Below, piece by piece: positions 1-64,000 of a stretch of 64,000 bases of DNA. This stretch comes from Spirochaetia bacterium (GTDB lineage: Bacteria > Spirochaetota > Spirochaetia > UBA9216). The notes under the pieces were generated by a model. The model did not search any database, was not told the origin of the DNA, and was given only the letters and a program-made list of their open reading frames with translations. Numbering within the stretch: position 1 is the stretch's first letter; each line of letters begins with the position of its first letter. The DNA is taken from assembly GCA_963675665.1 (NCBI GenBank), contig OY776510.1, positions 3,456,001 through 3,520,000 on the forward strand, in the 5' to 3' direction. Made by a program: the position numbers and the translations under genes.

Positions 1-1
1 C

Positions 2-1027
2 CTCGGCACAGGAATGGTTATAGATCCGGAAGCTCTTTTTAACGAGCTTGCAACAATTGAGAAACAGGGAATTAACTGGGAAAACAGAATATACATTTCC
101 GACAGGGCGCATCTTGTTCTTCCGCGATACCGCGAAGAAGACATAGAACTTGATAAAAATCGATCCAATCCAATCGGTACCACAGGACGCGGCATTGGAG
201 TTACATATGCGCATAAGGCTCATCGCGACGGAATAAGGGTAGGCGACCTTTACAATGAAAAACTGTATGCCGGCCTATCCGGCGACGACCGTGAATATCT
301 GGATCAGTACAAAGACAGAATGAAGGATATGGTTCTGGATCTATGTACTTTCATGGCTGAAAACAAAGGGAAACGAACGCTGTTTGAAGGAGCGCAGGGA
401 GTGCTTCTTGATCTTGATGTCGGAACTTATCCGTATGTCTCATCCGGATATTCCCAGGCTGCCGGGGCAGCGATGGGCGGGGGCATAGGACCAAGAAATA
501 TCGACGGCGTTCTCGGAGTTTTCAAGGCATATTCTACAAGGGTTGGAAATGGTCCGTTTCCTTCCGAGTTTCAGGACAACAGGGACGGCCAGCTTGAGAA
601 TTATATACGGGAAACAGGCCGGGAATACGGTGTTACGACCGGAAGGCCCAGAAGATGCGGCTACCTTGATTTGCCCGCGCTTAAATATGCCTGCAGGGTA
701 AATTCCCTGGATTCTCTTGTTCTTACGCACCTCGATGTCTATGACGAAATAAGCGAACTGAAAGCGTGTATAGCCTATGAATGCGACGGCGAACTTGTTG
801 AAAATTTTCCAGCCGATATTTCAGTTCTTGAAAATTCGGTTCCGGTAACAAAATCTTTTAAAGGCTGGAATAAAAGCCTTAAAGATATAAGAAACTATGA
901 AGACCTTCCGGCAGAAGCCAAAGAATATATAAAATTTATAGAAGATTACACTGAAACCCCGGTTGATATTGTTTCGATCGGATACAGACGCGAAGAAACC
1001 ATCCTTCGAAAAGATTTCTGGAAATAG
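2..1027 (+). CDS. purA: Adenylosuccinate synthetase (5'-truncated by window edge)
   Basis: Motifs IGTTGRGIG, FEGAQG, GTYPYVSS, EYGVTTGRPRRCG; frame open to window start. Confidence 0.97.
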   Translation, partial: LGTGMVIDPEALFNELATIEKQGINWENRIYISDRAHLVLPRYREEDIELDKNRSNPIGTTGRGIGVTYAHKAHRDGIRVGDLYNEKLYAGLSGDDREYLDQYKDRMKDMVLDLCTFMAENKGKRTLFEGAQGVLLDLDVGTYPYVSSGYSQAAGAAMGGGIGPRNIDGVLGVFKAYSTRVGNGPFPSEFQDNRDGQLENYIRETGREYGVTTGRPRRCGYLDLPALKYACRVNSLDSLVLTHLDVYDEISELKACIAYECDGELVENFPADISVLENSVPVTKSFKGWNKSLKDIRNYEDLPAEAKEYIKFIEDYTETPVDIVSIGYRREETILRKDFWK

Positions 1028-1049
1028 ACAGTGCAGACAGGGAGCAGAA

Positions 1050-2597
1050 ATGGATAAAATCCTCGTATTTGATTTCGGAAGCCAGACGACCCAGCTCATA
1101 GCAAGAAGAATTCGTGATTTTGGTGTATATACCGACATCGTTACCGCAGAAACCGAATGTACTGAAGAGCTTCTAAAGGACGTCAAGGGGATTATTCTTT
1201 CAGGTTCGCCGTATTCGGTGTATGAGAAAGGCGCTCCGACGCCTCATCATTCCATATACGAAACAGGACTGCCTGCTTTAGGTATATGTTACGGTTTTCA
1301 GAGAATGACAGCGGATTTCGGCGGTGAGGTCAAGGCCCTTGAAAAAACAGAATACGGGCGTTCAAATATAAATTACACGATGGAGCTGCCGCTTTTTAAA
1401 GGAATTCCTGATGGTTTTACATCTTGGATGAGTCACGGCGACAGTATAAACAGGCTGGGCAACGGATTCTCCCTTGCTGCAGAATCACAGCATCATATTG
1501 CCTGCGCATACAATTCAGAGAAAAATCTGTACGGTATACAGTTTCATCCCGAAGTAACGCATTGTGAGCACGGAAATGACATACTCAAAAATTTTGCAAT
1601 TGAAATTTGCGGGGCTGAAACAGGCTGGGATATGGCTGCCTATCTGAAACAGGAAAGCGAAGCTGTAAGAAAACAGGCCGACGGTCGTGATGTCCTTCTG
1701 CTTATTTCGGGCGGGGTTGATTCCACTGTTGTCGGCGGACTTCTTCTTAAATCGATTGAGCCTTCCAGGGTGCATCTAATGTACATAGACACCGGCCTTA
1801 TGCGCAAAAACGAATCTATAGAAGTTGAGACGGGTTTAAAAAAACTCGGAGCAGAGAATCTCTATTTAATTGATGCCTCGGAACGTTTTCTTGCCGCACT
1901 GAAGGGCATTAGCGAACCGGAAAAAAAGCGGGAAATAATAGGTGACCTTTTTATAAAAGTACAGGAAGACGAGATAAAAAAACGTCTCAAAGGCGATTAC
2001 ATGCTTGCCCAGGGCACGTTGTATACCGATCTTATCGAATCAGGCAAGGGCGTAGGGAAAAAAGCGCAGGTTATAAAATCACACCACAACGTGCGTTCGC
2101 CGCTTGTAGAGGCAAAACGAGATAAAGGATTGATTATTGAACCTTTGGGAAAACTTTACAAAGATGAAGTCCGCGAACTAGGACGCAGAATAGGGATAAG
2201 CGATGAAATTATCAGGCGCCACCCGTTCCCGGGGCCGGGGCTTGCCGTCCGGATTCTCGGAGACATAACCGATGAAAAATGCGAAATACTCCGTGAAGCA
2301 GACTGGATTTTCATCAACGAGCTAAAATCCCGCGGTCTTTACGACAAAATCTGGCAGGCGTTCTGTGTTCTGCTTCCGATACGATCAGTCGGTGTCGCCG
2401 GTGATCTGCGGGAATACGGATATGTTCTTGCCCTAAGGGCAATTACATCAAGTGACGGAATGACAGCCGATGTTTATCCGTTTGAGACCAGGGACATACT
2501 CGAGATATCATCGCTGATAACGAATTCTGTCCGCGGAATCGGAAGGGTTGTATATGACGTTTCTTCAAAACCGCCGGCAACCATCGAATGGGAGTAA
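1050..2597 (+). CDS. guaA: GMP synthase (glutamine-hydrolysing)
   Basis: DFGSQ, GICYG, QFHPEV, SGGVDS, KSHHNV, KPPATIEWE; start at MDKIL after GGAG. Confidence 0.97.
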   Translation: MDKILVFDFGSQTTQLIARRIRDFGVYTDIVTAETECTEELLKDVKGIILSGSPYSVYEKGAPTPHHSIYETGLPALGICYGFQRMTADFGGEVKALEKTEYGRSNINYTMELPLFKGIPDGFTSWMSHGDSINRLGNGFSLAAESQHHIACAYNSEKNLYGIQFHPEVTHCEHGNDILKNFAIEICGAETGWDMAAYLKQESEAVRKQADGRDVLLLISGGVDSTVVGGLLLKSIEPSRVHLMYIDTGLMRKNESIEVETGLKKLGAENLYLIDASERFLAALKGISEPEKKREIIGDLFIKVQEDEIKKRLKGDYMLAQGTLYTDLIESGKGVGKKAQVIKSHHNVRSPLVEAKRDKGLIIEPLGKLYKDEVRELGRRIGISDEIIRRHPFPGPGLAVRILGDITDEKCEILREADWIFINELKSRGLYDKIWQAFCVLLPIRSVGVAGDLREYGYVLALRAITSSDGMTADVYPFETRDILEISSLITNSVRGIGRVVYDVSSKPPATIEWE

Positions 2598-2601
2598 ATA
2601 T

Positions 2602-3261
2602 TCAGCTTAATAAAAGATCTGCAAGTTCGTGAACACCGGTGAAATAGTAATCACAGTGTTCACGCATATGGGCTTCTATCTCGGGAATGCTGTGTCCCCA
2701 GCCTGCGCCAGCAATACTGATCCCTGATTTTTTTGCCATTTCAAGGCCGGGTTTAAGATCATCAACCAGTAGAATCTCTTCTGTTGCCAGATTATATTTG
2801 CTTTTAATTTGTTCAACCGGCCATACAGAAGGTTTTCTTTTTTCAGGATCATAATCCCATCCGAAGATAATATCCGGGTGTACCCCGGATCCGTTAACTT
2901 TATAATGACGGCTTATAACATCGGCCTCGGAGTGGGATACAACAGCAACAATGCCGTTTTTTCTTTGAAATTCCGATATCAGTTCAGTGATGCCTGAAAA
3001 AAAATTGGGATTGGAGGTTTCATTAAATTCACGCCAGATTTTATATTCCTGCTGAATTTCATCCTCAGTGAATTTAAGTTCTCCTGTGAAAAATTCCATA
3101 ACGCCCGGATCGAAGTTTTTTCTGAACCAGGTGTCAAGGCTGACTGGTTCGCTGTCGGGGCGCATTTGTCTGATTGTTTCAACATGTGCCGGATAGTGAA
3201 TTTCTGCAGTGCTGTTTACGCTTGTATCGTCGTGATCCAGAATAAGACATTTAAACTTCAT
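2602..3261 (-). CDS. HAD-family hydrolase/phosphatase
   Basis: Motif I LDHDDT, KP motif III, VDD motif IV. Confidence 0.85.
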   Translation of the reverse strand: MKFKCLILDHDDTSVNSTAEIHYPAHVETIRQMRPDSEPVSLDTWFRKNFDPGVMEFFTGELKFTEDEIQQEYKIWREFNETSNPNFFSGITELISEFQRKNGIVAVVSHSEADVISRHYKVNGSGVHPDIIFGWDYDPEKRKPSVWPVEQIKSKYNLATEEILLVDDLKPGLEMAKKSGISIAGAGWGHSIPEIEAHMREHCDYYFTGVHELADLLLS

Positions 3262-3312
3262 AGCGTCTGTTTTAACATACTATTTGAAGTAAAATCAATA
3301 AGTTGTTATATT

Positions 3313-3888
3313 ATGGCAATGATTATCAGGTCGTTATGTGTTTTCTGCGGGTCAAGCTTTGGTACAGAGACGGTTTACGGGGAGAAAACAAGGGAATTCG
3401 GAAAATATCTGGCTGAAAGAAAGATAACCTTGATATACGGAGGCGGTGCTGCAGGCCTGATGGGCGTTCTTGCTGAGGCTGTACTTGATAACGGGGGCAG
3501 CGTGATTGGGATTATACCCGAAATGATTTATAAAAAGGTAGAACATCTGCCCCTAACTGAAACAATTATTACCGAAGACATGCATTCGAGAAAGAGAATG
3601 ATGTATGACAAATCAGACGCCTTTACAGCGCTTCCCGGCGGCATCGGAACCATTGAGGAAATAAGCGAGATTTATACATGGCAGCAGCTGGGTTATCACC
3701 GAAAAGCCGTGTCCTTGTATAATATAAACAATTTTTATTACAAATTTGCTGAATTCCTCGACAGCGCATGTGATATGGGCTTTATAAAAGAAATTCACCG
3801 AAACCGGCTTATTATTGAGCAGGATGCAGAAAAGCTGATTGAGAAAATCGAGAATTACAGTGAAGAAACAGTTGATAAATGGAGTTGA
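3313..3888 (+). CDS. LOG-family nucleotide phosphoribohydrolase (start may be ATG 3319)
   Basis: CVFCGS, YGGG..GLMG, PGGIGTIEE. Confidence 0.9.
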   Translation: MAMIIRSLCVFCGSSFGTETVYGEKTREFGKYLAERKITLIYGGGAAGLMGVLAEAVLDNGGSVIGIIPEMIYKKVEHLPLTETIITEDMHSRKRMMYDKSDAFTALPGGIGTIEEISEIYTWQQLGYHRKAVSLYNINNFYYKFAEFLDSACDMGFIKEIHRNRLIIEQDAEKLIEKIENYSEETVDKWS

Positions 3889-3898
3889 GTAAAATCAT

Positions 3899-4780
3899 AT
3901 GGATAACATGACTATTTTCCTGCTGGAAAAAGGACGGTACAGAGGGGCAATACTGGATGCAACCGTTATGGTGCAGAAAATGAGAGATTCACACAATACA
4001 GGCATACTGGAAACTTTTGCTCTCGGCGAGACCTATATTGCAGCAGGTCTTCTTACTACCATGCTGAAAGGAAATGACCGACTAGGAATTGTTTTTGAAT
4101 GCGGAGGCCCGATAAAGGGGATAAATGTAGAGGTTACAGCTGCAGGTCATGTTCGGGGGTTTCTTAAAAACAATCCGTTTCCGCTTGAAAAAATTCCGGA
4201 CAGTATGGATTTGTCAATGTTGTTCGGACCCGGATTTTTGTCAGTTATAAAATACCCGGAAGACAGCAAACAGCCTTTTAGCGGGCAGGTAATGATTCAA
4301 TACGGCAGCATAGCAAAAGATCTTGCTTATTATTATACAACTTCTGAAAACCTGCCGACTGCTTTTAATCTTAGTGTCAAATTTAACCGGGACGGCAGCC
4401 TGCTGGGCGCCGGAGGAGTTTTTATACAGAAAATGCCGGATGAAGAGTCTGCTGAGGATAATTCTGAAGCGGAAAGAATCCAGGATGCGCTGGTCGGAAT
4501 GACTTCAATAGGTTTAAGTCTTTCTGATGGTAAAACACTTCAGGAAATCATCAGCAATTCCTTCGGTGATTTTTTTCCGAATGTAATCGGCACGCGGAAT
4601 ATTGAATTTAAATGCAGCTGTAATCGTGAATTGTTCAGTAATTATCTTAACGGTCTTAAGGAAGAAGATAAAAAAGAAATATTTGAAAACGGACCGTACC
4701 CGGTTACTACAGTTTGCCATAACTGTAATACCTCTTATGAATTCAACAAGCATGAACTGAAGAAAATTTTTAATTACTGA
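3899..4780 (+). CDS. hslO: Hsp33 redox-regulated chaperone
   Basis: GPIKG, AGGVFIQKMP, C-terminal CSC...CHNC zinc centre. Confidence 0.9.
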   Translation: MDNMTIFLLEKGRYRGAILDATVMVQKMRDSHNTGILETFALGETYIAAGLLTTMLKGNDRLGIVFECGGPIKGINVEVTAAGHVRGFLKNNPFPLEKIPDSMDLSMLFGPGFLSVIKYPEDSKQPFSGQVMIQYGSIAKDLAYYYTTSENLPTAFNLSVKFNRDGSLLGAGGVFIQKMPDEESAEDNSEAERIQDALVGMTSIGLSLSDGKTLQEIISNSFGDFFPNVIGTRNIEFKCSCNRELFSNYLNGLKEEDKKEIFENGPYPVTTVCHNCNTSYEFNKHELKKIFNY

Positions 4781-4785
4781 AAAAA

Positions 4786-4817
4786 GGGAGTAAACCTTTA
4801 ACTTGTGGGTTACTCCC
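4786..4817. terminator. Probable bidirectional terminator hairpin
   Basis: gggagtaa...ttactccc inverted repeat between convergent genes. Confidence 0.55.
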
Positions 4818-4826
4818 CGTAATTAT

Positions 4827-5162
4827 TTACTTTTCGGTTTCGTTTTCGGAAGCATTGATCTGTTTTTTTAGTGAATTCAGTCTATTTTCAAGGTAATCTG
4901 CCTCTTCCCGAAGCATTTGATTATATTCTTCGTCTGTAACAGCGCCGGCATTTACACCGTAACCGGGATGAAAACCCTGTCTGAAGCCGCCTCTTAAAAA
5001 TCCTCTTCCTGCAAAACCTGCACCTGCCCCGAATCCGCCGCCCCTGCGTCCGAATCCGCTCCTGTTATACGAGCCCGGCATATTATTACCATTACAATAG
5101 CCGGCGCCCCTGCCTGTTCTTGGTCCCATTCCGTTCGGTCCCGTTCCGTTTCCCATTGGCAT
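4827..5162 (-). CDS. DUF5320-like Gly/Arg-rich protein with C-terminal coiled coil
   Basis: MPxGNGTGPxGMGPRTGRGAGYC N-terminus, RG-rich middle, LREEADYLENRL coil. Confidence 0.85.
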   Translation of the reverse strand: MPMGNGTGPNGMGPRTGRGAGYCNGNNMPGSYNRSGFGRRGGGFGAGAGFAGRGFLRGGFRQGFHPGYGVNAGAVTDEEYNQMLREEADYLENRLNSLKKQINASENETEK

Positions 5163-5227
5163 ATGATACCTCCATGTGTATCTGTGAGGCTGATAATCGA
5201 TTTTTGGATACAGCCTCTGTTCCGTTA

Positions 5228-5566
5228 TTAAAAAGCTGTCAGCTTTCCTTCCCTATACGAGTCATAAGCTTCTTTCAAGCTCATATTCTGTGCACCTGTA
5301 AAAATTTTTAAATTTGCTTTCTGCAAAACAGCAGCGGCATTTCCGCCTGGCCCGTTTCCGGTAATTAGAACATCAGGTTCAAGATCAAAAAGTTTTTTGG
5401 CTGTCTGAGGTCCGGCGCCGTGGGCCGCATTCTGGATGTCAAGATTGTTAACCGTTTTTATTTCTTCGCTGTCTTCATCATACATGAAAAGAAAATCGGC
5501 TCTTCCGAACCTCGGGTCTATTTCGGCATCCCAGTTTTCGCCTTTTGCAGTTAATACAATTTTCAT
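5228..5566 (-). CDS. NifB/NifX-family Fe-Mo cluster-binding domain protein
   Basis: DPRFGRA, HGAG, ITGNGPG motifs. Confidence 0.88.
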   Translation of the reverse strand: MKIVLTAKGENWDAEIDPRFGRADFLFMYDEDSEEIKTVNNLDIQNAAHGAGPQTAKKLFDLEPDVLITGNGPGGNAAAVLQKANLKIFTGAQNMSLKEAYDSYREGKLTAF

Positions 5567-6453
5567 TATTTCTCCTTCGCTGATACATCTTTGACAGTTT
5601 TATCCCATGCATCATATATCAGCTTTTTAATTTCGCTGTTGTTATATTCAGCTGCCGTTTTGCCGGCAGTTATAGCTTTTGTAAAATCTTCATTGTACGG
5701 TATAAGTTCAATGATGCTGACTTTCTCTTTTGCGGCGTATTTTTTCAGTTCATCAGTAAGCTGCAAATTAAGATCAAATTTATTGATTATAAGACCCGCG
5801 CGTATTTTAAACTTTTTTATGAGTTCATGAACCCTTTTAAGATCATGTACCCCTGATTTGGTCGGTTCTGTAACCAGAAGAACGTAATCAGCTCCGGTAA
5901 GTGAGGATACTACTGGACAGCCGATACCGGGAGAACCGTCGATTATAATCATTTCAATTCCAAGTTTATCAGCCGCAGCTCTGGCATTCTTTTTTACTTT
6001 TGCAACAAGTTTGCCGGAATTGTCCGCACCGGGTCTTAATCTGGCGTGAATCATTACGGCCCCGGTTTTTATAGTCGACTCGAAAATATCGCCTACCAGG
6101 GCATCTTTCATAGATATTGCCTGCTCAGGGCATATCCGGGCGCAATATCCGCAGCCTTCGCAGTTCATTCGGTCTATCGAGAACACCTCGTTATCATTGT
6201 TAACCGCACTGAATCTGCAAATATCACCGCATTTCCCGCAGGAAATACATTTTCCGTTATCTATTTCTGCAACTAAACCGCTGTAAAAATTTTCCGATTT
6301 ATTATAGTCTGGTTCAAGCATAAGATGCATGTCGTCGGCGTCGACATCACAATCGCCTACAACAAGATTTTTACTACCTATAACCGCAAACGACGAGGTA
6401 ATTGAAGTTTTACCGGTTCCGCCTTTTCCTGAAATTACAACAACTTCCTTCAT
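5566..6453 (-). CDS. MinD/CobQ-like P-loop ATPase with inserted 2x[4Fe-4S] domain
   Basis: SGKGGTGKT, CxxCxxCxxxC twice, DGSPGIGCP, VTEPT. Confidence 0.9.
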   Translation of the reverse strand: MKEVVVISGKGGTGKTSITSSFAVIGSKNLVVGDCDVDADDMHLMLEPDYNKSENFYSGLVAEIDNGKCISCGKCGDICRFSAVNNDNEVFSIDRMNCEGCGYCARICPEQAISMKDALVGDIFESTIKTGAVMIHARLRPGADNSGKLVAKVKKNARAAADKLGIEMIIIDGSPGIGCPVVSSLTGADYVLLVTEPTKSGVHDLKRVHELIKKFKIRAGLIINKFDLNLQLTDELKKYAAKEKVSIIELIPYNEDFTKAITAGKTAAEYNNSEIKKLIYDAWDKTVKDVSAKEK

Positions 6454-7334
6454 GAATTACGGTTCTCCTGATAGTTTTTGAGATAGTCCAGTATTTTTTT
6501 CAATTCAAAACTGAACGCCGGAATAAATTCATGTATAATTTTGCCCTGTGAATAGATTTCCGCAACCTCGCGCATATTAGGTAATTTTGAAATAATGTCT
6601 ATTCCGTTTTCAAAACAGTATTTTTCTACTTCGTTGTTGCCAATCCCGTACCTGTTTATAACAACTGCAAAATTCCTTCCAATTTCCCTGACGGTATTAA
6701 CGGCTAATTTAAGATCATGCAATCCGAATGGTGTTGGCTCGGTTACAAGGATTATAAAATCGCTGTTTTTGGCAACTTCAATAACCGGGCATGATGTACC
6801 CGGGGGAGAATCCATAATTAACAGCAGGTTTTCATCATTGACAGCGTATTCTTTTTCGATAAAATCAATGCTTTGTGAAATAAGAGGAACGGCCTGTTCC
6901 TGTCCTATATCAAGTCTGCTTTCAATAAATGTAAATTTTTCAGCATCCTGAACTTTTAATTCACCCATTCGTATTTTTTTCATGGGAAGGGCGCCTTCAG
7001 GGCATAATTCGGAACATGCATAACAGCTGTGACATAATTCAGGCAAAATCATTATACTTTTGCCTATTTTTAATACGCTTCCAAAATTGCAGACTTCATC
7101 ACAAAGACCGCAAGAAGAGCATCTGTCTTTTTCCCATTCAGGAACAGATTTAAATTTTTCTTCAAATTTTACAGTTTTGCCTTTTATAAACAATCCTGAA
7201 TTTGGTTCTTCCACATCAAGGTCAGCAAGAACTATTTTTGAATACTTGTTTGTCGTAGATATATAATCGGCGAGGTTAACTGATAATGTTGTTTTACCGG
7301 TTCCGCCTTTTCCGCTTGCAACAGCAACCTTCAT
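6450..7334 (-). CDS. MinD/CobQ-like P-loop ATPase with inserted 2x[4Fe-4S] domain (paralog)
   Basis: MKVAVASGKGGTGKT, DLDVEEPN, two Cys4 motifs, PPGTSCP, VTEPTPFGLHDL. Confidence 0.9.
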   Translation of the reverse strand: MKVAVASGKGGTGKTTLSVNLADYISTTNKYSKIVLADLDVEEPNSGLFIKGKTVKFEEKFKSVPEWEKDRCSSCGLCDEVCNFGSVLKIGKSIMILPELCHSCYACSELCPEGALPMKKIRMGELKVQDAEKFTFIESRLDIGQEQAVPLISQSIDFIEKEYAVNDENLLLIMDSPPGTSCPVIEVAKNSDFIILVTEPTPFGLHDLKLAVNTVREIGRNFAVVINRYGIGNNEVEKYCFENGIDIISKLPNMREVAEIYSQGKIIHEFIPAFSFELKKILDYLKNYQENRNS

Positions 7335-7786
7335 TACCTTCGGCCTCCGTGATACCGGTTGCAGCATCTGCCGTGACCATAACCGCCGGCAACGTCTATA
7401 AGATTTTTGGATCCGCATGCCGGACATTCTGTGTAAATCTTGTTGAAATCAGTTCTGAACATATGCTCGCAACTATTGCATTTGATAATATTTCCACGAA
7501 AATGGATATTTCCGCCGTCGATTTTCAGTTCGGCTCCGTCAATTATAAACTCAGCTACTTTACGCCTTGCTTTTTCAATCAGGCGTGTGAAAGTTGATCT
7601 GGAAATTTCCATCATCCGGGCCGCTTCGGCATGATCCAGGCCTGAATAGTCGGCAAGCCGAACAGCTTCAAACTCGTCAAGACTTAAAGTAATTGTCTTA
7701 AGATTGGTTCTTGCCAAACCGGTCGGTTTGAATGAATTAAAAAGAGGAGGTGAATTAACAATTCTTTCCTTTTCAGGTCTGGGCAT
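7334..7786 (-). CDS. DUF134 HTH DNA-binding protein with C-terminal zinc ribbon
   Basis: MPRP, LDEFEAVRLAD, MEISRSTF, CxxC...CPACGS. Confidence 0.88.
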   Translation of the reverse strand: MPRPEKERIVNSPPLFNSFKPTGLARTNLKTITLSLDEFEAVRLADYSGLDHAEAARMMEISRSTFTRLIEKARRKVAEFIIDGAELKIDGGNIHFRGNIIKCNSCEHMFRTDFNKIYTECPACGSKNLIDVAGGYGHGRCCNRYHGGRR

Positions 7787-7833
7787 ATGTACTCCTTATA
7801 TTTCAAAGTAATGCACATATGCCCATAAGTCAA
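7780..7833 (-). promoter_or_regulatory. Sigma70-like promoter of the DUF134 operon with CATATG-centred operator repeats
   Basis: Minus strand TTGACT(7833-7828)-17 bp-TACTTT(7810-7805); 11-bp inverted repeat tgggcatatgt (7780-7790) / acatatgccca (7815-7825). Confidence 0.55.
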
Positions 7834-7906
7834 GAGGTTCCGGGAATTTTTTTAATTATTACATTATGGTCGCTCTTTCAAAACTCTCAGAGTTTAGAAA
7901 GAGCCT

Positions 7907-9106
7907 CTATAATCTGCTTTTCAGGATATCAATAATATCTTCTTTGCTGAATATGACCGGGCTGTTCTTGTTTGAAGATGCTGCTGCAATTTTTTCCAGG
8001 CTGGCTTCTGTGACGCCAAATGCGGAAAGTTTTTTGATTTCCATTGATTCAGTCATTACGTCAAGCACCTGAATGAAACGGGCCCTTGCCTCCCGGGGAA
8101 GAAGGTCGTCACTTTTTGCAGCAATATAGCCAAGTTTTGCTGTTTTAAGCATAGCAGGGGCATCAGGATCATTTTTTTCAAGCCTTTCGATGGTATGTTT
8201 AATGCCTGTCGCCAGCAAAGTTCCGCATACAGTTCCGTGAGGGATATCAAAAAAACCGCCTACGGCACCTGCCATCCCGTGAACAATACAGTACCCGCAG
8301 TTTGCGAGGGCCAGGCCGGAAATATATGCACCGTAGGCCATTTTAAACCAGGCTGCTTCACAGTCCGAATCACAGTATTCTTCATTTTTCTTGTCCGAAG
8401 TTACGACGGGAAGAGCCTCAAGCATTCCTTCAATTGCACCCTGGACGAGAATATCGGTATAGAATGTCGCTTTTGTTGAAAGATATGATTCAACAAGCTG
8501 GGCAAGGGCGTCCATACCACTGCTCGAAGCTATGTCTACGGGACATCCGTAATAAAGCTCCGGATCAATGATGGCAGTATCGGGAATATAATTTAAATGT
8601 CTTAAAGATTTTTTAAAACCGTCAGAACCTACGCGGCTTAAAACAGAATTATAAGTTGCTTCTGCTCCGGTTCCGGCAGTAGTTGGTACTGCAATAAACG
8701 GTATTTTGCGTCCTGAGGGTGTTTTGTCGCCTATGCCTTCAAGAAAATCACATACGCTGCCTTCTTCGCAGAGCATGGCGCTTACGGCTTTTGCTGTATC
8801 TATAACAGACCCGCCGCCTACGGCAGCGATTGAATTAATCTCGTTTCCGCGGAGTTCTTCGGTTATTTTGTCAACCAGATCAGGCGAAGGTTCTGATTTT
8901 ACATTGAAAATACTGTAATTTAAGCCTTTGTCGTCAAAAGACTGCCTGATTTTATCAAGGATGCCGCTTTTTTTCAGAGAAGATCCTCCTGTGAAAAGTA
9001 CTGTATTCCTGCCGCAGGCTAAAACTTCATCACTGAGCTGCATTACAGAACCGGGTTGAAATATCCTCTTTCTGTTTGTTATTAAACTAAAAGATGAAAT
9101 AGTCAT
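7907..9106 (-). CDS. Iron-containing alcohol dehydrogenase
   Basis: GGGSVIDTAK, PTTAGTGAE, DALAQLVE, HGMAG, PHG. Confidence 0.92.
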   Translation of the reverse strand: MTISSFSLITNRKRIFQPGSVMQLSDEVLACGRNTVLFTGGSSLKKSGILDKIRQSFDDKGLNYSIFNVKSEPSPDLVDKITEELRGNEINSIAAVGGGSVIDTAKAVSAMLCEEGSVCDFLEGIGDKTPSGRKIPFIAVPTTAGTGAEATYNSVLSRVGSDGFKKSLRHLNYIPDTAIIDPELYYGCPVDIASSSGMDALAQLVESYLSTKATFYTDILVQGAIEGMLEALPVVTSDKKNEEYCDSDCEAAWFKMAYGAYISGLALANCGYCIVHGMAGAVGGFFDIPHGTVCGTLLATGIKHTIERLEKNDPDAPAMLKTAKLGYIAAKSDDLLPREARARFIQVLDVMTESMEIKKLSAFGVTEASLEKIAAASSNKNSPVIFSKEDIIDILKSRL

Positions 9107-9213
9107 AAAGACAGCCTCCTTTACAGCGCATTATAATCCGGCATAAAAAATTGATAAAGCAAAAAAAGTAATTTTCTACTTGAACAGTTATCTCTTTTTA
9201 ATTACTGTAAATT

Positions 9214-9510
9214 ATGCAGGAAACCATAAAAAAAATTATGGAAGCAGAAAAAAGAGCCGCTGAAATCGTAACCGAGGCAAAAGAAAAAGCAGTAAATCTT
9301 ATTGCGGGCGTTGATTCCGAGTTATCCGATAAACTTAATAAATTCAGGGAAGAAGAGCTTAAACGTTTTAACAGTGAGATTGAAAAAGCCTCGGTTGAAA
9401 ATAGTGCTGCTTTGGAAAAGATTAAAAAGACTGAAGTGTCGGTGACGATTGATCTTGATGCTGTTTCAAACGAAGTTCTTGCAAGAATTTTAAATACGGT
9501 TTTTGATTAA
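9214..9510 (+). CDS. V/A-type ATPase subunit G/H (peripheral stalk)
   Basis: IKKIMEAEKRAAEIV coiled coil, first gene of ATPase operon. Confidence 0.75.
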   Translation: MQETIKKIMEAEKRAAEIVTEAKEKAVNLIAGVDSELSDKLNKFREEELKRFNSEIEKASVENSAALEKIKKTEVSVTIDLDAVSNEVLARILNTVFD

Positions 9511-9512
9511 CT

Positions 9513-10583
9513 ATGAAAAAGACGGCTGTTTCAGAATACGGTTATATAAATGCAAAGCTTAGAGCAAGGTTAAGCCGTATTTTAACTGATGAATTTAAAA
9601 GAGCCATGATCGATGCCGACGGCATAGAGGACGCAATTCAGGTCCTCGCTAACCACGACTATACATCTGCTGCGGAAACATGGAATAAAACAGGTGATAT
9701 TCAGAATGTAGAATTTGAACTTTTTAAAAACCATATTGGAAATTATCGTATGGTTATCAAGAATACCGACGGAGAACTGAAGGAATTCACCAATATTCTT
9801 ACGATAAAACCTGAAATAGAAAATATAAAAACAGCTTTGCGTCTATGGTATGGAAGCAGGATAAAAAACAGGCCGATAGGTTACAGGGCTGCATACCTGT
9901 ATAAAGAAAGAATATATGAAAATATTGAATGGGATGCACTGATAAATGCAGTCAGCTATGATGATGTGTCCGCTGTTTTCCAGAATACAATATACAGGGA
10001 TATTTTTAAAAAACATACGGTTCTCGATGCTCACGACAGTATTTTCAACATTGAGATTGCACTTGATAAACTTTATTACCGGTTTTTAAATGAAAACAGT
10101 AAAAAATTGTCATCGGATGATCGTCGTGTTATTCATGAGATAATATCTACAGAAATTGATCTGCAGAATATAAGCTGGCTAATCCGGTATCATCATTTTT
10201 ATAAAATGGAGTTTTCCGAACTAAAAAACATTATCATTCCCGGCGGTCACGGTCTTGAACTTGACGCCCTGGTAAACCCGGGCGAAGATGTATCGTCTTC
10301 GATATCTCCGTTTGATTTACTGAAAAAGGATTATCCGGAATTATCAACTATAAATATTTCCGACAAGCATAATTTTTCCGGACAGGCCGTTATGTTCGAA
10401 CAGCTTCTTGATGAGACACAAAAACGAAAATTTACCTCGATACTTGCCGGTTACCCGTTTACCATAGGAATAATACTTGTTTATTTTTTCATGTCCGGGC
10501 GTGAATTAAATTTTATTGCTTCTGTTCTGAATGGAAAGAATTACAGATTCTCATCACAAAGAATTGAGGAGTTGACAAAATGA
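9513..10583 (+). CDS. ntpC: V/A-type ATPase subunit C
   Basis: YGYINAKLRA, EIENIK, IDLQNI; operon position. Confidence 0.85.
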   Translation: MKKTAVSEYGYINAKLRARLSRILTDEFKRAMIDADGIEDAIQVLANHDYTSAAETWNKTGDIQNVEFELFKNHIGNYRMVIKNTDGELKEFTNILTIKPEIENIKTALRLWYGSRIKNRPIGYRAAYLYKERIYENIEWDALINAVSYDDVSAVFQNTIYRDIFKKHTVLDAHDSIFNIEIALDKLYYRFLNENSKKLSSDDRRVIHEIISTEIDLQNISWLIRYHHFYKMEFSELKNIIIPGGHGLELDALVNPGEDVSSSISPFDLLKKDYPELSTINISDKHNFSGQAVMFEQLLDETQKRKFTSILAGYPFTIGIILVYFFMSGRELNFIASVLNGKNYRFSSQRIEELTK

Positions 10584-12565
10584 GTCTGTTTACATCAAAA
10601 ATGAGGCTTCTTTCCGCTGTTGTATTAGAGGAAAAATCTGAAGCAGTAGCCCGTGAGCTTTTAAAACTCGGTCTGCTTGATTTTATCGAGATATCAAAAC
10701 TGTTTGATAAAGACAGCATCAGGCTTAAAAGTAATAATACATCCAATTCTGAAATTTCTGATTTAAGACGAAAACTCGAAACAATCTATCAGCAGGTTGA
10801 ACTGGACTATCCTTACAGGGATATACTCAGTGTTGAAGAGATGACAGAATTAAAACTGTCGGAAACAAGGGATACTATTGAGAAAATATCCGCAGAACTA
10901 CAAAAATTGAGAGATAACCAGAAAAAACTTCACCAGGAAAAACTTAAAATTGAAGAACTGATTGAATATCTCAGCTCTTCAACCGGAAAAAAATCACCGG
11001 TTTCAGGGTTTGTAAACGTACATAAGGGCAAACCCGGACGCGGCGTTTTTGAGGATATGCTGAATCATCTAAAATCCGTGCCTCATTTCGGATCTGATAT
11101 CCCGGATACTGACAATCACATCCTTATATCCCTGAGAAGAGACGAATCTGTTGTTAATGAAGTTTTCAGAAAATATGAATGGATTGAAAATGACGTTCAG
11201 TCCCGCAGCATGCATGACAATGAAATACTTATTGGAAAAATGCATAAAAATGCTGAAAAAATAAATGTTGAACTTAATGAAAATCATTCGGAAATGAAAA
11301 AGATCGTCCTTAAATATAAAGAGAATATTGATATTTTATGGAAAAACCTGCGAATTCACGAACTTTACGGTACAATTAAAAATAATTTTTCACATACTGA
11401 ACGTACCAGTCTGTTTTCCGGCTGGTTGCCTGCTGAAAAATCTGAACAGGTTGAAACTTCCATAAGAAACGCATCGGACAATAATTGCATAATTGAATGG
11501 TCTGAACCTGAACAGTTCAAAAGAGAAAGTGTACCGGTTGAAATCAGGCATTCAAAAGCACTTGCGCCTTTTCAGATGCTTGTTGAGAATTATGCTACTC
11601 CCGAATATGGTACAATTGATCCGACAATATTTGTAGCAGTCGCCTATATGATTATGTTCGGATTAATGTTCGGAGACGCCGGTCAGGGTTTTATTGTAGT
11701 ACTTATTGGTATTTTTGGTAAAATCCTTATGAAAAAAGCATCTGCAGGGATAAAAAAACTGATGCAGCTGTTTATTTACTGCGGTTCGGCATCAATAGTG
11801 TCAGGTGTATTGTTCGGATCATATTTCGGATACAAGCTTTTTCAACCGCTATGGTTTGATTATCACGGGGTGGTTTCAGGCCACAGCACTTTAAGCTCCG
11901 GAAATATTAATGATGTATATGACATTCTGAGAATAACCATATATTTCGGAATTGCTGTAATAGGCACAGGACTTATAATAAACTGGATTAACCTGTATAG
12001 AAAAAGAGACTTTTTCTCTTTTTTTCTGGATAAATCAGGCATTATAGGCGGGTGGTTTTACGGCTGCGGAGTATACACTGCTTTCTTCTTTGTAGCCAAC
12101 AGTTATAAAAAATTACCGCCGGGCAATCTGTTGACTTTGTTTTTCGGTATTCCGGTAATTATAATGTTATTCAAGGCGCCGCTGCATTTTCTGCTGCATG
12201 AAAGAAAACATAAAAGTTTTACTGCATTTACACTGATTGATTTTTTTATGGAATGGGTTGTAGAACTTCTTGAAATATTTTCAGGATATCTTGCAAACAC
12301 GCTTTCTTTTATGCGGGTTGCAGGACTTGGAATTGCACATGTAAGCCTGATGGTCGCTTTCGATACGATAGCCGGTATGACTCACGGAGCAGCGTCGATA
12401 ATTATTCTGGTCTTTGGAAATATACTGGTTATTGCACTTGAAGGGCTGTCGGCAGGAATACAGGCCTTAAGGCTTAATTATTATGAATTTTTCTCAAGGT
12501 ATTTTACCGGTAAAGGTATTGCATATAATCCGGTTTCTCTTCGAAACCGTAAACAGGAGGGCTAA
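10580..12565 (+). CDS. ntpI: V/A-type ATPase subunit I (a)
   Basis: IDPT, FGLMFGDAGQG, NTLSFMRV, IQALRLNYYEFFSRY. Confidence 0.95.
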   Translation: MSLFTSKMRLLSAVVLEEKSEAVARELLKLGLLDFIEISKLFDKDSIRLKSNNTSNSEISDLRRKLETIYQQVELDYPYRDILSVEEMTELKLSETRDTIEKISAELQKLRDNQKKLHQEKLKIEELIEYLSSSTGKKSPVSGFVNVHKGKPGRGVFEDMLNHLKSVPHFGSDIPDTDNHILISLRRDESVVNEVFRKYEWIENDVQSRSMHDNEILIGKMHKNAEKINVELNENHSEMKKIVLKYKENIDILWKNLRIHELYGTIKNNFSHTERTSLFSGWLPAEKSEQVETSIRNASDNNCIIEWSEPEQFKRESVPVEIRHSKALAPFQMLVENYATPEYGTIDPTIFVAVAYMIMFGLMFGDAGQGFIVVLIGIFGKILMKKASAGIKKLMQLFIYCGSASIVSGVLFGSYFGYKLFQPLWFDYHGVVSGHSTLSSGNINDVYDILRITIYFGIAVIGTGLIINWINLYRKRDFFSFFLDKSGIIGGWFYGCGVYTAFFFVANSYKKLPPGNLLTLFFGIPVIIMLFKAPLHFLLHERKHKSFTAFTLIDFFMEWVVELLEIFSGYLANTLSFMRVAGLGIAHVSLMVAFDTIAGMTHGAASIIILVFGNILVIALEGLSAGIQALRLNYYEFFSRYFTGKGIAYNPVSLRNRKQEG

Positions 12566-12916
12566 GTGAAAGCCAAAAGGGAATTTAAACGTAAAATAGT
12601 TTTGAGTATTGTTTTTCTTGTAGCGTTTATGGGAATTTTTTCATTCATCGGAACAGATTCGCTTTACGCGGATTCGACGCAAACTACGGACAGTACCGGG
12701 GGGAACACAATGCTGGGTCTTATAGCAGCTGCACTTGCTTTCGGATTCGGAGCAATCGGAGCCGGAATCGCTATAGCAAATGTAGGCGCAGCAGCAATGG
12801 GTGCAATCGGAGAAAAACCTGAAATAGCCTCCCAGGCCCTGATATTTGTAGCGCTTGCGGAAGGCGTTGTCGTTTTCGGATTTATTACAGCGCTTATGAT
12901 TCTCGGAAGGGTCTGA
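12566..12916 (+). CDS. ntpK: V/A-type ATPase proteolipid subunit K (c), single hairpin with N-terminal leader
   Basis: GAIGAGIA..GAIGEKP..FVALAEG. Confidence 0.93.
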   Translation: MKAKREFKRKIVLSIVFLVAFMGIFSFIGTDSLYADSTQTTDSTGGNTMLGLIAAALAFGFGAIGAGIAIANVGAAAMGAIGEKPEIASQALIFVALAEGVVVFGFITALMILGRV

Positions 12917-12925
12917 TATTCTTTA

Positions 12926-13231
12926 ATGAAGTATTTTATTATAGGTGATGAAGATACTGTTCTCGGATTTGAACTTGCAGGCGTTTCCGGAATTGCCGTT
13001 GAAACATCTGATGATACGGACAAGGCTTTTACATCAGCTTTGCAGGACAGGGAAAACGGTATTATAATCATCACCGAAAATGCGGCGTCAATGATAAGAG
13101 AAAGAGTGGACAGTCTCCTGTTTACGGCCGCATTTCCGCTAATCGTTGAGATACCGGGCAGCGAAGGACAGAATAAAGACAGAAAAGACCTTAGAACCCT
13201 TGTGAACGAAGCGATAGGGATAAAACTGTAG
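12926..13231 (+). CDS. ntpF: V/A-type ATPase subunit F
   Basis: IGDEDTVLGFELAGV, PLIVEIP, AIGIKL. Confidence 0.92.
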   Translation: MKYFIIGDEDTVLGFELAGVSGIAVETSDDTDKAFTSALQDRENGIIIITENAASMIRERVDSLLFTAAFPLIVEIPGSEGQNKDRKDLRTLVNEAIGIKL

Positions 13232-13233
13232 CC

Positions 13234-13845
13234 ATGGATGATAACAAATTACTGCAGAGTATTATTGAACAATCAAAGAAGGACGCTGAGAAAATTCTTG
13301 AAAAAGCTGAACAGACTGCTGAGGAAAGACGTTCTTCTTTCAGCTCAAATCTGACGCGCATACAGAACGAAACAGACAGTAAAATAGCGGACAGACTTGA
13401 AGAACTGAAAAAGCGCTCCGACTCTGCTGTAATTTCTGAAATACGCAGGCAGCGCTTAAAAAAGCGTGAATTTGTAAACGCTGAAATCAGGCAGTTTTTC
13501 CTGAAAAAAATTCAGGAAATGATTGGGACGCCTGAGTATGATTTGTTTCTTGCAAAGCTTATTGCGGAAGGCGCCCTGGCGGTTGATGATGATATTGCTG
13601 TAGTAAATTGCTCTTTCAGAGAAAAAATAACGGATTCGATTCTATCCAATGCTTCAGAAATAATCAAAAAAAACACCGGAAAAGAAATTAAGTTGATACT
13701 TGCAAAATCTCCACCGTTAACCGGACAGGGAATAGTAGTCGAATCAGAAAACGGCCGGATAGCTTATAACAATCAGATTGAAACAAGGCTTAGACGGTTT
13801 GATGAAGATATCAAAGGAGTAATATCAAAATGGATAACAGAATAA
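13234..13845 (+). CDS. ntpE: V/A-type ATPase subunit E
   Basis: N-terminal coiled coil, GIVVESENGRIAYNN; operon position. Confidence 0.85.
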   Translation: MDDNKLLQSIIEQSKKDAEKILEKAEQTAEERRSSFSSNLTRIQNETDSKIADRLEELKKRSDSAVISEIRRQRLKKREFVNAEIRQFFLKKIQEMIGTPEYDLFLAKLIAEGALAVDDDIAVVNCSFREKITDSILSNASEIIKKNTGKEIKLILAKSPPLTGQGIVVESENGRIAYNNQIETRLRRFDEDIKGVISKWITE

Positions 13846-15605
13846 TCGGACGAGTTAAAAGAGTTAACGGACCTGTTATTGAAGCTTCAGATATTACAGA
13901 TGCTATGATGATGGAACTTGTCCGGATAGGAGAGGGTAAACTGGTTGGCGAAATTGTCAAACTGTCCGGTAATACTGCAGTTGTTCAGGTCTATGAAGAT
14001 ACAACAGGAGTCCGTCCGGGAGATAATGTATACGGAAGCGGAATGCCTCTTTCAGTTGAACTTGGACCTGGTCTTATCGGAACAATTTATGACGGAATAC
14101 AGCGGCCGCTGGAAGCTCTTCTTGAAGCATCCGGTGAATATATCGAGAAAGGTATTACAAAACCTGCCCTGAACCGTGAAAAAAAATGGCATTTTATTCC
14201 GCAAAAAGGTCTTAAGGCAGGCGAAAAAATTGAAGAAGGTTTCCAGATCGGAATGGTAAAGGAAACCGAAAGGGTTTCTCATAAAATTCTTGTGCCTCCG
14301 GGAAAAGGCGGAACCATCAAAACAATAGCAGCAGAGGGCGATTATTCAATCGAAGAAATTGCTGCAGAGATAGACACGTCAAAAGGTCCGTTTCAAATGA
14401 GTTTTTACCAGCGCTGGTCAATCAGAAATCCGCGCCCGGTAAAAAAGAGGGAACCGCTTAATATCCCGCTGATAACGGGCCAAAGGGTAATTGATACGCT
14501 TTTCCCGCTTGCGAAAGGCGGTACTGTTGCCATTCCCGGCGGTTTCGGAACAGGTAAAACAATGACACAGCATGCTGTAGCAAAATGGTGCGATGCCGAC
14601 ATTATCGTCTATATAGGCTGCGGAGAGCGCGGTAATGAAATGACAGATGTACTAATGGAATTCCCTGAGCTGATAGACCCTAGAACCGGAACCTCCCTGA
14701 TGGACAGAACTATCCTTATAGCTAATACTTCAAACATGCCGGTATCTGCCCGCGAGGCAAGTATTTATACTGGAGTAACACTAGCTGAATACTACCGTGA
14801 TCAGGGTTACCATGTTGCAGTTATGGCGGATTCAACATCTCGCTGGGCGGAAGCGCTCAGGGAATTATCGGGACGTATGGAGGAAATGCCTGCCGAAGAA
14901 GGGTTTCCGGCATATCTTCCAACCCGTATCGCCGAGTTTTATGAAAGGGCCGGCTATATGAAGGTTCTGGACGGTTCGGAAGGTTCAGTTACGATTATCG
15001 GTGCTGTTTCCCCCCCGGGAGGCGATTTCTCCGAGCCGGTAACGCAGCATACTAAAAGATTTGTTCGGTGCTTCTGGGGACTTGATCGCCAGTTGGCGAA
15101 CGCAAGGCATTATCCAGCTATAAGCTGGCTTGATTCATACAGCGAATATCTCGGCGATGTTTCTGACTGGTGGGAAACGCATTCAGGTACTTCATGGCTT
15201 AAAAACAGGGCTGAAATGATGGAGCTGCTTCAAAAAGAAGTAAGGCTTCAGCAGGTTGTAAAGCTGGTAGGCCCGGATGCTTTGCCCGACAGTCAGCGTT
15301 TTGTTATCGAAGTCTGTTCAATGTTCAAGAACGCATTTCTGCAGCAGAACGCCTTTGATGATATAGACAGGTATTCAACTATTGAAAAGCAGGTGAGAAT
15401 GATGGAAATAATCCTTACCTACAGCAGACGCGGAGCTGATGCTATCAGGCGGGGAGTTACTCTGGTAAAATTAAGGCATATGAAAATTATACAGGACATC
15501 GCCAGGATGAAACTGAATATCCCGAATGACGATATGAACGGTATGGATAAACTTGAAGCCCGTCTTGAACGGGCGATGGATCAGCTGGAGAGCATTTATG
15601 AATAA
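13830..15605 (+). CDS. ntpA: V/A-type ATPase subunit A
   Basis: [39 protein letters not shown]. Confidence 0.97.
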
Positions 15606-17001
15606 AAACCTTATCGAAAAGGAACTGCTGTCCGGCAGAGAATATGCCGGCGTTGATCAAATTGAAGGGCCGCTGGTATATATTAGAAAAACACATCCGG
15701 TAGGATACAAGGAGCTTGTAGAATGCATAGACAGAGACGGAAATGTACGAACCGGCCTCGTACTGGATACTTCCGAGGATGTTGTAGTAGTTCAGATTTT
15801 TGAAGGCACATCCGGTCTGACTCTGCCTCAGACAAGAATGCGTTTTATGGGAGAACCGCTTTCAATCGGTGTGTCCGAATCAATGCTGGGACGTGTTTTT
15901 AACGGGCTCGGCAAACCCGTAGACGGCGGTACTGCTCCGCCGACCGAAGAACTTCTTAATGTAAACGGCCGGCCGATAAACCCTACGGCAAGAGAATACC
16001 CGCGGGATTTTATCCAGACCGGTGTTTCTATTATCGACGGGATGACGACGCTTATCCGCGGACAGAAGCTTCCGATCTTTTCGGGAAACGGGCTTCCTCA
16101 TAACGAACTTGCCGCGCAGATAGCCAGGCAGGCAAATATTAAGGGTGATCAAACAAATTTTGCCGTAGTTTTTGCTGCTATGGGTGTAAAACATGATGTT
16201 GCAAGGTATTTTATCAACAGTTTTGAAGAAACCGGCGTTATAGGGAATGTAGCGCTTTTTCTGTCGCTGGCGGATGATCCGTCGATTGAACGTACTATAA
16301 CGCCGCGTACGGCGTTAACCCTTGCCGAACATCTTGCTTTTACAAAAAATATGCATGTTCTCGTAATTATGACTGATATGACAAACTACTGTGAATCGCT
16401 CAGGGAAATTTCCACCCTTCGGGGCGAAATTCCGTCGAGAAAGGGATACCCGGGTTATCTTTATTCGGACCTTGCCGAACTTTACGAACGGTCCGGGATG
16501 CTGAAAGGTATTGAAGGCTCAATAACGCAGCTGCCCATTCTTACAATGCCGAACGACGACATCAGTCATCCTGTGCCTGATCTTTCGGGATATATAACCG
16601 AAGGGCAGATTGTTTTTGAACGCGAAATGTACGGCCGAGGGATATATCCTCCAGTGGCAGGCCTGCCGTCATTGTCAAGGCTTATGAAGGACGGAATCGG
16701 AGAAGGTATGACGCGTGAAGATCATCCTCATCTTTCAAACCAGCTTTTTGCTGCTTACAGTTATGTAAAAGATGTGCGTAATCTTGCTTCGGTTATAGGA
16801 GAAGAAGAACTGACCCCCCTTGATCATCAGTATATGGAATTTGGAGATTTTTTTGAACGTTCTTTTGTTAACCAGGACAATCATGAAAACCGTTCAATTG
16901 AGGAAACGCTTGATATAGGTTGGGAAGCGCTGTCAAAACTTCCTGTTGAAGAACTGCACAGGGTAACTGAAGAAGAAATAGATGAATACTATGGACGTTA
17001 A
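15598..17001 (+). CDS. ntpB: V/A-type ATPase subunit B
   Basis: [30 protein letters not shown]. Confidence 0.97.
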
Positions 17002-17020
17002 CGACGGAGAATGATGAATA

Positions 17021-17650
17021 ATGAAGCGTAATGTAGCGCCGACAAGATCCAACCTTCTCAAACTCAAAGAAGAATTGAAGTTCGCCGAACTGGGGTATGA
17101 GCTTCTCGATCAGAAAAGAAACATACTTGTTATAGAATTGCTGAATCTTGTAGATCAGGCGGTTGAGTATGAAGCAAAAGTTAATGCATCGCTTGACACC
17201 GCATATTCATCTTTACGTGATTCCATTTTGAAAATGGGTAAACTTAAAGTAGGAAACCTCAGCGGCGCAATCGGTGTGGAAAATGAAATAAGTTTGAAGG
17301 AACGCAGAGTCATGGGAGTAAAACTTCCTGTTGTTGATACTGAGTTTACTGATAACGGCCCGTATTTCAGCCCGCTTGATACAAGTTTTCTTGTTGAAGA
17401 AGCTCTCGACGGTTTTAAGGATTCATTGAAACTGATGGGCAGACTGGCTGAACTTAAGGTGTCTATAATGCGTCTTGCACTTGAAGTCAAAAAAACGATA
17501 AGAAAGGTCAATGCTCTTGAAAAAATAGCAATACCTGACCTTAAGGAAACGCTGGATTTCACTTTAAGCCGGCTTGAAGAGGCTGAACGTGAAAATTTTA
17601 TATTGATGAAACTGGTTAAAACCAGGCTTGAAAAAAAGAAGTTGGAATGA
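17021..17650 (+). CDS. ntpD: V/A-type ATPase subunit D
   Basis: PTRSNL, GYELLDQKR, RKVNALE. Confidence 0.95.
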   Translation: MKRNVAPTRSNLLKLKEELKFAELGYELLDQKRNILVIELLNLVDQAVEYEAKVNASLDTAYSSLRDSILKMGKLKVGNLSGAIGVENEISLKERRVMGVKLPVVDTEFTDNGPYFSPLDTSFLVEEALDGFKDSLKLMGRLAELKVSIMRLALEVKKTIRKVNALEKIAIPDLKETLDFTLSRLEEAERENFILMKLVKTRLEKKKLE

Positions 17651-17666
17651 AAATACAGGAGGAACG

Positions 17667-18152
17667 ATGAGTGGTCCGATAAAGAATATACTTGTTTATA
17701 TCGACGGAACGGAAACATCAATCTCGGCGGCAATGTATGCAATTGCTCTGGCCAAGACAACCGGTGCGTCGTTAACAGCTCTGTATGTTGTAAACACAAG
17801 GGCATTGAATGATCTGGTCAAAGCGAGGATCTTTCTGAAAGAAGAGGAAGCAGAATATCATCAGGATCTGGAAAAGGACGCCGAGAGGTATCTTAATCAT
17901 GTACGAAGACTGGCTGAAAAAAAGAATATGGCTATAAATATAAAAAGTCTTTCAGGTACAATTCATCGTGAAATAAAAAATGAAATAAAAGAAAATAATT
18001 ATGATATGCTGGTGCTTGGCGGAATATCAAATATAAGAAGCAGACGCGACGAGTTTTTCAACGAAACAGATCGTGCCATGAGGGCAGTAAGCTGTCCGGT
18101 TCTTGTTATTAAGGACGAAGAGCAGGTGTGGGAGATTTTTGAAGCCGTTTAG
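17667..18152 (+). CDS. Universal stress protein
   Basis: KNILVYIDG, DMLVLG, SCPVLVIK. Confidence 0.88.
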   Translation: MSGPIKNILVYIDGTETSISAAMYAIALAKTTGASLTALYVVNTRALNDLVKARIFLKEEEAEYHQDLEKDAERYLNHVRRLAEKKNMAINIKSLSGTIHREIKNEIKENNYDMLVLGGISNIRSRRDEFFNETDRAMRAVSCPVLVIKDEEQVWEIFEAV

Positions 18153-18161
18153 GAGATAATT

Positions 18162-18611
18162 ATGGGATTTATAGAATTACTTGACAAGAACCTTATAAAA
18201 GTTCCGATTGAAGCAAAAATTAAAAATGACGTACTTGAAGAACTGGTTAACCTTCTTGACTCTGAAGGCAAACTTAAAGACCGTGAACAGGCTCTTCAGG
18301 ACATTTTAAAACGCGAAATGCTCTGCAGTACCGGGCTTGAACGTGGTATTGCCGTACCTCATGCCAAAACAGACTCTGTTGATCAGATGGTAATGGCAAT
18401 TGGAATATCTCCAAAAGGAATAGATTTCAATGCTCTGGACGGAAACCCGTCATCGCTGTTTTTCATGATTCTGGCGCCGCCGGATATGTCGGGTCCGCAT
18501 ATTGAAGTTTTATCGGATATAGCAAAAGTAACAAAATCAAATGCGGTATGCAGGCTGCTTACAGCTGCAATAAATGCGGACGAGGTTATTGAACTTTTTG
18601 AAGATGAGTAA
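18162..18611 (+). CDS. PTS IIA-like protein (Ntr/fructose type)
   Basis: REMLCSTGLERGIAVPHAK with phospho-His. Confidence 0.9.
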   Translation: MGFIELLDKNLIKVPIEAKIKNDVLEELVNLLDSEGKLKDREQALQDILKREMLCSTGLERGIAVPHAKTDSVDQMVMAIGISPKGIDFNALDGNPSSLFFMILAPPDMSGPHIEVLSDIAKVTKSNAVCRLLTAAINADEVIELFEDE

Positions 18612-18647
18612 AGATAACCCCGGTCGGGGTTATCAGAGATACCCGGT

Positions 18648-19826
18648 TTAAAAATCCTGATTGTTTTTGTCTGAATCTTCCTTATCCGGAGATTTTTTGT
18701 CTCCATGAATGAGATAAACATGCGGAAAGGGAATGGAAATATTATTGTCCCTGAATTTTCTCCAAATCATCCTGTTAATATGATCATGGGCATCGAATTT
18801 ATACTGAAGATCCGTTATCCATGTAAAAAGGCTTAAATCAAGACCCGAGTCGCCGAAACCTTTAAAACGCGCAACCGGCGGAGGATTTTTCAAAGAATAT
18901 GGACAGTCTTTTCCAATTTCTTCAAGAATCTTTAATGCAATCTCGGGATCATCGCCATAAGAAATCTGGACTTTGTTTTTGATTACTATTTCCCTGTTTT
19001 CATAGGAATAGTTATGAACCACGTTTTCAACAAAATTGGAATTGGGAACAATTATATTCTCATTGGTCATGGTAGTAATATTTGTAGAGTTAAGCCTTAT
19101 CTGGGTAACAGTTCCCTCAAATCCGTTTATAGTAATACGGTCGCCTTCCTTAACGGGTCTGCTGAAAATTATTATAAGACCGGCAATAATATTGGAAACA
19201 ATCTTCTGCAAACCAAAACCGAGCCCGATTCCAAGCACTCCGAAAATAAGCGTAAGCGCGGAAAGATCAATACCGATAACAGACAGACCTATTAAAACGA
19301 TGATAATCATCACCCCGTATTGAATGATTGATGTAAAACTGAATTGCTTTGATTTATCAAAACCCATTCTGTCAAGAAGATCTTTGCTGACCATTCTTTT
19401 TATTGTTTTGCCGACCCATGAGCCTATATAGAAAACCGGAATGGTCAGAATGATTGTTATTATTGTTATTCTTGTTTGACCCGATTCAATAATCGGTTGA
19501 TTCAGAACCTCATAAATCATTCCAAGATATTTCATTGTCTCAGCGCCCAGGAGGTTCGCAACAAGAACAATAACAAGAATGTAATAAATAATATTTATTC
19601 CCCGTCTTATCCAGGTGTTTGCAGCTTTTTTATTTTCGTCTTTTGCCTTTGATCTGTTTACAAGTGCCGAAAGGCCTCGTTTGAAGATCTTGAAAACAAA
19701 GAAAATGATGACCACTGGAATAATCAACCTGAGAAGAAGATTCAGCAGATTAAACGGAAGTTCAAGATTTCCGATTGAAATTGTAGATAAAAGTACTGTT
19801 TCTATAAATTCTTTAATGTTTTCCAT
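18648..19826 (-). CDS. Small-conductance mechanosensitive channel (MscS family)
   Basis: GIGLGFGLQ, GDRI, IVPNS, IPFP. Confidence 0.92.
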   Translation of the reverse strand: MENIKEFIETVLLSTISIGNLELPFNLLNLLLRLIIPVVIIFFVFKIFKRGLSALVNRSKAKDENKKAANTWIRRGINIIYYILVIVLVANLLGAETMKYLGMIYEVLNQPIIESGQTRITIITIILTIPVFYIGSWVGKTIKRMVSKDLLDRMGFDKSKQFSFTSIIQYGVMIIIVLIGLSVIGIDLSALTLIFGVLGIGLGFGLQKIVSNIIAGLIIIFSRPVKEGDRITINGFEGTVTQIRLNSTNITTMTNENIIVPNSNFVENVVHNYSYENREIVIKNKVQISYGDDPEIALKILEEIGKDCPYSLKNPPPVARFKGFGDSGLDLSLFTWITDLQYKFDAHDHINRMIWRKFRDNNISIPFPHVYLIHGDKKSPDKEDSDKNNQDF

Positions 19827-20016
19827 ATACCTGTTAGTCCATATAGTAATATTTATATCGATAATTATATAATTTCTTTTTGACAATTTCTATTATCCAT
19901 TTTATCATATATTATTGTTTTCATCAGTACTACTAGAAATAATTTAGCATCAGTCTTTCTTGAAGATTTTTTGGCTTAGAAAAAGGAACAGCTTAAGCAA
20001 ATAAACTAAGAAGGAG

Positions 20017-20541
20017 ATGTACATGGCAGAAACTGTTCAGAGTCCACACAAAGAATTAACCGAAGAACAAATTATCCGGCAGACAGACATTGTAGTAGGT
20101 GAATTCGAGGGAAAACAGGGAGCACTCATTCCTGTTCTTCAAACCATGCAGGATATTTTCGGATACCTGCCCGAAATTGCTTTAAAAAGAGCGGGCGAAA
20201 AGATGAAAATTCCTTACAGCGAGGTGGCTGGCGTCGTTAGCTTTTACAAATACTTTTCAACAGTTCCCCGCGGGAAATTTCTTATCAGGGTATGTCTCGG
20301 CACATCCTGCTATGTGCGTGGGGGAAAAGAAGTACTTAAAAGTCTGAAAGAAAATCTTGGCATCGATATAGATGAAACAACTGACGACCGGCTCTTTTCG
20401 CTTAAAGTCGGACGATGTTTCGGTGCATGCGGCCTTGCTCCTGTAATTATGATAAATGATGATATCTATCGACGGGTTAAGCCCTCAAAAGTAGGTGAGA
20501 TTCTTCAGAGTTACAGAATTATGGAGGCTGAAAATGGTTAA
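20017..20541 (+). CDS. hydC: [FeFe]-hydrogenase gamma subunit (NuoE-like, 2Fe-2S)
   Basis: CLGTSC, CFGACGLAP. Confidence 0.92.
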   Translation: MYMAETVQSPHKELTEEQIIRQTDIVVGEFEGKQGALIPVLQTMQDIFGYLPEIALKRAGEKMKIPYSEVAGVVSFYKYFSTVPRGKFLIRVCLGTSCYVRGGKEVLKSLKENLGIDIDETTDDRLFSLKVGRCFGACGLAPVIMINDDIYRRVKPSKVGEILQSYRIMEAENG

Positions 20542-23500
20542 AAGCGTTAAGGATCTCGAAAAGATTAAAGCAGCTAACAAGGAAAAACTTGATTTCAGGC
20601 TTCTTTCAACTACTTCTTCAGAGAATATCAGGGAAGAAATGATCTCAAAAAGCGGCCGCTACGATATAGCCCTGTGTATGGGTACAAGCTGTCAGTCGTC
20701 AAAATCCGTTGAAGTAGCAGCAGCACTTGAGGAAGAGATAAAAAAGAACGGGATGGAAGACAAGGTTACACTTGTAAGAACCGGTTGTAACGGATTCTGT
20801 GCTGTAGGCCCGATAATGGTTATGTATCCAGGTGGCATTCTTTATAACGGAATGTCTGCTGAAGACGTTCCGGAAATTTTTGAACAGCATATACTCAATC
20901 ATCAACTGGTTGAAAGATGCATGTATCACCACCCGGTATCCGGTGCGGTAATTCCGCATTATATGGATTTGCCTTTTTTTGCAAAACAGGAATTGAGAGT
21001 ACTGCGGAACAAGGGCGTTATTGATGCGGATAGTATCGACGAATATATAGGCAGAGACGGCTATTTCGGATTTGCAAAGGCACTTACTGAAATGGACCCT
21101 CAGGAAGTTGTTGATGAAGTAAAAAGTTCAGGCTTGCGCGGACGCGGCGGCGGAGGGTTTCTTACAGGACTGAAATGGTCTTTCTGTAAAAACTCAAAAA
21201 GCGATAAGAAATATATCCTTTGTAATGCAGATGAAGGGGATCCCGGCGCATTCATGGACAGAAGTATTATTGAATCTGATCCGCATTCCGTCATAGAGGG
21301 TATGCTTATCGGTGCATACGCCATTGGAGCAGACGAAGGTTATATATACTGCCGTGCTGAATACCCGCTGGCGCTTAAACGCCTGGAAACTGCAATTACC
21401 AAATGCGAAGAATACGGAATCCTGGGAGATAATATTCTCGGAACGGATTTTTCGTTCAGATTGCATATTTCAAGAGGATCCGGAGCATTTGTTTGCGGTG
21501 AAGAAACAGCTCTTATGAATTCAATCGAGGGCAAACGCGGAGAACCCAGACCAAGACCGCCGTTTCCTGCAGTCAAAGGACTATGGGGAAAACCTTCGGT
21601 ATTAAATAACGTTGAAACTTTTGCAAACGTACCTCTTATACTTCATAACGGGTATGAATGGTACAGAACAACAGGTACGGAAAATTCGCCAGGAACAAAA
21701 ATATTTGCTCTTACCGGAAATGTTGTAAACGTCGGACTGGTGGAAGTGCCTATAGGAACAAGCCTCGGAGACCTGATATATGAAATAGGCGGGGGAATGC
21801 AGGACGGAAAGGCTTATAAATCTGCCCAGATAGGCGGCCCTTCCGGCGGGTGTATACCGAAAAGCCATCTGAGTATATCGCTTGATTTCGAATCGCTTCA
21901 GGAGCTCGGTGCAATAATGGGTTCCGGCGGACTGGTTGTTATGAGCGAAGACACCTGTATGGTCGATGTTGCAAAATTCTTTCTTGAATTCGTTCTTGAA
22001 GAATCATGCGGAAAATGCGTTCCGTGCCGCGTCGGAATAAAGAGGATGCATGAAATTCTTGAACGCATATCCGAAGGTATGGGAGAAGAAGGCGACATAG
22101 AAAGACTTATAAAGCTCGGTACCATAATCAAGCAGACATCGCTTTGCGGTCTCGGTCAGACTGCGCCGAACCCTGTTCTTTCTACAATTCAGCATTTCCG
22201 AAAAGAATATGAAGATCATATCATACACAAACACTGTGAAGCGGGAGTTTGCCCGGGACTGGTTCGTGCGCCCTGTCAGAGCGCTTGTCCGGCCGGCGTT
22301 GATATTCCTGGTTTTATTTCGCTGATAAAAGAAAAACGATATGCAGAGGCTCTTCAGCTGCATCGTGAAAAAAATCCTTTTGCAGCAATATGTGCAAGGG
22401 TATGTTTTCATACATGCGAAGACAAGTGCAGACGAGCCATGCTTGACGACCCTGTTTCTATAAGGGCTTTAAAACGATTTCTTGTTGAACAGGAAATTGT
22501 CGTTCAGTTACCTGAAGTTCTGGAAAATAACAAAAACGCGGTCAAAAAGGTAGCTATTATCGGCGCCGGTCCTGCAGGTCTTTCCTGCGCTTATTTCCTG
22601 GCAAGGCTGGGTTACCAGCCGAAGGTTTTCGAAGCAGAAAGCCGGCCCGGCGGAATGCTTACCCAGGCCATTCCCGCTTACAGGCTTCCCCGTGAGGAAA
22701 TTGCCCGCGAGATAAGAATGGTTGAGCGGATAGGCGTTGATATTAACTGCGACATGAAGCTCGGCAAGGATTTTACCCTGAAGGGTCTCAAAGACGAGGG
22801 ATATGAAGCGGTTTTCCTGGCAACCGGAGCCCCGGTAGGTACGGCTCTCGGTATACCCGGAGAAGATGCCGACGGAGTTGATGATGCGCTGACATTTTTG
22901 AAACAGTATAATATTCGTGGTAATGCAAGGATAAAGAAAAATGTTCTTGTTATAGGAGGCGGAAACGCAGCTATAGACGCTGCCCGAACGGCAATAAGGC
23001 TTGGTGCCGATTCAGTAACAATTGTTTACAGGAGAAAACGGAGCCAGATGCCAGCATACCAGGAAGAAGTTGAAGAAGCGATTGTAGAGGGTGTAAAACT
23101 TCTTGATCTTACCCAGCCTGTAGAGGTTGTAAAAACGGCAGACGGCAAGGTTTCAGGATTGAAATGTCTTCATATGACGCTCGGTGATTTCGACAAACAG
23201 GGACGGAGACGTCCTGTTAAAGAAAGCGAGGACTACTTTGTTGTTAAAGGCGACCAGATAATTGCAGCTATAGGGCAGGGCCTGGACTCAAGTCTGTTCG
23301 AAGGTATTGAAGGACTTGAATATACAAACAAGGGTTTTGTTAAAATCGATGAAAGTACAGGACAAACTTCCGTTAAATGGCTTTATGCAGGAGGTGATAC
23401 ATCATCAGGTCCGTCTTCGGTTGTTAAGGCCATACATGCAGGAGAAGTTGCAGCCGTTGGAATAGATTATGAATTAAGCGGCGAAGATCATGCTTTCTGG

Positions 23501-23719
23501 CGTGAAGAGAAGATGAATGATACAAACTTTGACCCCGACCGTGATCCGGTTCCATACCCGCGGGAGAAAGTGCCGTTGGTTCCAGTTGAAAAACGACGTT
23601 CGAATTTTGACGAAGTAGAGCTTCCATGGACTGAGGCAGTCGCTCTGCGGCAGAGCGAAAGATGTTTAAGATGCGATTACGGTAAACCTGTAATACCCAG
23701 GGAGGTTATAAATGACTGA
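20534..23719 (+). CDS. hydB: [FeFe]-hydrogenase beta subunit (NuoF-like) fused to a GltD/NfnB-like FAD/NAD(P)H domain
   Basis: GLRGRGGGGF, NADEGDPGAFMDR, ESCGKCVPCR, then APCQSACP, GAGPAG, GGGNAAIDAAR, YRR, RCLRC. Confidence 0.9.
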   Translation: MVKSVKDLEKIKAANKEKLDFRLLSTTSSENIREEMISKSGRYDIALCMGTSCQSSKSVEVAAALEEEIKKNGMEDKVTLVRTGCNGFCAVGPIMVMYPGGILYNGMSAEDVPEIFEQHILNHQLVERCMYHHPVSGAVIPHYMDLPFFAKQELRVLRNKGVIDADSIDEYIGRDGYFGFAKALTEMDPQEVVDEVKSSGLRGRGGGGFLTGLKWSFCKNSKSDKKYILCNADEGDPGAFMDRSIIESDPHSVIEGMLIGAYAIGADEGYIYCRAEYPLALKRLETAITKCEEYGILGDNILGTDFSFRLHISRGSGAFVCGEETALMNSIEGKRGEPRPRPPFPAVKGLWGKPSVLNNVETFANVPLILHNGYEWYRTTGTENSPGTKIFALTGNVVNVGLVEVPIGTSLGDLIYEIGGGMQDGKAYKSAQIGGPSGGCIPKSHLSISLDFESLQELGAIMGSGGLVVMSEDTCMVDVAKFFLEFVLEESCGKCVPCRVGIKRMHEILERISEGMGEEGDIERLIKLGTIIKQTSLCGLGQTAPNPVLSTIQHFRKEYEDHIIHKHCEAGVCPGLVRAPCQSACPAGVDIPGFISLIKEKRYAEALQLHREKNPFAAICARVCFHTCEDKCRRAMLDDPVSIRALKRFLVEQEIVVQLPEVLENNKNAVKKVAIIGAGPAGLSCAYFLARLGYQPKVFEAESRPGGMLTQAIPAYRLPREEIAREIRMVERIGVDINCDMKLGKDFTLKGLKDEGYEAVFLATGAPVGTALGIPGEDADGVDDALTFLKQYNIRGNARIKKNVLVIGGGNAAIDAARTAIRLGADSVTIVYRRKRSQMPAYQEEVEEAIVEGVKLLDLTQPVEVVKTADGKVSGLKCLHMTLGDFDKQGRRRPVKESEDYFVVKGDQIIAAIGQGLDSSLFEGIEGLEYTNKGFVKIDESTGQTSVKWLYAGGDTSSGPSSVVKAIHAGEVAAVGIDYELSGEDHAFWREEKMNDTNFDPDRDPVPYPREKVPLVPVEKRRSNFDEVELPWTEAVALRQSERCLRCDYGKPVIPREVIND

Positions 23720-25475
23720 TCTTAAAATTAATGGAATTGAAATCTCCGTCGAAGACGGAACTACTATACTTGAAGCAGCAAAAAAGCTTGGAATCGAAAT
23801 ACCTTCTCTCTGTTACCTTGAAGGACATCAGCCTCTGGGCGCATGCCGTGTATGTGTTGTTGAAGTGGAAGGCGCGCGGACGCTTATGCCGTCCTGCGCA
23901 ACCCCTGTAACGCAGGGTATGGTGGTACAAACCAATACAAGAAAAGTCCGTGAGGCAAGACGCCTTGTTGTTGAACTGCTTCTTAGTGAACATGAAGGCA
24001 ACTGCCAGTATTGCGACAGAAGCAGTGATTGTGAACTTGAAGCTATTTCATCAATTCTGGATATATCAAAACCCAGGTATGTCGGAGAAAAACCGGATAC
24101 GCATTTTGACTATTCGACAAAGGCACTTATACGGGATACCGGAAAATGCATAAAATGCCGGCGTTGCGTTACCGCATGTAACGAAATCCAGGGTGTCGGA
24201 GCTATTTTCCCGCAGAATCGGGGTTATGAAACTGTAATCGGTCCTGCATTTACATCTGATTTGGCCGATGTTCAGTGTGTTCAATGCGGACAATGCGCAG
24301 CGGTTTGCCCTGTAGGAGCAATTACAGAACGTTCGAATATAGATGAAGTATGGGATGCAATCGATAACCCGAATAAACATGTTGTAGTACAGACTGCTCC
24401 TGCAATCAGGGCCGCCCTTGGAGAATGTTTTGACTATGAGCCTGGAACACTTGTTACCGGCAAGATGGTTACCGCGCTTCGTTCACTTGGTTTTGATGCA
24501 GTTTTCGACACAAACTTCACTGCAGATCTGACAATTATTGAAGAAGGAACCGAACTGCTTACCAGGTTGAAGAAAGCTCTTGTCGATAAGGAGCCGGTTG
24601 CGCTTCCGATGTTCACCAGCTGTTCACCGGGATGGGTAAACTATGCTGAATACTTTCAGCCCGCTTACCTTGATAATATTTCAACATGCAAGTCTCCACA
24701 GCAGATGTTCGGCGCTGTTGCAAAAACATATTATGCACAGAAGAAGGGCATTGATCCGAAAGACATGGTTGTAGTATCAGTCATGCCGTGTACTGCCAAG
24801 AAATACGAAGCAGCACGAGCAGAAATGACCGACAGCGGTTTTACAGATGTGGATTATGTACTAACTACAAGAGAACTCGGCAAAATGATTAAATCAACGG
24901 GAATAGACTTTACAAGTCTGCCTGACGGTGAGATGGATAATCCGCTTGGAGTTTCATCAGGAGCTGCCGATATATTTGCAAATACGGGCGGTGTAATGGA
25001 AGCCGCTGTACGTACGGTTTACGAACTTGTAACGGGTACCGAACTTCCTTTTGAAAATCTGCATCTCAAACAGGTTGCCGGGCTGGAAGGTTTAAAAGAA
25101 GCAAGTCTGAAGATAGAGAACACTGTTCCCGACTGGAATTTCCTTGAAGGCGCTGAACTTAAAGTTGCGGTTGCACACGGCCTTGGAAATGCAGCTGAAG
25201 TTTTCAGGCGTCTTGAAAAAGAACCTGATCGTTATCATTTTGTAGAAATTATGACCTGTCCCGGCGGCTGCATCGGCGGCGGCGGACAGCCGAGGTTTAC
25301 AGACGATAGCGTCAGACTTAAACGAATTAACGCAATATATGCTGAAGATGAAGGAAAACCGATAAGAAAGTCTCATATGAATCCGATGATTACCCAGATT
25401 TATGAAGAATTTCTTGTGAAACCGCTGGGCGAGAAATCGCATCATCTTCTACATACGCATTATGCAAAAAAATAG
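23712..25475 (+). CDS. hydA: [FeFe]-hydrogenase catalytic alpha subunit (group A)
   Basis: H-cluster motifs TSCSPGW, MPCTAKKYE, EIMTCPGGCIGGGGQP; N-terminal 2Fe-2S, His-ligated and 2x4Fe-4S motifs; LLHTHY. Confidence 0.96.
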   Translation: MTDLKINGIEISVEDGTTILEAAKKLGIEIPSLCYLEGHQPLGACRVCVVEVEGARTLMPSCATPVTQGMVVQTNTRKVREARRLVVELLLSEHEGNCQYCDRSSDCELEAISSILDISKPRYVGEKPDTHFDYSTKALIRDTGKCIKCRRCVTACNEIQGVGAIFPQNRGYETVIGPAFTSDLADVQCVQCGQCAAVCPVGAITERSNIDEVWDAIDNPNKHVVVQTAPAIRAALGECFDYEPGTLVTGKMVTALRSLGFDAVFDTNFTADLTIIEEGTELLTRLKKALVDKEPVALPMFTSCSPGWVNYAEYFQPAYLDNISTCKSPQQMFGAVAKTYYAQKKGIDPKDMVVVSVMPCTAKKYEAARAEMTDSGFTDVDYVLTTRELGKMIKSTGIDFTSLPDGEMDNPLGVSSGAADIFANTGGVMEAAVRTVYELVTGTELPFENLHLKQVAGLEGLKEASLKIENTVPDWNFLEGAELKVAVAHGLGNAAEVFRRLEKEPDRYHFVEIMTCPGGCIGGGGQPRFTDDSVRLKRINAIYAEDEGKPIRKSHMNPMITQIYEEFLVKPLGEKSHHLLHTHYAKK

Positions 25476-25543
25476 TGTATTAGAGAGGATAAATATAGTA
25501 TAATGTGTATGATTGATAAATTAATAATAATCAGGAGGGCATT

Positions 25544-25978
25544 ATGAACCTGGGTGAATTGATTAAGAAAAAAGGCACGGAAGTTATTACGGTAAAATCA
25601 AAGAACACTATTGAAACAGCTCTTCATACAATGAATGAAAAGCACATAGGCGCACTGATGGTTGTTGATGATTCCGGTGAAATAGAAGGAATTATCAGTG
25701 AACGTGATTTTCTGATGGTCTGTCATAAATGCGGTGATGTAAAGTATGTAAAAGAGATTATGACACCGAAAGACAAGCTGATTACATTAACGCCAAAAGA
25801 TTCTCTTCAGAAAGCAATGAAGATCTTTACTGAAAAAAAGATCAGACACCTTCCTGTCACAGACAACGGCAAACTTAGCGGGATAATATCAATTGGTGAT
25901 ACTGTTAAAGCAATGCTTGATGCGCTGGAACAGGAAAACAAGTACCTTAACGAGTACATTATGGGACAGGATATTTAA
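25544..25978 (+). CDS. CBS-domain pair protein
   Basis: IGALMV, GIISERD, IRHLPV, GIISIGD. Confidence 0.92.
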   Translation: MNLGELIKKKGTEVITVKSKNTIETALHTMNEKHIGALMVVDDSGEIEGIISERDFLMVCHKCGDVKYVKEIMTPKDKLITLTPKDSLQKAMKIFTEKKIRHLPVTDNGKLSGIISIGDTVKAMLDALEQENKYLNEYIMGQDI

Positions 25979-26002
25979 GTTAAGTTATTTAATAAGAAAG
26001 AC

Positions 26003-26034
26003 GGCTGCCCGTAAAAAATACGGGTAGCCTTTTT
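26003..26034. terminator. Rho-independent terminator
   Basis: ggctgcccgt-loop-acgggtagcc followed by T run, between convergent genes. Confidence 0.75.
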
Positions 26035-26057
26035 AGTTAAAAGTATTTAAAACCAAA

Positions 26058-28013
26058 TCAATCAACCTGCATAAGAAAATCAAAATCATCATCTTCTGAA
26101 TCCCTTGCGAACAGGAGAAGCTCATCGTCATTTAAGGATGCAAATCTTCCGAAAGTTGTTGATTTGTCACTGTTTATGTCACGACTATGATTTGAATAAG
26201 TTGTCTGATAGAAGGCAAGTAATTTTTCCCTGTGAATGCCCATTTCAATCATTTTTGCAGCTGCTTTTCTGATAAGTTTTAATTTATTCTTCAAATCTTC
26301 TTCCGAATCAATACTCCATACGCCGAGCGCAACAGGTTTATCATCATTATTAAGATCTCCGGAAAATTCCCCTCGTAAAAGCTGGTCGCGCGGTTTGCCC
26401 AGGTATTGAACGAAATCAAGATGTTCTGCAAGTTTTCTGTCCGAGGCAATAAACTCGCCTGTTTCAGGGTCGATCGTAAAAATCATAACATTTTCAATCG
26501 CCTGCCCGTAGCTTTTCAGTCTGGCTCCGGTGAAAGTATTTTTTTTGCCGATGATTTTAACAAGATAATTTTTCCTATCTTTTATTTCCCTCGCTATTTC
26601 GAAAAGCCACTCTTTGAGTATTTTTCGCTCGCTTTTCAGATTATATATAAAATCTTTAAGCTTTCGGTTTCCGTTTACACCCTCGAAATATCCGAGTATT
26701 GTTCGGTAAATTGTTCTCATATTATTTGAGTTACTGAACATTAAAATAAGATCGAACATGAAAATTTCCATCTTTCTCAGCTGCCAGATATAAGTAATAA
26801 TTTGTGTGCGATCAAGCTCTTTACTGAAATCGAATTTCTCCCAAAGATCTTTAAATTCGTTGAAACGCCTGTTCATCTTTGTAAAACGCTGATCAATTTC
26901 AATATACGACTGGTGAAAACGTATTTTCCAGCTTGTACCGTATCGGCTGCTTGAAACAATTATGTTCTCGGCGCCGAAGGTGGAATAAATCTGAAGGGTA
27001 CCAAAACCTTCTCCCGCATTCCGGTGCTTTGTGGTTCTGCCGACAAACATCGGAAAACCTTCATTATCTTTTATAAGAAGCTCTTCAGGAATTCCGATTC
27101 CGTTATCGCGTATTGAAAGAATAATTTCATCGGAACGTTCTGCAAGAGAAATTTTTATAAATCCTTTTATTCCTTTTTCTTCAATTGCATCAAGAGCATT
27201 CGAAACAATATTGATAATTGCCCTTCCGATGTTTTCATGGTAACCAAGAACAGCCGAATTCTTTGTGTTTAGTTTTATCTGTAAACAACATTTTATTGGC
27301 GAAGCCTGAATAAAAGGTACAATTCGTTCAAGTATTAAATCTCGAAGATTTACTTCATGCATTATTTTACGTGAATCACGAAAATAATTAAGCATATTTA
27401 TAAGGGTGGTAGTCTCCCTGTTTATATCTTCAACAATCTTGTCGCAGTTTTCAGCAGAAAGTGAATCTACCATATGTGAGAGCAAACGAATCAGTTTTCG
27501 CGCATCATGCCTCGTTTTTCCAATTTCTACAGATTCCGGAAGTTTTTTAAATTCTGCTGTTCGGGCTTTTATAAGAAGTTCTTTTTCTGCTTTAACAAGG
27601 TAATAAACAAGATTTCGGTATACAAGCGACTCGCCCAGAGTAAAACCCTGCATTTTAAAAAACTCAAGAGTGTCCGCCTGTTTTTCCCAGATATAAAGAT
27701 ATATCTCGGCTTCTGACGGTATGGCATCTGCAAGATGGTTTATAAATGACTGTCCGATACCGCGTCCTCTACCGAAAGGGCTTACAACAATTTTGTAGAT
27801 ATGAAAGTTTTCCTGCTTTTCATCTGCATATACAAGCATATACCCGAGGATTTCACGTTCTTCAATCCATACGCAACTATAATCGTAGTTTTTCTCTATG
27901 GCCGAATCCCTGACATAGGGTGATGGAATAATGAAAGTATCGAGATTCAGTAAAGGATTTTTTCTGATTCTTGATTCGATTAATGGTGTCAGCTTAAAAA
28001 TGTTATTATTCAT
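26058..28013 (-). CDS. GNAT acetyltransferase-like domain fused to histidine kinase/HATPase_c domain and unknown C-terminal region
   Basis: VVSPFGRGRGIGQ (GNAT motif A); NIVSNALDAI, IRDNGIGIP, GEGFG (N/G1/G2 boxes). Confidence 0.78.
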   Translation of the reverse strand: MNNNIFKLTPLIESRIRKNPLLNLDTFIIPSPYVRDSAIEKNYDYSCVWIEEREILGYMLVYADEKQENFHIYKIVVSPFGRGRGIGQSFINHLADAIPSEAEIYLYIWEKQADTLEFFKMQGFTLGESLVYRNLVYYLVKAEKELLIKARTAEFKKLPESVEIGKTRHDARKLIRLLSHMVDSLSAENCDKIVEDINRETTTLINMLNYFRDSRKIMHEVNLRDLILERIVPFIQASPIKCCLQIKLNTKNSAVLGYHENIGRAIINIVSNALDAIEEKGIKGFIKISLAERSDEIILSIRDNGIGIPEELLIKDNEGFPMFVGRTTKHRNAGEGFGTLQIYSTFGAENIIVSSSRYGTSWKIRFHQSYIEIDQRFTKMNRRFNEFKDLWEKFDFSKELDRTQIITYIWQLRKMEIFMFDLILMFSNSNNMRTIYRTILGYFEGVNGNRKLKDFIYNLKSERKILKEWLFEIAREIKDRKNYLVKIIGKKNTFTGARLKSYGQAIENVMIFTIDPETGEFIASDRKLAEHLDFVQYLGKPRDQLLRGEFSGDLNNDDKPVALGVWSIDSEEDLKNKLKLIRKAAAKMIEMGIHREKLLAFYQTTYSNHSRDINSDKSTTFGRFASLNDDELLLFARDSEDDDFDFLMQVD

Positions 28014-28022
28014 TTTAATCGA

Positions 28023-28316
28023 TTATGTGTAAAATAGCGGTTCAAACATTCTTCCGAAGCGCTTTTTGGCCATCCATGGTTCTACAGTTTCTCTCCATTT
28101 CAGGTAATGATCTGTTTCCTTGTGTGCTACAACCGATACTTCATCACGGTAAACTTCATAAAGGAAAAACAAACCTTCGGTTTCTGATGAGCGACAAAGA
28201 TCAAACCTGATATTGCCGGTTTCCCTGATTGTATTAAGATGATTATCTTCCGTTGCTTTAATAAAATCATCTTCATGTCCCTGTTTTACATAGACTTCTA
28301 CACAATAAGCTATCAT
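28023..28316 (-). CDS. Antibiotic-biosynthesis-monooxygenase family protein (LsrG-like)
   Basis: ETGNIRFDL, FFLYEVY, HKETDHYLKWRETV. Confidence 0.85.
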   Translation of the reverse strand: MIAYCVEVYVKQGHEDDFIKATEDNHLNTIRETGNIRFDLCRSSETEGLFFLYEVYRDEVSVVAHKETDHYLKWRETVEPWMAKKRFGRMFEPLFYT

Positions 28317-28405
28317 TGCTATCCTCCGCTTATTATTATCCTATCATATTTTTTCGTGATATTTCAAAGGAATGATAAAAAAACATAAAACATGAAATAT
28401 TGAGC

Positions 28406-28763
28406 TGGAGGTGGGGGGAATCGAACCCCCGTCCTGACGGGCCCAACACAGGCGTCTACAAGCTTAGTTTTTTCTTGGTTTTTCGGAATCAGAACGGCGA
28501 AAAAACCTGCCAACTGACTCTATATTCTGAAAAAATGTCCCTGGTACTGCTCAGACTCAGCATCAGGTAAAGCACTGGTTTCTTTCAGGAGCAGCCGGTC
28601 TTCAGTGCAGCATACCGACGTCCCGCGCTGCATAATTAAGCAGCTAAAGCGTAATCAGCTTCGAAATTATCTTCGGCAATTACATTTAGGTCCAGTTTAA
28701 AGAGTTAGGGCTCTGCCTGCAGCCTGTACCGAAACATCCGCCAGTCGAAACCAGTGCACCCCC
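28406..28763 (-). ncRNA. ssrA: tmRNA; tag peptide (A)AEDNFEADYALAA
   Basis: 5' GGGGGTGCACTGGTTTCGAC pairs with 3' GGTTCGATTCCCCCCACCTCCA (G3.U wobble); tag ORF 28677-28636 ends YALAA-stop; smpB about 1 kb away. Confidence 0.96.
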
Positions 28764-28831
28764 GGTAAGGTGTGTTCAAAAAGAATATACAAACATTTCC
28801 ATTGAATTGCAATATGTTATATAATATTGTT

Positions 28832-29779
28832 ATGAATGAACTTATTAAAAGAATAATACCGGTTTTCCTGATTATCTTTATCGGGTACTTTATTAAACGA
28901 AAAAACGTTGTAACTGATGATGGAATAAAAACGTTAAAAAAACTTATCGTTACAATTTTTCTTCCTGCAAGTCTTTTCTTTGCCTTTCTTGACGCTGATC
29001 TTGATGAAAAATATCTGGTTCTTATTGCAGGTGTTTTTTTATTATGCCTTCTGCTTTATTTTATCGGGTTTGTTTTTAAAAAATTTAATGTTCTTGATTC
29101 TATCTACGGTGCAGAGTTCTTTACAGGATTCGAATTCGGTATGGTAGGGATTGCTCTTTTTTCAGGAATATTCGGAGTAAAAGCGCTTCCGGTAATATCG
29201 CTGATAGGACTGGGGCATGAATTTTTTATCTGGTTTGTTTATCTTCCGTTTCTGCAATCGCATTCGGATGAGTATAAAACCAGTTTTAAAGATGTTTTAA
29301 TCTCATTTCTAAAATCTCCGATTATAATCGCAATAATCGCTGCAATAATTTTTAATAAAGCAGGCCTTGCAAATACATTAAGAAATAATTTTATCAGCGG
29401 TGGTTTTTTAACTGCAGCGCAATGGTTTTCTTCAGTAACAATATCGGTAGTTTTAATTGTACTCGGCAGCAGTCTGAGATTTGAAAACATATCATTCCTG
29501 AAAAGTTTAAAATTCATAGCGCTCCGAATTGTTATAGTCGCTGCAGCCGCAGTCGGCGGATTCTTTGCGGTTAACAGGTTAATTCCTGATTTACCTGTTC
29601 TTTTTCCATATGCATGGCTTACCTTTTTTATACTTCCGCCTCCGTATATAATTCCGATTTATGTTCCGGATTCGCATAAAGAAGAAAACATTTTCCTTTC
29701 AAATACTATAATGCTGTATACGCTGATAAGCCTTGCAGTTTTTGTAGTTTTTCTTTTTATAAGTCCGCCGGCTCTTTAA
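28832..29779 (+). CDS. AEC-family (auxin efflux carrier-like) membrane transporter
   Basis: About 10 hydrophobic segments, IIPVFLIIFIGY, FLPASLF, SPIIIA. Confidence 0.8.
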   Translation: MNELIKRIIPVFLIIFIGYFIKRKNVVTDDGIKTLKKLIVTIFLPASLFFAFLDADLDEKYLVLIAGVFLLCLLLYFIGFVFKKFNVLDSIYGAEFFTGFEFGMVGIALFSGIFGVKALPVISLIGLGHEFFIWFVYLPFLQSHSDEYKTSFKDVLISFLKSPIIIAIIAAIIFNKAGLANTLRNNFISGGFLTAAQWFSSVTISVVLIVLGSSLRFENISFLKSLKFIALRIVIVAAAAVGGFFAVNRLIPDLPVLFPYAWLTFFILPPPYIIPIYVPDSHKEENIFLSNTIMLYTLISLAVFVVFLFISPPAL

Positions 29780-29809
29780 AAACCGGCGGTATTTCATTAT
29801 AAAGAACGG

Positions 29810-30298
29810 TTAAATTTTTTGTCTGAATTCACGCTCTACAGCACGTTTTTCATCACGGTTGCGGATTGTATCCCGTTTATCCTGAACGTTCTTTCCCCGG
29901 CAAATTCCTATTTCAACCTTGATTTTTGAGTTTTTCAGGTAAACTTTAAGCGGAACAAGAGTGAATCCTTTTTCATCAATCTTTCGCGACAGTCGTTTAA
30001 TTTCCTGTTTATGCGCCAGTAAACGCCTGTTGCGATCCGGCTCATGGTTATTTATATTTCCAAAATCATACTGAGAAATATGCAGCTGTATAAGCCATAG
30101 TTCAAGGTTTTTTACTATAGCATACGAATCGGAAAAAGAGAACTTTCCATTTCTCAGGGACTTTACTTCCGTCCCCTGAAGTTCAATACCGCACTCAAGG
30201 CTTTCTTCTACAGAATAATTAAATCGTGCTTTACGGTTTAATGCCAATATCTTGATACCGTCTTCAGTATATTCGTTTTTTTTGCCTTTTTTTGCCAT
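29810..30298 (-). CDS. smpB: SsrA-binding protein
   Basis: NRKARFNY, GIELQGTEVKSLR, RRLLAHK, DKR tail. Confidence 0.97.
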   Translation of the reverse strand: MAKKGKKNEYTEDGIKILALNRKARFNYSVEESLECGIELQGTEVKSLRNGKFSFSDSYAIVKNLELWLIQLHISQYDFGNINNHEPDRNRRLLAHKQEIKRLSRKIDEKGFTLVPLKVYLKNSKIKVEIGICRGKNVQDKRDTIRNRDEKRAVEREFRQKI

Positions 30299-31852
30299 TT
30301 ATTCCTTTACCAGCACAGGTCTGAAACCGAGAAACTCAGTACACCATTCCGGCGGTTGAGAACCCCTGGTTGATATACTGATATTATCGTCATTGGCCCA
30401 GCTTCCGCCGCGTACTGATTTTTCCACTCCGGGATATTTCCCGTAGTAAACTTCATTGTAAGCCGGATTTCTTGAAGTAATAAGCGCAGATGCAGGAGCA
30501 TACCAGTTATCGCACCATTCCCACAGGTTTCCCTTCAAGTCATAGAAACCGCTGTTACCAGGGTATCTGCCGTCTACTGTCAATGGTCCATTTGCAGAAC
30601 TATCGTTAAAAATTCCGGCTGAGTCAGATTCTGTTAATGCAGCCCATTCCCATTCATGATCATCCGGAAGTCTGACGGTATATTCAGACAGGTATGGCGG
30701 AAATTTGGATTCGAGCCAGTTACAGAATGAATCAGCAGCATACCATGAAATAAAATTAACGGGAACATTATCTTCTGAAACATCAAAATCCTTTAAATAG
30801 TCCTGGTTTACAAGACCGTCGCTGATAAGCTTGTCTTTATTTTCAAGCCGCCAATCCGGGTTTTCCGACAAAAACAAACGGTACAGATCGTTTGTAACTT
30901 CCCGATCCATAATCATAAAGTCATCAACTGCGGCAGGGTACGGAAAATTATTTCCGTCGGCGCCTATCAGAAACTGCCCGCCCGAAAGCATCAGGAACCG
31001 CATTCCGTTAACCGTTACAGCAGCTTGCGGAGCAGGGAAGTCGTTGCTGAAATCCCGTAGGAAAGACCCGTATTCTTCCTGCAGGGCCGGATACCATTTT
31101 ACGTTATTTTCTCTGTTCTCATCAGAAAGCAGGCTGTAAAACCAGAAAGGTAAATTCTCAAAAAACTTCACTGAATCCTGAAAGAAACTTAATTCGGTAA
31201 AACTTGAAACGATACCCGGTTTTACGTTTATGGAATCGCCGCTTTTTATTTCTTCAAAAATAACAACGGCATCGAGGAAATCCTTATAAAGGATTTCATT
31301 ATGTATAAAAGGGATTACACTGTATAAAAAACCAGACAATTCTGCCGTATTATTGTAACCTGAAGCCTGCAAATCCCTGAAAAGCGGACCCATTACCGGT
31401 TTAGGCTGATAGTTGTCAAAAAACGAATCAATCATACACCATTCTGCAAATTCCCTGAAAGAATTAATCAAAAATCCATCAGGATCTGAAATATCAACAG
31501 TAACAGAGAAGTTTTCTTTATTTGGTGAAAAAAGAGAACCGAATATTCTGTTATCACTAATAATTTCATCACTTATATAGTTAAAATATTTTTTTTCTAT
31601 GCTTACAGAATGTTTACCTTCGGGAACAAATACTTTACACGGTGTAGCACCCTGATATTTTCCGTCGATATAAACAACAGCATTTTCCGGTATTGAATTA
31701 AATGAATAAACGGTACCCGGGCGTATTATTCCAGGGAAAAATAAAAGAAAAAACAGGACAGCTGCAATAATTACGGAATAAAGAACAAGAAGATATTTTC
31801 CCGGCTCAACACCCATAATCGGTTTAAGTTTTACTTGATCGTTATCACTCAT
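30299..31852 (-). CDS. Membrane-anchored PEGA + SUMF1/FGE-sulfatase domain protein
   Basis: N-terminal TM, SIPENAVVYIDGKYQGATP (PEGA), RLPDDHEWEWAA, GNLWEWC, RGGSW, GFRP. Confidence 0.85.
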   Translation of the reverse strand: MSDNDQVKLKPIMGVEPGKYLLVLYSVIIAAVLFFLLFFPGIIRPGTVYSFNSIPENAVVYIDGKYQGATPCKVFVPEGKHSVSIEKKYFNYISDEIISDNRIFGSLFSPNKENFSVTVDISDPDGFLINSFREFAEWCMIDSFFDNYQPKPVMGPLFRDLQASGYNNTAELSGFLYSVIPFIHNEILYKDFLDAVVIFEEIKSGDSINVKPGIVSSFTELSFFQDSVKFFENLPFWFYSLLSDENRENNVKWYPALQEEYGSFLRDFSNDFPAPQAAVTVNGMRFLMLSGGQFLIGADGNNFPYPAAVDDFMIMDREVTNDLYRLFLSENPDWRLENKDKLISDGLVNQDYLKDFDVSEDNVPVNFISWYAADSFCNWLESKFPPYLSEYTVRLPDDHEWEWAALTESDSAGIFNDSSANGPLTVDGRYPGNSGFYDLKGNLWEWCDNWYAPASALITSRNPAYNEVYYGKYPGVEKSVRGGSWANDDNISISTRGSQPPEWCTEFLGFRPVLVKE

Positions 31853-31916
31853 ATAGTGAGATTATATTTATATCCCGGCCTTGTCAACTTTTGTTATTAC
31901 ATGATATTGTTTATAC

Positions 31917-32891
31917 ATGAATAGCTTTCTGCCTGATGTTCAGCGTAATACTGAAAGATTTTTAAGCTGGCGAAAACGCCGGCACAGAATAAAAAAGGAA
32001 AAAGAAAAACAGAAAAATCCTGTTCTTGACTGGATTGAAGCTTTTCTTTGGGCTGCAGTTGTTGTACTTATCCTGAATCAGTATTTCTTTCAGGCTTATA
32101 CCATACCGACGCCGTCGATGGTCAATACTCTTGAAATTAAAGACCGTCTTTTCGTAAACAAGATGATATACGGACCTGAACTTATTCCCGGCCGTTTTAA
32201 AACAAATACGGGAAGAATTCCTCATCGTAATGAAATTATAATATTTGAGAGTCCGACATATCTTTCAAAGGGTCCTGTTTTTGATATCGCGCAAAGGCTT
32301 ATTTACATGATTACGTTTTCCCTTGTCGATATTGATAAAGACAAGGACGGTATGCCCAAACCGCATTTTCTGATAAAAAGAGCAATGGCCCACGAAGGAG
32401 ATCAGATAAGGCTTATAGACGGCGAGGTTGAAATAATGCCTGCCGGGTCTGCGGAATGGCTTAAAGAGTCTGATTTCAAAAAACTGGTCGATAAGGATTA
32501 TATACTACGCCGTCTTCTTGATTCTGATGATTACCCTGCCATAAGAGCTTCAGCTTTTATGGATGCTGCGGATTATGCCGGAATAGAATCAAACAGTCTG
32601 TGGCAGGATGCATACTCCACAATGAAAACGTCATATACCGACATGTACTCCTGGAGCGGTTACCGTTACCAGGCAATGTATGAAATAAATCCGCATCTCC
32701 ATCAGTACGGAGCAGCCTGGAGAAAAACCGACAAGGGCTGGTATATTCCTGAAGGCTGGATTTTCCCTATGGGAGACAACCGCGACAACTCGCGCGACGG
32801 CAGGTATTTCGGTCCCGTCAGTCTGGAAAAAGTTCTTGGAAAGGCTTCTTTTATTTACTGGCCGATAAACAGAATACGATTAATTAAATAA
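31917..32891 (+). CDS. lepB: Signal peptidase I
   Basis: IPTPSMVNTL (Ser), LIKR (Lys), GDNRDNSRDGRYFG. Confidence 0.92.
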   Translation: MNSFLPDVQRNTERFLSWRKRRHRIKKEKEKQKNPVLDWIEAFLWAAVVVLILNQYFFQAYTIPTPSMVNTLEIKDRLFVNKMIYGPELIPGRFKTNTGRIPHRNEIIIFESPTYLSKGPVFDIAQRLIYMITFSLVDIDKDKDGMPKPHFLIKRAMAHEGDQIRLIDGEVEIMPAGSAEWLKESDFKKLVDKDYILRRLLDSDDYPAIRASAFMDAADYAGIESNSLWQDAYSTMKTSYTDMYSWSGYRYQAMYEINPHLHQYGAAWRKTDKGWYIPEGWIFPMGDNRDNSRDGRYFGPVSLEKVLGKASFIYWPINRIRLIK

Positions 32892-32904
32892 GCGGGGCAC
32901 ATCA

Positions 32905-33661
32905 TTGTCATACGTCAGCAGAAGAAACTGGAAGCGGAAATCTTCAGGATTCGGGTATTCCGATAAAGGCGGAATTCGCCTGAGAACAGTTATAATTTTT
33001 TTCTTTTTGCTTTTTCTTGTTTTTGAAATTATTTCTTCCATGTTTTTTACTTCCTACAAAGTGGATTCAATTTCAATGGAGCCTACAATTCCTTCTGGTT
33101 CCGTTGTTTTAACTTCACCTCTTATGTATGGTGCTGAAATACCTTTCACATCAATAAGGATTCCGGGGTTCCGTAAACCAGGCAGGGGAGATATCGTTGT
33201 TGCTTCTCCGGCTTTTCATCAACTTATGCCATGGTATCTTCGTGCTGCTGATTCCATAATAAGGTTTTTTTACCCTGCAGAAAAGAGGTATAGATCAGGA
33301 AAGAAACTGGGTAACCAGTAAAAGTATAAAGAGAATTGTCGGCTTGCCCGGCGATACTGTGCGAATGACGGATTTTGAAATACAGATTAAACCGGAAGGA
33401 AAGAATTATTTTTTCTCTGAAAAAGAAATAATGCAGGTAGAGTATTCTATTGAACGGTACAGCACGCCAGGTAATCTTCCTGATGATTTTCCGCTTTCAG
33501 GAAATATGAATGAAATCAGACTGGGCCCGGACGATTATTTTATGATGGGGGATAACCGTTCAAGATCAAATGATTCATATTACTGGGGGCCGGTAGGCAG
33601 TAATAATATTACTGCAAAAGTTCTTCTTGAATACGCTCCGGAAATAAAAATGCTGCAATGA
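32905..33661 (+). pseudogene. lepB: Second signal peptidase I, split by one extra T in a T7 run (33265-33271); real frameshift or sequencing error
   Basis: SMEPT in the first ORF; removing one T gives RFFTLQKRGIDQERNWVTSKSIKRIVGLPGDTV running into the second ORF with GDNRSRSNDS. Confidence 0.85.
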
Positions 33662-34803
33662 CAGTATCCCTTTATATCCATATACCTTTCTGTTATGCAA
33701 AATGCGAATATTGTGATTTTTATTCCGTACCTTTAAACACAATTCATGATACTAAAATTATTGAAAATATTTTAAAGACTATAACTGAAGAACTGAAATA
33801 TAAACTTGATATGATTCCCGACCCGCTGATAGAAACAATTTTCATAGGCGGCGGTACTCCGTCAGTTATTAATGCAACTTTACTGCAAAAATTTCTTAAT
33901 GAAATTAATGAAATAACAGACGGTATTTGCTCGTCCGATATTGAATACACAACAGAAGCAAATATTGAAAGCTGCAGCAAAGATTTTATAAAGATAATAT
34001 CTGATGCCGGAATTAACAGATTAAGCACAGGAGTTCAGAGTTTTGACACTAAAACACTGAATGAGCTGGGGCGGGCGTGTTATCCGGAAAATATATATGA
34101 AGCCGCAGAAGCTGTAAAAAAATCCTGGGGTAACAATCTGTCATTCGATTTAATATCAGGAATAAACATGAATTACAAAGACGATATCGGTAAAGCCGTT
34201 CAGCTTGCTCCTGATCATTTATCGGTTTACCAGCTCACTACGGAAGAGAATACTGAATTCCATCAGAAGATTTTAAACGGTGAGAAAAAGGAACCTGATG
34301 AAAAAACACAGATTGATTCATTAAACTATGCAAATGAATATTTAAAACTTGCAGGATATAAAAGATATGAGATATCAAATTTTGCAAGGCCGGGATATGA
34401 GTGCAAACATAACCTGAGGTACTGGAATATGCAGTCTTATATAGGCGCAGGGCCATCCGCCGTTTCATCTTTATATTTTCAGGACAGGAAGGTGCGTTAT
34501 ACAAATATAAATAATATTGATAAATACCTTGCTTCCCGTGATTATAAAACCGAAATATTGACTGAAACCGATTTTTTGATTGAGCACTTTATAATGGGAT
34601 GCAGGCTGACAGACGGAATAGACCCGAATATTTTCAGTGAAAGATTCGGGATACTGCCTGAAACGATAATACCGCAAACAACAAACCGCTGGATAGAACG
34701 TGGATTAATGGAAGGTGATGGTTTAAGGCTGAATGAAAACGGTTTATTGTTTCTGGATGCATTTCTTTCCGATGTTTATCACGAACTTGCTGTAAAAAAC
34801 TGA
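33658..34803 (+). CDS. hemW: Radical SAM heme chaperone HemW (HemN-like)
   Basis: LYIHIPFCYAKCEYCDF, GGGTPS, YEISNFA, HNLRYW. Confidence 0.9.
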   Translation: MTVSLYIHIPFCYAKCEYCDFYSVPLNTIHDTKIIENILKTITEELKYKLDMIPDPLIETIFIGGGTPSVINATLLQKFLNEINEITDGICSSDIEYTTEANIESCSKDFIKIISDAGINRLSTGVQSFDTKTLNELGRACYPENIYEAAEAVKKSWGNNLSFDLISGINMNYKDDIGKAVQLAPDHLSVYQLTTEENTEFHQKILNGEKKEPDEKTQIDSLNYANEYLKLAGYKRYEISNFARPGYECKHNLRYWNMQSYIGAGPSAVSSLYFQDRKVRYTNINNIDKYLASRDYKTEILTETDFLIEHFIMGCRLTDGIDPNIFSERFGILPETIIPQTTNRWIERGLMEGDGLRLNENGLLFLDAFLSDVYHELAVKN

Positions 34804-35031
34804 AAAAAATAAATAAAATATATTTTTATCTACTAAACATACTTACTTGCATCTTAATATTAAGCACGATTTTTTCTGATGTTTTACTAAAATACAGCAT
34901 CATCAATTTACATATTCATCAGTATTGATTGAATTTCAGCCTTTCGAATCGGATATTTGTCGGGGTTGGCACCATTCCTTCAAAAAGTTATAACCTATAT
35001 ATCTTATTTCAAAGAACCAACAGGAGAAACA

Positions 35032-36321
35032 ATGTACTCTGCATTAGAAAAATATGATCCGCAAATGTTTGAGCTTATCAAACAGGAAGAAGCCAGGCAA
35101 AGCGGTGTGTTGAGACTTATTCCTTCGGAGAATTACGTCTCTCAGGCTGTCCGTATGGCAACAGGTAGTTGTCTTACAAATAAATATTCAGAAGGATATC
35201 CTGGAAAAAGATATTATGAAGGCCAGCAGGTAACCGATCTTATAGAGAATCTTGCCAGGCATCGGGCTAAAAAAATCTTTAAGGCGGACCATGCCAATGT
35301 TCAGCCTTATTCGGGTTCGGTGGCCAATCTTGGGGCATATAACGCTTTGATAAAACCCGGACAAAAAATAATGGGTTTGACCCTTGGTTCCGGAGGGCAT
35401 TTGACTCACGGTTCAAAGGTCAGTATTACCAGCAAGTTTTTTGAAGCAGTAAACTATTCGGTTAATGAGAACGGCTATCTTGATTATGATGAAATCCGGG
35501 ATATGGCAAAGAGAGAAAAACCGGATATCATTGTATCAGGTACAACCGCATATCCGCGTGCAATAGATTTTGAAATTTTCGGCGACATTGCCAGAGAAGT
35601 AGGAGCATATCATGTCAGCGATATAGCTCACCTTTCAGGTCTTGTAGTTGCCGGGCTGCATAAGTCGCCGGTACCTTACGCTGATATTGTTTCAACTACA
35701 ACGCACAAGACACTCAGGGGACCGCGAGGCGGTATGCTTTTATGCAAAAATGAACATGCGGCTAAGCTCGACAAAGCAATTATGCCCGGACAGCAGGGCG
35801 GACCGCACATGCACACCATCGCTGCAATAGCCGTAGCGCTTGCAGAAGCTGATACCCAGGAATTTCTTGCTTACGCAGAACAGATCCTGAAGAATTCAAA
35901 AAGGCTTGCAGCAAAACTTATGGAAAAAGGGTTTACTCTTGTTACAGGCGGTACAGATAATCATATAATCCTTATTGATCTCAGAAACAAGAATATTCCC
36001 GGGCGTGATTTTGCCAAAGCGCTTGACCGGGCAAGAATTGTCGGTAATTTCAACACTGTACCACATGATCCTGCGCCACCGACAAAACCGAACGGTCTGA
36101 GAATAGGAACTCCGGCAGTAACCACCCGGGGTATGAGAGAATCGGAAATGGATATAATCGCCGATCTTATAAATTCGGTTGCTGAAAACATGGGTAATGA
36201 AGACAAGATATCTGAAATTTCCAAAGAAGTAATGGCTCTTACGTCAAGGTTTCCGGTACCGGAACATTTTATAATCCCGAAAAAAAAGGAAACTCCGCCG
36301 TTCGGCTGCGACGAAGACTAG
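35032..36321 (+). CDS. glyA: Serine hydroxymethyltransferase
   Basis: LIPSEN, NKYSEGYPGKRYY, GGHLTHG, TTTHKTLRGPRGG; start after AGGAG. Confidence 0.97.
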   Translation: MYSALEKYDPQMFELIKQEEARQSGVLRLIPSENYVSQAVRMATGSCLTNKYSEGYPGKRYYEGQQVTDLIENLARHRAKKIFKADHANVQPYSGSVANLGAYNALIKPGQKIMGLTLGSGGHLTHGSKVSITSKFFEAVNYSVNENGYLDYDEIRDMAKREKPDIIVSGTTAYPRAIDFEIFGDIAREVGAYHVSDIAHLSGLVVAGLHKSPVPYADIVSTTTHKTLRGPRGGMLLCKNEHAAKLDKAIMPGQQGGPHMHTIAAIAVALAEADTQEFLAYAEQILKNSKRLAAKLMEKGFTLVTGGTDNHIILIDLRNKNIPGRDFAKALDRARIVGNFNTVPHDPAPPTKPNGLRIGTPAVTTRGMRESEMDIIADLINSVAENMGNEDKISEISKEVMALTSRFPVPEHFIIPKKKETPPFGCDED

Positions 36322-36330
36322 TTATTCAGA

Positions 36331-36364
36331 ATTTCTGTTAACCTTTTACAGGGTTAACAGAAAT
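36331..36364. terminator. Bidirectional terminator
   Basis: atttctgttaacc / ggttaacagaaat perfect 13-bp inverted repeat between convergent glyA and sirtuin. Confidence 0.75.
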
Positions 36365-37089
36365 TAATTTTTTCCATTTAAAAGATTGCAAAAAATTTCA
36401 AGATCGGAAAATAATTTCCAGGCGTACGAATCAAGAGGTGTAGGCATATTATTTACTATAACAATCTTGCCGCCGGACCGGACAGTTTCAAGAGGAATTG
36501 AAGCTGCAGGCTGAACTACAAGGGACGAACCCAGAACAAGCATTAAATCTGAGGAAGATGCAATCATAAAAGCTTTCTCTATGGCGTCGGCCGGCAGGGC
36601 TTCGCCGAAAAAAGTAATATCAGGTTTAATTATACCCCCGCATAATTCACAAAAAGGAGTTTTATCCTGCTGTACGATTTTTGATACTTGTTCAAAAGTC
36701 ATACTATGGCCACAGGAAAGGCAATGATGAACACGGGGTGAGCCGTGAACTTCAATAATGTTTTTTAAACCGGATTTATGATGCAGAAGATCAATATTCT
36801 GAGTAATTACCGCTTTTAAAATTCCTTCGGCTTCCAGTGAGGACAGCATAAAATGGACAATTCCGGGTTCTTTACTCTCAATATCATAAATAAAATTTTT
36901 TGATTTCCTGTAATAGAAAGACGGATCACGTAAAAAAAAATTCAGGTCGAATATTTTATCTGCATCGGGATCATTATAAAGACCGTTTTGTCCGCGAAAA
37001 TCCCTGATTCCGGAAAAGGTTGAGATACCGGCACCTGTGAATGCGGTAACATAATCTGATTTTTTAATTAGCTCTTTTAATTCAATCAT
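36364..37089 (-). CDS. cobB: Sir2-family NAD-dependent deacylase
   Basis: GAGISTFSGIRDFRG, TQNID, HG, two CxxC, GSSLVVQPAA. Confidence 0.92.
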   Translation of the reverse strand: MIELKELIKKSDYVTAFTGAGISTFSGIRDFRGQNGLYNDPDADKIFDLNFFLRDPSFYYRKSKNFIYDIESKEPGIVHFMLSSLEAEGILKAVITQNIDLLHHKSGLKNIIEVHGSPRVHHCLSCGHSMTFEQVSKIVQQDKTPFCELCGGIIKPDITFFGEALPADAIEKAFMIASSSDLMLVLGSSLVVQPAASIPLETVRSGGKIVIVNNMPTPLDSYAWKLFSDLEIFCNLLNGKN

Positions 37090-37630
37090 TTATTATCATA
37101 TCGTCTTTTAATTCAACAGTTTCATATGGAGTTGCAAGAAAAGCAGGATCAACAACCTCCTCTGATTTTGTCATCATAAATGCGATTTTCTGGAGCATGG
37201 CCAGCGTCATATGCTGTTCCCACTCATCGAGTCTTTCAAAATTCGTAATAAACCCCTGATCAAGAAGAGAAGGTTTCTGAGCAAGAATATTATGAGCTTT
37301 TTGCGTTGCACGTACCATAACTTTTCGTTTATCGCTGTCGGTTCTGCTTCTTTCAAGTATACCGCGCTGTTCCAGACGTTCTACTATATTTGTAACAGTC
37401 GCCTGGCTGAGACTGACTTCCTTTGCAAGTGTACCCAGCGCAATTTTCTCATTATTTGCTATTACTTTGATAAGAATAAGCTGAGGACCTGTTAATCCGT
37501 ATTTCTTGACAAGTTTTTTTGAATGAAGATCAGTACACCTTATAATTTGTCGTAAAGAAATCAGCATGTCATAATAGACAGTATCAGTATTTAACAAAGC
37601 AGTTTTCCTTAAATGAAAAAGAATATTCAA
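37082..37630 (-). CDS. MarR-family regulator, EctR/CosR-like (true start probably further downstream)
   Basis: LRQIIRCTDLHSKKLVKKYGLTGPQL, SLSQATVTNIVERLE, DKR; divergent from osmoprotectant ABC operon. Confidence 0.85.
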   Translation of the reverse strand: MNILFHLRKTALLNTDTVYYDMLISLRQIIRCTDLHSKKLVKKYGLTGPQLILIKVIANNEKIALGTLAKEVSLSQATVTNIVERLEQRGILERSRTDSDKRKVMVRATQKAHNILAQKPSLLDQGFITNFERLDEWEQHMTLAMLQKIAFMMTKSEEVVDPAFLATPYETVELKDDMIIND

Positions 37631-37671
37631 ATAATATAGCAGTTTAAAGTTTTTAACAAGAAAAACCTTTT

Positions 37672-37838
37672 ATATTAGAATACAAATTATAAATATTTAG
37701 TATTCTAATAATAAATAATAAATATTTTTTAAATTAAATTATATATATGCCTATACAGTAAGTAATTAAGCACTTATATGAAGAGTATGGGGATAAATAA
37801 CCGAATATACTGTTGTTTATTATTTAGAATTATAATAA
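37672..37838. promoter_or_regulatory. Three putative EctR-type pseudopalindromic operators in the divergent promoter region
   Basis: TATTTAGT-AT-TCTAATAA (37694-37711), inverted copy at 37672-37689, TATTTAGA-AT-TATAATAA (37821-37838) overlapping a TATAAT. Confidence 0.5.
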
Positions 37839-37871
37839 TATATTTATATAACACATAACAGGGGGCAAGTT

Positions 37872-38558
37872 ATTTCTCTTTTTGAATATCTTGGATACTA
37901 CGGAAATACAATTTTAGAACAATTTATAAGACATCTTCTTATAATTCTTTTAAGTATCCCTTTTTCTTTAATTGTAAGCGTACCTATAGGTTTTGTAATT
38001 TCAAACAAACCTAAGATGGCAAAAATTGTTTTATATATCGCAAGCATTTTGATGACTATACCGTCGCTTGCATTATTCGGAATAATGGTGGTTGTTCTTG
38101 CGCCTGTACATTTGGGTATAGGTATTACGCCGGCAATACTGGCTATAATGATTTATTCGCTTCTTCCAATAATACGTAATACATATACAGCTCTTAACCA
38201 GGTAAATCCCAGGATGATTGAAGCGGCAAAGGGTATCGGAATGACACAGTTACAGATACTTTTTAAAATCAAAATTCCTTTGTCAATTCCTGTAATTATG
38301 GCCGGCGTAAGAAACGCAATTGTTCTTGGCATAAGTGTAGCAACATTCGCGTCTCTGGTCGGTGCCGGCGGTCTGGGCTATTTTATTTTCTCGGGTATCA
38401 GCCGTACCAATTTTTATATGATTATTACCGGCACAATTTTGGTTTCAGCATTGGGAATCGGAATGAATTATCTGCTTATGAAATTGGAAGAATGGGTGAC
38501 GCCACGGGGACTAAAAATCTATACACAGAAAGCGGGAGCAAAAATTGATAGAACTTAA
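37872..38558 (+). CDS. Osmoprotectant (glycine betaine/choline) ABC permease, probable ATT start
   Basis: TIPSLAL, LLPIIRNT, EAAKGIGM, GAGGLG; frame extends 48 codons upstream of ATG 38016 to ATT 37872 after AGGGGG. Confidence 0.85.
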   Translation: MSLFEYLGYYGNTILEQFIRHLLIILLSIPFSLIVSVPIGFVISNKPKMAKIVLYIASILMTIPSLALFGIMVVVLAPVHLGIGITPAILAIMIYSLLPIIRNTYTALNQVNPRMIEAAKGIGMTQLQILFKIKIPLSIPVIMAGVRNAIVLGISVATFASLVGAGGLGYFIFSGISRTNFYMIITGTILVSALGIGMNYLLMKLEEWVTPRGLKIYTQKAGAKIDRT

Positions 38559-39639
38559 GAATATAACAAAAAAATTCGGTAAAAAGATTGCTGTTGATAA
38601 TGTAAGCATGACTATGGAAAAAAATAAAATTACCATGCTTATCGGACCTTCAGGATGCGGAAAAACTACTACGCTTAAAATGGTTAATCGTCTTATAGAT
38701 GCAACTGAAGGAGATATAAAGATTAATGGAGAGTCTATATACAATCTTGACGCAGTTCAATTACGAAGAAGTATGGGGTATGTAATTCAGGAAACCGGGC
38801 TTTTTCCTCATATGAATGTTTTTGACAATATAGCAGTTGTTCCGAGGTTGCTTGAATGGAATGTGAAAAAAATTAAAACCAGAATTGAAGAATTGCTTGA
38901 TCTTGTTACACTCAATTCAACATACATGTATAAATACCCTCTGCAATTATCCGGCGGAGAGCGTCAGCGGGTCGGCCTTGCAAGGGCGCTTGCTGCGGAC
39001 CCTGAAATACTTCTTATGGATGAACCGTTTGGAGCTATTGATCCCATAAACAGATCGAAACTTCATGACTCCTTTATTTCGATACAGGAGAAAATTAAAA
39101 AAACAATAGTATTTGTAACACATGATATTAACGAAGCTATAAAACTCGGCGACAGGATTGCAATTCTGAATAACGGCCATATTGTTCAGCATGATAATGT
39201 AAATAATATTCTATACGAACCGGAAAATGAATTTGTTGAGAAGCTTTTAGGTCACGACAGAAATATAAAGGCGCTTGTTCTGAAAAAGAACAGAGATTAC
39301 ATTCAGCGTGATGGATTACTTACAGTTAAACGCGGAGAAAATCCTGAAGATATTCTGGCTTTAATTTTAAAAGCCGGCAAAAAAACTGCTCTCGCAATTG
39401 ACAGCAACGGAAAATTTGAAGGTGAGTTTATCATCAAAAAGAATAAACAGACAAAAGAACCTCATCTTGATTTCAACGATGAGGTCGTGGCCCTTGAAAA
39501 GAACGGAAACCTTCAGGAAACATTCTCCTTGATGATTGAAACGGGCGAGAGCGTAATGCCGGTTGTCAGTGAAAAAAATAAATTTGAAGGTATTATTGAT
39601 CTGAACGATATCTTTTCCGAGCTCGGAAGCGGGGCTTAA
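38545..39639 (+). CDS. Osmoprotectant ABC transporter ATP-binding subunit with CBS-like tail
   Basis: GPSGCGKTT, LSGGERQRVG, LLMDEPFGAIDP. Confidence 0.93.
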   Translation: MIELKNITKKFGKKIAVDNVSMTMEKNKITMLIGPSGCGKTTTLKMVNRLIDATEGDIKINGESIYNLDAVQLRRSMGYVIQETGLFPHMNVFDNIAVVPRLLEWNVKKIKTRIEELLDLVTLNSTYMYKYPLQLSGGERQRVGLARALAADPEILLMDEPFGAIDPINRSKLHDSFISIQEKIKKTIVFVTHDINEAIKLGDRIAILNNGHIVQHDNVNNILYEPENEFVEKLLGHDRNIKALVLKKNRDYIQRDGLLTVKRGENPEDILALILKAGKKTALAIDSNGKFEGEFIIKKNKQTKEPHLDFNDEVVALEKNGNLQETFSLMIETGESVMPVVSEKNKFEGIIDLNDIFSELGSGA

Positions 39640-39644
39640 CAGAT

Positions 39645-40292
39645 ATGTTTTTTGAATATTTTATTGAAAATCAGGAATCAATTTATCGAATGATACTGCA
39701 GCATCTGTTCCTTTTTATTGTTTCAACGCTGTTTGCTGTAGTTATAGGAATCTTTGTTTCAATAATTGCGACAAGGGAAGGTCATGAAAAAATCGGAAAT
39801 ATTCTGCTGACGATATCAGGAATGGCGCAGGCTGTTCCGTCGATTGCCGTTGTCGCACTTGTCTTTCTGTTTGTCGGAATAGGTATGAAGCCGGCAATTA
39901 TTGCCCTTGTTATTTACAGTATTGTCCCGATTATTTTCAACACATCATCAGGACTGCTCAGTGTAAACGCAAAGACAATTGAAGCCGCCAGGGGCATAGG
40001 ATATACCGACAACCAGATACTCTGGAAAATAAAAATGCCTATTGCCTCTCCGGTAATCATTGCGGGCATACGATCTGCCGCTACGATAAATATCGGAACA
40101 GCTACTATTGCATCGGTTATCGGCGGTGGCGGTCTTGGAGATCTTATTTTTATAGGTATCAAGCTGCAAAAATCACACATCACAATTACGGGCGCACTGC
40201 TTACGGCCATTATAGCCGTAATAGCAGACATAATTATTCAGCATGCAGGCAACCGGGTTATCCCCCGGGGGCTTACTATAAAATCAAAATAA
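39645..40292 (+). CDS. Osmoprotectant ABC permease
   Basis: AVPSIA, EAARGIG, GGGGLG. Confidence 0.92.
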   Translation: MFFEYFIENQESIYRMILQHLFLFIVSTLFAVVIGIFVSIIATREGHEKIGNILLTISGMAQAVPSIAVVALVFLFVGIGMKPAIIALVIYSIVPIIFNTSSGLLSVNAKTIEAARGIGYTDNQILWKIKMPIASPVIIAGIRSAATINIGTATIASVIGGGGLGDLIFIGIKLQKSHITITGALLTAIIAVIADIIIQHAGNRVIPRGLTIKSK

Positions 40293-40305
40293 ACAGGAGT
40301 ATAGA

Positions 40306-41202
40306 ATGAAAAAATTACTAATTGTTGTCACTGTTTTTTGTCTTTTATCCGGCTATGCATTTGCCGCAGGAAGCCAGGAAACAAAATCTGTCACTGTTGG
40401 AGCCAAAAACTTCACAGAGCAATATATATCGGGAAACCTGATAGCTCTACTTCTTGAAGATAACGGATTCAATGTTGAAAAACAGTTCGGTACAGGAAGC
40501 GCTATTACCAGAGAAGGCCTTGAAACAGGACAGACCGACCTGTATCCGGAATATACCGGAACAGCATGGCAGGTATATCTGAAACATGAAAATGTAATCA
40601 ATGATCCTGTTGAACTCTACAACAGCGTTAAATCAGAAGATGAAGGAAACGGTATAATCTGGCTTGACAGATGGCCGTTAAACGACACGTATGCACTCGG
40701 CATTAAAAAGGACTCTGTATCAAAATTTGGAACATCGATCAGTTCTCTCGGTAAATATATAAATGCAAATCCAAACGAAGTAATTGTAGGTGTTGATTCT
40801 GAATTTTATGAAAGACCGGACGGTTTTTTCGGTATGGCAAAAACATATGGTTTTGAACTTGATAAAAAAAATATAAAGACCATGGATGTAGGGCTCAGCT
40901 ACGAAGCTCTTAACAGGGACCAGGTTAATGTCGCTATGGTTTTTTCCACAGACGGACTTTTGAAAAAATATGATCTGCAGGTTCTTGAAGACGATAAACA
41001 GTTTTTTCCTGTTTATAATATTGCGGTTACCATCAGAGAAGAAATCCTTAAAATGTACCCTGAAATAGAAGGAATTTTAAAACCTCTTGCTGACTTGGAT
41101 GACCTTACAATGCAGAACCTTAACTACAAAGTTGATGCTGAAGGACTTCCTGCAGAAGTTGTTGCCAGACAGTACCTTGAGGAAAAAGGCTTAATCAAAT
41201 AA
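40306..41202 (+). CDS. Osmoprotectant ABC substrate-binding protein
   Basis: Signal peptide, GAKNFTEQ, YPEYTGTA, RPDG, DDKQFFPVY. Confidence 0.93.
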   Translation: MKKLLIVVTVFCLLSGYAFAAGSQETKSVTVGAKNFTEQYISGNLIALLLEDNGFNVEKQFGTGSAITREGLETGQTDLYPEYTGTAWQVYLKHENVINDPVELYNSVKSEDEGNGIIWLDRWPLNDTYALGIKKDSVSKFGTSISSLGKYINANPNEVIVGVDSEFYERPDGFFGMAKTYGFELDKKNIKTMDVGLSYEALNRDQVNVAMVFSTDGLLKKYDLQVLEDDKQFFPVYNIAVTIREEILKMYPEIEGILKPLADLDDLTMQNLNYKVDAEGLPAEVVARQYLEEKGLIK

Positions 41203-41224
41203 AACAAGTTTTTAATTTAAAGAT

Positions 41225-41260
41225 AAAGCAGAAACAGTCATCGTTACTGTTTCTGCTTTT
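41225..41260 (+). terminator. Rho-independent terminator
   Basis: aaagcagaaacagt / actgtttctgcttt inverted repeat followed by T run. Confidence 0.75.
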
Positions 41261-41301
41261 TATATCTTAAAATACAAGCATAGGAGAAATAATCATTTTT
41301 T

Positions 41302-41448
41302 ATGAAAGAGAATAACGACAGGATAATTTTCAAATGCCCCGAATGCGGCCGAAAGCTGGGCGTAGGAAAAGACAAGAAAGGTATTACTGCAAGATGTCCT
41401 GGCTGCGGAAAACGTATTACAATACCCAAACAGACTAAAACAAAATGA
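41302..41448 (+). CDS. Small zinc-ribbon protein (48 aa), not in ORF track
   Basis: MKENNDRIIFKCPECGRKLGVGKDKKGITARCPGCGKRITIPKQTKTK; two CPxCG motifs. Confidence 0.7.
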   Translation: MKENNDRIIFKCPECGRKLGVGKDKKGITARCPGCGKRITIPKQTKTK

Positions 41449-41608
41449 AATAATTGTCATTTTTTGAATTGATTAATAAAAATGACCGATTAGGATCATC
41501 CAACTCCTTAATTGATATGATTTTACTATTCCCCTTGACAGCTGATTTTTCGTTGTGATAACTTGTTGAAGCTGTTATAATTAACTAATTTTAAATCAAG
41601 GAGATTAT

Positions 41609-42355
41609 ATGTCAGGCCACAGTAAATGGCATACGATAAAGCACAAAAAAGGCGCAGCCGATGCTAAAAGAGGAAAAATATTTACAAAAATAATTAAAGA
41701 AATCACGGTAGCCGCAAGAATGGGCGGAGGAGATATTGAAGCCAATCCCCGTCTCAGAACCGTAGTTCTCAAAGCCCGTGATGCAAATATGCCGAAAGAC
41801 AACATTGAAAGAGCTATAAAAAAAGGTACCGGCGATCTCGAAGGCGTGAATTACACCGAAGGCATGTATGAAGGCTATGGTGCAGGTGGAGTGGCAATTC
41901 TTGTAGAAACTCTTACCGACAACAAAAACCGTACAGCTGCCGACGTAAGAAGTATTTTTTCAAAAGCCGGCGGAAACCTTGGCGAACTCGGCTGTGTTTC
42001 GTATATGTTCAACAGAAAAGGTGTTATAGCTTTCAGTACCGAAACCTGTTCCGAAGATGAAATCTTCAACGCTGCTCTTGAAGCGGGCGCTGAAGATGTT
42101 GTAACGGAAGACGGTATAATTGAAGTTTATACCGCTCCGGATGATTTCGAAGCGGTTCGTGATGCGCTTGAAGAAGCCGGATACAAACGTGAAATGGCAG
42201 AAGTTTCAATGATTGCAGATCAGAAAATTATGCTTGATGACGAAAAAACAAGGAAAGTTTTAAGGTTGATTGACAATCTTGAAGATAACGACGATGTTCA
42301 GAATGTTTATTCCAACATGGATCTTCCAGACGGTTTTGATCCTGACGCAGAATAA
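41609..42355 (+). CDS. yebC: YebC/PmpR family protein
   Basis: [28 protein letters not shown]. Confidence 0.96.
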
Positions 42356-42365
42356 CTAATTTTTA

Positions 42366-42872
42366 ATGGCCAATCGTGTTCTGGGATTCGATCCCGGACT
42401 TGCCAATACCGGCTGGGGTGTTATTGATGCAGATACAAGCAGGTTAGTTCCGGTTGCATACGGTTCAATAACAACCCCGCCTGATATTTCAGCCGGGGCT
42501 CGTCTTGATATAATTTTCAGCGAATCCGAAAAAATAATAAAAAAATATAAACCCGACGCTGCGGGTATGGAAAGCCTGTATTTTTCCAAAAATGTCACCA
42601 GCGCTATACCCGTGGCTCAGGCAAGAGGGATCCTGTTTTTGTCTCTGTTTCGTAACGGAATAGATGTTGAGGAATATACGCCCCAGCAGATAAAACAGGG
42701 AATTACGGGAAACGGGAGATCTGGAAAACTGAAAGTCCAGGAAATGATTCGTATATTACTTGGCCTTAAAAATATTCCGGAACCTGACCACGCAGCAGAT
42801 GCTCTGGGCGCGGCAATATGTTGTTTCAACACCAAATTACTCAGTTCAAGGGGAGTATTACGTAATGTTTAA
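42366..42872 (+). CDS. ruvC: Holliday junction resolvase
   Basis: LGFDPG, ESLYF, PDHAADAL. Confidence 0.95.
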   Translation: MANRVLGFDPGLANTGWGVIDADTSRLVPVAYGSITTPPDISAGARLDIIFSESEKIIKKYKPDAAGMESLYFSKNVTSAIPVAQARGILFLSLFRNGIDVEEYTPQQIKQGITGNGRSGKLKVQEMIRILLGLKNIPEPDHAADALGAAICCFNTKLLSSRGVLRNV

Positions 42873-43458
42873 CAGTCTGTACGGTACAGTTACACATAAA
42901 GATGAATCAAAAATATTTCTTGAGCTGAACGGGATAGAATGGCAGATTTACATGCCTTTCAATTCCATTACAAAATTGCCGCCCGCCGGAGAGAAAGCCA
43001 GAATCTATACCTATCTGCAGCATAGCCAGGATGCAATGCAACTTTTCGGTTTTTCAAATACAAGGGAAAGATTTCTTTTTCGTGATTTGCTTAAGGTAGG
43101 CGGAATAGGCCCGAAACAGGCAATAAAGATTATGTCCGGAATAGAGCCTGAAAGTTTTATGCGACAGCTGGATGATAACGATGTTGAAGCATTAACAAGA
43201 CTGCCTGGCCTGGGTAAAAAAACAGCCCAGAAAATAATACTGACGCTCAGGGGAAAATTAAGCATCGATGAGGATGTTCACAGTGAACAGTCTGCAGACG
43301 GTGATATAATTAATGCTCTTGTTGATATGGGCTTCGACCGCAAGGCTGCCGAGGCCGCTGTCCGCAAAGCTGCTGATGAAGAAGAAACAAAAAAAGCGCC
43401 CATATCCGAAAAAGAGCAGATTATTTTCAGAAGAGCTATTATAATGCTCAGCAGCTGA
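42865..43458 (+). CDS. ruvA: Holliday junction branch migration protein RuvA
   Basis: LFGF, VGGIGPK, PGLGKKTAQKI, ALVDMGF. Confidence 0.95.
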   Translation: MFNSLYGTVTHKDESKIFLELNGIEWQIYMPFNSITKLPPAGEKARIYTYLQHSQDAMQLFGFSNTRERFLFRDLLKVGGIGPKQAIKIMSGIEPESFMRQLDDNDVEALTRLPGLGKKTAQKIILTLRGKLSIDEDVHSEQSADGDIINALVDMGFDRKAAEAAVRKAADEEETKKAPISEKEQIIFRRAIIMLSS

Positions 43459-43469
43459 ACAGGTAAATT

Positions 43470-44552
43470 ATGACTGAAGATTTTTTGGACGAAACAGAAA
43501 ACACAGCCGGCGGCATGCTGAGCGGGGACTACAGCGTTGAAATCGACGGAAGGGAAAACCCGCTGCGCCCAAAAACTCTAACAGAATTTCAGGGACAGGA
43601 TGCAATAAAAAGCAATCTGGATATTTTTATCAGGGCCGCGAAAGATCGTGAAGAAAGCCTTGATCATGTTTTTCTTTGCGGCCCCCCGGGACTTGGAAAA
43701 ACTACACTTGCAGGAATAATATCAAATGAACTCGGAGCTGATCTGAAAGTGACAAGCGCTCCGGCGATTGAAAAACCTAAGGATCTTGCCGGCATTCTTA
43801 CAAGCATTACAGAGCGCAGCGTCTTTTTTATTGATGAAATACACAGGCTTAAACCCGCAATTGAAGAAATGCTTTATATTGCAATGGAAGACTTTGAGAT
43901 GGATTGGGTTATAGGGCAGGGGCCGTCGGCACGAAACATCCGAATTCCGATTCCTCCGTTCACTTTAATAGGCGCAACAACAAAAGCAGGACAGGTTGCC
44001 AGCCCGCTTTACAGCAGGTTCGGCATTTCATGCAGAATGAATTTTTATGAGCATGAAGATATTATGAGCATAATCAGACGTTCATCGGTTATACTTGATG
44101 TTAAGATTGATAATGATGCGGTAAACCTGCTTGCACAATGCTCAAGGGGAACACCCCGTGTAGCAAACAGGCTTCTGCGCCGCATGCGTGATTTTGCCCA
44201 TGTTGATAACAGTGATATTATTACCAAAAAAATAGTAGCCGGCGGGTTAAAAAGACTTGAAATAGACGACAAGGGACTTGAACGTCTTGATCGTCAGATA
44301 CTCAGACTGATAATTGAAAGATACAACGGGGGGCCTGTCGGTGCGGAAACACTTGCAATATCGGCAGGAGAAGCGGTTGAATCTCTTGAAGATTTTTATG
44401 AGCCGTACCTGATTCAGCAGGGATTCATCAAACGGACCTCCAGGGGAAGAATGGTAACTGAACTTGCATATTCGCATCTCGGCATCAATGCCGGCGGTCT
44501 TAAAAACAATTACGGGAAAGAAACTGATGAAAACCAGTCATTTCTCTTTTGA
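43470..44552 (+). CDS. ruvB: Holliday junction branch migration ATPase RuvB
   Basis: [36 protein letters not shown]. Confidence 0.97.
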
Positions 44553-45552
44553 CCTGCCCGAAGAACTTATAGCCCAGTATCCGTCGGACCGCAGGGGTGA
44601 ATCCAGGCTTATGCGTCTTGACAGAAAAACAGGAGCTGTAAGCCATCATTACATTTCTGATCTTCCGGAACTTCTACCTGAAGGGGCCCTGGTAGTATTT
44701 AACAATTCAAAAGTAAGAAAAGCACGCATTTTCGGAGAATCTTTAACAGGCGGGAAAGTTGAGTTTCTGCTGATAAAGAAAATTGATCCTTACAGCTGGC
44801 TTGCCATGGTATCAAAATCAAAAAAACAGAAACCCGGGAAAAGGTTCAGTTTCGCCGACGGAGTCGAGGGCGAAATTACAGGTATCGAAGGAAGTTACAG
44901 AATAATCAGATTCGACAAGCCTGTAGATGACAACTGGCTGGATTTATACGGAAGGATGCCTCTGCCGCCGTACATAAAACGCGAAGACGAATTTTCGGAT
45001 GCAGACAGGTACCAGACTGTTTTTTCCGAAAATACCGGTTCCATAGCAGCTCCAACAGCAGGTCTTCATTTTACCGGCGAAATACTTCAAAATCTTGAAA
45101 AACGCGGTATGCAAACCGTCTTTCTAAGCCTTCACGTGGGTATGGGCACATTTTTGCCGGTGCGTACAGAGAATGTCAGCGATCATAAAATGCACTCTGA
45201 AGATTATGAAATATCAGACAAAACAGCACAATCAGTAAACAAAGCTCTATCCGAAAAGCGGCCTGTTGTAGCAGTAGGAACAACTTCGGTCAGAACGCTG
45301 GAATCCGAGGCAGCGCGCCTGGGCCGGCCGGCAATAGAAGCAGGAAGAAGAAGTACTGATATATTTATCTATCCCGGCAAGAAATTTAAAATAGTGGATC
45401 ATATGGTTACAAATTTTCATACACCTGAATCCTCACTGCTTATGCTTGTATCCGCGTTTGCAGGAAAAGATAATATTGATGCGGCATACATGAAAGCCAT
45501 CGAAAATAAGTATCGGTTTTTTTCATACGGAGACGCCATGCTTATTGTCTGA
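44527..45552 (+). CDS. queA: S-adenosylmethionine:tRNA ribosyltransferase-isomerase
   Basis: [42 protein letters not shown]. Confidence 0.97.
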
Positions 45553-45607
45553 TTTTTTGCAGTAAGGGTTGAAATAATAATTCACTATAGTTAAGATCGG
45601 AGCTTAT

Positions 45608-46966
45608 ATGAAAACAATCATTTTAGGGGCGGGTACCCGCGGATTTCAGATTGCAAAACATCTTATTGAAGAAAAAAAAGATGTTGTTTTAATAGAATCA
45701 GATCCAAAGAAAGCAACCTATGCATCATCAAAACTTGATTGTATGGTTGTGAAAGGTTCGGGAACTTCCATTGAAAAACTGAAGGAAGCGGGAATTGGCG
45801 ATGCCGACATGTTTATCAGTATGACTGATTCGGATGAGGTGAACATGGTAGCCTGCGGACTGGTTTCAAGTGAATTCGATGTACAGCATAAAATTGCCTG
45901 TATCAGGAACCTGACCTATATCGGTTCGCATGGACTTTCCGGTAAAATTCTCGGAATTGACTATATTATTAACCCGGAATCGGAGGCTGCCAACGCTATC
46001 TATGATGTTGTAGATAAAGGTGTTTTCAGCGATATGATTTCATTTCAGAAAACAAGCCTGCTGCTGAATAATATTTACGTTACCCCTGAATCAGCCTTCG
46101 TTAATAAAAATATTAAAATGATAAGACAGGCAATTAATGACGATTTTCTGATAGCGGCAATACACCGTCATCATAAAATGATTGTTCCTTCGGGCGATAC
46201 TGTAATCAAGGACGGTGATACACTTTCAATAGTTACCGGTGAAAGCGGAATTGAGTCTGTTTTCAACGCTATAGGCAAACAGAAAAAACCGCTGAAAAAA
46301 GTTTTACTGGTAGGCGGAAGCAAAACCGCCCGGTTTCTGCTGAAGAATTTCACTCAATCAGACAGGCGTTCTTTTGCGCTTGTCGATCAGGACAGCGAAA
46401 TTTGCAAGGAATTTGCCGAGCAGTTTCCTGAAATCCTGATAATAAATTCGGACGTAACTGATGAAACCCTTTATGAAGATGAAGATATAGGAAGTTATGA
46501 TCTGATGATAACGCTTACCGGAAATGATGAACTTAACATACTTACAGCCATTTATGCAAAGAAAATCGGTATTGACAGATCAATGGCGCTTATAAAACAT
46601 AATAATAATTATCTTCGGCTTGCGCCTCATCTTGATCTTGATTCGGTTGTCGCAGTAAGCAGTTCAACCGTCAATTCCGCTCTGCGGTATATCAGAGGAG
46701 AAAATTTCAAGTCTGTGCACTCGTTGTTTGAAGGTAAACTTGAAGTTTTTGAATTCGAGATAAATGAAAAAACATCCATGGTAAACCGGCAAATAAAGGA
46801 TATTAATCTGCGCAATAAAGGACTAATTGCAGGTATTACCAGGGACGGAAAGAATATTATCCCTTCAGGAGAAAATATTCTAAAAAAAGGTGATGTTATT
46901 CTTGTAACTGTAGATCGCAGCCATATAGATTTCGTACAAAAATTATTCAAGCAGTCGGAGCAGTAA
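45608..46966 (+). CDS. trkA: Trk potassium uptake NAD-binding subunit
   Basis: Two RCK_N/RCK_C pairs, GAGTRG, DEVN, DELN. Confidence 0.9.
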   Translation: MKTIILGAGTRGFQIAKHLIEEKKDVVLIESDPKKATYASSKLDCMVVKGSGTSIEKLKEAGIGDADMFISMTDSDEVNMVACGLVSSEFDVQHKIACIRNLTYIGSHGLSGKILGIDYIINPESEAANAIYDVVDKGVFSDMISFQKTSLLLNNIYVTPESAFVNKNIKMIRQAINDDFLIAAIHRHHKMIVPSGDTVIKDGDTLSIVTGESGIESVFNAIGKQKKPLKKVLLVGGSKTARFLLKNFTQSDRRSFALVDQDSEICKEFAEQFPEILIINSDVTDETLYEDEDIGSYDLMITLTGNDELNILTAIYAKKIGIDRSMALIKHNNNYLRLAPHLDLDSVVAVSSSTVNSALRYIRGENFKSVHSLFEGKLEVFEFEINEKTSMVNRQIKDINLRNKGLIAGITRDGKNIIPSGENILKKGDVILVTVDRSHIDFVQKLFKQSEQ

Positions 46967-46967
46967 T

Positions 46968-48425
46968 TTGAATCCTTTTTATATACTAAGACTTACTGCT
47001 GTAATACAGCTTGTTGTATCCGCTTTCATGATAATACCGGCCGGAATTGCCGCGCATTATGGTGAAACTGTTGAGTTTTATTCTTTTCTGGGAACAATAC
47101 TTCTTGTATGGCTTTTCGGAGCAGTATATATGCTGTTTACCAGAAAAGCCCCGAACCGTGTTCTTACATCACGCGACGGTTTTTTCTTTGTAACGTCAAG
47201 CTGGATTCTGGCCGCCGGGTTCGGCGCTTTGCCGGTTTATATCTCCGGGGCAATACCATCCTATACCGACGCATATTTTGAAATAATGTCGGGTTTCACT
47301 ACTACCGGGGCGTCGATTCTGACAGATATAGAATCTCTTCCGCGAAGTGTTCTATATTGGCGTTCGCTTACTCACTGGCTGGGCGGTATGGGTATAGTTG
47401 TTCTTGTCGTCGCATTAATACCGCTTCTGGGGGCCGGCGGCACAAAACTGGTCGGGGCCGAATCTCCGGGTCCGTCGGTCGACAAATTTACTCCGAAAAT
47501 CAGAAACAACGCACTTATTCTCTGGCTGATATACCTGGGCCTTTCAGTTATAGAGATAATTCTTCTGATGTTCGGCGGAATGGACCTTTTTGACGCATCT
47601 ACCCATACCTTCGGAACAATGGCCACCGGAGGATTTTCACCAAAAGCTGCCAGCGTTGGCCACTATAACAGTGCATACATCGATGCAGTAATTACGGTTT
47701 TCATGGTAATGGCCGGATGCAACTTTGCTCTGTACTATAAAGTTCTGCGAGGAAAAATCGGAGATGTTTTAAGAGACGGCGAATTTAAAGTGTATATTGC
47801 AATATTTTTTATTGTGGCAATTCTGATCAGCATAAACCTGATGGTGCAGGGTGACGGATACGAAACACCCGGACGCGCATTCAGATACGCATCTTTTCAG
47901 ACAGCTACAATCATAACAACAACAGGTTATGCAACAGCCGATTTTGAACTGTGGCCCAATTTTTCAAAGGTACTTCTGTTTTTTCTGATGTTTATCGGAG
48001 GATGTTCAGGCTCGACCGGCGGAGGTATAAAGGTTATCAGAATTATAACGGTAGCAAAACTTGCATTAAACAATATTAAATATATGCTTCACCCGCGCGG
48101 TGTATTCAGTATGAAAATCGGCAATTCTACCATCAGAAAGGAAGTTGTTTATACCATAGCCGGTTTTTTTGCTTTATACATTTTTACGATTCTGTTGACT
48201 ACCGTAATCGTCTCAACAGCCGGAACAGATATTGAAACATCTCTGACAACTGCTTTGGTAACGGTAGGAAACATCGGGCCGGGTTTTGGACAGATAGGAC
48301 CAACCGACAACTACTTTTTCTACCCGGGACATATTAAATGGGTGCTTTCCCTGGCCATGATGGCAGGACGGCTGGAATTGTTTACCGTATTTGCGCTTCT
48401 TACGCCGCAATTCTGGCGAAGGTAA
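46968..48425 (+). CDS. trkH: Trk potassium uptake membrane subunit
   Basis: SGFTTTGAS, WLGGMG, ATGGFS, GSTGGGIK, GNIGPG, GRLE. Confidence 0.95.
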   Translation: MNPFYILRLTAVIQLVVSAFMIIPAGIAAHYGETVEFYSFLGTILLVWLFGAVYMLFTRKAPNRVLTSRDGFFFVTSSWILAAGFGALPVYISGAIPSYTDAYFEIMSGFTTTGASILTDIESLPRSVLYWRSLTHWLGGMGIVVLVVALIPLLGAGGTKLVGAESPGPSVDKFTPKIRNNALILWLIYLGLSVIEIILLMFGGMDLFDASTHTFGTMATGGFSPKAASVGHYNSAYIDAVITVFMVMAGCNFALYYKVLRGKIGDVLRDGEFKVYIAIFFIVAILISINLMVQGDGYETPGRAFRYASFQTATIITTTGYATADFELWPNFSKVLLFFLMFIGGCSGSTGGGIKVIRIITVAKLALNNIKYMLHPRGVFSMKIGNSTIRKEVVYTIAGFFALYIFTILLTTVIVSTAGTDIETSLTTALVTVGNIGPGFGQIGPTDNYFFYPGHIKWVLSLAMMAGRLELFTVFALLTPQFWRR

Positions 48426-48427
48426 TA

Positions 48428-49402
48428 TCAACTCATTAACTCAAGACCGTTATCGGAAATTATTTTGATTATGTTGTCGTATGCAGCTAGTGCGCGGCCG
48501 CCGACAATTGAAAAGTCTTTTCTTACTATTTCAGGCGTTGCATCTATGAAAAATATATTTGCGCCGGCCCTGATTGCTGCAGCATTGCCTGCAGGATCCG
48601 CAAAACCGAGTTTTGAGTTTTTTCCGGGCTGTCCTGCCGTTATCAGTGTTTTCGGAAGAAGCAGTCTGAAAAGCGATATCAGTCTGAGAGTCAAATCGAT
48701 ATCGCCGGGCGGATTGTTTACGGCCATTGGTGTCCCCGGTGCAGGCAGATAAGGAACTATGGGGATCCATGCGGGATTAAATGTCAGCGTATATTTGAAA
48801 TCAACAATAATATCTTCCGTTCTTTGGCCTTCAAGTCCGACTATTCCGCCGGTAGCTATTTTGAAGCCTGTTTCTGCCGCTTCATTTATACAGCGTATTC
48901 TTTGATCATAATCAGCAGACGGTTTCACTTTTCTGAAAAGCTCACGGCTTGCCGTTTCAAATTTAAGGCAGTATTCACTTGCTCCGGCATTATAAAACAA
49001 TTTCAATTTTTCTTTTGGAAAAACACCTGCGCCGATAGTAATATAAAAACCTTTGCCGGCGGCATAACCGATAATATCTGTAATTTCTTCAATCTTACGT
49101 AACGGGTCTTCGCCTGAAATCAGAAAAAGTCTTTTTATACCCAGGTTTTCAAGGTAATCAACACCGTTTTCAAGCTGTTCATAGGTGAGTCTGAAGCGTT
49201 TTACCGGATTCTCAGATCTCAATCCGCAATACAGGCAGTCGTTAACACAGTAGTTTCCAAGCGCCAGTATTCCGGTCAGAAAAACCTTGTTTCCGAATAT
49301 ATTTCCTGTTTCTTCAAATGCAGGTTTGCGATATTCATTTTCAAAATCAAAATCAGAAAGATTAAGTATAGACTCGAGGTTTTCAATAATATCGTTTTTC
49401 AT
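48428..49402 (-). CDS. BioB/HydE/PylB-like radical SAM protein
   Basis: CVNDCLYCGLR, ISGED, ET motif, PAPGTPM, AGAN. Confidence 0.75.
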   Translation of the reverse strand: MKNDIIENLESILNLSDFDFENEYRKPAFEETGNIFGNKVFLTGILALGNYCVNDCLYCGLRSENPVKRFRLTYEQLENGVDYLENLGIKRLFLISGEDPLRKIEEITDIIGYAAGKGFYITIGAGVFPKEKLKLFYNAGASEYCLKFETASRELFRKVKPSADYDQRIRCINEAAETGFKIATGGIVGLEGQRTEDIIVDFKYTLTFNPAWIPIVPYLPAPGTPMAVNNPPGDIDLTLRLISLFRLLLPKTLITAGQPGKNSKLGFADPAGNAAAIRAGANIFFIDATPEIVRKDFSIVGGRALAAYDNIIKIISDNGLELMS

Positions 49403-49405
49403 TAT

Positions 49406-51415
49406 TTAATAATCCTCAAGCTCATCAAGCCACATTTTAACAGAAGCATCGCTTGGCATTCGCCAATCGGCGCGCGGAGAAAGCGCAATTGTTCCTACTT
49501 TAGGCCCGTCTGGTACACAGGAACGCTTAAACTGCTGACTGAAAAAACGTTTGTAGAACAGTACAAGCCATTTTTTAATCTCATCACGAGTATACTCTGA
49601 TATGCCGTTTTTTCCGTTGAATGCTGCCCGGGCCAGGAAAAGTACTTTTAACGGCTCGTAACCGCACCTGACGACCTGATAAAGGAAAAAATCGTGAAGT
49701 TCATACGGGCCGATTTTTTCCTCAGTCTTTTGAGCAATCTCTCCATTGCTGTCGGGCGGCAAAAGCTCGGGCGAAATCGGCGTATTATTAATATCAGTAA
49801 GGATTCCGGATGTTTTTTTATCAGCCAGGTGTTCAATGTAATATTCAACCAGAAACCTTACAAGGGTTTTCGGCACGCCGGTATTAACCGCATACATGGA
49901 CATATGGTCGCCGTTATAAGTACTCCAGCCCATAGCCTGCTCGGAAAGATCGCCGGTACCAATTACTATTCCGCCAAGCTGATTAGCCTTGTCCATCAGA
50001 ATCTGGGTCCGTTCTCTGGCCTGTGCGTTCTCGTATGTTACATTTTTAATGCCTTCATCATGATTTATGTCGTTAAAATGCTGTCTCACGGCAGCTGTTA
50101 TATCAATCGATTCAATTTTAAGCCCAACTGAGGCACACAGTTTTTCAGCATTACTTCGGGTACGTTTAGTTGTGCCGAAGCCGGGCATTGTCAGGCAGTT
50201 TATTCCGCTGATATCAAAATCAAGGCTTTTAAAGGCTTCTATGCATACAAGCAGCGCAAGTGTTGAATCAAGACCGCCGGAAAGGCCGAGCACAACCTTT
50301 TTGCATCCGATATGAATAAGCCTGGAAGCAAGCGCAGCGCTCTGAATAGAAAAAATTTCACGGCATCTTTCACTTCTTTTTTCAGGCGCAGTCGGAACAA
50401 AAGGGGCTGGATCAATATATCTCATCAGCATATCGTGTGTGAAATCTTTTGACGGCGCTGTTGTATCATCCGTATATTCGTAATCTTCAAGCTCAACAAA
50501 AATAAAAGAACCTGCATCTTTTTTCCTGGTCAGTTCAGTTGCAGCGCATTCCGAGAAAGTTTTATTATTGATACGTTCATGCCTTATGAAATCAAGGTCA
50601 ATATCTGCATAAGTAAAACCGTCTGTTCGTTCAAAGCGTTCGCTTTCAACAAGAAGTCTTCCGTTCTCGGCAACAATTCTGTGACCACCGAATACTGTGT
50701 CGGTAGACGATTCGAAAACCCCTGAAGAACAGTATATATATGCGGACAGCTGCTGACCGGAAAGTTTTTCAATCAGTTCTCTCCTGTAATCGGCTTTTCC
50801 TGCAAGTTCATTGCTTGATGAAAGGTTAATTATTAATTCTGCGCCGGCAAGGCTTTTCCTGACCGACGGCGGAACCGGCGCCCACATATCTTCACAGAGT
50901 TCAATTCCGGCTGTGCATGTATTGTTTTGATATCCGATTTTAAAAAGCAGGTCAGTACCGAACGGAATCTCTTTATTATCGATTAAAATGCTGTCGGAAA
51001 AAACATCAGCTCCAGAGGAAAACCACCTGTGTTCATAAAATTCGTTATGATTCGGAATATATGTTTTTGGAACAATACCGAGAATGCAGCCTCCGGAGAT
51101 CATTACGGCACAGTTATACAGCCTGTTTTCATGAAGAACAGGCAAACCAACGGCAATAAAAGCATTTAAATCCGAGGTTTCGTCGGTAATTCTTAATAAT
51201 TGCTTTAAAGCATTACTGTATAGCAGCTTCTGCATGAAAAGATCGGCATTGGTATAGCCTGTTATGCATAATTCGGGAAACACTATAAGATCACAGCCCT
51301 GTTCAGCAGCTGTTTTTGCTGTTTCGATTATCCTGTCGGCATTAGACCCGACATCGGCAAGCTTAAGCATCGGAGTTATGCAACCTGCACGTAAAAAACC
51401 AAATTCATTTCTCAT
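49406..51415 (-). CDS. nadE: Glutamine-dependent NAD+ synthetase
   Basis: Nitrilase domain FPEL, PK, ELCED; SGGLDST, ENAQARER, GTGDLSE, QQFKRS. Confidence 0.96.
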   Translation of the reverse strand: MRNEFGFLRAGCITPMLKLADVGSNADRIIETAKTAAEQGCDLIVFPELCITGYTNADLFMQKLLYSNALKQLLRITDETSDLNAFIAVGLPVLHENRLYNCAVMISGGCILGIVPKTYIPNHNEFYEHRWFSSGADVFSDSILIDNKEIPFGTDLLFKIGYQNNTCTAGIELCEDMWAPVPPSVRKSLAGAELIINLSSSNELAGKADYRRELIEKLSGQQLSAYIYCSSGVFESSTDTVFGGHRIVAENGRLLVESERFERTDGFTYADIDLDFIRHERINNKTFSECAATELTRKKDAGSFIFVELEDYEYTDDTTAPSKDFTHDMLMRYIDPAPFVPTAPEKRSERCREIFSIQSAALASRLIHIGCKKVVLGLSGGLDSTLALLVCIEAFKSLDFDISGINCLTMPGFGTTKRTRSNAEKLCASVGLKIESIDITAAVRQHFNDINHDEGIKNVTYENAQARERTQILMDKANQLGGIVIGTGDLSEQAMGWSTYNGDHMSMYAVNTGVPKTLVRFLVEYYIEHLADKKTSGILTDINNTPISPELLPPDSNGEIAQKTEEKIGPYELHDFFLYQVVRCGYEPLKVLFLARAAFNGKNGISEYTRDEIKKWLVLFYKRFFSQQFKRSCVPDGPKVGTIALSPRADWRMPSDASVKMWLDELEDY

Positions 51416-51488
51416 GGATATATCTTAGCATATCAGCAGGACTGCTTGAAGTCTCAATAATTTTTATTTTTGTTTTTTTAAAAACACA

Positions 51489-51692
51489 TTAGTAATGCGG
51501 CGGTTTGGTATGTTCCATCGGTTCGCCGCCGCCGGACTCAAGGAAATCATCCAGCTTTTTCTGTATTTTCATACAGAATTTTCGCAGACTGTCAATTTCC
51601 CGGTTCTGGCCGGCAATTATTTTATTCAACTCATCGATCGTATTTTCAGCGTAAACAATCCTGGTTTCCAGTTCAATTATTCTATCTTCCAT
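51489..51692 (-). CDS. slyX: SlyX family protein
   Basis: RIIELETRI...TIDELN...KPPHY. Confidence 0.9.
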   Translation of the reverse strand: MEDRIIELETRIVYAENTIDELNKIIAGQNREIDSLRKFCMKIQKKLDDFLESGGGEPMEHTKPPHY

Positions 51693-51783
51693 AACAGATT
51701 CATACCTTAATCATTACATAATGTACAGGTCTGTTTTTAACCACTCTTTTATTTAAACAGTTTTTATAATAAAATAAGGCCAT

Positions 51784-53889
51784 ATGACAAATAATAAGCC
51801 TCTTGAATTGGGGCCTGAAGGTGAATTTGAAAAGAAGAGGTTAAGCCGTCTTGTTAAGATTCAGCGAAGCGATAAAGCATTCTTTCTGCTTGCAAGCCAC
51901 AGCTATATAGAAAGCTGGCTTAGGCAGGCTCTTCACATGTGGGAAGACAGCTACTGCTTCAGGGACCTGATTTTTAAATTCAAGATAGAACTTATAGAAA
52001 ACTCGAAATCGTTTCCCAGTACACTTAATGTTCTTCAATCGCTTGCGGCAAAAGAAAAAACTGCAACTGTTATTAAGCAGAATTTTTCAGACATAACTCC
52101 TGAAGAGGCTTCTGCAGCTGCATACAGGCTTCTCCAGTTCTGTCATCTGGCCGACATAGACAATAATGAAGAACTTGAACAGATCGGTTCTGTTCTTAAA
52201 TCCTGGACAGACCGCAGCCTGATTCCTGAAGACGAAATTACAAAACTGCATCAGAAACTTGCCGTCAGCCAGCAGCGAAACAAAGAACTTCTTAATGAAA
52301 TTGAAAAGCTTAGAGAATATAAATCAAGAATTGCAGAACTTGAAACAGAAATAAGAACAATAAAACGGCAAAATTTCGGCGGGCAGGCACAGGACCTGGT
52401 TAACCGTATGGCTGAAATTGAAAAAAACAAAAAGGCAGATGAAAAAATAATTGAAACTCTTAAACCGGCTGATGATTATGTAATTAACCTGGAAAGGCTG
52501 ACAAGCTACACAAGAACAAGATTTGATTTTGAACGCGATATAACCAGGTTAACAGATGAGCAGCAGGAAGTTCTCGACTGCATCAACCTTAAAAACGACT
52601 TCCTGGTTAAAGGCGGGGCAGGAACAGGGAAAACTCTTGTACTTATTAAATCTCTGGAAAAAGCTCTGCAAATCAGTAATAATGAACTGGGTTTTTCAGA
52701 TTCTCCTCTGAAAATGAGTATGCTTACATACAACCGTACGCTTGCCAAGTACGACAGGTACCTGGCAGAACTCTTAAAACAGGAAGAAGATTCAGCTAAA
52801 ATCGAAACAATTGACAAATTTTTATACGACAGGCTGAGAAAGATTAATCCCGATTATAAAATTATTTTTGATGATGATTTTTTTATTAATCTTGTTAAGG
52901 AACATGTGATTTTAAACAATGAAACCGCATTTAGATATTTAAAAGAAATAGACGGATTAATTTACGCGTCTGATCTTTCAGAAGACGAGTATCTTAAAAC
53001 AACCGGAGTATTCAATAAGAAAGAAAGAAAAAAAATATGGGAAACAAGCGTTATTCTTGCTGAAAAGATGAAATCGATATCAACATATACCAAGAATTTC
53101 AGCAGAAGAATTATTCTTGACCATCTTGAAAAAAAACCTGAAGATGAAGAAATTCACGATACTGATTTCACATTCATAGATGAGGTACAGGACCTTACTG
53201 CTGCTGATATTAAAACGGTTAAAGCCTGTACCAGGCGTGCAATAATTATGGCAGGAGATTCGGACCAGGCGATTTATCAGAACGGTTTTTCATTTGCCCG
53301 TTCAGGCATTGATATACGGGGAACAACAAAAATACTCAGAACAAATTTCCGTAACAGTATCGAAATCCAGAAGACGGCATCTGCTTATACCGGAAAACCA
53401 TTTGAACACAGGGCATTCAGAACAGGACCTCCACCCGAAATGTATCTTGCAGATAATATCCAGGAAATAAATGATTTGATAGTTAAACGTGTGAGCTTGT
53501 TTTTAAACGAGCTTTGCTATGATCCTGAAAATGTTTGTATACTTGTTCCAAGCAGCCGAGATATTGAGCTGCTTCAGGACAGCCTTCAAAAAGCAGGTTA
53601 TGAAAGCCACGACCTAAGAGCCGACGGGTTCTCTTTCAAATCGCGCGGCGTTATACGCATATCAACAATGCATTCAAGCAAGGGCCTTGATTTTCCGGTT
53701 GTTCTGCTTAGCCTGCATACAGTACCGCAGGTAGCAGGAAAAACCGAAGAAGAAAAGGATCTTATGAGGGAAAATTTAATTTATGTTTCAATGACCCGTG
53801 CTATGGATCAACTGAATATTTTCTGCCTGAAAGATGAAAAAAATACAGAGATAAAAAAACTTATCTCTGTATTCAAAAAAACAAAATAA
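51784..53889 (+). CDS. UvrD/SF1-like helicase with unknown N-terminal domain and coiled coil
   Basis: GGAGTGKT, IDEVQD, GDSDQAIY, NFRNS, HSSKGLDF, YVSMTRA. Confidence 0.85.
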   Translation: MTNNKPLELGPEGEFEKKRLSRLVKIQRSDKAFFLLASHSYIESWLRQALHMWEDSYCFRDLIFKFKIELIENSKSFPSTLNVLQSLAAKEKTATVIKQNFSDITPEEASAAAYRLLQFCHLADIDNNEELEQIGSVLKSWTDRSLIPEDEITKLHQKLAVSQQRNKELLNEIEKLREYKSRIAELETEIRTIKRQNFGGQAQDLVNRMAEIEKNKKADEKIIETLKPADDYVINLERLTSYTRTRFDFERDITRLTDEQQEVLDCINLKNDFLVKGGAGTGKTLVLIKSLEKALQISNNELGFSDSPLKMSMLTYNRTLAKYDRYLAELLKQEEDSAKIETIDKFLYDRLRKINPDYKIIFDDDFFINLVKEHVILNNETAFRYLKEIDGLIYASDLSEDEYLKTTGVFNKKERKKIWETSVILAEKMKSISTYTKNFSRRIILDHLEKKPEDEEIHDTDFTFIDEVQDLTAADIKTVKACTRRAIIMAGDSDQAIYQNGFSFARSGIDIRGTTKILRTNFRNSIEIQKTASAYTGKPFEHRAFRTGPPPEMYLADNIQEINDLIVKRVSLFLNELCYDPENVCILVPSSRDIELLQDSLQKAGYESHDLRADGFSFKSRGVIRISTMHSSKGLDFPVVLLSLHTVPQVAGKTEEEKDLMRENLIYVSMTRAMDQLNIFCLKDEKNTEIKKLISVFKKTK

Positions 53890-53898
53890 AACAGGCTT

Positions 53899-55032
53899 TT
53901 ATGCCATTACATTTTCAAGCTGTTTCAGCTTTTGTATTACAGGAATATGTTGTGGACATGCTTCCTCGCACTGCCCGCATTCTATACAGTTTGAGGCCTT
54001 TTTGGAATCTTCAAAATAGTTCTTATAACTTACTTTGAACTGATCAACAGAATTATAGACAGAAGTATTATTAAGAAAAGTAAGGTTTGCAGGAATATCA
54101 ACTCCGGAAGGACAGGGCATACAGTATTTGCAATTTGTGCACGGTGCAATAATACGTTCTTCGTACATTTTGCGTACATTTGAGATAATTTTATGCTCGT
54201 TGTCGCTTAACCCGCCGGCATCGGCTTTTTCAGCTGATGCAATATTCTCTATTACCTGATGCATATCGCTCATACCGCTTAATACGGTGTTTACTTTTTC
54301 ATTGTCCCAGACAAAACGCAAAGCAATATCTGCAGGGGAACTTGAGTTACCGGCCTTTTGCCATTCATCATTAATATCATCGGGAATATTTTTAAGGAAA
54401 CTGCCTCCTCGAAGCGGTTCCATTATGACTATACCAAGATTACGATCGGCTGCATATTCAAGCCCTTCCAGCCCGGCCTGATACTCAAGATCCATAAAAT
54501 TATACTGTATCTGACAGAAATCCCAGTTGTAACTATCAACAATCTCTTTGAAAACTGGCAAATCATCGTGAAATGAAAAACCTATATACTTTATCTTCCC
54601 CGATTCAAGAGCTTTTTCTATAAAATCAAACAATTCTGCTTTAACAACTTGCGCCCATGTAGCAGCACCAAGCGAATGAATCAGATAAAAATCGATATAC
54701 TCAGTTTTAAGTTTTTTAAGCTGATTATCGAGATAATAATCCATATCTTCTCTTTTCTTTATTAGCCATGCAGGAAGTTTTGTAGCAAGTTTTACCTTAT
54801 TGCGATAACCGTCAGACAAAGCCTTTCCGGTAATAAGTTCACTCTGACCGCCATGATAAGGCCATGCTGTGTCTATATAGTTTACACCGGAATCTATTGC
54901 ATAACGGATCATCTTAATACTTTCAGCCTCGTCAACTGTTTTATCGGAACCGGAAACGAGAGGAAGACGCATGCACCCAAAACCCAAAACAGAAACCATT
55001 TCACCAGTTTTACCAAATTTCCTATATTTCAT
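53899..55032 (-). CDS. Aldo/keto reductase with C-terminal Fe-S domain
   Basis: LGFGCMRLP, YIDTAWPY, IMEPLRGG, CTNCKYCMPCP, CIECGQCEEACP. Confidence 0.92.
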   Translation of the reverse strand: MKYRKFGKTGEMVSVLGFGCMRLPLVSGSDKTVDEAESIKMIRYAIDSGVNYIDTAWPYHGGQSELITGKALSDGYRNKVKLATKLPAWLIKKREDMDYYLDNQLKKLKTEYIDFYLIHSLGAATWAQVVKAELFDFIEKALESGKIKYIGFSFHDDLPVFKEIVDSYNWDFCQIQYNFMDLEYQAGLEGLEYAADRNLGIVIMEPLRGGSFLKNIPDDINDEWQKAGNSSSPADIALRFVWDNEKVNTVLSGMSDMHQVIENIASAEKADAGGLSDNEHKIISNVRKMYEERIIAPCTNCKYCMPCPSGVDIPANLTFLNNTSVYNSVDQFKVSYKNYFEDSKKASNCIECGQCEEACPQHIPVIQKLKQLENVMA

Positions 55033-55157
55033 AAAAATATTATAGCAGGATGAATATTCAGATACCAGTCTGTTATCATCAAACACCTGAATAAAACAGA
55101 TATAGTTATACTACGTATATACAACGCCTATAAATAGTCAGTATTACTCTTTTCTAT

Positions 55158-55193
55158 TTGACAAAAAATAAACATGAGTACATAATTTTGTCA
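55158..55193 (+). promoter_or_regulatory. Putative recombinase promoter with overlapping inverted repeat
   Basis: TTGACA(55158-63)-17 bp-CATAAT(55181-86); tgacaaaa(55159-66)/ttttgtca(55186-93). Confidence 0.55.
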
Positions 55194-55200
55194 TTAAAAG

Positions 55201-56265
55201 ATGAATATAAAAATAACTTTAAAAAATGATGATTTAATTGAACTCACCTGTCCATATAATACAGAATTAATATCTGTAGTTAAAAAAATACCGGGAAGAA
55301 GGTGGCATCCGGACAGGAAGCTTTGGACATATCCTAATAAAGATAAAAATACCCAATACCTGCTTGAATATTTATATAAAACAGGCTCTTCTTATTACGA
55401 CAAACAGAAAAATCTGCAAAAGAACACTAATATAATTACACCTCTTGAAAAAACTGTAAGATATTTGAGACTGAAAGAATACAGCCCCAAAACAATCTAC
55501 ACCTATAAAAAACATATAAACTGGTTTTTCCGGAGAACCGGTTTGGAGCCGAAGGATGTCCGTACCGAAGATATAATTTTATATCTTGAAAAAATCAAAA
55601 ATGTTGCCGGATGCTCCAGAACTTATGCTGTTCAATGCATAAGCGCTCTGAAATGTTTTTACAGCCGGGGATTTGATTCGTGGTTCAATCCGGCTGACAA
55701 TATTCCGCTGCCTAAGAAAGATCATAAGTTTCCGGATATTCTTTCAAGAAAAGAAATCTCGGATATACTGGAAATAACCGCTAATATTAAACACAAGTTT
55801 TTAATATTATTGATCTATTCCGCCGGCCTGAGGGTAAGCGAAGCTGTCAATTTAAAAATAAACGATCTGGATTTTGACAGAAAAATGATTCATATCAGAT
55901 CAGGAAAAGGTAAAAAAGACAGGTATGTAATGTTATCGGAAAAAGCTGTAAAACTATATTTAGATTACAATAAGCAGGTAATGTTACAAAACTGGCTCTT
56001 CCCAGGTCAGGATTATAACTCTCATTTAAGCATACGATCAGCACAATCAGTATTTATCAGAGCAACTGAAAAAACTGAAATACAAAAAAAAGTCAGCATA
56101 CATTCATTACGTCATGCATTTGCTACACATCTACTTGAAGACGGTGTAGATTTAAGATACATACAGGAGCTTCTGGGGCATAAAAGCAGTAAAACAACAG
56201 AAATATATACCCATGTAACAAAAGTAAGTATAAACCGCCTGAAAAGCCCTATAGACAGATGGTAA
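55201..56265 (+). CDS. Tyrosine recombinase heading the cassette array; HARP-like N-terminus, SAM-like domain, no IntI-specific insertion
   Basis: GLRVSE, GKGKKDR, HSLRH, LLGH, TEIYTH catalytic set intact; PYNTELISVVKKIPGRRWHPDRKLW N-terminus. Confidence 0.9.
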   Translation: MNIKITLKNDDLIELTCPYNTELISVVKKIPGRRWHPDRKLWTYPNKDKNTQYLLEYLYKTGSSYYDKQKNLQKNTNIITPLEKTVRYLRLKEYSPKTIYTYKKHINWFFRRTGLEPKDVRTEDIILYLEKIKNVAGCSRTYAVQCISALKCFYSRGFDSWFNPADNIPLPKKDHKFPDILSRKEISDILEITANIKHKFLILLIYSAGLRVSEAVNLKINDLDFDRKMIHIRSGKGKKDRYVMLSEKAVKLYLDYNKQVMLQNWLFPGQDYNSHLSIRSAQSVFIRATEKTEIQKKVSIHSLRHAFATHLLEDGVDLRYIQELLGHKSSKTTEIYTHVTKVSINRLKSPIDRW

Positions 56266-56280
56266 CCAAAATTTTGAAGG

Positions 56281-56321
56281 GTTATATGCATGTTATACAT
56301 GAAGATAAATTGAAGTTGAGG
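56281..56321 (+). other. Putative attI site
   Basis: AGATAAA-TTGAA-GTTGAGG (56303-56321) has attI L-5bp-R spacing; GTTATAT/GTTATAC direct repeats at 56281/56292; gttgaggcga..tagc mirrors the end of cassette 1 (gctacatcgcctaac). Confidence 0.55.
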
Positions 56322-56357
56322 CGAAATAGCGAAATAAATAAAAATTGAGTTGGTTTA

Positions 56358-56675
56358 ATGAAAAAATATACAGGACATATTCCACCTTGTGGGATCTTTT
56401 GTGGAAGCTGTCCAAAATATAAAATTGATTGTGAAGGAGCAGAACATCATTGTAGTAGAGAAAATTGGGAAATGATTTATACATGTTGTGTTGAAAAAAA
56501 GAAATATAAATTTTGTTATGAATGTTATGACTATCCATGTTCATATTTCCACAATTTTTCAAAATCATGGCTTACTATTACAGACTCTAAAGATAATATT
56601 ATGGACAATCAAGTATTTATTAAAAATGATGGTCCTGAATATTTTTTGAAGAAAATGAATGAGAGGCTCAAATAA
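56358..56675 (+). CDS. Cassette 1: DUF3795-like Cys-rich protein
   Basis: PCGIFCGSCP, IYTCC..K...FCYEC..YPC. Confidence 0.78.
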   Translation: MKKYTGHIPPCGIFCGSCPKYKIDCEGAEHHCSRENWEMIYTCCVEKKKYKFCYECYDYPCSYFHNFSKSWLTITDSKDNIMDNQVFIKNDGPEYFLKKMNERLK

Positions 56676-56688
56676 TATATGCTACATC

Positions 56689-56786
56689 GCCTAACAAGCG
56701 AATATGAGGCTACGGTGACAAGCACCTTCGCCCAAATAAACCTCCCATTCGGTCGGTTTACTTCTCATATTCGCAGGACGTTAGAT
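56689..56786 (+). repeat. attC-like site 1 (98 bp)
   Basis: GCCTAAC-aa-gcgaatatgag...ctcatattcgc-aggac-GTTAGAT. Confidence 0.85.
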
Positions 56787-56856
56787 TGCAATTTCTGTCC
56801 TGGTTGGGATTATTTAAGGAAGAGCCCGCCTTCCGTGGCGGGCATGGAGATAAGAA

Positions 56857-57921
56857 ATGAATAATAAAGTATTATATTATCCAAGTATAGAATTTTATGA
56901 TGTTAGTTGGGTTAAAGCATCTCTATGTATTTGGGACAAAGTTTATAGAATTGTGCCTTCAACTTATATTCCCAATGATTGTTTAGAAATAGAAACATTT
57001 ATTAATCATGGACTAGTTGATAATATTAGTATTGAACAAAATGATTTATCAGAAACAGCTGATAATTTTATCGATTTTATTGAAAAAATACCAGGATTAC
57101 CTGCTGGCATTGAAGGATATGAAAAGATCAATTTGCACAAAGAAAAAGTAGATGATCGTATTCTGCCCATATTAGAAGCGATATCAGACAAATTTGAATT
57201 AGAATCATGGATACCTCTATCAAGACCGATAGTAAACGCTTACATGCTTTTTTTTGCAGAAACTATTTCAAGAAGAAGAAAAATGCCAAAGATTACTGAT
57301 AATGTCGACATGTATACAATAATGCATTATTTTATGGCAGATGGTAATATTGATGAATCAATAGGTTCACATGAACATAAAGAATATAGCATTAATCTTG
57401 TATTAGAAAATATTATACCAGCAGATATTAATACCGTATCACCTGAGATTATACTTAATTTCAGAGAAGCAACAGAAGATATTAGAGACACTTTTAGAAA
57501 CTATGTATATAATTTGATTGATGAAATAAAGTCTATTGAAAGTGAATCTTATGCAAAAGAAATAATAACTGATAGTATTTCTGATATTTCTAAAAATAAT
57601 TCATCGCAAAAAAGAGTTATTAAAGAATTAGGTATGAATTTCACTACATCATTTCTTTCAATAGGTATACCTACTACAATTTCGGCAATTGCACTTTTTT
57701 CAAATACAAATAATATATTTTCCATAAACGAAATAATGGGTTCAGTTTTCATTGGAGCAGTTGCGTCTATTGCAGATACAGTCCGCTCAAGAAGAAAAGA
57801 TTGGAGTTCAGAGGAATCACTTTTTATGCATGAATTAGATAGAAGATTTGATACTTATAGGAATTTCAGGCCAACAACTAATCGACATTTTAATATTTTA
57901 GAAGAATATATTAATGATTAA
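56857..57921 (+). CDS. Cassette 2 gene 1: DUF6236-like protein of unknown function
   Basis: LYYPSI...WVKASLCIWDKVYRIVP N-terminus; hydrophobic segments near C-terminus. Confidence 0.6.
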   Translation: MNNKVLYYPSIEFYDVSWVKASLCIWDKVYRIVPSTYIPNDCLEIETFINHGLVDNISIEQNDLSETADNFIDFIEKIPGLPAGIEGYEKINLHKEKVDDRILPILEAISDKFELESWIPLSRPIVNAYMLFFAETISRRRKMPKITDNVDMYTIMHYFMADGNIDESIGSHEHKEYSINLVLENIIPADINTVSPEIILNFREATEDIRDTFRNYVYNLIDEIKSIESESYAKEIITDSISDISKNNSSQKRVIKELGMNFTTSFLSIGIPTTISAIALFSNTNNIFSINEIMGSVFIGAVASIADTVRSRRKDWSSEESLFMHELDRRFDTYRNFRPTTNRHFNILEEYIND

Positions 57922-57952
57922 TAAAGTAAATAAAACTTAAAAGGAGCATAGC

Positions 57953-59515
57953 ATGTCAGAAAAACTAATTCTAGATGCATTAATTACAAGAGAAGATTTT
58001 GAAATCTCTGACGAATTAGATATACCCACAACAGATATGAAAGATACTTTGTCAATTCAAGATTTAGAATATAATTCTTTTTTCTATCGTGCATTAAGAA
58101 AGCCTGATTTTCAAAGAGAGACTAGTGATTGGACTATTGAAAAAACATTTCAATTTATTGAAAGTTTTATTAATGGAGATTTAATACCTGCAGTTATTTT
58201 GTGGAAAAATAGTTCAGGTTTAATATTTGTAATAGATGGTTCTCATCGAATCAGCGCTTTATCTTCATGGATAAATAACGACTATGGGGATGGTCGTTAT
58301 TCAATAGAATTTTATAATAATCAAATTTCAAACCAACAGAAAAAACAAGCCCAAACAGCAAGAACAATAATTGATGCTACAATAGGTTCATATGATTCAT
58401 ATAAAAATATTGATACAAATCTAAAAGAAGAAAATTTAACGAAATATAAAAAGGCGATGCAGTTAGGTTCTACAGCTATTCAAATTCAATGGGTAAAAGG
58501 TGATTCTAAAAAAGCAGAGGAGTCATTTTTTAAGATAAATGAAAAAGCTTCTCCAATTGATAATACTGAAAAGAAGATTATTAAAAATAGAAACAAACCA
58601 ATTGGGATAGCTGCAAGAGCAATCATGAGAAGTGGTAGTGGATATAGATATTGGTCCAAATTTGATAATAAAAGAAAAAATGAAGTTGAGCAGCTTGCAA
58701 AAGACATAAATGATATGCTTTTCTTACCAGAATATACAACCCCTATTAAAAGTTTAGATTTACCGATTGGCGGAAAGATCTTATCGAATAAAGGTTTAGC
58801 ACTAGTTCATGATACAATAATGATATGTAATAATTTAAATGAAAAAGAATTAGAGAGAATAGTGGATGACAATGATGGGATAAATACTGTTAAATACTTA
58901 AAACGAACAAAAAGACTTTTATTGAGGATTAATAGTCAACATCCAGGCTCTTTAGGATTACATCCAGTTATATATTTTTATTCAATACGTGGTGTTCATA
59001 AAGTAGCCTCATATTATGGAATACTTGATTTTATTAATTATATAGAAGAAACGAATAGGTACAACGATTTTATAGAAATACGCGAGAAGTTTGAAAGAAT
59101 CTTATTAGATTATGAATTCCTGATACAACAAATAGTACGTCATGATAGGCAATCTATAAATGGATATAAAAATATTAAGGAATATTATTCTTTAATTATG
59201 GACTATTTATTACAAGGTAAAGAGATTGAGGAAGTAATTAAAATGATTCTTGATACTAAGAAGTTTTCATATCTTTCTATTGCAATTACTAAAATGGAAG
59301 AAACTAAAGCTAAAAAATTCTCAAGAGATAAAAAATCGATAATTTTTATCAAGGAAGGTTTAAAAACAATTCCTAAATGTGGTATTTGTGGCGGGGCGTT
59401 ACATTCAAAATCGATATCAATTGATCATATAGAAAGAAAACAGGATGGTGGAATTTCAATGATAGATAATGGCCAATTATCACATCCATATTGTAATACA
59501 ACATATAAAAATTGA
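57953..59515 (+). CDS. Cassette 2 gene 2: DUF262 (GmrSD/ParB-like) plus C-terminal HNH nuclease
   Basis: PDFQRE..W, IPAVILW, VIDGSHR, FFKIN; CGICG...IDHIERKQDGG...NGQLSHPYCN. Confidence 0.82.
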   Translation: MSEKLILDALITREDFEISDELDIPTTDMKDTLSIQDLEYNSFFYRALRKPDFQRETSDWTIEKTFQFIESFINGDLIPAVILWKNSSGLIFVIDGSHRISALSSWINNDYGDGRYSIEFYNNQISNQQKKQAQTARTIIDATIGSYDSYKNIDTNLKEENLTKYKKAMQLGSTAIQIQWVKGDSKKAEESFFKINEKASPIDNTEKKIIKNRNKPIGIAARAIMRSGSGYRYWSKFDNKRKNEVEQLAKDINDMLFLPEYTTPIKSLDLPIGGKILSNKGLALVHDTIMICNNLNEKELERIVDDNDGINTVKYLKRTKRLLLRINSQHPGSLGLHPVIYFYSIRGVHKVASYYGILDFINYIEETNRYNDFIEIREKFERILLDYEFLIQQIVRHDRQSINGYKNIKEYYSLIMDYLLQGKEIEEVIKMILDTKKFSYLSIAITKMEETKAKKFSRDKKSIIFIKEGLKTIPKCGICGGALHSKSISIDHIERKQDGGISMIDNGQLSHPYCNTTYKN

Positions 59516-59658
59516 TAATTAATAAAAAATGTATTGGAATCATGAATTATCTACATGATTAATTTGAAAAGGAGTTAAGCATATAGAAAATGATTATAGG
59601 GTCAAATACATCCATGTATTTGACAATTAAGTATTAAAGCAACCATGAAAGAAACGGC

Positions 59659-59806
59659 ATCTAACAAGCAAATATGTAGCTCCGGCCATTCGGCCTGCGC
59701 CCAAATTGAAGCTAACGGAGAAGCGGAGCAGGACAGTCGGGTTTGCTCATTGACAAAACACTCCTTTGGCGGCGCTTCAACTTTACATATTCGCGGAACG
59801 TTATGT
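59659..59806 (+). repeat. attC-like site 2 (148 bp)
   Basis: ATCTAAC-aa-gcaaatatgta...tacatattcgc-ggaac-GTTATGT; internal ttgaagc/gcttcaa pairing. Confidence 0.85.
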
Positions 59807-59955
59807 GCAATTACCCCGCCCCTTTTTTGGGAGAAGAGATTGTATATAGGCAAACTGGCATCCGTGCCAGTTTGGAAATGTATAAACACACATCGCATCG
59901 CATAAAAAGGTGAGATTATAGAATTAAAATTTATTAGTATGCATAACAAGGAAGC

Positions 59956-60837
59956 ATGATAATGGAATGGTCTGAAAGAATGAATATGGCAATCGATTAT
60001 ATTGAAGATAATATTAAAAATGAGATACTGATTTCAGAAGTAGCAAATATAGCCAATTGTTCATCATTTCATTTTCAGCGAATGTTTTATGCAATCATTG
60101 GGATTACGCCTGCTGAATATATCAGACGACGAAGATTGACTTTAGCAGCCTCTGATCTCGCTGCTGGGAATGAAAAAGTCATTGATATTGCTCTGAAATA
60201 TGGTTATGAATCACCAAATGCGTTTACTAGAGCATTCCGGAATATGCATGGTATTAATCCACGAGAAGTGCGCAGCTCAGAGGTTAAATTATCGGCATAT
60301 AATCGTGTTTCTTTTCATATCGAAATCAAAGGAGGAAATGATATGGATTATAAAATAGTCGAAAAACCGTCTTTTGAATTGGTAGGGAAGAGTAAAAACT
60401 TTACACATGAAAACTTTTTTAAAGAAGGCCCTAAATTCTGGAAAGAATACGTATGTACAGATGAATACCAAGAGCTTTGGAATTTGACAAATGGTAGATG
60501 GGGAGAGGTGACTGATTCCCCTCTGATGTCTGTCTATTTGCCTAGTGAAAAAAATGATGAATCATTTATTGATATTCTTGGTGTTGAAAAGTCAGATAGT
60601 TTTAATAATCATAAATTTGAACTATTTCAGATACCAGCTGCTACCTATGCAGAATTTAATTGTACTTATCAGACTTCTGCAAAAATGAATAAATTTATTT
60701 ACGGTGAATGGCTTCCTTCAACCGGTTATGAAAGGGATACTCAAAAAGCTGATATTGCAGCTTATTTCCCAGTAGCTTTTATGTCAACAAAAGGGATGGG
60801 GGTACGATGGTGGATACCAGTGGTTAAGAGAAAGTGA
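59956..60837 (+). CDS. Cassette 3: AraC-family regulator with GyrI-like effector domain
   Basis: AIDYIEDN, FHFQRMF, YIRRRRLTLAA, YGYESPNAFTRAF; C-terminal YAEF..EWLP. Confidence 0.92.
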   Translation: MIMEWSERMNMAIDYIEDNIKNEILISEVANIANCSSFHFQRMFYAIIGITPAEYIRRRRLTLAASDLAAGNEKVIDIALKYGYESPNAFTRAFRNMHGINPREVRSSEVKLSAYNRVSFHIEIKGGNDMDYKIVEKPSFELVGKSKNFTHENFFKEGPKFWKEYVCTDEYQELWNLTNGRWGEVTDSPLMSVYLPSEKNDESFIDILGVEKSDSFNNHKFELFQIPAATYAEFNCTYQTSAKMNKFIYGEWLPSTGYERDTQKADIAAYFPVAFMSTKGMGVRWWIPVVKRK

Positions 60838-60909
60838 AAGAGATTTCAAGCAAAACATCGTGTTTTGCTTGAAGAATTCTCTTAAGAAAGACCGGGGCGG
60901 GGAAACTGC

Positions 60910-61001
60910 ATCTAACAAGGGTTACACGCTCCGGCCATTCGGCCTGCGGGCTGCGCCACATTCGGCTGCGCCGAACGTCGTGTAACCCTGGAACGTTATA
61001 C
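60910..61001 (+). repeat. attC-like site 3 (92 bp)
   Basis: ATCTAAC-aa-gggttacacg...cgtgtaaccc-tggaac-GTTATAC. Confidence 0.88.
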
Positions 61002-61079
61002 AAAATGTTCCCGCTAAGAGGAAGACGCCCGGACCTCCGGCCGACGGGCTAAAAGAGAGTTTAAGATTAAGGAATCAAG

Positions 61080-61859
61080 ATGGAAAAAGAGTTTACCGGA
61101 AATGAAATTGGATTAAATGGAGAAGCTCAAATAAAGATAGCTATCAAAACTATCTCTGATCTTGGTGGGAAAGCAGAAATGAAGGATTTATATTCTGCTT
61201 TAGAGAATGAAATGCGAGGAAAGAAACTCTCCAATCAAGGAAAGGCAAGTTTCAGATTTTTTGTGAATAAGGTCGCTGTAAAAGCAGGATTGATTTATCC
61301 GTATGACAAAAATAATCCGGGGTGGATGTTGACTCCGGCTGGTAAAGAATATCTGAAGAATGAAGAGATTAATGAAATAACAGTAAATACGGATACAAAT
61401 GAAGAAGAGGTAACTTTATCTAATTCGGCAAGAGGTTTAGCTTTTGAATTATACGCTCATGATTTTCTAAAGACATTATATCCAAGTTTTGTGTGGCATC
61501 ATCAGGGGCTTTATAAAACAACTGAAAGAGGTTTGGATTTTATAGGAGATAAACTTGGGGATCAAAATTCAGATGTTCGAACCATTGGTGTTCAGGTTAA
61601 GTTTCATAAAGAGAAAAATTCGCCAACTCAGATTGAATGGTTAAAATTTCTATCTGGTTGTTTTGCGCGCAGAGTAGATTTAGCAATATTTATCACAACA
61701 GGTAGATTGTCGAGTGCTCAATATCGAGAGGCGAGGGAATCAAATGTTATAGTTATTCAAGGAAAGGATGAGATAACAAGGATTGCAAAACAGAATAATT
61801 TAAAGAAGTTTGATTTATTTGGAAGTGAAGAGGAAGGAGAGGCTTCAGAAGAAGGATGA
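61080..61859 (+). CDS. Cassette 4: Mrr-like restriction endonuclease with N-terminal winged helix
   Basis: LGGKA...GWMLTPAGKEYL; FE..., ERGLD, VQVK, IFITTG. Confidence 0.8.
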   Translation: MEKEFTGNEIGLNGEAQIKIAIKTISDLGGKAEMKDLYSALENEMRGKKLSNQGKASFRFFVNKVAVKAGLIYPYDKNNPGWMLTPAGKEYLKNEEINEITVNTDTNEEEVTLSNSARGLAFELYAHDFLKTLYPSFVWHHQGLYKTTERGLDFIGDKLGDQNSDVRTIGVQVKFHKEKNSPTQIEWLKFLSGCFARRVDLAIFITTGRLSSAQYREARESNVIVIQGKDEITRIAKQNNLKKFDLFGSEEEGEASEEG

Positions 61860-61921
61860 AGAGTTAAGATGTTCAAGCCTTGACTCCGCCGTGCGGCTTG
61901 AACGAAGAGCGGGAACACTTC

Positions 61922-62013
61922 GTATAACAAGGGTTACACGCTCCGGCAATTCGGCCTGCGGGCTGCGCCACATTCGGTTGCGCCGAACGTCGTGTAACCC
62001 TGGAACGTTAGCT
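61922..62013 (+). repeat. attC-like site 4 (92 bp, near-identical to site 3)
   Basis: GTATAAC-aa-gggttacacg...cgtgtaaccc-tggaac-GTTAGCT. Confidence 0.88.
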
Positions 62014-62105
62014 GAAATGCCCCGCTAAGAGGAGAACGCCCGGACCTCCGGCCGACGGGCTAAACTGAATAGGAAATTAATAATAAATTAAAATATGGAG
62101 TTAGT

Positions 62106-62954
62106 ATGAAGAAGTTATCACTAGTATTTGTATTTCTAATAGCTGTGAGTAGTTTATATGCAGAGGATATAGCTTTAATTGAAGATAATGTGCTTGATTT
62201 ATTTAATAGTTACAATCCTCAATATAAAACAATTGGTCCAAAAATCTTGAATATCCCTGAAGGGCAAATTGATTTTTACAAAATGAAAATAGATACTGAT
62301 GAAAGTGATCTAAAATTCTTAGTAATTAAAGATAAGTACATTATAGGGGTCTTGCAAAATGTTAATGGTGAAGATCAACTTTTAATTGATGCAAATGGTG
62401 ATAATTTATTAGATTATTATTCTCAAGAATTAACAATACCTTATTGGGTTGTAGCATCAGAGTGTAATAATCACAGTAATAATGAATATAATTTGGATAT
62501 TTATTTTGATGAAGCTATTGAGATTTTTAATGGAGAGGTGAACCCATATTCATCCGGTTTGCATTATCAGTTTACGCAAAAATTATTAGTTTCAGTTTCA
62601 GCACCGGAAACTCCTAATCGAGATATAATTTACGCTTTATATGATTATTACAATCATGGCGACCAATATCCATGGGTTGCTTTACAAATAATTAATTATA
62701 TAAGCAAGACTACTTACGATAGATATAAAAAGGATAATCTATTATTTTACTTACATACTATGGAATCCTTAATTAATTTTGGATATTCAGATAGAGCGAT
62801 ACCATTGATGGAAGAGTTAGTAAAGAAATACCCAGAATTTATTCCAGGGTTAGTGTATAGATGGCAATTAGAAAATGATGCTTCGAAAAAGGAGAAATAT
62901 TATAAAGATCTAAAAACCAATTATCCAAATCATTGGATAGTGAAATTAATTTAA
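62106..62954 (+). CDS. Cassette 5: secreted protein of unknown function, possible Ca-binding loop and TPR-like C-terminus
   Basis: Signal peptide MKKLSLVFVFLIAVSSLYA; DANGDNLLD; helical C-terminus. Confidence 0.7.
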   Translation: MKKLSLVFVFLIAVSSLYAEDIALIEDNVLDLFNSYNPQYKTIGPKILNIPEGQIDFYKMKIDTDESDLKFLVIKDKYIIGVLQNVNGEDQLLIDANGDNLLDYYSQELTIPYWVVASECNNHSNNEYNLDIYFDEAIEIFNGEVNPYSSGLHYQFTQKLLVSVSAPETPNRDIIYALYDYYNHGDQYPWVALQIINYISKTTYDRYKKDNLLFYLHTMESLINFGYSDRAIPLMEELVKKYPEFIPGLVYRWQLENDASKKEKYYKDLKTNYPNHWIVKLI

Positions 62955-63034
62955 TGAAATATTATAGATTTGAAAACTTTGGTAGCCAGTCCTTGACTCC
63001 GTCGCACGGACTGGTTTAAGAGCGGGGACACTTC

Positions 63035-63342
63035 AGCTAACAAGGGAATATAAGCAGCGCCCATTCGGGCTTGGCCTTCGGCACATTTTTATTTTTCTGA
63101 ACATAGGCTTTATCATCGGCATTTAACACATGAAATGCAGTAGTCAACACCTTTGACACGGTTCTGGCGGAGACATTCGCTGATCGCTCATTCCAGAACC
63201 GCGCCAACCCTCGAAGACTCGGGACGGTTTCGCTACTGATTTCGTCGTTAAATGCACGGGATTTTTCAGTTTCGGGAAAATGATGGGTGTGATAGAATCA
63301 ATGAGAAAAATAAAAACGTCTTATATTCCCGGGGCGTTATGC
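63035..63342 (+). repeat. attC-like site 5, unusually long (308 bp)
   Basis: AGCTAAC-aa-gggaatataag...cttatattccc-ggggc-GTTATGC; inner pairing acatttttatttttct / agaaaaataaaaacgt. Confidence 0.75.
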
Positions 63343-63457
63343 GACATTCTTGGAGGAAGAAGATAGAAACATTGTTTGGGATGATTTTGATAGTTTTTAG
63401 CATTTTACTCATTAAAAATTATTTTATTTCATATGGAAGGGCTATAAATAAATTCCG

Positions 63458-63466
63458 TGATATAAT
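63458..63466 (+). promoter_or_regulatory. Extended -10 promoter candidate inside cassette 6
   Basis: TG-A-TATAAT about 110 bp upstream of the Rhs-core ORF. Confidence 0.4.
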
Positions 63467-63576
63467 GTTATTTACAGTTTTAAATGCTGTAATTGAATTC
63501 TCAAGCAAGATCAACCAACTTGTTTTTAGGAACTTTACGCAGAAATTTAAGATTGAATTAAAAATAAAGGACGAAC

Positions 63577-64000
63577 ATGAATTCTACAGGCCAATATTAC
63601 TACAATGCCAGATGGTATGACCTAAATCTGGGTAGGTTTACCACAGAAGACCCGATAAGCGACGGCCTAAACTGGTACGCTTACGCTAATAATAATCCGC
63701 TGAGGTTTGTTGATCCGACCGGGTTAATAGATGTTGAATCTGATATAGTTGAAACGGAAACATACGTCGATGTTGATACTGATTCTCTCATGACTGGTGA
63801 TCCTATGGATATCTTTGATGATCCAGAAGTTGCAAAAGCTGATACTTTAGCTCAATTAGAAGATGTAGTAGATGAAACTGTAGAAATGATTTCCTTTACT
63901 ACCACTTTGGGTGGACTTTTGCCAGATGAAGAAGTTTCAACCACATTATTTTTTATTGGTGTAGGGACCGACCTTTATTCTACCCTTGTCTCTGAGGATA
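63577..64000 (+). CDS. Cassette 6: orphan Rhs repeat-associated core plus variable C-terminal domain (3'-truncated by window edge), not in ORF track
   Basis: MNSTGQYYYNARWYDLNLGRFTTEDPISDGLNWYAYANNNPLRFVDPTGL-IDVESD...; AAAGGA upstream; no stop before 64000. Confidence 0.88.
   Translation, partial: MNSTGQYYYNARWYDLNLGRFTTEDPISDGLNWYAYANNNPLRFVDPTGLIDVESDIVETETYVDVDTDSLMTGDPMDIFDDPEVAKADTLAQLEDVVDETVEMISFTTTLGGLLPDEEVSTTLFFIGVGTDLYSTLVSED

Follow-up and report, generated by a model that had tools for sequence, protein, structure and literature searches.

An integron-like cassette array headed by a tyrosine recombinase that has a HARP-like domain and lacks the IntI insertion in a Spirochaetia genome

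Can a tyrosine recombinase without the IntI-specific segment be the integrase of a cassette array? Integron detection and theory are based on the IntI-specific domain; an array that lacks it counts as an orphan cluster (CALIN), and entire phyla have been scored as integron-free. The question is raised by the last 8.8 kb of the window, a 64,000-nt stretch of a Spirochaetia genome (GenBank assembly GCA_963675665.1, contig OY776510.1, positions 3,456,001–3,520,000), where cassettes ending in attC-like sites follow a recombinase gene (Table 1). An initial annotation, made from the sequence alone, had proposed a separate class of cassette-capturing system. We analyzed the recombinase, here called HARP-Xer after its N-terminal HARP-like domain, together with its sites and its relatives in other genomes.

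HARP-Xer matches Phage_integrase (PF00589, 7.8e-42) and Phage_int_SAM_4 (7.5e-12) in Pfam. The R-K-HxxR-H-Y set, described as full in the initial annotation, is indeed complete (R211, K236, H301, R304, H327, Y336), and these six residues show no variation across 21 homologues. The reported absence of the IntI I2 insertion also holds: in the translation, KDR (239–241) and WLFP (265–268) are separated by 23 residues, versus 54, ALCRKYP included, in the corresponding segment of the canonical IntI of the same genome. Alignments to the IntI profile TIGR02249 and to VchIntIA (2a3v) both split at this point, the former into model positions 4–169 and 235–314 and the latter into two pieces that skip chain residues 184–239. 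With TIGR02249 the protein scores 190.8 bits, below the cut-off of 265, and IntI-specific criteria would overlook it, as had been foreseen. The best sequence matches are to XerA (PDB 4a8e, 6.8e-37; profile NF040815, 220 bits, equal to its cut-off of 220), the profile covering residues 86–344 only and leaving the N-terminal domain outside the model. For the full-length structure model, the top structural matches were VchIntIA 2a3v (1.4e-16) and XerA 4a8e. By profile and PDB scores only, we place the recombinase between Xer and IntI.

The HARP resemblance noticed at the N-terminus is upheld by Pfam. Residues 15–48 score 27.5 bits against HARP (PF07443; cut-off 25), and 9 of 21 recombinase family members match this model at E ≤ 0.01. 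Modeled in isolation (pLDDT 88.9), the domain is predicted to have a beta-beta-alpha-beta-beta-alpha fold, which would be a further likeness to the HARP domain of SMARCAL1 (4o66). That domain was the first Foldseek match, with a probability of 0.91 but an E of 0.1, and VIA returned Z values of 6.0 for UvsW, 5.2 for XPB (N-terminal domains in each case) and 4.3 for 4o66, all below the tool's 'clear' level. SMARCAL1 differs in that HARP is fused there to an SNF2 motor, rather than to a recombinase. Relatives in Bacteroidota carry one to three tandem copies of the domain. By eye, no HARP motif was seen in the ~100-aa N-terminal extension of the canonical IntI.

The attI-like site and five attC-like sites initially described 3′ of the recombinase gene are present, all five on the + strand. 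The attI motif GGGTTATATGCATGTTATACATG is kept in four of five aligned species (G000, the genome of the window; G006; G003; G002), G009 having no clear counterpart, and the GAGTTAT junction of attI is also kept in family f20. G002 and G003 are 95% colinear across the gene until 68 nt past the stop codon; beyond this point their cassettes are different or shuffled. A comparison of five species places the insertion point 50–70 nt 3′ of the HARP-Xer stop codon in four of them. One cassette of ~480 nt, present as a single copy in G002, is repeated in G003 behind attI and three different attC sites, with homology running from the GTT of the upstream site to the ACGTTAT of the cassette's own attC. 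Crossover in R″, with attC 5′ of its gene, was ruled out, because the repeated cassettes start at the upstream GTT and end at their own R′. As in integrons, then, an attI adjoins the recombinase gene and cassettes are inserted at G|TT, as seen from the synteny break and the exact GTT boundaries. The array extends to about genome position 3529142, ~9 kb beyond the window end. No terminator-like site was found between the recombinase gene and cassette 1, and the promoter match upstream of the gene is possibly a common promoter for recombinase and cassettes; it is a consensus match only, in a region with 7 such sites versus 10.3 expected from shuffles.

Table 1. Features of the recombinase gene and cassette array (window positions unless stated; A and B site types are described in the text)
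Feature	Position	Strand	Details
Candidate sigma-70-like promoter	55158–55186	+	TTGACA-17-CATAAT, 11/12 match; 15 nt 5′ of recombinase start
HARP-Xer tyrosine recombinase	55201–56265	+	354 aa; from ORF list, Pfam and structure models
HARP-like domain	residues 1–61
SAM-like core-binding domain	residues 82–158
Catalytic domain	residues 181–341
attI-like site	56266–56322	+	conserved motif at 56279–56301; inferred crossover G56315|T56316 within GAAGTT
Cassette 1	56316–56780	+	DUF3795 protein (ORF 56358–56675); attC1 56689–56786
Cassette 2	56781–59800	+	DUF6236-like protein (56857–57921) and GmrSD_N/DUF262-HNH nuclease (57953–59515); attC2 59659–59806
Cassette 3	59801–60995	+	AraC-HTH plus Cass2/GyrI-like regulator (59956–60837); attC3 60910–61001
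Cassette 4	60996–62007	+	Mrr_cat restriction-endonuclease-like protein (61080–61859); attC4 61922–62013
Cassette 5	62008–63336	+	282-aa protein with hydrophobic N-terminus (62106–62954); composite attC5 63035–63342, in which an outer shell of type A encloses a nested B-type (canonical-integron) site at 63121–63250
Cassette 6, beginning only	63337–64000	+	cassette continues beyond window; ORF from 63577; attC at genome 3520761–3520901

The bottom strands of attC1 to attC4 fold into an R box, an internal loop and an L stem (z = –4.55, –0.82, –4.14 and –2.38, in order). In this A architecture, the loop is asymmetric (2–3 × 5–6 nt) and the L stem has 9–11 bp. The whole 5.15-Mb genome, searched on both strands with our own pattern scanner, which was modeled on the window's sites, detects the A architecture only and misses B sites, gave 44 matches; therefore ~0.07 would be expected in 8.8 kb, where we found 4, or 5 with long loops permitted. 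As in integrons, each of the five sites is an imperfect palindrome of the form R″-L″...L′-R′ that folds as a single strand. Of 25 distinct A sites, 24 fold more stably on the bottom strand, and G-T pairs are fourfold commoner there (61 versus 15 on the top strand). L stems vary in sequence between sites while complementarity is kept. The first 9–11 bp of the L stem are free of bulges in all 26 parsed A sites, which thus lack the extrahelical L-box bases of integron attC sites. RNAalifold, given four attC sites aligned by MAFFT, found no more than a 6-pair inner helix, the L boxes having been aligned out of register; the pattern scanner was therefore used instead of a covariance model. An earlier crude scanner was discarded (166 matches, noisy, with many duplicates). 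The single Rfam match at E ≤ 0.1 was a chance-level snoRNA below the gathering score.

Linkage between the recombinase and such arrays recurs in other genomes. Nine of the 10 other genomes of the window's family have a HARP-Xer orthologue, and all four family orthologues with downstream DNA are followed by co-oriented attC sites (3, 4, 6 and 1 strict matches). Of 14 Spirochaetota loci that have 2 kb or more of downstream sequence, 9 show a linked array, related genomes being non-independent samples, as do 6 of 10 loci in the phylum titled Firmicutes. No strict match was found at the other five Spirochaetota loci (L127, L129, L132, L133 and L134); direct repeats are, however, present at two of them, L129 and L134. 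Strict matches fall downstream on the gene's strand 40 times and elsewhere once across 20 Spirochaetota loci; the corresponding numbers at the 10 loci of the Firmicutes-titled phylum are 11 and 0. In the contig scan, relatives stood at 30–45% among the matches listed, closer relatives coming from the genome search. Among 401 Spirochaetota genomes sampled, HARP-Xer occurs in 110 and IntI over the cut-off in 42, both together only in G000 and G310. Family f20, in which some genomes contain N stretches, has HARP-Xer in 62 of 75 genomes and IntI in 0 of 75, yet its genomes include arrays with 13, 9 and 7 strict sites. None of 10 distant genomes holding HARP-Xer relatives has IntI over the cut-off.

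The initial annotation had named, as one refuting case, a canonical intI elsewhere that serves the array while homologues of the recombinase show no linkage to arrays, and a canonical intI does exist 1 Mb from the HARP-Xer locus (392 bits). Codon 69 of this gene is a TAG in frame, and in G006 the gene is frameshifted. It heads a divergently oriented array with no fewer than 47 sites of a second type, B, with one extrahelical (bulged) G in the L box (12 of 13 parsed). The strict scanner had found no sites near this gene, a false negative; BLAST of the repeats revealed the B sites. In the count for the window's whole genome, the 47 sites of the IntI array are all of type B, and the HARP array has 9 A sites and 1 nested B. 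Classed by BLAST, HARP arrays comprise 33 A and 7 B sites, versus 1 A and 15 B for canonical IntI arrays. The cross-traffic consists of one A site within the IntI array of G002 and of B cores nested in A shells of HARP arrays. With a B-type array of its own, and missing from 108 of the 110 HARP-Xer Spirochaetota genomes, the canonical intI probably does not account for the HARP-Xer array.

These data suggest that the locus is probably a sedentary chromosomal platform for integron-like capture, with HARP-Xer rather than canonical IntI as its integrase, and so represents a second integron class. It seems improbable that the array is instead a CALIN built and serviced in trans by a canonical IntI, resident or foreign, next to a HARP-Xer that is merely a conserved neighbor engaged in, for example, dimer resolution or array stabilization. 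Trans action may occur in this genome, since 8 of the 11 genomes in the window's family also have a canonical IntI, and the A site in the IntI array of G002 is in keeping with it. Cury et al. (2016) drew the trans conclusion for 29 of 50 such cases, those with IntI elsewhere, and Ghaly et al. (2022) note that cassettes of CALINs are mobilizable in trans. But several of the HARP-Xer genomes devoid of IntI have large arrays, insertion is tied to the end of the HARP-Xer gene in four of the five species, the two site types sort with their respective recombinases, and the intI of G000 is interrupted by an in-frame stop codon. Housekeeping, moreover, is covered by two separate Xer-like genes at 3.98 Mb.

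Two further alternatives concern how HARP-Xer would work. The I2 segment of IntI contacts extrahelical bases. HARP-Xer has no such segment, A sites have no such base, and XerA gives the best sequence matches, all of which would suit an integrase that acts as Xer does, on double-stranded sites, with two strand exchanges and no folded single strands. Yet the bottom-strand bias in stability and G-T pairs and the covariation of the L stems make this very unlikely. Lambda Int binds arm sites, and the N-terminal domain, rather than reading folded sites, could likewise be of the arm type or serve as an accessory module for DNA binding or protein contact, for example by binding the GTTATAT/GTTATAC repeats of attI. 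We find this somewhat doubtful. GTTATA direct repeats do occur in the attI region, full-length lambda Int chains align across 354–357 columns of the recombinase model, and the domain on its own finds only weak fold matches (Z ≤ 6.0); against this, PF07443 exceeds its cut-off, SMARCAL1 HARP leads the Foldseek matches with the UvsW and XPB N-terminal domains next, and the domain occurs in tandem in Bacteroidota. On strand use, PMC4792948 presents integron integrases as hybrids acting on both single- and double-stranded partners, which favors the Xer-like alternative, and PMC3442271 indicates that I2-less Xer enzymes can use a folded single strand in CTX phage integration, which counts against it.

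If HARP-Xer is the integrase, the enzyme would recombine the attI after its own stop codon with the folded, single-stranded bottom strand of an A-type attC, with integron-like strand exchange at G|TT, and the cassettes would probably be transcribed from the recombinase promoter. Site architecture would keep the two systems largely separate, because the sites of the canonical integron are of type B, with the extrahelical base of classical attC. The HARP-like domain might replace the missing I2 helix. Of the original proposal, what stands is a cassette system whose leading gene encodes a recombinase with a HARP-like domain and no insertion, given the array linkage and a canonical intI with its own array; the proposed part of the HARP-like domain in recognizing folded sites is something we infer. 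A bolder version is possible, though we hold it tentatively: HARP-Xer platforms would be an independent, ancient, cross-phylum integron lineage, in which a junction-binding domain of the HARP/SRD type takes over the role of I2 and an asymmetric loop replaces the extrahelical bases of attC, with both classes coexisting here, parted by site architecture, and nested A(B) sites letting cassettes pass between them.

A full-text literature search found no published description of the pairing of HARP-Xer with cassette arrays. Classical integrons (IntI, VchIntIA 2a3v, sedentary chromosomal) resemble this locus in having a tyrosine recombinase next to attI, a same-strand array whose cassettes end in imperfect-palindrome attC sites (RYYYAAC...GTTRRRY boxes, G|TT crossover), a bottom-strand folding bias and cassette turnover among relatives. 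They differ in the I2/patch III insertion, the lack of a HARP-like domain, an attC with extrahelical base in place of the asymmetric loop, and IntI profile score; in addition, the HARP-Xer gene is co-oriented with its cassettes. Inverted-integrase integrons of Treponema (PMC3607928; PMC4889954) are another close system. IntI-specific profiles do detect their enzymes, which are canonical IntI (PMC4889954); in our sample their families mostly lack HARP-Xer (f2: IntI 20/50, HARP-Xer 0/50); and the canonical IntI of the present genome is divergent from its array. XerA and XerC-XerD (NF040815; 4a8e, 5hxy) share the absence of I2, and Xer with CTX phage offers a precedent for exchanging a single pair of strands with single-stranded DNA that is folded (PMC3442271), but HARP-Xer adds the N-terminal domain and the link to cassette arrays, in a genome that has other Xer-like genes.

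Published work deems the additional domain required for IntI activity (Messier and Roy 2001, as cited in PMC9668308), which counts against HARP-Xer as an integrase. If HARP-Xer is an integrase, the necessity of I2 would not be general, folded-site gene capture would be commoner than surveys show (110 of 401 Spirochaetota genomes, and the Firmicutes-titled phylum), and many CALINs may have an overlooked integrase. The genome amounts to a natural specificity experiment, with two recombinases, two site architectures, two arrays and a few hybrid sites; folded-site recognition is therefore directly testable. As for cargo, the cassette 6 ORF (...YYYNARWYDLNLGRFTTEDP...DPTGL) had no Pfam match but, judged by eye, resembles the extreme C-terminus of RHS-type proteins, and PADLOC matched the cassette 2 nuclease to NsnA (2.6e-8).

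The window contains an attC-like array next to a tyrosine recombinase (HARP-Xer) that lacks the IntI insertion and carries an N-terminal HARP-like domain, confirming the central observation of the initial annotation. Pfam assigned the recombinase to Phage_integrase (7.8e-42), with an N-terminal SAM-like core-binding domain (7.5e-12) and, at residues 15–48, a HARP domain (PF07443; 27.5 bits, gathering score 25), which bears out the HARP-like pattern proposed earlier. The full R, K, HxxR, H, Y set read in the protein proved invariant when 21 homologues were aligned. The protein scored exactly at the threshold of the NCBIfam XerA model (220 bits, cut-off 220) and, as anticipated for IntI-specific profiles, fell short of the integron integrase model TIGR02249 (190.8 bits, cut-off 265). 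Alignment to TIGR02249 was in two parts (model positions 4–169 and 235–314), and alignment to VchIntIA (2a3v) gave two pieces, with chain residues 184–239 skipped. The count of 23 residues between KDR and WLFP, with the I2 segment absent, was reproduced; the spacing is 54 residues (including ALCRKYP) in the canonical integrase (IntI) of the same genome, G000. An AlphaFold model of the full protein, from 21 sequences (pLDDT 83.6), comprises a beta-beta-alpha-beta-beta-alpha domain (residues 1–61), a disordered linker and two recombinase domains; its top PDB matches were VchIntIA (1.4e-16) and XerA (7.8e-16).

Features of the window and of its genome (C1, the contig of the window)
Feature	Position	Strand	Remark
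Tyrosine recombinase ORF, 354 aa	window 55201-56265	+	ORF translation
attC-plan site 1	window 56689-56786	+	bottom-strand fold, z = -4.55
attC-plan site 2	window 59659-59806	+	bottom-strand fold, z = -0.82
attC-plan site 3	window 60910-61001	+	bottom-strand fold, z = -4.14
attC-plan site 4	window 61922-62013	+	bottom-strand fold, z = -2.38
attC-plan site 5	window 63035-63342	+	composite with nested B site
Outer helix, attC3	window 60885-60909 with 61002-61025		GCGGGAA/TTCCCGC
Outer helix, attC4	window 61905-61921 with 62014-62030		AGCGGG/CCCGCT
G+C-rich hairpin leader	window 61005-61060, 62017-62070		similar at 56800-56850
RHS-tip-like cassette ORF	window 63577-64000	+	continues beyond window end
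UvrD-type helicase, 701 aa	window 51784-53889	+	PADLOC match
Further composite site	genome 3522719-3522899		
Canonical intI	genome 4525383-4526315	+	scoring 392 bits
In-frame TAG of intI	genome 4525266-4525268		
IntI array	genome 4417887-4524340	-	about 106 kb, at least 47 B sites
Stretch without detected sites	genome 4448013-4477446		29 kb, within IntI array
Third small cluster	C1:3906592-3922960	-	three A-type sites, one B-type

All five cassette-delimiting sites reported directly downstream of the gene were recovered, on the same strand, and their bottom-strand DNA folds as R box, internal loop and L stem. A pattern scanner gave 44 matches on both strands of the 5.15-Mb genome; the sole cluster of at least three was this array, which runs beyond the window to about genome position 3529142 and holds nine sites of its own build (A sites) in total, plus nested ones. 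Its cassettes in the window encode a DUF3795 protein (Pfam), a DUF6236-like protein and a GmrSD_N-HNH nuclease (both in one cassette), an AraC-Cass2 regulator, an Mrr-like nuclease and a 282-aa protein whose N-terminus is hydrophobic. At its start, the last ORF reads as the conserved end of an RHS-type core (…YYYNARWYDLNLGRFTTEDP…DPTGL), with a variable C-terminus behind it; Pfam found nothing in this ORF, which would be an orphan polymorphic-toxin tip borne as a cassette. Several unrelated cassettes, including the first of L102 (the HARP array of a relative), begin with a conserved G+C-rich hairpin leader (…AAGAGGAAGACGCCCGGACCTCCGGCCGACGGGC…) just upstream of the ribosome-binding site, without an Rfam match at E ≤ 0.1. 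In attC3 and attC4 a further helix outside the R boxes extends the hairpin, which places the R box in its interior. The flank conserved in relatives includes, two genes ahead of the platform, a UvrD-type helicase matching the GajB and NERD+UvrD models (1.6e-18).

Of 25 distinct A sites, 24 have the more stable fold on the bottom strand (mean –20.5 versus –16.2 kcal/mol). G-T pairs in these sites number 61 on the bottom strand versus 15 on the top, and L stems vary in sequence from site to site with complementarity kept. Together these properties argue for a folded bottom-strand substrate, integron-like despite the absence of I2. As a precedent, Xer enzymes recombine folded single-stranded CTX phage DNA (PMC3442271).

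Orthologues of the recombinase occur in nine of ten other genomes of the family (41–63% identity). In each of the four where sufficient DNA lies downstream, the gene is followed by attC sites of its own orientation; the linkage of homologues to arrays that the initial annotation proposed to check is present. Colinearity between two relatives, G002 and G003, is 95% from the upstream flank through the gene to 68 nt past its stop; beyond this point matches are confined to shuffled cassettes and attC repeats. The 3' flank of the gene carries a conserved motif, GGGTTATATGCAyGwTATaC ... GAGTT. A ∼480-nt cassette, present once in G002, is found in G003 directly behind the attI-like site and behind three different attC sites. 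Its homology starts at GTT of the upstream site and ends with ACGTTAT of its own attC, the footprint of attI × attC and attC × attC exchange at G|TT. Alignment places the crossover in the window at G56315|T56316. Motif, colinearity break and repeated cassette at GTT all uphold the attI-like site assigned directly downstream of the recombinase. The arrays of G000 and G002 share a 702-nt stretch at 96.7% identity, yet the recombinases are only 53% identical, suggesting that these arrays have recently exchanged cassette DNA.

Could a canonical IntI serve the window array, the finding named at the outset as speaking against a separate system? Such a gene is indeed present in G000, but it has its own array, of different site build. 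The pattern scanner, modelled on A sites, found no sites beside it; BLAST of repeats showed that it heads a divergent array of sites about 135–140 nt long (B sites), gene and array together forming a canonical sedentary chromosomal integron. An A site (26 parsed) consists of TAAC, 2–3 nt, a 9–11 bp L stem without bulge, 5–6 nt (GGAAC/GGGAC) and GTTA; a B site (12 of 13 parsed) of TAAC, 4 nt, GATTTG[G]AGTAG (a single extrahelical G, bracketed), 3 nt and GTTA, the layout of classical integrons. The two builds segregate with the two recombinases. HARP arrays of five genomes hold 33 A and 7 B sites, canonical IntI arrays of three genomes with enough DNA 1 A and 15 B, and the G000 IntI array, genome-wide, 0 A and 47 B. 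In G000, the TAG falls at codon 69 of a 421-codon intI frame that is intact in a relative, and intI of another relative, G006, is frameshifted; sequencing error could be the source of either. The canonical IntI proteins of the family (L107, L108, from G009 and G002) measure about 420 aa, of which some 100 aa form an N-terminal extension without obvious HARP motif, and the G000 stop falls within this extension. The third cluster is an orphan array: tblastn with the HARP-Xer protein over 3900000–3935000 found no tyrosine recombinase beside it.

All seven aligned B sites of HARP arrays are nested inside long A-type shells. These composites (∼310 nt) have an A-type outer hairpin, including a ACATTTTTATTTT/AAAATAAAAACGT stem, around a complete B site plus ∼70 nt; the seven copies come from three genomes, in HARP arrays only, including those of two relatives (L101, L102). 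Such nesting would not be an expected product of standard G|TT exchange, and composites could be readable by both recombinases. Particular to G000 is that both classes coexist, with distinct site grammars and a few hybrid sites.

Across 401 evenly sampled Spirochaetota genomes, HARP-Xer (full-length homologue at E ≤ 1e-55) was found in 110 and IntI over cut-off in 42; comparison of the lists gave both in two genomes only, G000 and G310. In one large family, f20, the counts were 62/75 and 0/75. A strict scanner, modelled on the window's own sites, was applied to 20 Spirochaetota loci from ten families: 40 sites lay downstream on the gene strand and 1 elsewhere. Related genomes in the survey do not count as independent. 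Of the 14 loci that extend 2 kb or more downstream, nine had at least one strict site (13, 9 and 7 in three f20 genomes) and five had none by this scanner, two of the latter showing direct repeats. Some survey genomes are MAGs of unstated completeness, and some contain N stretches. In eight of the 20 loci (L120, L121, L124–L126, L128, L129 and L136) the contig ends 0.1–2.4 kb after HARP-Xer, as expected where repeats break assemblies, so draft-genome surveys will undercount these arrays. Similar early ends were seen in several second-phylum contigs. A pair of f20 genomes from a single genus shows colinearity across the gene, and beyond it the two are unrelated; their 180-nt sites show the loop asymmetry of the A sites, and GAGTTAT likewise closes their attI junction. 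In the second phylum (Firmicutes-titled record), 23 of 301 genomes have the gene, and strict sites occur in six of ten loci (11 downstream on the gene strand, 0 elsewhere). The 79 distant loci listed include one, from an Ignavibacteriota genome, where an insertion-less relative is immediately followed by nine sites. IntI over cut-off was found in none of ten distant genomes tested.

Comparative evidence gives good support to a distinct class of integron-like system. Three earlier studies are relevant here. Cury et al. 2016 (PMC4889954) report 50 PF00589-only recombinases beside attC sites, 29 with IntI elsewhere in the genome, and conclude that they are not IntI; Ghaly et al. 2022 (PMC9668308) take the additional domain as defining and necessary; and Wu et al. 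2013 (PMC3607928) give Treponema as the only spirochaete clade found with integrons. Full-text searches of the literature outside subscription journals found no account of insertion-less or HARP-fused integrases at the head of attC arrays.

We infer that the HARP-like domain may substitute for I2 as the reader of the folded site, which the lack of extrahelical bases in A sites fits. A model of the isolated domain (22 sequences, pLDDT 88.9) had the SMARCAL1 HARP domain (4o66) as top Foldseek PDB match, with probability 0.91 but E 0.1. With an exhaustive aligner the N-terminal domains of T4 UvsW (Z 6.0) and of archaeal XPB (Z 5.2) came out top, ahead of 4o66 (Z 4.3), and all fell under the tool's clear level. 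HARP and the N-terminal domains of UvsW and XPB have been grouped as a single class of structure-specific DNA binder. An arm-type role of the N-terminal domain at attI is a live alternative to folded-site recognition. Pfam matched HARP in 9 of 21 family members, and in Bacteroidota-titled relatives (L017, L020, L025 and L026) the recombinase core is preceded by two or three HARP-like modules in tandem.

Follow-up and report, generated by a model that had tools for sequence, protein, structure and literature searches.

attC-like sites with a one-sided spacer bulge adjoin a tyrosine recombinase lacking the IntI insertion in a Spirochaetia genome

Canonical attC sites, such as those of the class 1 cassettes aadA1 and dfrA1, the VCR of Vibrio and the sedentary chromosomal integron of the Spirochaetia genome studied here, are imperfect palindromes at cassette 3' ends. 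They have the cores RYYYAAC...GTTRRRY, a crossover at G|TT, signs of bottom-strand folding and a variable terminal structure, and their arrays begin at an attI beside the recombinase. The sites described below, designated type-2, share these features. They also keep two features that are conserved in canonical attC according to the available part of PMC2727003: a G that follows AAC on the bottom strand, and spacer arms that are A-rich on the R''-L'' side and GC-rich on the R'-L' side. The two kinds differ in geometry. Canonical sites, including aadA1 and dfrA1 as read directly for extrahelical bases, have a spacer of 5 vs 4-6 nt and 2-3 extrahelical bases on the R''-L'' arm (G and T in the canonical-type, or type-1, sites of this genome), whereas type-2 sites have a spacer of 1-2 vs 5 nt with the extra nucleotides on the opposite arm, a stem of exactly 11 bp, and no extrahelical base. 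Unlike canonical systems, the recombinase, T2, lacks the IntI insertion (I2) and is co-oriented with its cassettes.

Other described systems share single features with this one. The Spirochaete reverse-orientation and archaeal integrons (Ghaly 2021, 2022) resemble it in phylum and in the co-orientation of integrase and cassettes; the accessible text of PMC9668308 places their attI immediately downstream of intI and, with that of PMC8352920, reports the additional domain of their IntIs as complete. That domain is absent from T2, and the site geometry is different. The attP(+) of CTX-phi is a forked hairpin with an unpaired centre. When XerC/XerD, which lack I2, integrate CTX-phi, one strand pair of folded single-stranded DNA is exchanged with a duplex site and replication completes the reaction, as stated in the available portion of PMC3442271. 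It differs in using a single phage site and host Xer at dif, with no cassette arrays, dedicated recombinase or attI. The Xer/dif, archaeal XerA/dif and pdif systems are similar in that XerA_Arch is the best NCBIfam match of T2, that two binding arms of about 11 bp are present, and that dif arms have inner ends similar to the R-box motif RCATAAC/GTTATGY. A dif site, however, is a 28-bp duplex with a paired 6-8-bp centre, whereas type-2 sites are hairpins of 70-320 nt at cassette ends. No description of such a proposed second kind of integron was found in the literature.

The window analysed is a stretch of 64,000 nucleotides from contig OY776510.1 of assembly GCA_963675665.1; its features are collected in Table 1. 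T2 scores 220 bits against XerA_Arch, equal to that model's cut-off, and 190.8 bits, in two stretches, against the IntI model TIGR02249, below the cut-off of 265. In a tree whose only Xer sequences are four bacterial ones, T2 (30 rows) groups with IntI (11 rows), its nearest family, apart from these Xer (SH-aLRT 100). T2 and IntI show the same conservation of the catalytic residues and of the C-terminal SP.D motif, and T2 keeps all catalytic residues across phyla. The original prediction of a recombinase without the IntI insertion agrees with alignment to true IntIs, in which about 41 aa are absent from T2 in two blocks; against VchIntIA (2a3v), T2 residues 262-274 span chain residues 183-240. 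The structure model of T2 has a pLDDT of 84.5. Residues 1-62 form a HARP-like N-domain (Pfam HARP, 27.5 bits, cut-off 25). Three true IntIs from related Spirochaetes have a homologous domain, so it is no replacement for I2.

Table 1. Recombinase, attI-like region, sites and cassettes, in window coordinates.
Feature	Position	Strand	Parts or content	Basis
T2, tyrosine recombinase, 354 aa	55201..56265	+	co-oriented with cassettes	profile scores, alignments, structure model
attI-like region	56266..56320	+	proposed crossover G|TT at 56315|56316	
Cassette 1	56316..56780	+	ORF 56358-56675 (DUF3795)	
s1, type-2 attC, spacer 2 vs 5	56689..56786	+	GCCTAAC 56689-56695 / AA / GCGAATATGAG 56698-56708 ... 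CTCATATTCGC 56764-56774 / AGGAC / GTTAGAT 56780-56786	54.7 bits, type-2 covariance model; folding
Cassette 2	56781..59800	+	ORFs 56857-57921 (weak DUF6236 match), 57953-59515 (GmrSD_N/DUF262 + HNH)	
s2, type-2 attC, 142-nt class, spacer 2 vs 5	59659..59806	+	ATCTAAC 59659-59665 / AA / GCAAATATGTA 59668-59678 ... TACATATTCGC 59784-59794 / GGAAC / GTTATGT 59800-59806	54.5 bits, absent from model training set; folding
Cassette 3	59801..60995	+	ORF 59956-60837 (AraC HTH + Cass2/GyrI-like domain)	
s3, type-2 attC, 86-nt class, spacer 1 vs 5	60910..61001	+	ATCTAAC 60910-60916 / A / AGGGTTACACG 60918-60928 ... CGTGTAACCCT 60979-60989 / GGAAC / GTTATAC 60995-61001	115.9 bits; folding
Cassette 4	60996..62007	+	ORF 61080-61859 (Mrr_cat restriction-endonuclease-like)	
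Cassette 4 hairpins	leader 61027-61049; trailer 61871-61903			
s4, type-2 attC, 86-nt class, spacer 1 vs 5	61922..62013	+	GTATAAC 61922-61928 / A / AGGGTTACACG 61930-61940 ... CGTGTAACCCT 61991-62001 / GGAAC / GTTAGCT 62007-62013	109.4 bits; folding
Cassette 5	62008..63336	+	ORF 62106-62954, confident family match absent	
Cassette 5 hairpins	leader 62038-62060; trailer 62986-63014			
s5, type-2 attC, long ~300-320-nt class, spacer 2 vs 5	63035..63342	+	AGCTAAC 63035-63041 / AA / GGGAATATAAG 63044-63054 ... CTTATATTCCC 63320-63330 / GGGGC / GTTATGC 63336-63342	direct reading, geometry scan
Type-1 (canonical-type) attC nested in s5 loop	63114..63260	+		model R2, 130.9 bits, E = 2e-28; blastn match to type-1 sites
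Cassette 6, start	63337..64000	+	runs off window; ORF from 63577 with RHS-type C-terminal core motif	motif read by eye
s6, next site after s5	window-equivalent 64765-64897			

Read directly, all five sites take the form YTAAC-A(A)-stem...stem'-RGRRC-GTTA, in which the stem is an uninterrupted 11 bp. The original prediction had described them as TAAC-AA-arm...complement-5 or 6 nt-GTTA, with arms paired in register and without a bulge apart from one mismatch in the second site; this description holds, with A in place of AA in s3 and s4. The spacers of s1-s5 are 1-2 nt vs 5 nt, and those of s3 and s4 become 2 vs 6 when the closing A-T pair is left uncounted. The mismatch in s2, at base pair 3, reads A.C on the top strand and becomes a G.T wobble on the bottom strand; the stems of s1, s3, s4 and s5 have no wobble. 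Folded as bottom-strand DNA, s1, s3 and s4 pair the R box and leave a one-sided bulge of 4-5 nt. Against 200 shuffles, the bottom strands of s1 to s4 have folding z values of -5.15, -0.91, -4.68 and -3.00 and their top strands values of -3.88, +0.36, -3.48 and -1.85; s2 taken alone folds no better than its shuffles. The bottom strand has the lower minimum free energy, by 2.7-3.4 kcal/mol in s1-s4, and does so in 63 of 64 sites from closely related arrays and in 31 of 43 distant ones.

As the original prediction had proposed, a new covariance model was built from such sites, namely 39 short sites from related arrays that include s1, s3 and s4 and exclude s2. It recovers the held-out s2 at E = 3e-9. 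Across the 5.15-Mb genome it finds 14 places, of which 11 lie in the array containing s1-s5, all on the forward strand, and three in one other cluster; s5 (302 nt) is missed by this model and recovered by the geometry scan. Over the 39 sites, 92.3% of the L-stem cells are paired, as against 27-40% in slid controls, and at seven of the 11 L-stem pairs both partners have changed. Sites of the s1-s5 type exceed chance.

T2 might be a conventional Xer-like enzyme that recombines duplexes. A duplex inverted repeat within the 3' end of each site (for example ATAAC-CCCGGGAC-GTTAT, with an 8-bp spacer) could then be its double-stranded core site, and the long palindrome would be incidental. T2 does score as XerA-like, the 3' arm of many related sites has TAAC three pairs into the stem so that L'+spacer+R' reads AAC-N8-GTT, and removal or bypass of I2 favours double-strand activity in IntI, as reported in the available parts of PMC4792948 and PMC7790495. 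We nevertheless regard this reading as improbable: compensatory changes run along the whole stem and inner helices (14/30 pairs changed on both sides; covariation score 0.272 vs 0.108 in shuffles), G.T wobbles in the L stem are biased to the bottom strand (23 cells vs 1 on the top), and the inner TAAC is absent from s1 and s5. Moreover, recombination by duplex exchange needs identical overlaps, and the putative overlaps differ among sites and from attI, so a second exchange would be blocked.

The array starts at attI, directly after the T2 gene, and extends past the window end to at least 12 type-2 sites. Genomes G000, G003, G008 and G010 share an attI core, RGGTTATRYGCA...TGAG|TT, that follows the stop codon, and sequence similarity between G008 and G010 stops at this core. 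The arrays of these two genomes (37 sites in G008) have conserved flanks, 94% identical on the recombinase side and 93% on the far side, between which the cassettes differ, with breakpoints at GTTA. The first letters of cassette 1, TTGAGGCGA, are complementary to TCGCCTAAC at the 3' end of that cassette, and the same relation holds for the pairs TGTTCCCGCT/AGCGGGAACA, CCCCGCCCC/GGGGCGGGG and GTTAGCTGAA/TTCAGCTAAC; complementarity across the core lies within one cassette and not between neighbours. For a multi-copy cassette, the class of the downstream site is constant and the upstream neighbour variable in 7/7 copies. A contig-level search for excision did not reveal a clean junction. The sites are GC-rich hairpins that follow ORFs in an AT-rich setting, and might also be read as terminators, as REP-like elements or as miniature transposons lying between genes. 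The exchange of cassettes at GTTA between conserved flanks, the complementarity confined to single cassettes and the restriction of the sites to arrays adjoining one recombinase family make that extremely improbable. These are very probably real, T2-linked recombination sites with a one-sided-bulge geometry.

The asymmetric spacer recurs in relatives. It is present in 63/63 analysed unique sites (64 unique, 63 analysable) from six related Spirochaete genomes, falling into the classes (1,5) in 40, (2,5) in seven, (1,4) in four and others in 12, counts that are not independent because the sites are related sequences. None of the 63 has a bulge in the 5' half, and in 45 the first uninterrupted run is exactly 11 bp. 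Of 45 analysed sites beside homologous recombinases from further phyla, bacterial and archaeal, 44 keep the geometry (3'-minus-5' difference +4 in 29, +3 in 11 and +2 in four), counts biased by retrieval with a model built from the bulged geometry; stem sequence varies widely between these phyla. Model R1 gives 49 matches in 23/80 distant loci, all 49 on the recombinase strand and 48 downstream of the recombinase. The original prediction that the sites have no extrahelical base is borne out on the R''-L'' arm in 63/63 close and 41/45 distant sites. The model-free scan demanded perfect 9-bp arms and is biased against bulges. The remaining four distant sites carry a single extra base in the 5' half after six pairs, so the absence is not universal across the family.

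The same genome encodes a canonical IntI (392 bits) with an array of about 106 kb. The 41 unique type-1 attC beside it have a near-symmetric 5 vs 4 spacer and the extra G and T, and model R1 matches none of them. Model R2, for type-1 sites, matches 13, 13 and three sites beside the canonical IntIs of G008, G010 and G012. In this genome and those three, canonical-IntI arrays carry two extra bases with a spacer of 5 vs 4 or 5 vs 5, and next to the insertion-less recombinase the array sites are bulged and lack an extra base. Matches to the two covariance models are almost fully separated by kind of array, the exceptions being two bulged sites in the canonical array of G010 and one or two canonical-type sites in T2-type arrays. 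The original prediction matched the missing base to the missing IntI insertion as a co-evolved code. The association of site type with the insertion-less recombinase stands, although segregation is not absolute; as a correlation, the absence of a flipped base together with absence of the insertion is well supported, and the geometry very probably co-varies with that absence.

Type-2 sites could also be ordinary attC variants used in trans by the canonical IntI, with T2 having another role or none. Every Spirochaete genome with a closer T2 orthologue carries a canonical IntI, the R boxes TAAC/GTTA are common to both site types, and IntI tolerates diverse attC, according to the available part of PMC2095811. 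This co-occurrence and the occasional mixing of sites mean that IntI may act on type-2 sites. As a full account, however, use in trans is improbable, given that type-2 arrays lie directly 3' of T2 and co-oriented with it in 23/80 distant loci, that an IntI over the cut-off was found in 0/5 checked genomes of such loci (one of them labelled a complete Desulfitobacterium chromosome), that the site types segregate nearly fully within G000, G008 and G010, and that T2 keeps its catalytic residues.

On balance it is probable that the sites are attC-type cassette sites of a second integron-like system run by T2. T2 would be the catalyst and a single-stranded hairpin the substrate. Each site lies at the 3' end of its cassette, and the crossover, as in integrons, is at G|TT of the right-hand core. 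The bottom strand is predicted to fold as 5'-YTAAC / G-TYCY bulge (4-5 nt, 0-2 nt opposite) / 11-bp stem / three-way junction or simple loop / stem' / T / GTTAR-3', with no extrahelical base. On the arm that would be cleaved, core and stem are 6 nt apart (C + GTYCY), a distance that resembles the Xer-type central region, and the other arm is shortened to about 2 nt. The one-sided bulge might pre-bend the hairpin, and the bend could mark the active strand and the active bound monomer and block the second strand exchange. In canonical integrons, extrahelical bases gripped by the I2 insertion of IntI fulfil this role.

The role of the bulge as strand selector is put forward only tentatively. When every extra base is removed from VCR, its unpaired spacer is enough to maintain bottom-strand polarity (Bouvier 2009, PMC2727003, in the part available), which makes strand choice by an asymmetric loop plausible at most. 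The analogy is not exact, since the extra nucleotides of the bottom strand lie on the 5' arm here and on the 3' arm in canonical sites. With the same system and catalyst, the bulge might give only flexibility, strand or subunit choice being set by another feature: the conserved AAC[G/T]TC on the inner side of the 3' arm, the T-A/A-T steps that hardly vary at pairs 6-7, a recurrent T.G wobble in the fifth pair, or the junction that follows exactly 11 bp. In alignment A1, stem positions G18, T21, A22, T81 and A82 are invariant or nearly so, and a conserved ACGTC/ACTTC block precedes the 3' arm; in 66/68 sites position 12 has no partner or forms a wobble; and the pair at stem position 5, C.A on the top strand and T.G on the bottom, recurs in 25/68 unique close sites and could be a recognition mark. 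In VCR with its extra bases, spacer orientation alone did not fix the strand; without them, an inverted spacer inverted polarity (PMC2727003, same part). The 3-4-nt length asymmetry is kept across phyla while stem sequence is not, and four of the five stems here are wobble-free, so such another selector appears unlikely. The architecture of s5 recurs in four sites of G010 and in one of G008.

Five candidate recombination sites, s1 to s5, occupy the cassettes that follow the gene for a tyrosine recombinase, designated T2 together with its homologues. Direct reading gives the same layout in all five: YTAAC and one or two A residues, then two complementary 11-bp arms around a variable middle, then five nucleotides and GTTA. 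This is the layout described in the original prediction, whose further claims of an asymmetric spacer and of arms that pair in register without a bulge are borne out as well. In the five window sites the spacers measure 1-2 nt on one side and 5 nt on the other. The sole mismatch, in s2, reads A.C on the top strand and so G.T on the bottom. The extrahelical-base pattern of canonical attC, predicted to be missing and named as the refuting outcome, does not appear. With DNA parameters, s1, s3 and s4 fold on the bottom strand with their cores paired, leaving a one-sided bulge of 4-5 nt, and in s1 to s4 the bottom strand is more stable than the top by 2.7-3.4 kcal/mol. The bottom-strand z-scores of s1 to s4 are -5.15, -0.91, -4.68 and -3.00; that of s2 alone is no better than chance. 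The motif GTTRRRY is fully matched by R' of s1 and s4; position 5 is T in s2, s3 and s5. A search of Rfam 15 over 55000-64000 returned just four matches, all sub-threshold and irrelevant (snoRNA and miRNA families). Sites with a one-sided bulge and no extra base are called type-2 below, and canonical attC sites type-1.

Positions of the recombinases and sites discussed in the text (window positions unless a contig, C, or locus, L, is named)
Feature	Position	Strand	Remarks
T2 tyrosine recombinase	55201-56265	+	354 aa; directly upstream of the cassettes, same orientation
s1	56689-56786	+	right spacer AGGAC
s2	59659-59806	+	right spacer GGAAC
s3	60910-61001	+	right spacer GGAAC
s4	61922-62013	+	right spacer GGAAC
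s5	63035-63342	+	right spacer GGGGC
Long type-2 sites, three genomes	s5 63035-63342; L019:4524-4840, 5765-6082, 7044-7364, 11160-11476; L018:10472-10790		
Canonical IntI, source genome (G000)	C1:4525383-4526315		392.3 bits on TIGR02249; 47% identical to IntI1
IntIs with HARP-like N-domain	L108:1252-2445; L109:1252-2436; L110:108-1292 (-)		444-458 bits

The window represents C1:3456001-3520000 of a single 5.15-Mb contig, and a geometry scan together with a covariance model traces the array to window-equivalent position 73956. The model, R1, was built from 39 unique short sites in six related Spirochaete arrays; it detects 11 sites in this array, or 12 with s5, all on the plus strand. The array thus holds at least 12 sites, hairpins of 84-302 nt at cassette ends. 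A second cluster occurs on the minus strand at C1:3906571-3919288 (L003), about 390 kb away; its three type-2 sites, detected by R1, span C1:3906571-3919112, and one of them adjoins a type-1 site. An attI-like core that follows the recombinase stop codon is conserved in four related genomes, and from it the first crossover is assigned to 56315|56316. Two genomes from the same family as the source genome, G008 and G010, carry arrays between conserved flanks (94% identity on the recombinase side, 93% on the far side) with differing cassettes. In a multi-copy cassette of G008 the class of the downstream site is constant in all 7 copies while the upstream neighbour varies, which places the site at the 3' end of the cassette, as in canonical integrons. 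Cassette boundaries common to G008 and G010 support a G|TT crossover at R', and they rule out an attC at the cassette 5' end with a left-core crossover. The flank outside the right core of one site is complementary to the flank outside the left core of the next, the two belonging to the same cassette, for example CCCCGCCCC/GGGGCGGGG in cassette 3, TGTTCCCGCT/AGCGGGAACA in cassette 4 and GTTAGCTGAA/TTCAGCTAAC in cassette 5. Such complementarity inside each cassette is as predicted from a circular cassette intermediate.

Scanning of the six related arrays yielded 76 sites, from which four AT-rich false positives outside the arrays were dropped; 64 are unique and 63 were analysed. The spacer is (1,5) in 40, (2,5) in 7 and (1,4) in 4, so that these classes cover 51 of the 63, with 12 others. 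No site among the 63 has a bulge in its 5' half, one has a bulge in its 3' half, and in 45 the first uninterrupted run is exactly 11 pairs. In the 39-site type-2 alignment, A1, the TAAC/GTTA pairs are invariant (39/39), 92.3% of L-stem cells are paired, and two-sided changes are seen in 7 of the 11 pairs. The covariation score of A1 is 0.272, against 0.108 for shuffled alignments (0 of 500 attain the observed value) and 0.023-0.104 for slid controls. L-stem cells that depart from Watson-Crick pairing read as G.T on the bottom strand in 23 cases and on the top strand in one.

A homologue search gave 80 loci whose recombinases are 34-60% identical to T2. Bacterial titles among them include Bacillota, Bacteroidota, Nitrospirota, Ignavibacteriota, Atribacteria and Thermodesulfobacteria, and archaeal titles include Altiarchaeota, Micrarchaeota, Undinarchaeales and Methanoperedenaceae. 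R1, applied to both strands with about 10 kb of upstream sequence included in most loci, finds 49 sites in 23 of the 80, all 49 on the strand of the recombinase and 48 downstream of it. In 45 of these distant sites, recovered by a search biased to the model's own geometry, the 3' spacer is longer than its 5' counterpart by four nucleotides in 29, three in 11 and two in 4, one being mis-parsed; 41 lack a bulge, and the 5' half of the other 4 contains one extra base. Identical classes of spacer emerge from a model-free scan requiring perfect 9-bp arms, in arrays on a Ca. Altarchaeum contig, on an Ignavibacteriota contig and on a Desulfitobacterium chromosome, the last with 10 sites, roughly one to a cassette. 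By minimum free energy the bottom strand folds better in 63 of 64 close and 31 of 43 distant sites, counts that come from related sequences and hence represent dependent events. None of five genomes with distant type-2 sites encodes an IntI above the family cut-off.

Against the IntI model TIGR02249, T2 scores 190.8 bits in two stretches, below the cut-off of 265. Against the NCBIfam model XerA_Arch (NF040815), whose name itself reads 'tyrosine recombinase/integron integrase', it scores 220 bits, exactly the curated cut-off, and its distant homologues score 226-243. In alignment, T2 residues 262-274 span chain residues 183-240 of VchIntIA (2a3v), and relative to four true IntIs T2 is missing two blocks, of 31 and 10 residues; the IntI-specific insertion, I2, which lies near patch III, is therefore absent. 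R211, K236, H301, R304, H327 and Y336, which we take to be the tyrosine-recombinase catalytic residues, are unchanged in all 30 aligned homologues. Among titled relatives of T2, the nearest comes from a Spirochaetaceae MAG. A quick maximum-likelihood tree of 45 proteins sets T2 (30 rows) and IntI (11 rows) jointly apart from four bacterial Xer proteins with SH-aLRT support of 100, IntI forming one group (100) and T2 another (89). The tree tentatively suggests T2 as the sister of IntI, tentatively because the outgroup is small, archaeal XerA is absent from it and the shared N-domain columns were kept. This N-domain, residues 1-62, is modeled as a small beta-beta-alpha-beta-beta-alpha domain (pLDDT 84); it narrowly exceeds the gathering score of Pfam HARP (PF07443), which 15 of 29 T2 homologues match at E <= 0.01. 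The domain was considered as a stand-in for I2 and ruled out. In related Spirochaetes, three true IntIs (from G012, G022 and G006) carry a homologous HARP-like N-domain together with the insertion, and the N-domain is therefore shared heritage and no substitute. G012 is the only one of the three whose flank could be read; there the IntI is co-oriented with sites that have a 5-against-5 spacer and two extra bases (L131:2413-2544, 3459-3588).

The source genome also encodes a canonical IntI. Its array extends over about 106 kb upstream of, and divergent from, the integrase gene and contains 41 unique type-1 sites (G000:C1:4417911-4526315; L104, L136-L139). The intI reading frame, 339 codons long, is preceded by a 75-aa ORF ending in TAG (L104:18041-18268); frames in relatives encode 394-449 residues, so the N-terminus may be cut off. 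The consensus of the type-1 sites is TAAC-AAGAG-ATTT-G-GAGTAG-T-C...G-CTACTC-AAAT-CGTC-GTTA, with a 5-against-4 spacer and unpaired G and T on the R''-L'' arm; 96% of cells are paired, and two-sided changes are seen in 20 of 35 pairs. A half-site parser assigns at least one extra base to 40 of the 41 type-1 sites versus none of the 63 type-2 sites. As outside controls, the class 1 attC sites of aadA1 and dfrA1 have the extra base or bases on the R''-L'' arm; these two were read by eye, as the parser could not handle aadA1 and counted no bulge in dfrA1.

A bulge-tolerant half-site scan beside canonical IntIs returned no matches at a score of at least 30, a cut-off that was too strict, and sites beside the relatives' canonical IntIs were found instead through repeats and R2, a type-1 covariance model. 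R2 finds 13 matches beside the canonical IntI of G008, 13 in G010 and 3 in G012. R1 finds none in the canonical array of the source genome, none beside the canonical IntIs of G008, G004, G012, G022, G006, G009 and G039, and two in 20 kb beside that of G010. In T2 arrays, R2 matches copies nested inside long type-2 sites (s5, four sites in G010 and one in G008) and one stand-alone type-1 site each in G000 (L001:3795-3954) and G004. From these reciprocal searches, site type tracks recombinase type closely, though not absolutely. Sites of the 'wrong' type, at L001:3795-3954 (window-equivalent 66795-66954), L016:9981-10111 and L140:17207-17312, hint at cassette traffic between the two systems. The canonical array of G010 includes one strong type-2 site, at 80 bits. 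The long type-2 class, of about 300-320 nt, has a complete canonical-type attC in its loop, flanked by a T-rich/A-rich helix, and such sites may be 'bilingual', usable by both recombinases. T2 and canonical systems coexist in these Spirochaetes, with common R-box cores and common leader and trailer frames in their cassettes; on the broader reading given below they probably trade cassettes, aided by composite sites such as s5.

The nearest known system is the integron, and the T2 system departs from it in two site features and two enzyme features while being integron-like in all else that could be tested. The extrahelical bases and roughly symmetric spacer of attC are missing: the two or three extra bases expected on the R''-L'' arm are found in none of the 63 close sites, and where attC has about 5 nt of spacer on each arm (5 against 4 in the type-1 controls), the window sites have 1-2 against 5. 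On the enzyme side, T2 lacks the insertion and a score above the family cut-off. The features in common are inverse cores R'' (RYYYAAC) and R' (GTTRRRY), the 3' cassette position in a tandem array, the G|TT crossover and the catalytic residues. Structure and covariation support a conserved hairpin, and the wobbles (23:1) and folding energy favour the bottom strand, the candidate substrate. Xer/dif recombination, in contrast, uses one 28-bp duplex dif with a paired centre near the terminus, unlike the hairpins at cassette ends seen here. CTX-phi integration, as described in PMC3442271, is the nearest precedent for an Xer-type enzyme acting on folded single-stranded DNA. Passages of PMC9668308 and PMC8352920 state that the integron IntIs of Spirochaetes and archaea have the complete additional domain. 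Insertion-less integron recombinases with a site geometry of their own were not found in the literature searched, the supplements of Spirochaete and archaeal integron papers lying outside its scope.

By the established mechanism, when a tyrosine recombinase is bound at an R box, the arm it cleaves is the one entering the centre in the 5'-to-3' direction. Combined with the crossover at R', this rule implies that the bottom strand would be the folded substrate of type-2 sites. Sections of PMC2727003 name unpaired spacer, extrahelical bases and terminal structure as the differences between the strands of canonical attC, and report that the strand is decided by the first extra base; with all extra bases deleted, the spacer keeps bottom-strand polarity, and its inversion then inverts polarity. 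The same sections describe one arm of the canonical spacer as A-rich and the other as GC-rich, with a G after AAC on the bottom strand. According to PMC4792948, I2 reads the extra bases and thereby stops a second cleavage. Type-2 sites retain the A-rich versus GC-rich spacer and the G after AAC; their extra bases are gone, and one spacer arm is down to 0-2 nt. Given these published roles, we propose the one-sided bulge as the replacement. Alone it would do the work of spacer, extra bases and I2, bending the hairpin in advance, flagging the active monomer and blocking a second exchange. On the arm proposed for cleavage, the distance from core to stem is 6 nt. We put the chance that the bulge has this role at a little under even. 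The main rival keeps the same system and places the signal instead in conserved stem positions, in the pair-5 T.G wobble or in the junction that follows 11 bp. In its favour, pair 5 is C.A on the top strand and T.G on the bottom in 25 of 68 unique type-2 sites (A1 columns 21/98; for example the L018 sites and s7, window-equivalent 65689-65775). The first extra base of canonical sites lies at about the same place.

Integron recombination of folded single-stranded attC sites is held to need extrahelical bases read by the IntI-specific I2, and integron finders define integrons by the I2 domain. Current surveys would presumably log T2 arrays at best as integrase-less attC clusters. A broader reading, to which we give somewhat less than even odds, makes T2 arrays a lineage sister to integrons, spread over Bacteria and Archaea, in which cassettes recombine through folded hairpins without I2 or extrahelical bases. 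The T2-linked sites themselves offer a second, simpler geometry of recognition, a one-sided bulge and then an 11-bp stem. They also imply cassette arrays in lineages absent from the integron-host lists of the literature searched, by locus title Bacillota such as Desulfitobacterium, DPANN archaea, Nitrospirota and Ignavibacteriota. The relevant part of Escudero et al. 2016 (PMC4792948) treats I2 and extrahelical bases as a case of coevolution and poses a chicken-and-egg paradox as to which came first. Natural attC-like hairpins that lack extrahelical bases, tied to the nearest relatives of IntI, themselves without I2, make this question directly testable, and if the reading is right, the T2 lineage would be the 'functional intermediary form' sought there. 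Engineering would gain useful new parts from a structure-specific site with no flipped bases and from a smaller recombinase.

The cassettes of the window encode a DUF3795 protein, a two-gene unit with a GmrSD_N+HNH protein, an AraC-Cass2 fusion, an Mrr_cat nuclease, and one ORF of no confident family. The DUF262/GmrSD_N+HNH protein and its partner ORF lie at 56857-59515 and the Mrr_cat nuclease at 61080-61859; the ORF at 63577-64000, which continues beyond the window end, shows an RHS-type core motif (YDxxGRF-like) when read by eye. This cargo looks defence- or conflict-related. Comparison with sequencing samples, which rests on assembled contigs, finds all five cassettes covered with zero differences in sample X11; X9 and X10 probably represent the source sample. 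A backward joint from 63331 to 56788 with 11 other letters, in X9 and X11, is not identical to a straightforward s5-by-s1 junction. In the marine metagenome X1, joints connect cassette leaders or the attI side with other cassettes or trailers, for example 56303 to 61004; their sides measure just 19-35 nt, with the likeness threshold set to 90. The joints in X1, X9 and X11 were judged unusable as evidence of excision or habitat.

A 374-nt element occurs five times in the canonical array, at C1:4428348, 4440406, 4445111, 4512940 and 4524203, with copies 5-67 kb apart; it starts with TAAC, ends with GTTA and encloses a type-1 inner hairpin (TTCTGG...CCAGAA). Preceding attC at 61871-61903 and 62986-63014 in the window is a trailer hairpin whose loop, TTGACTCCG(Y)CG(Y)RC, is conserved; it is common to both arrays, recurring in many cassettes of the canonical one. 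Cassettes 4 and 5 begin, after attC, with a conserved leader, ..CCCGCTAAGAGGA..GCCCGGACCTCCGGCCGACGGGC, at 61010-61049 and 62021-62060.

What the first reader, a model, noticed from the sequence alone, without database searches (positions are those of the whole stretch)
56780..63041. Cassette ends are complementary well beyond the R box, showing real circular-cassette history and an extended att stem
Seen: each cassette's 5' end pairs with its own 3' end. Cassette 2: gttagattgcaatttctgtcctggttg (56780-56806) vs caaccatgaaagaaacggcatctaac (59640-59665). Cassette 3: gttatgtgcaattaccccgcccc (59800-59822) vs ggggcggggaaactgcatctaac (60894-60916). Cassette 4: gttatacaaaatgttcccgct (60995-61015) vs agcgggaacacttcgtataac (61908-61928). 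Cassette 5: gttagctgaaatgccccgct (62007-62026) vs agcggggacacttcagctaac (63021-63041). The sequences differ between cassettes but pairing is kept. Established: in integrons the 6 nt after the G|TT crossover come from the incoming cassette's own attC. Inference: these units were inserted by recombination at GTT, and the functional site in the excised circle has a further 13-20 bp stem outside the R box. That outer stem would form only in the circle and could favour integration over excision.
Basis: partly seen in the sequence, partly recalled or inferred. Interest (0 to 1): 0.75.

Follow-up and report, generated by a model that had tools for sequence, protein, structure and literature searches.

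The report
Long wobble-marked integron cassette stems
Each mobile gene cassette in this spirochaete-type chromosome has two ends that pair over about 20 bases, with one fixed non-standard pair. This is roughly twice the pairing seen in classical integrons, and it goes with a recombinase that lacks the hallmark integron-integrase domain.

Summary
All eight quoted strings sit at the stated coordinates. Each cassette's 5' end pairs with its own 3' end over 21-27 alignment columns (19-22 matches), against 0-8 beyond-R-box score for swapped pairings.

The pattern holds for cassettes in this genome and in four related genomes: own-pair median score 8, swapped-pair median 1, and 0 of 2000 shuffles reach the observed mean. 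It also appears in arrays from Desulfitobacterium, Ignavibacteriota, Nitrospirae and Bacteroidota.

The stem has a fixed design:
- about 10 paired positions from the G of GTT;
- an obligate non-Watson-Crick position at 11 (A.C on the top strand, usually G.T on the bottom strand);
- 6-10 further covarying pairs.

A canonical integron in the same genome serves as a control. Its cassette ends pair for only 5-10 nt, matching the 9-11 nt reported in print.

The adjacent recombinase is Xer-like, carries a HARP-like N-terminal domain, and lacks the IntI-specific insertion.

The claim that the stem forms "only in the circle" is not strictly right. In silico the arms also pair across the cassette in single-stranded array DNA. 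Any effect on integration versus excision is untested.

This scan had already noted the same design on other DNA (Clostridia, Dehalococcoidia-like, archaeal, phage). I found no published description.

The parts
55201..56265 (+). Tyrosine recombinase, co-directional with the array. It has a HARP-like N-terminus, a SAM-like domain and a catalytic domain, and lacks the IntI-specific insertion.
   Evidence: Pfam finds HARP at 27.5 bits, Phage_int_SAM_4 and Phage_integrase. TIGR02249 scores 190.8 bits, below the 265 cut-off, in two stretches that skip profile positions 170-234. Against VchIntIA (2a3v), the alignment jumps from chain residue 183 to 240. Against this genome's own canonical IntI there are 46 gap positions.
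56315..56331 (+). 5' arm of cassette 1, with the likely attI crossover at G|TT about 50 nt after the recombinase stop codon.
   Evidence: It pairs more weakly, with one gap, with the 3' arm at 56676-56695 (score 8; my coordinate there was one base off). Position 10-11 shows AA against TG.
56689..56786 (+). attC1 (R'' GCCTAAC to R' GTTAGAT).
   Evidence: L-box pairing score 11.
56780..56806 (+). 5' arm of cassette 2.
59640..59665 (+). 3' arm of cassette 2.
   Evidence: 22 matches in 27 columns with the 5' arm.
59659..59806 (+). attC2.
   Evidence: G000arr 4662-4803, L-box score 8.5.
59800..59822 (+). 5' arm of cassette 3.
60894..60916 (+). 3' arm of cassette 3.
   Evidence: 19 of 23.
60910..61001 (+). 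attC3.
60995..61015 (+). 5' arm of cassette 4.
61908..61928 (+). 3' arm of cassette 4.
   Evidence: 19 of 21; both mismatches are A in the 5' arm against G.
61922..62013 (+). attC4.
62007..62026 (+). 5' arm of cassette 5.
63021..63041 (+). 3' arm of cassette 5.
   Evidence: 19 of 21.
63035..63342 (+). attC5, a composite site 308 nt long. A complete canonical-type attC (63121-63253) sits in its loop.
   Evidence: the fold is.
63336..63351 (+). 5' arm of cassette 6. Its partner lies about 770 nt beyond the window end.
   Evidence: 15 of 16, with the single mismatch (A against G) at position 11.

Best explanation
The complementary ends are the two halves of an extended R arm of a non-canonical class of attC site.

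Shown:
- Each cassette is bounded by G|TT on the left and AAC on the right.
- Its two ends pair with each other, not with the ends of its neighbours.
- The pairing has a conserved design: about 10 pairs from the G, then a position that is never Watson-Crick (A in the 5' arm; C or sometimes A opposite it, giving T.G or T.T on the bottom strand), then 6-10 further pairs of cassette-specific, covarying sequence.
- This design recurs in arrays next to Xer-like recombinases that lack the IntI insertion, in several phyla.
- It is absent from the canonical integron of the same genome.

Inferred:
- Cassettes move as circles closed at G|TT, so both arms belong to one folded site.
- Selection, or correction within the folded hairpin, keeps the arms paired.
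- The proximal 10 bp are the recombinase's R-arm footprint, as in classical integrons.
- The fixed wobble marks the bottom strand as the strand to fold.
- The distal stem clamps the R box shut whenever a cassette's own two ends meet. It thereby stands in for the extrahelical-base contacts that the missing IntI domain makes in classical integrons.
For: - Coordinates and pairing.
- Own versus swapped versus neighbour pairings: medians 8, 1 and 2; 0 of 2000 shuffles reach the observed mean.
- Position table on 22 ungapped unique cassettes (picked from 41 by having at least 14 of 20 matches): position 11 is Watson-Crick in 0 of 22, with 17 bottom-strand G.T and 5 A against T. Positions 12-19 are Watson-Crick in 18-22 of 22, with 3-4 pair types at positions 13-19.
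- 19 distinct distal-stem haplotypes. Of the differences between related arms, 53 are compensated and 14 are not.
- An imperfection at positions 9-12 occurs in 34 of 34 well-paired cassettes from close relatives and in 17 of 17 from distant loci. A at position 11 occurs in 36 of 41 and 28 of 31, against 7 of 23 in the canonical array.
- Canonical-array control in the same genome: the perfect run is 5-10 nt (median 9) in 14 cassettes under 3.5 kb, and beyond-R scores are 1-5.
- Distant arrays with the same design: L016, L047, L046, L035, L032.
- Folding: circle junctions are more stable than the array context in 35 of 46 cases (median -8.8 kcal/mol). The bottom strand is more stable than the top in 45 of 46.
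- Identity between attC3 and attC4 switches on and off at TAAC and GTTA.
- The recombinase lacks the IntI insertion.
Against: - No experiment and no read-level evidence of circles. laid contigs only, and its one recurrent back-joint is a paralogous locus.
- A canonical IntI is encoded about 1 Mb away and might act on these sites in trans.
- 7 of 41 unique cassettes in close relatives and 14 of 31 in distant loci do not reach the pairing threshold. Some of these are IS-disrupted or bounded by sites that my crude finder may have missed or miscalled.
- Cassette families are related, so counts are not independent.
- The HARP domain is not needed for the design. The L047 recombinase (316 aa) lacks it, yet its array has the long stems.
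- Nearly identical cassette bodies carry different attC cores, with the homology break at TAAC. Exchange is therefore not confined to G|TT, or gene conversion blurs the record.
- Folding energies ignore SSB and other proteins.
Confidence: 0.7

Rival explanations
1. The distal stem exists only in the excised circle. It makes the circle's attC a much better substrate than the attCs in the array, biasing the system towards integration and array stability.
For: In the array, the two flanks of one attC come from different cassettes and pair poorly: neighbour median 2 against own median 8. Circle-form junctions are a median 8.8 kcal/mol more stable. Whole single-stranded circles keep the stem. SSB opens attC hairpins stepwise (Grieb 2017, PMC5737091, passage seen), so a longer hairpin might hold its R box closed for longer. 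That last step is my inference.
Against: The stem is not circle-specific in silico. Circles can only arise by excision from the array context, so too strong a bias would stop the system. Neighbouring cassettes sometimes share arms: in 11 of 46 junctions the circle form is no more stable than the array form. There are no data on rates.
Confidence: 0.25
2. The arms act within the array. When a cassette is single-stranded (lagging-strand template, conjugation, transformation), its own ends pair across the cassette. This draws the two flanking attC hairpins together and promotes excision of exactly that unit.
For: In minimum-energy folds of the 1.2-1.5 kb single-stranded array segments around c3, c4 and c5, the own arms pair (15-18 of 19 nt) in 5 of 6 folds, in preference to the local R-box pairing. 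Homology breaks at both TAAC and GTTA around repeated cassettes. This fits a unit defined by its two arms.
Against: Pairing over 1-3 kb is kinetically unlikely beside local hairpins and SSB. One of the 6 folds (c3, bottom strand) does not show it. These are equilibrium folds without proteins.
Confidence: 0.15
3. The arms are a relic without present function. Either each cassette was born with a long inverted duplication, or the arms are homogenised by mismatch correction whenever the hairpin forms.
For: Arms are cassette-specific, and many cassettes share a leader/trailer frame. This would fit a common mode of birth.
Against: Random decay would not leave one position never Watson-Crick (0 of 22) while positions 12-19 stay paired in 18-22 of 22. 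It would also not keep the same design across phyla, nor give a sharp distal end near position 20.
Confidence: 0.07
4. The pairing works in RNA. The 5' and 3' untranslated ends of each cassette transcript pair to stabilise or insulate it.
For: The arms lie outside the ORFs on the transcribed strand.
Against: At position 11 the transcribed (top) strand would carry A.C in 17 of 22 cassettes, whereas the wobble pair is on the bottom strand. The arms abut the AAC and GTT triplets of DNA recombination sites. No Rfam family matched.
Confidence: 0.03

Closest known systems
Classical integron cassettes and attC sites (class 1 cassettes, Vibrio cholerae repeats; IntI1, VchIntIA)
   Same: Arrays of mostly promoterless ORFs in one orientation. 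Hairpin sites bounded by RYYYAAC and GTTRRRY, with inner L-box pairing. The exchange point is at G|TT, so a cassette's first bases belong to its own site. The bottom strand folds better. Self-pairing extends beyond the 7-nt box to 9-11 nt (Bouvier 2009, PMC2727003, passage seen).
   Different: Pairing runs to about 16-27 nt. Position 11 is obligately non-Watson-Crick, followed by a covarying distal stem. The L stem is a perfect 10-11 bp with no single bulged base, and the spacer is one-sided (AA against NGGAC; seen). The neighbouring recombinase lacks the IntI insertion.
The canonical integron of this same genome (IntI at G000:C1:4525383-4526315; divergent array of about 133-nt attCs)
   Same: Same host, same AAC/GTT boundaries, and some shared cassette leader hairpins.
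   Different: IntI scores 392 bits, above the TIGR02249 cut-off. The attCs carry an extra G in the left L arm (by eye). Cassette ends pair for only 5-10 nt.
Treponema chromosomal integrons
   Same: [quoted passage not shown]
   Different: Those are described as integron integrases. I did not examine their sequences or their cassette ends.
Archaeal integrons (Ghaly 2022, PMC9668308)
   Same: attC arrays outside Proteobacteria, with many arrays lacking a recognised IntI (passages seen). Relatives of the present recombinase occur in archaeal assemblies.
   Different: The paper states that its IntIs carry the IntI-specific additional domain. The recombinase here does not.
Xer/dif and XerA recombinases
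   Same: The best sequence and structure matches of the recombinase are XerA-like: NF040815 at 220 bits, and PDB entries 4a8e and 5hxy.
   Different: No double-stranded dif-like site with two 11-bp arms around a 6-8 bp spacer is evident. The gene instead heads a cassette array.

Membership tests
Integron (IntI, attI, attC cassettes) | Integrase with the IntI-specific additional domain | tested here: not met
   TIGR02249 scores 190.8 bits against a cut-off of 265, and profile positions 170-234 are unmatched. There is a gap against 2a3v residues 184-239. There are 46 gap positions against this genome's own IntI.
Integron (IntI, attI, attC cassettes) | Sites with R''(..AAC)-L''...L'-R'(GTT..) and inner pairing, spaced by single ORFs in one orientation | tested here: met
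Integron (IntI, attI, attC cassettes) | Exchange at G|TT, so that the first bases of a cassette pair with its own R'' | tested here: met
   This is inferred from sequence. Breaks at TAAC are also seen.
Integron (IntI, attI, attC cassettes) | Extrahelical bases in the L box that are read by IntI | tested here: inconclusive
   The L stems of attC1, attC3 and attC4 are perfect 10-11 bp with a one-sided 4-5 nt bulge next to the R box (by eye). The canonical-type sites of the same genome show the extra G. This was not tabulated over all sites.
Integron (IntI, attI, attC cassettes) | The bottom strand is the recombined strand | not testable with these tools
   There is only an energetic preference (bottom strand more stable in 45 of 46) and the bottom-strand G.T at position 11.
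Xer/dif chromosome-dimer resolution | A single double-stranded dif site with two inverted ~11-bp arms and a 6-8 bp spacer | tested here: not met
   The gene is followed by an array of at least 14 hairpin sites. No dif-like site was seen by eye. No dedicated search was run.
Xer-type integron-like arrays with extended wobble-marked stems (unpublished notes of this scan) | Cassette ends pair for 15 nt or more, position 11 is never Watson-Crick, and the recombinase lacks the IntI insertion | tested here: met
   The earlier notes were seen.

The most novel reading that the evidence does not exclude
The distal stem and its fixed wobble act as a DNA-encoded licence. The Xer-type recombinase recombines a site efficiently only when a cassette's own two ends are paired. 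Strand choice and directionality would then be set by the DNA fold alone, without the IntI domain, extrahelical bases or accessory proteins. On this reading, a phylum-spanning second class of integron coexists with the classical class, exchanges cassettes with it through composite sites, and has been filed so far as orphan attC clusters.
Probability: 0.2. Interest if true: 0.85.

Novelty: new variant of a known kind. Interest (0 to 1): 0.7.

Why it matters
Integron recombination is the textbook case of a recombinase that reads DNA shape rather than sequence. The IntI-specific domain that grips bulged bases is held to define the system.

Here a cassette array works, to judge by its footprints, with a recombinase that lacks that domain. 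Its sites carry a different structural mark: a long private stem with one fixed wobble.

This gives three things:
- a natural experiment on how strand choice and site recognition can be achieved;
- a within-genome contrast with a classical integron;
- a simple sequence signature (own-end pairing of 15 nt or more, with A at position 11) for assigning orphan attC clusters to a recombinase type.

The cassettes here carry defence-type genes (GmrSD/HNH, Mrr-like, a PIN-type toxin-antitoxin pair). The system is therefore also a route by which such genes are shuffled.

Tried and rejected
- Rfam scan of 54000-64000 at E up to 1 gave only four chance-level hits, none at the arms.
- My first two attC finders were too strict and found 0 and then 3 sites. 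Relaxed versions were used afterwards.
- Public runs: three runs of one organism label hold the stretch, but only as contigs, so circles could not be seen. The recurrent joint 63331 to 56788 is explained by a paralogous composite site and leader at G000 4440257-4440395. Other joints come from a metagenome run with a small share of the words, or from repeats, and I draw nothing from them.
- The idea that the HARP domain reads the distal stem was weakened, because an array with long stems follows a recombinase without HARP.
- A transposon or MITE reading of the arms was rejected. The repeats end at AAC/GTT inside hairpin sites, are private to each cassette, and I saw no target duplication. AAGAG-like words flank only part of the set (16 and 10 of 41, against a background of 0.095).
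- Six literature searches found no description of long wobble-marked cassette stems or of attC arrays with XerA- or HARP-type recombinases. Subscription journals are not covered.
- No structure prediction, complex prediction or large protein search was run, because none would test the stem.
Full report
**The observation.** One search returns the eight quoted strings at exactly the stated coordinates. I aligned each 5' arm to the reverse complement of its own 3' arm, anchored at the G of GTT.
- c2: 22 matches in 27 columns.
- c3: 19 of 23.
- c4: 19 of 21.
- c5: 19 of 21.

Beyond the 7-nt R box, the four own pairs score 9, 12, 10 and 9. The twelve swapped pairs score 0-8, and the two highest are c4 with c5, whose arms are related. 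The arms lie outside the ORFs.

**The surroundings.** A tyrosine recombinase gene (55201-56265, + strand) is followed on the same strand by an array of hairpin sites bounded by ..TAAC and GTTA...
- The array runs past the window end to about window coordinate 74000.
- Later cassettes show the same end pairing by eye and: c6 15 of 16, and c7 18 of 19 before a short insertion.
- Cassette 1 also pairs, more weakly. This places the likely attI crossover at 56315, about 50 nt after the stop codon (where my coordinate was one base off).
- attC3 and attC4 are identical from TAAC to GTTA except at 2 positions, and diverge immediately outside. This is what exchange at or next to these triplets predicts.

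**The recombinase.** It is not a canonical integron integrase.
- It matches an XerA-type model at 220 bits. It matches the integron-integrase model TIGR02249 at only 190.8 bits (cut-off 265), in two stretches that skip profile positions 170-234.
- Against the solved VchIntIA (2a3v), the alignment jumps from chain residue 183 to 240.
- Pfam adds a HARP-like stretch at residues 15-48 (27.5 bits, cut-off 25).

**An internal control.** The same genome encodes a canonical IntI about 1 Mb away.
- It scores 392 bits on TIGR02249 across the whole profile (G000:C1:4525383-4526315).
- It has a divergent array of at least 27 sites of about 133 nt, running for about 105 kb.
- The window's recombinase is 32% identical to it, and all 46 gap positions fall in the query.
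- In that canonical array, the 14 cassettes shorter than 3.5 kb (of 24 intervals between detected sites) have a perfect end-to-end run of 5-10 nt, median 9, and beyond-R scores of 1-5.
- This agrees with the printed statement that self-pairing extends to 9-11 consecutive nt for most cassettes (Bouvier 2009, PMC2727003; passage seen).

The long stem is therefore a property of the first array's site class, not of the host.

**Relatives.** Full-length orthologues of the recombinase (53-63% identity) occur in five genomes of the same family.
- In the four with enough flanking DNA (G004, G003, G008, G010), an array follows directly. L003 and L004 were read as reverse complements in my scripts.
- Across the five arrays I took 51 intervals between consecutive detected sites (43 unique arm pairs). 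One search gives own beyond-R median 8, swapped median 1 (1806 pairs, 99th percentile 9), and neighbours flanking one site in the array median 2 (46 pairs). None of 2000 shuffles reaches the observed mean.
- Cassette families recur, so these counts are not independent.

**The design of the stem.** Of 41 unique cassettes, 22 align without gaps and match at 14 or more of the first 20 positions. I tabulated those.
- Position 11 is Watson-Crick in 0 of 22. The 5' arm has A in 22 of 22. The partner gives A.C on the top strand and G.T on the bottom strand in 17, and A.A / T.T in 5.
- Positions 12-19 are Watson-Crick in 18-22 of 22, with 3-4 pair types at positions 13-19. Pairing falls off after position 20.
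- There are 19 distinct distal haplotypes. Of the differences between related arms, 53 are compensated and 14 are not.
- The selection rule favours matches, so it cannot have produced the mismatch at position 11.
- With gapped cases included, an imperfection at positions 9-12 is present in 34 of 34 well-paired cassettes. A at position 11 occurs in 36 of 41, against 7 of 23 in the canonical array.

**Distant arrays.** A scan of one genome per species found 584 related stretches, and the best 80 loci were kept. They come from Bacillota, Bacteroidota, Nitrospirae, Ignavibacteriota, Spirochaetota, candidate phyla and several archaeal assemblies.
- Ten loci had two or more site-like hits downstream.
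- Cassettes with the same design occur in L016 (Desulfitobacterium), L047 (Ignavibacteriota), L046 (Spirochaetota), L035 (Nitrospirae) and L032 (Arundinibacter).
- Of 31 unique intervals, 17 reach the pairing threshold, all 17 have the imperfection at positions 9-12, and A at position 11 occurs in 28 of 31.
- L034, L068, L018 and L027 show little or nothing beyond 9 nt, and L026 has one gapped case.
- The L047 recombinase (316 aa) has no HARP-like N-terminus, so that domain is not required for the design.

**Folding (DNA parameters).**
- For 46 sites, I compared the junction as it would be in the excised circle (own arms on both sides) with the same site in its array context. The circle form is more stable in 35, with a bottom-strand median difference of -8.8 kcal/mol. 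In the other 11 it is no more stable, for example because neighbours share arms or the interval has no arms.
- The bottom strand is more stable than the top in 45 of 46 (median -6.5 kcal/mol).
- Whole single-stranded circles of c3, c4 and c5 keep the stem in their minimum-energy folds. 18-22 of 22 arm nucleotides are paired, in contiguous runs at the own 3' arm, except for three nucleotides in the c5 bottom strand.
- The stem is not circle-specific, however. In linear single-stranded segments spanning site, cassette and site, the own arms pair across 1-1.3 kb in 5 of 6 folds. The exception is the c3 bottom strand.

**Best reading.** The arms are the outer part of one folded recombination site that is split when a circular cassette is inserted at G|TT.
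- The proximal 10 pairs match the extent of pairing in classical cassettes, and are most simply the footprint of the recombinase on the R arm.
- The fixed non-Watson-Crick position one helical turn from the crossover is tolerable only on the bottom strand, and probably marks that strand.
- The distal stem, private to each cassette and kept by compensatory change, stabilises the R box whenever the cassette's own ends meet.

These functional steps are inference. What is shown is the anatomy, its conservation, its covariation, and its association with recombinases that lack the IntI insertion.

**What remains open.**
- Whether exchange is confined to G|TT. A roughly 400-bp cassette is present in 10 copies in G008 and G010. 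One copy is 99-100% identical in body to six others but is followed by a different core, with the homology break 4-5 nt after AAC. 23 of 36 pairs among nine copies break there. This suggests either exchange at R'' as well, or homogenisation of the bodies by gene conversion.

**Prior knowledge.** Pairing to 9-11 nt and the G|TT crossover are in print. Co-directional intI is known in Treponema (PMC3607928, passage seen). Archaeal integrons are described with the IntI domain (PMC9668308, passages seen). Six full-text searches found no description of the long wobble-marked stem or of attC arrays with XerA- or HARP-type recombinases. Subscription journals are not covered.

**Earlier notes of this scan.** Notes on other DNA describe the same design: extended stems in Dehalococcoidia-like, archaeal, Flavobacterium and candidate-phyla arrays, and the position-11 wobble in a Clostridia array and in phages. 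I reached the position-11 result, before seeing them. They are unchecked AI notes and not independent support. What this genome adds:
- the within-genome control with a classical integron;
- the composite sites that nest a classical attC inside a long-stem attC;
- the demonstration that the stem can also form in the array.

**Verdict.** This is a new variant of a known kind.

Noticed in passing
G000:C1:4418878-4526315 (outside the window, about 1 Mb downstream): A second, canonical integron. Its IntI scores 392 bits on TIGR02249. It has a divergent array of at least 27 sites of about 133 nt over about 105 kb. Its cassette ends pair for only 5-10 nt.
   Followed up: partly
window 63035-63342 (inner site 63121-63253); L001 3718-4016; sites of 317-321 nt in L004 and L005; G000:C1:4440257-4440395: Composite sites. 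A complete canonical-type attC sits at the tip of a long-stem attC, and the whole folds as one long hairpin. One such composite, followed by a cassette-2-like leader, lies inside the canonical array. These may be a bridge for cassette exchange between the two systems.
   Followed up: partly
L004 (read as reverse complement) 1186-18710; L005 11474-12352: A roughly 400-bp cassette is present in 10 copies. One copy has a body 99-100% identical to six others but a different attC core, with the homology break 4-5 nt after TAAC. This means either exchange at R'' as well as at G|TT, or gene conversion of the bodies.
   Followed up: partly
window 61027-61051, and about 14 other places in G000: A 25-nt GC-rich leader hairpin just after the 5' arm of cassettes 4, 5 and 8 recurs in cassettes of the canonical array too. 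Function unknown.
   Followed up: partly
flanks of the arms in G000, L002-L005: AAGAG/AAGAT lies just outside the stem on the top strand at both ends in part of the set: 16 of 41 on the 5' side, 10 of 41 on the 3' side, both in 9, against a background of 0.095.
   Followed up: partly
window 56857-62954: Cassette cargo looks defence- or regulation-related: DUF6236, a GmrSD-N plus HNH protein, an AraC/Cass2 regulator, an Mrr-like endonuclease, and a TPR-like secreted protein.
   Followed up: no
window 63577-64000, continuing to L001 1514: Cassette 6 encodes a protein that starts, by my own reading of the DNA, with a motif recalled as the end of RHS-repeat cores. A small membrane protein follows, so this may be an orphan toxin tip with its immunity gene. 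Pfam found no family.
   Followed up: no
L001 about 4017-5325: An insertion sequence with a transposase on the minus strand interrupts the right half of composite attC8. The sequence after it does not resume the site (by eye).
   Followed up: no
L001 about 7625-7640: One site has GAT in place of GTT at R', apparently through loss of TT. This would fuse two cassettes. The 5' arm behind it still pairs 14 of 15 with its own 3' arm (by eye).
   Followed up: no
G000:C1:3906000-3924000, minus strand: A third, small cluster of long-stem sites and cassette-2-like and cassette-4-like leaders and trailers. One cassette pairs over 28 columns. No recombinase was looked for beside it.
   Followed up: partly
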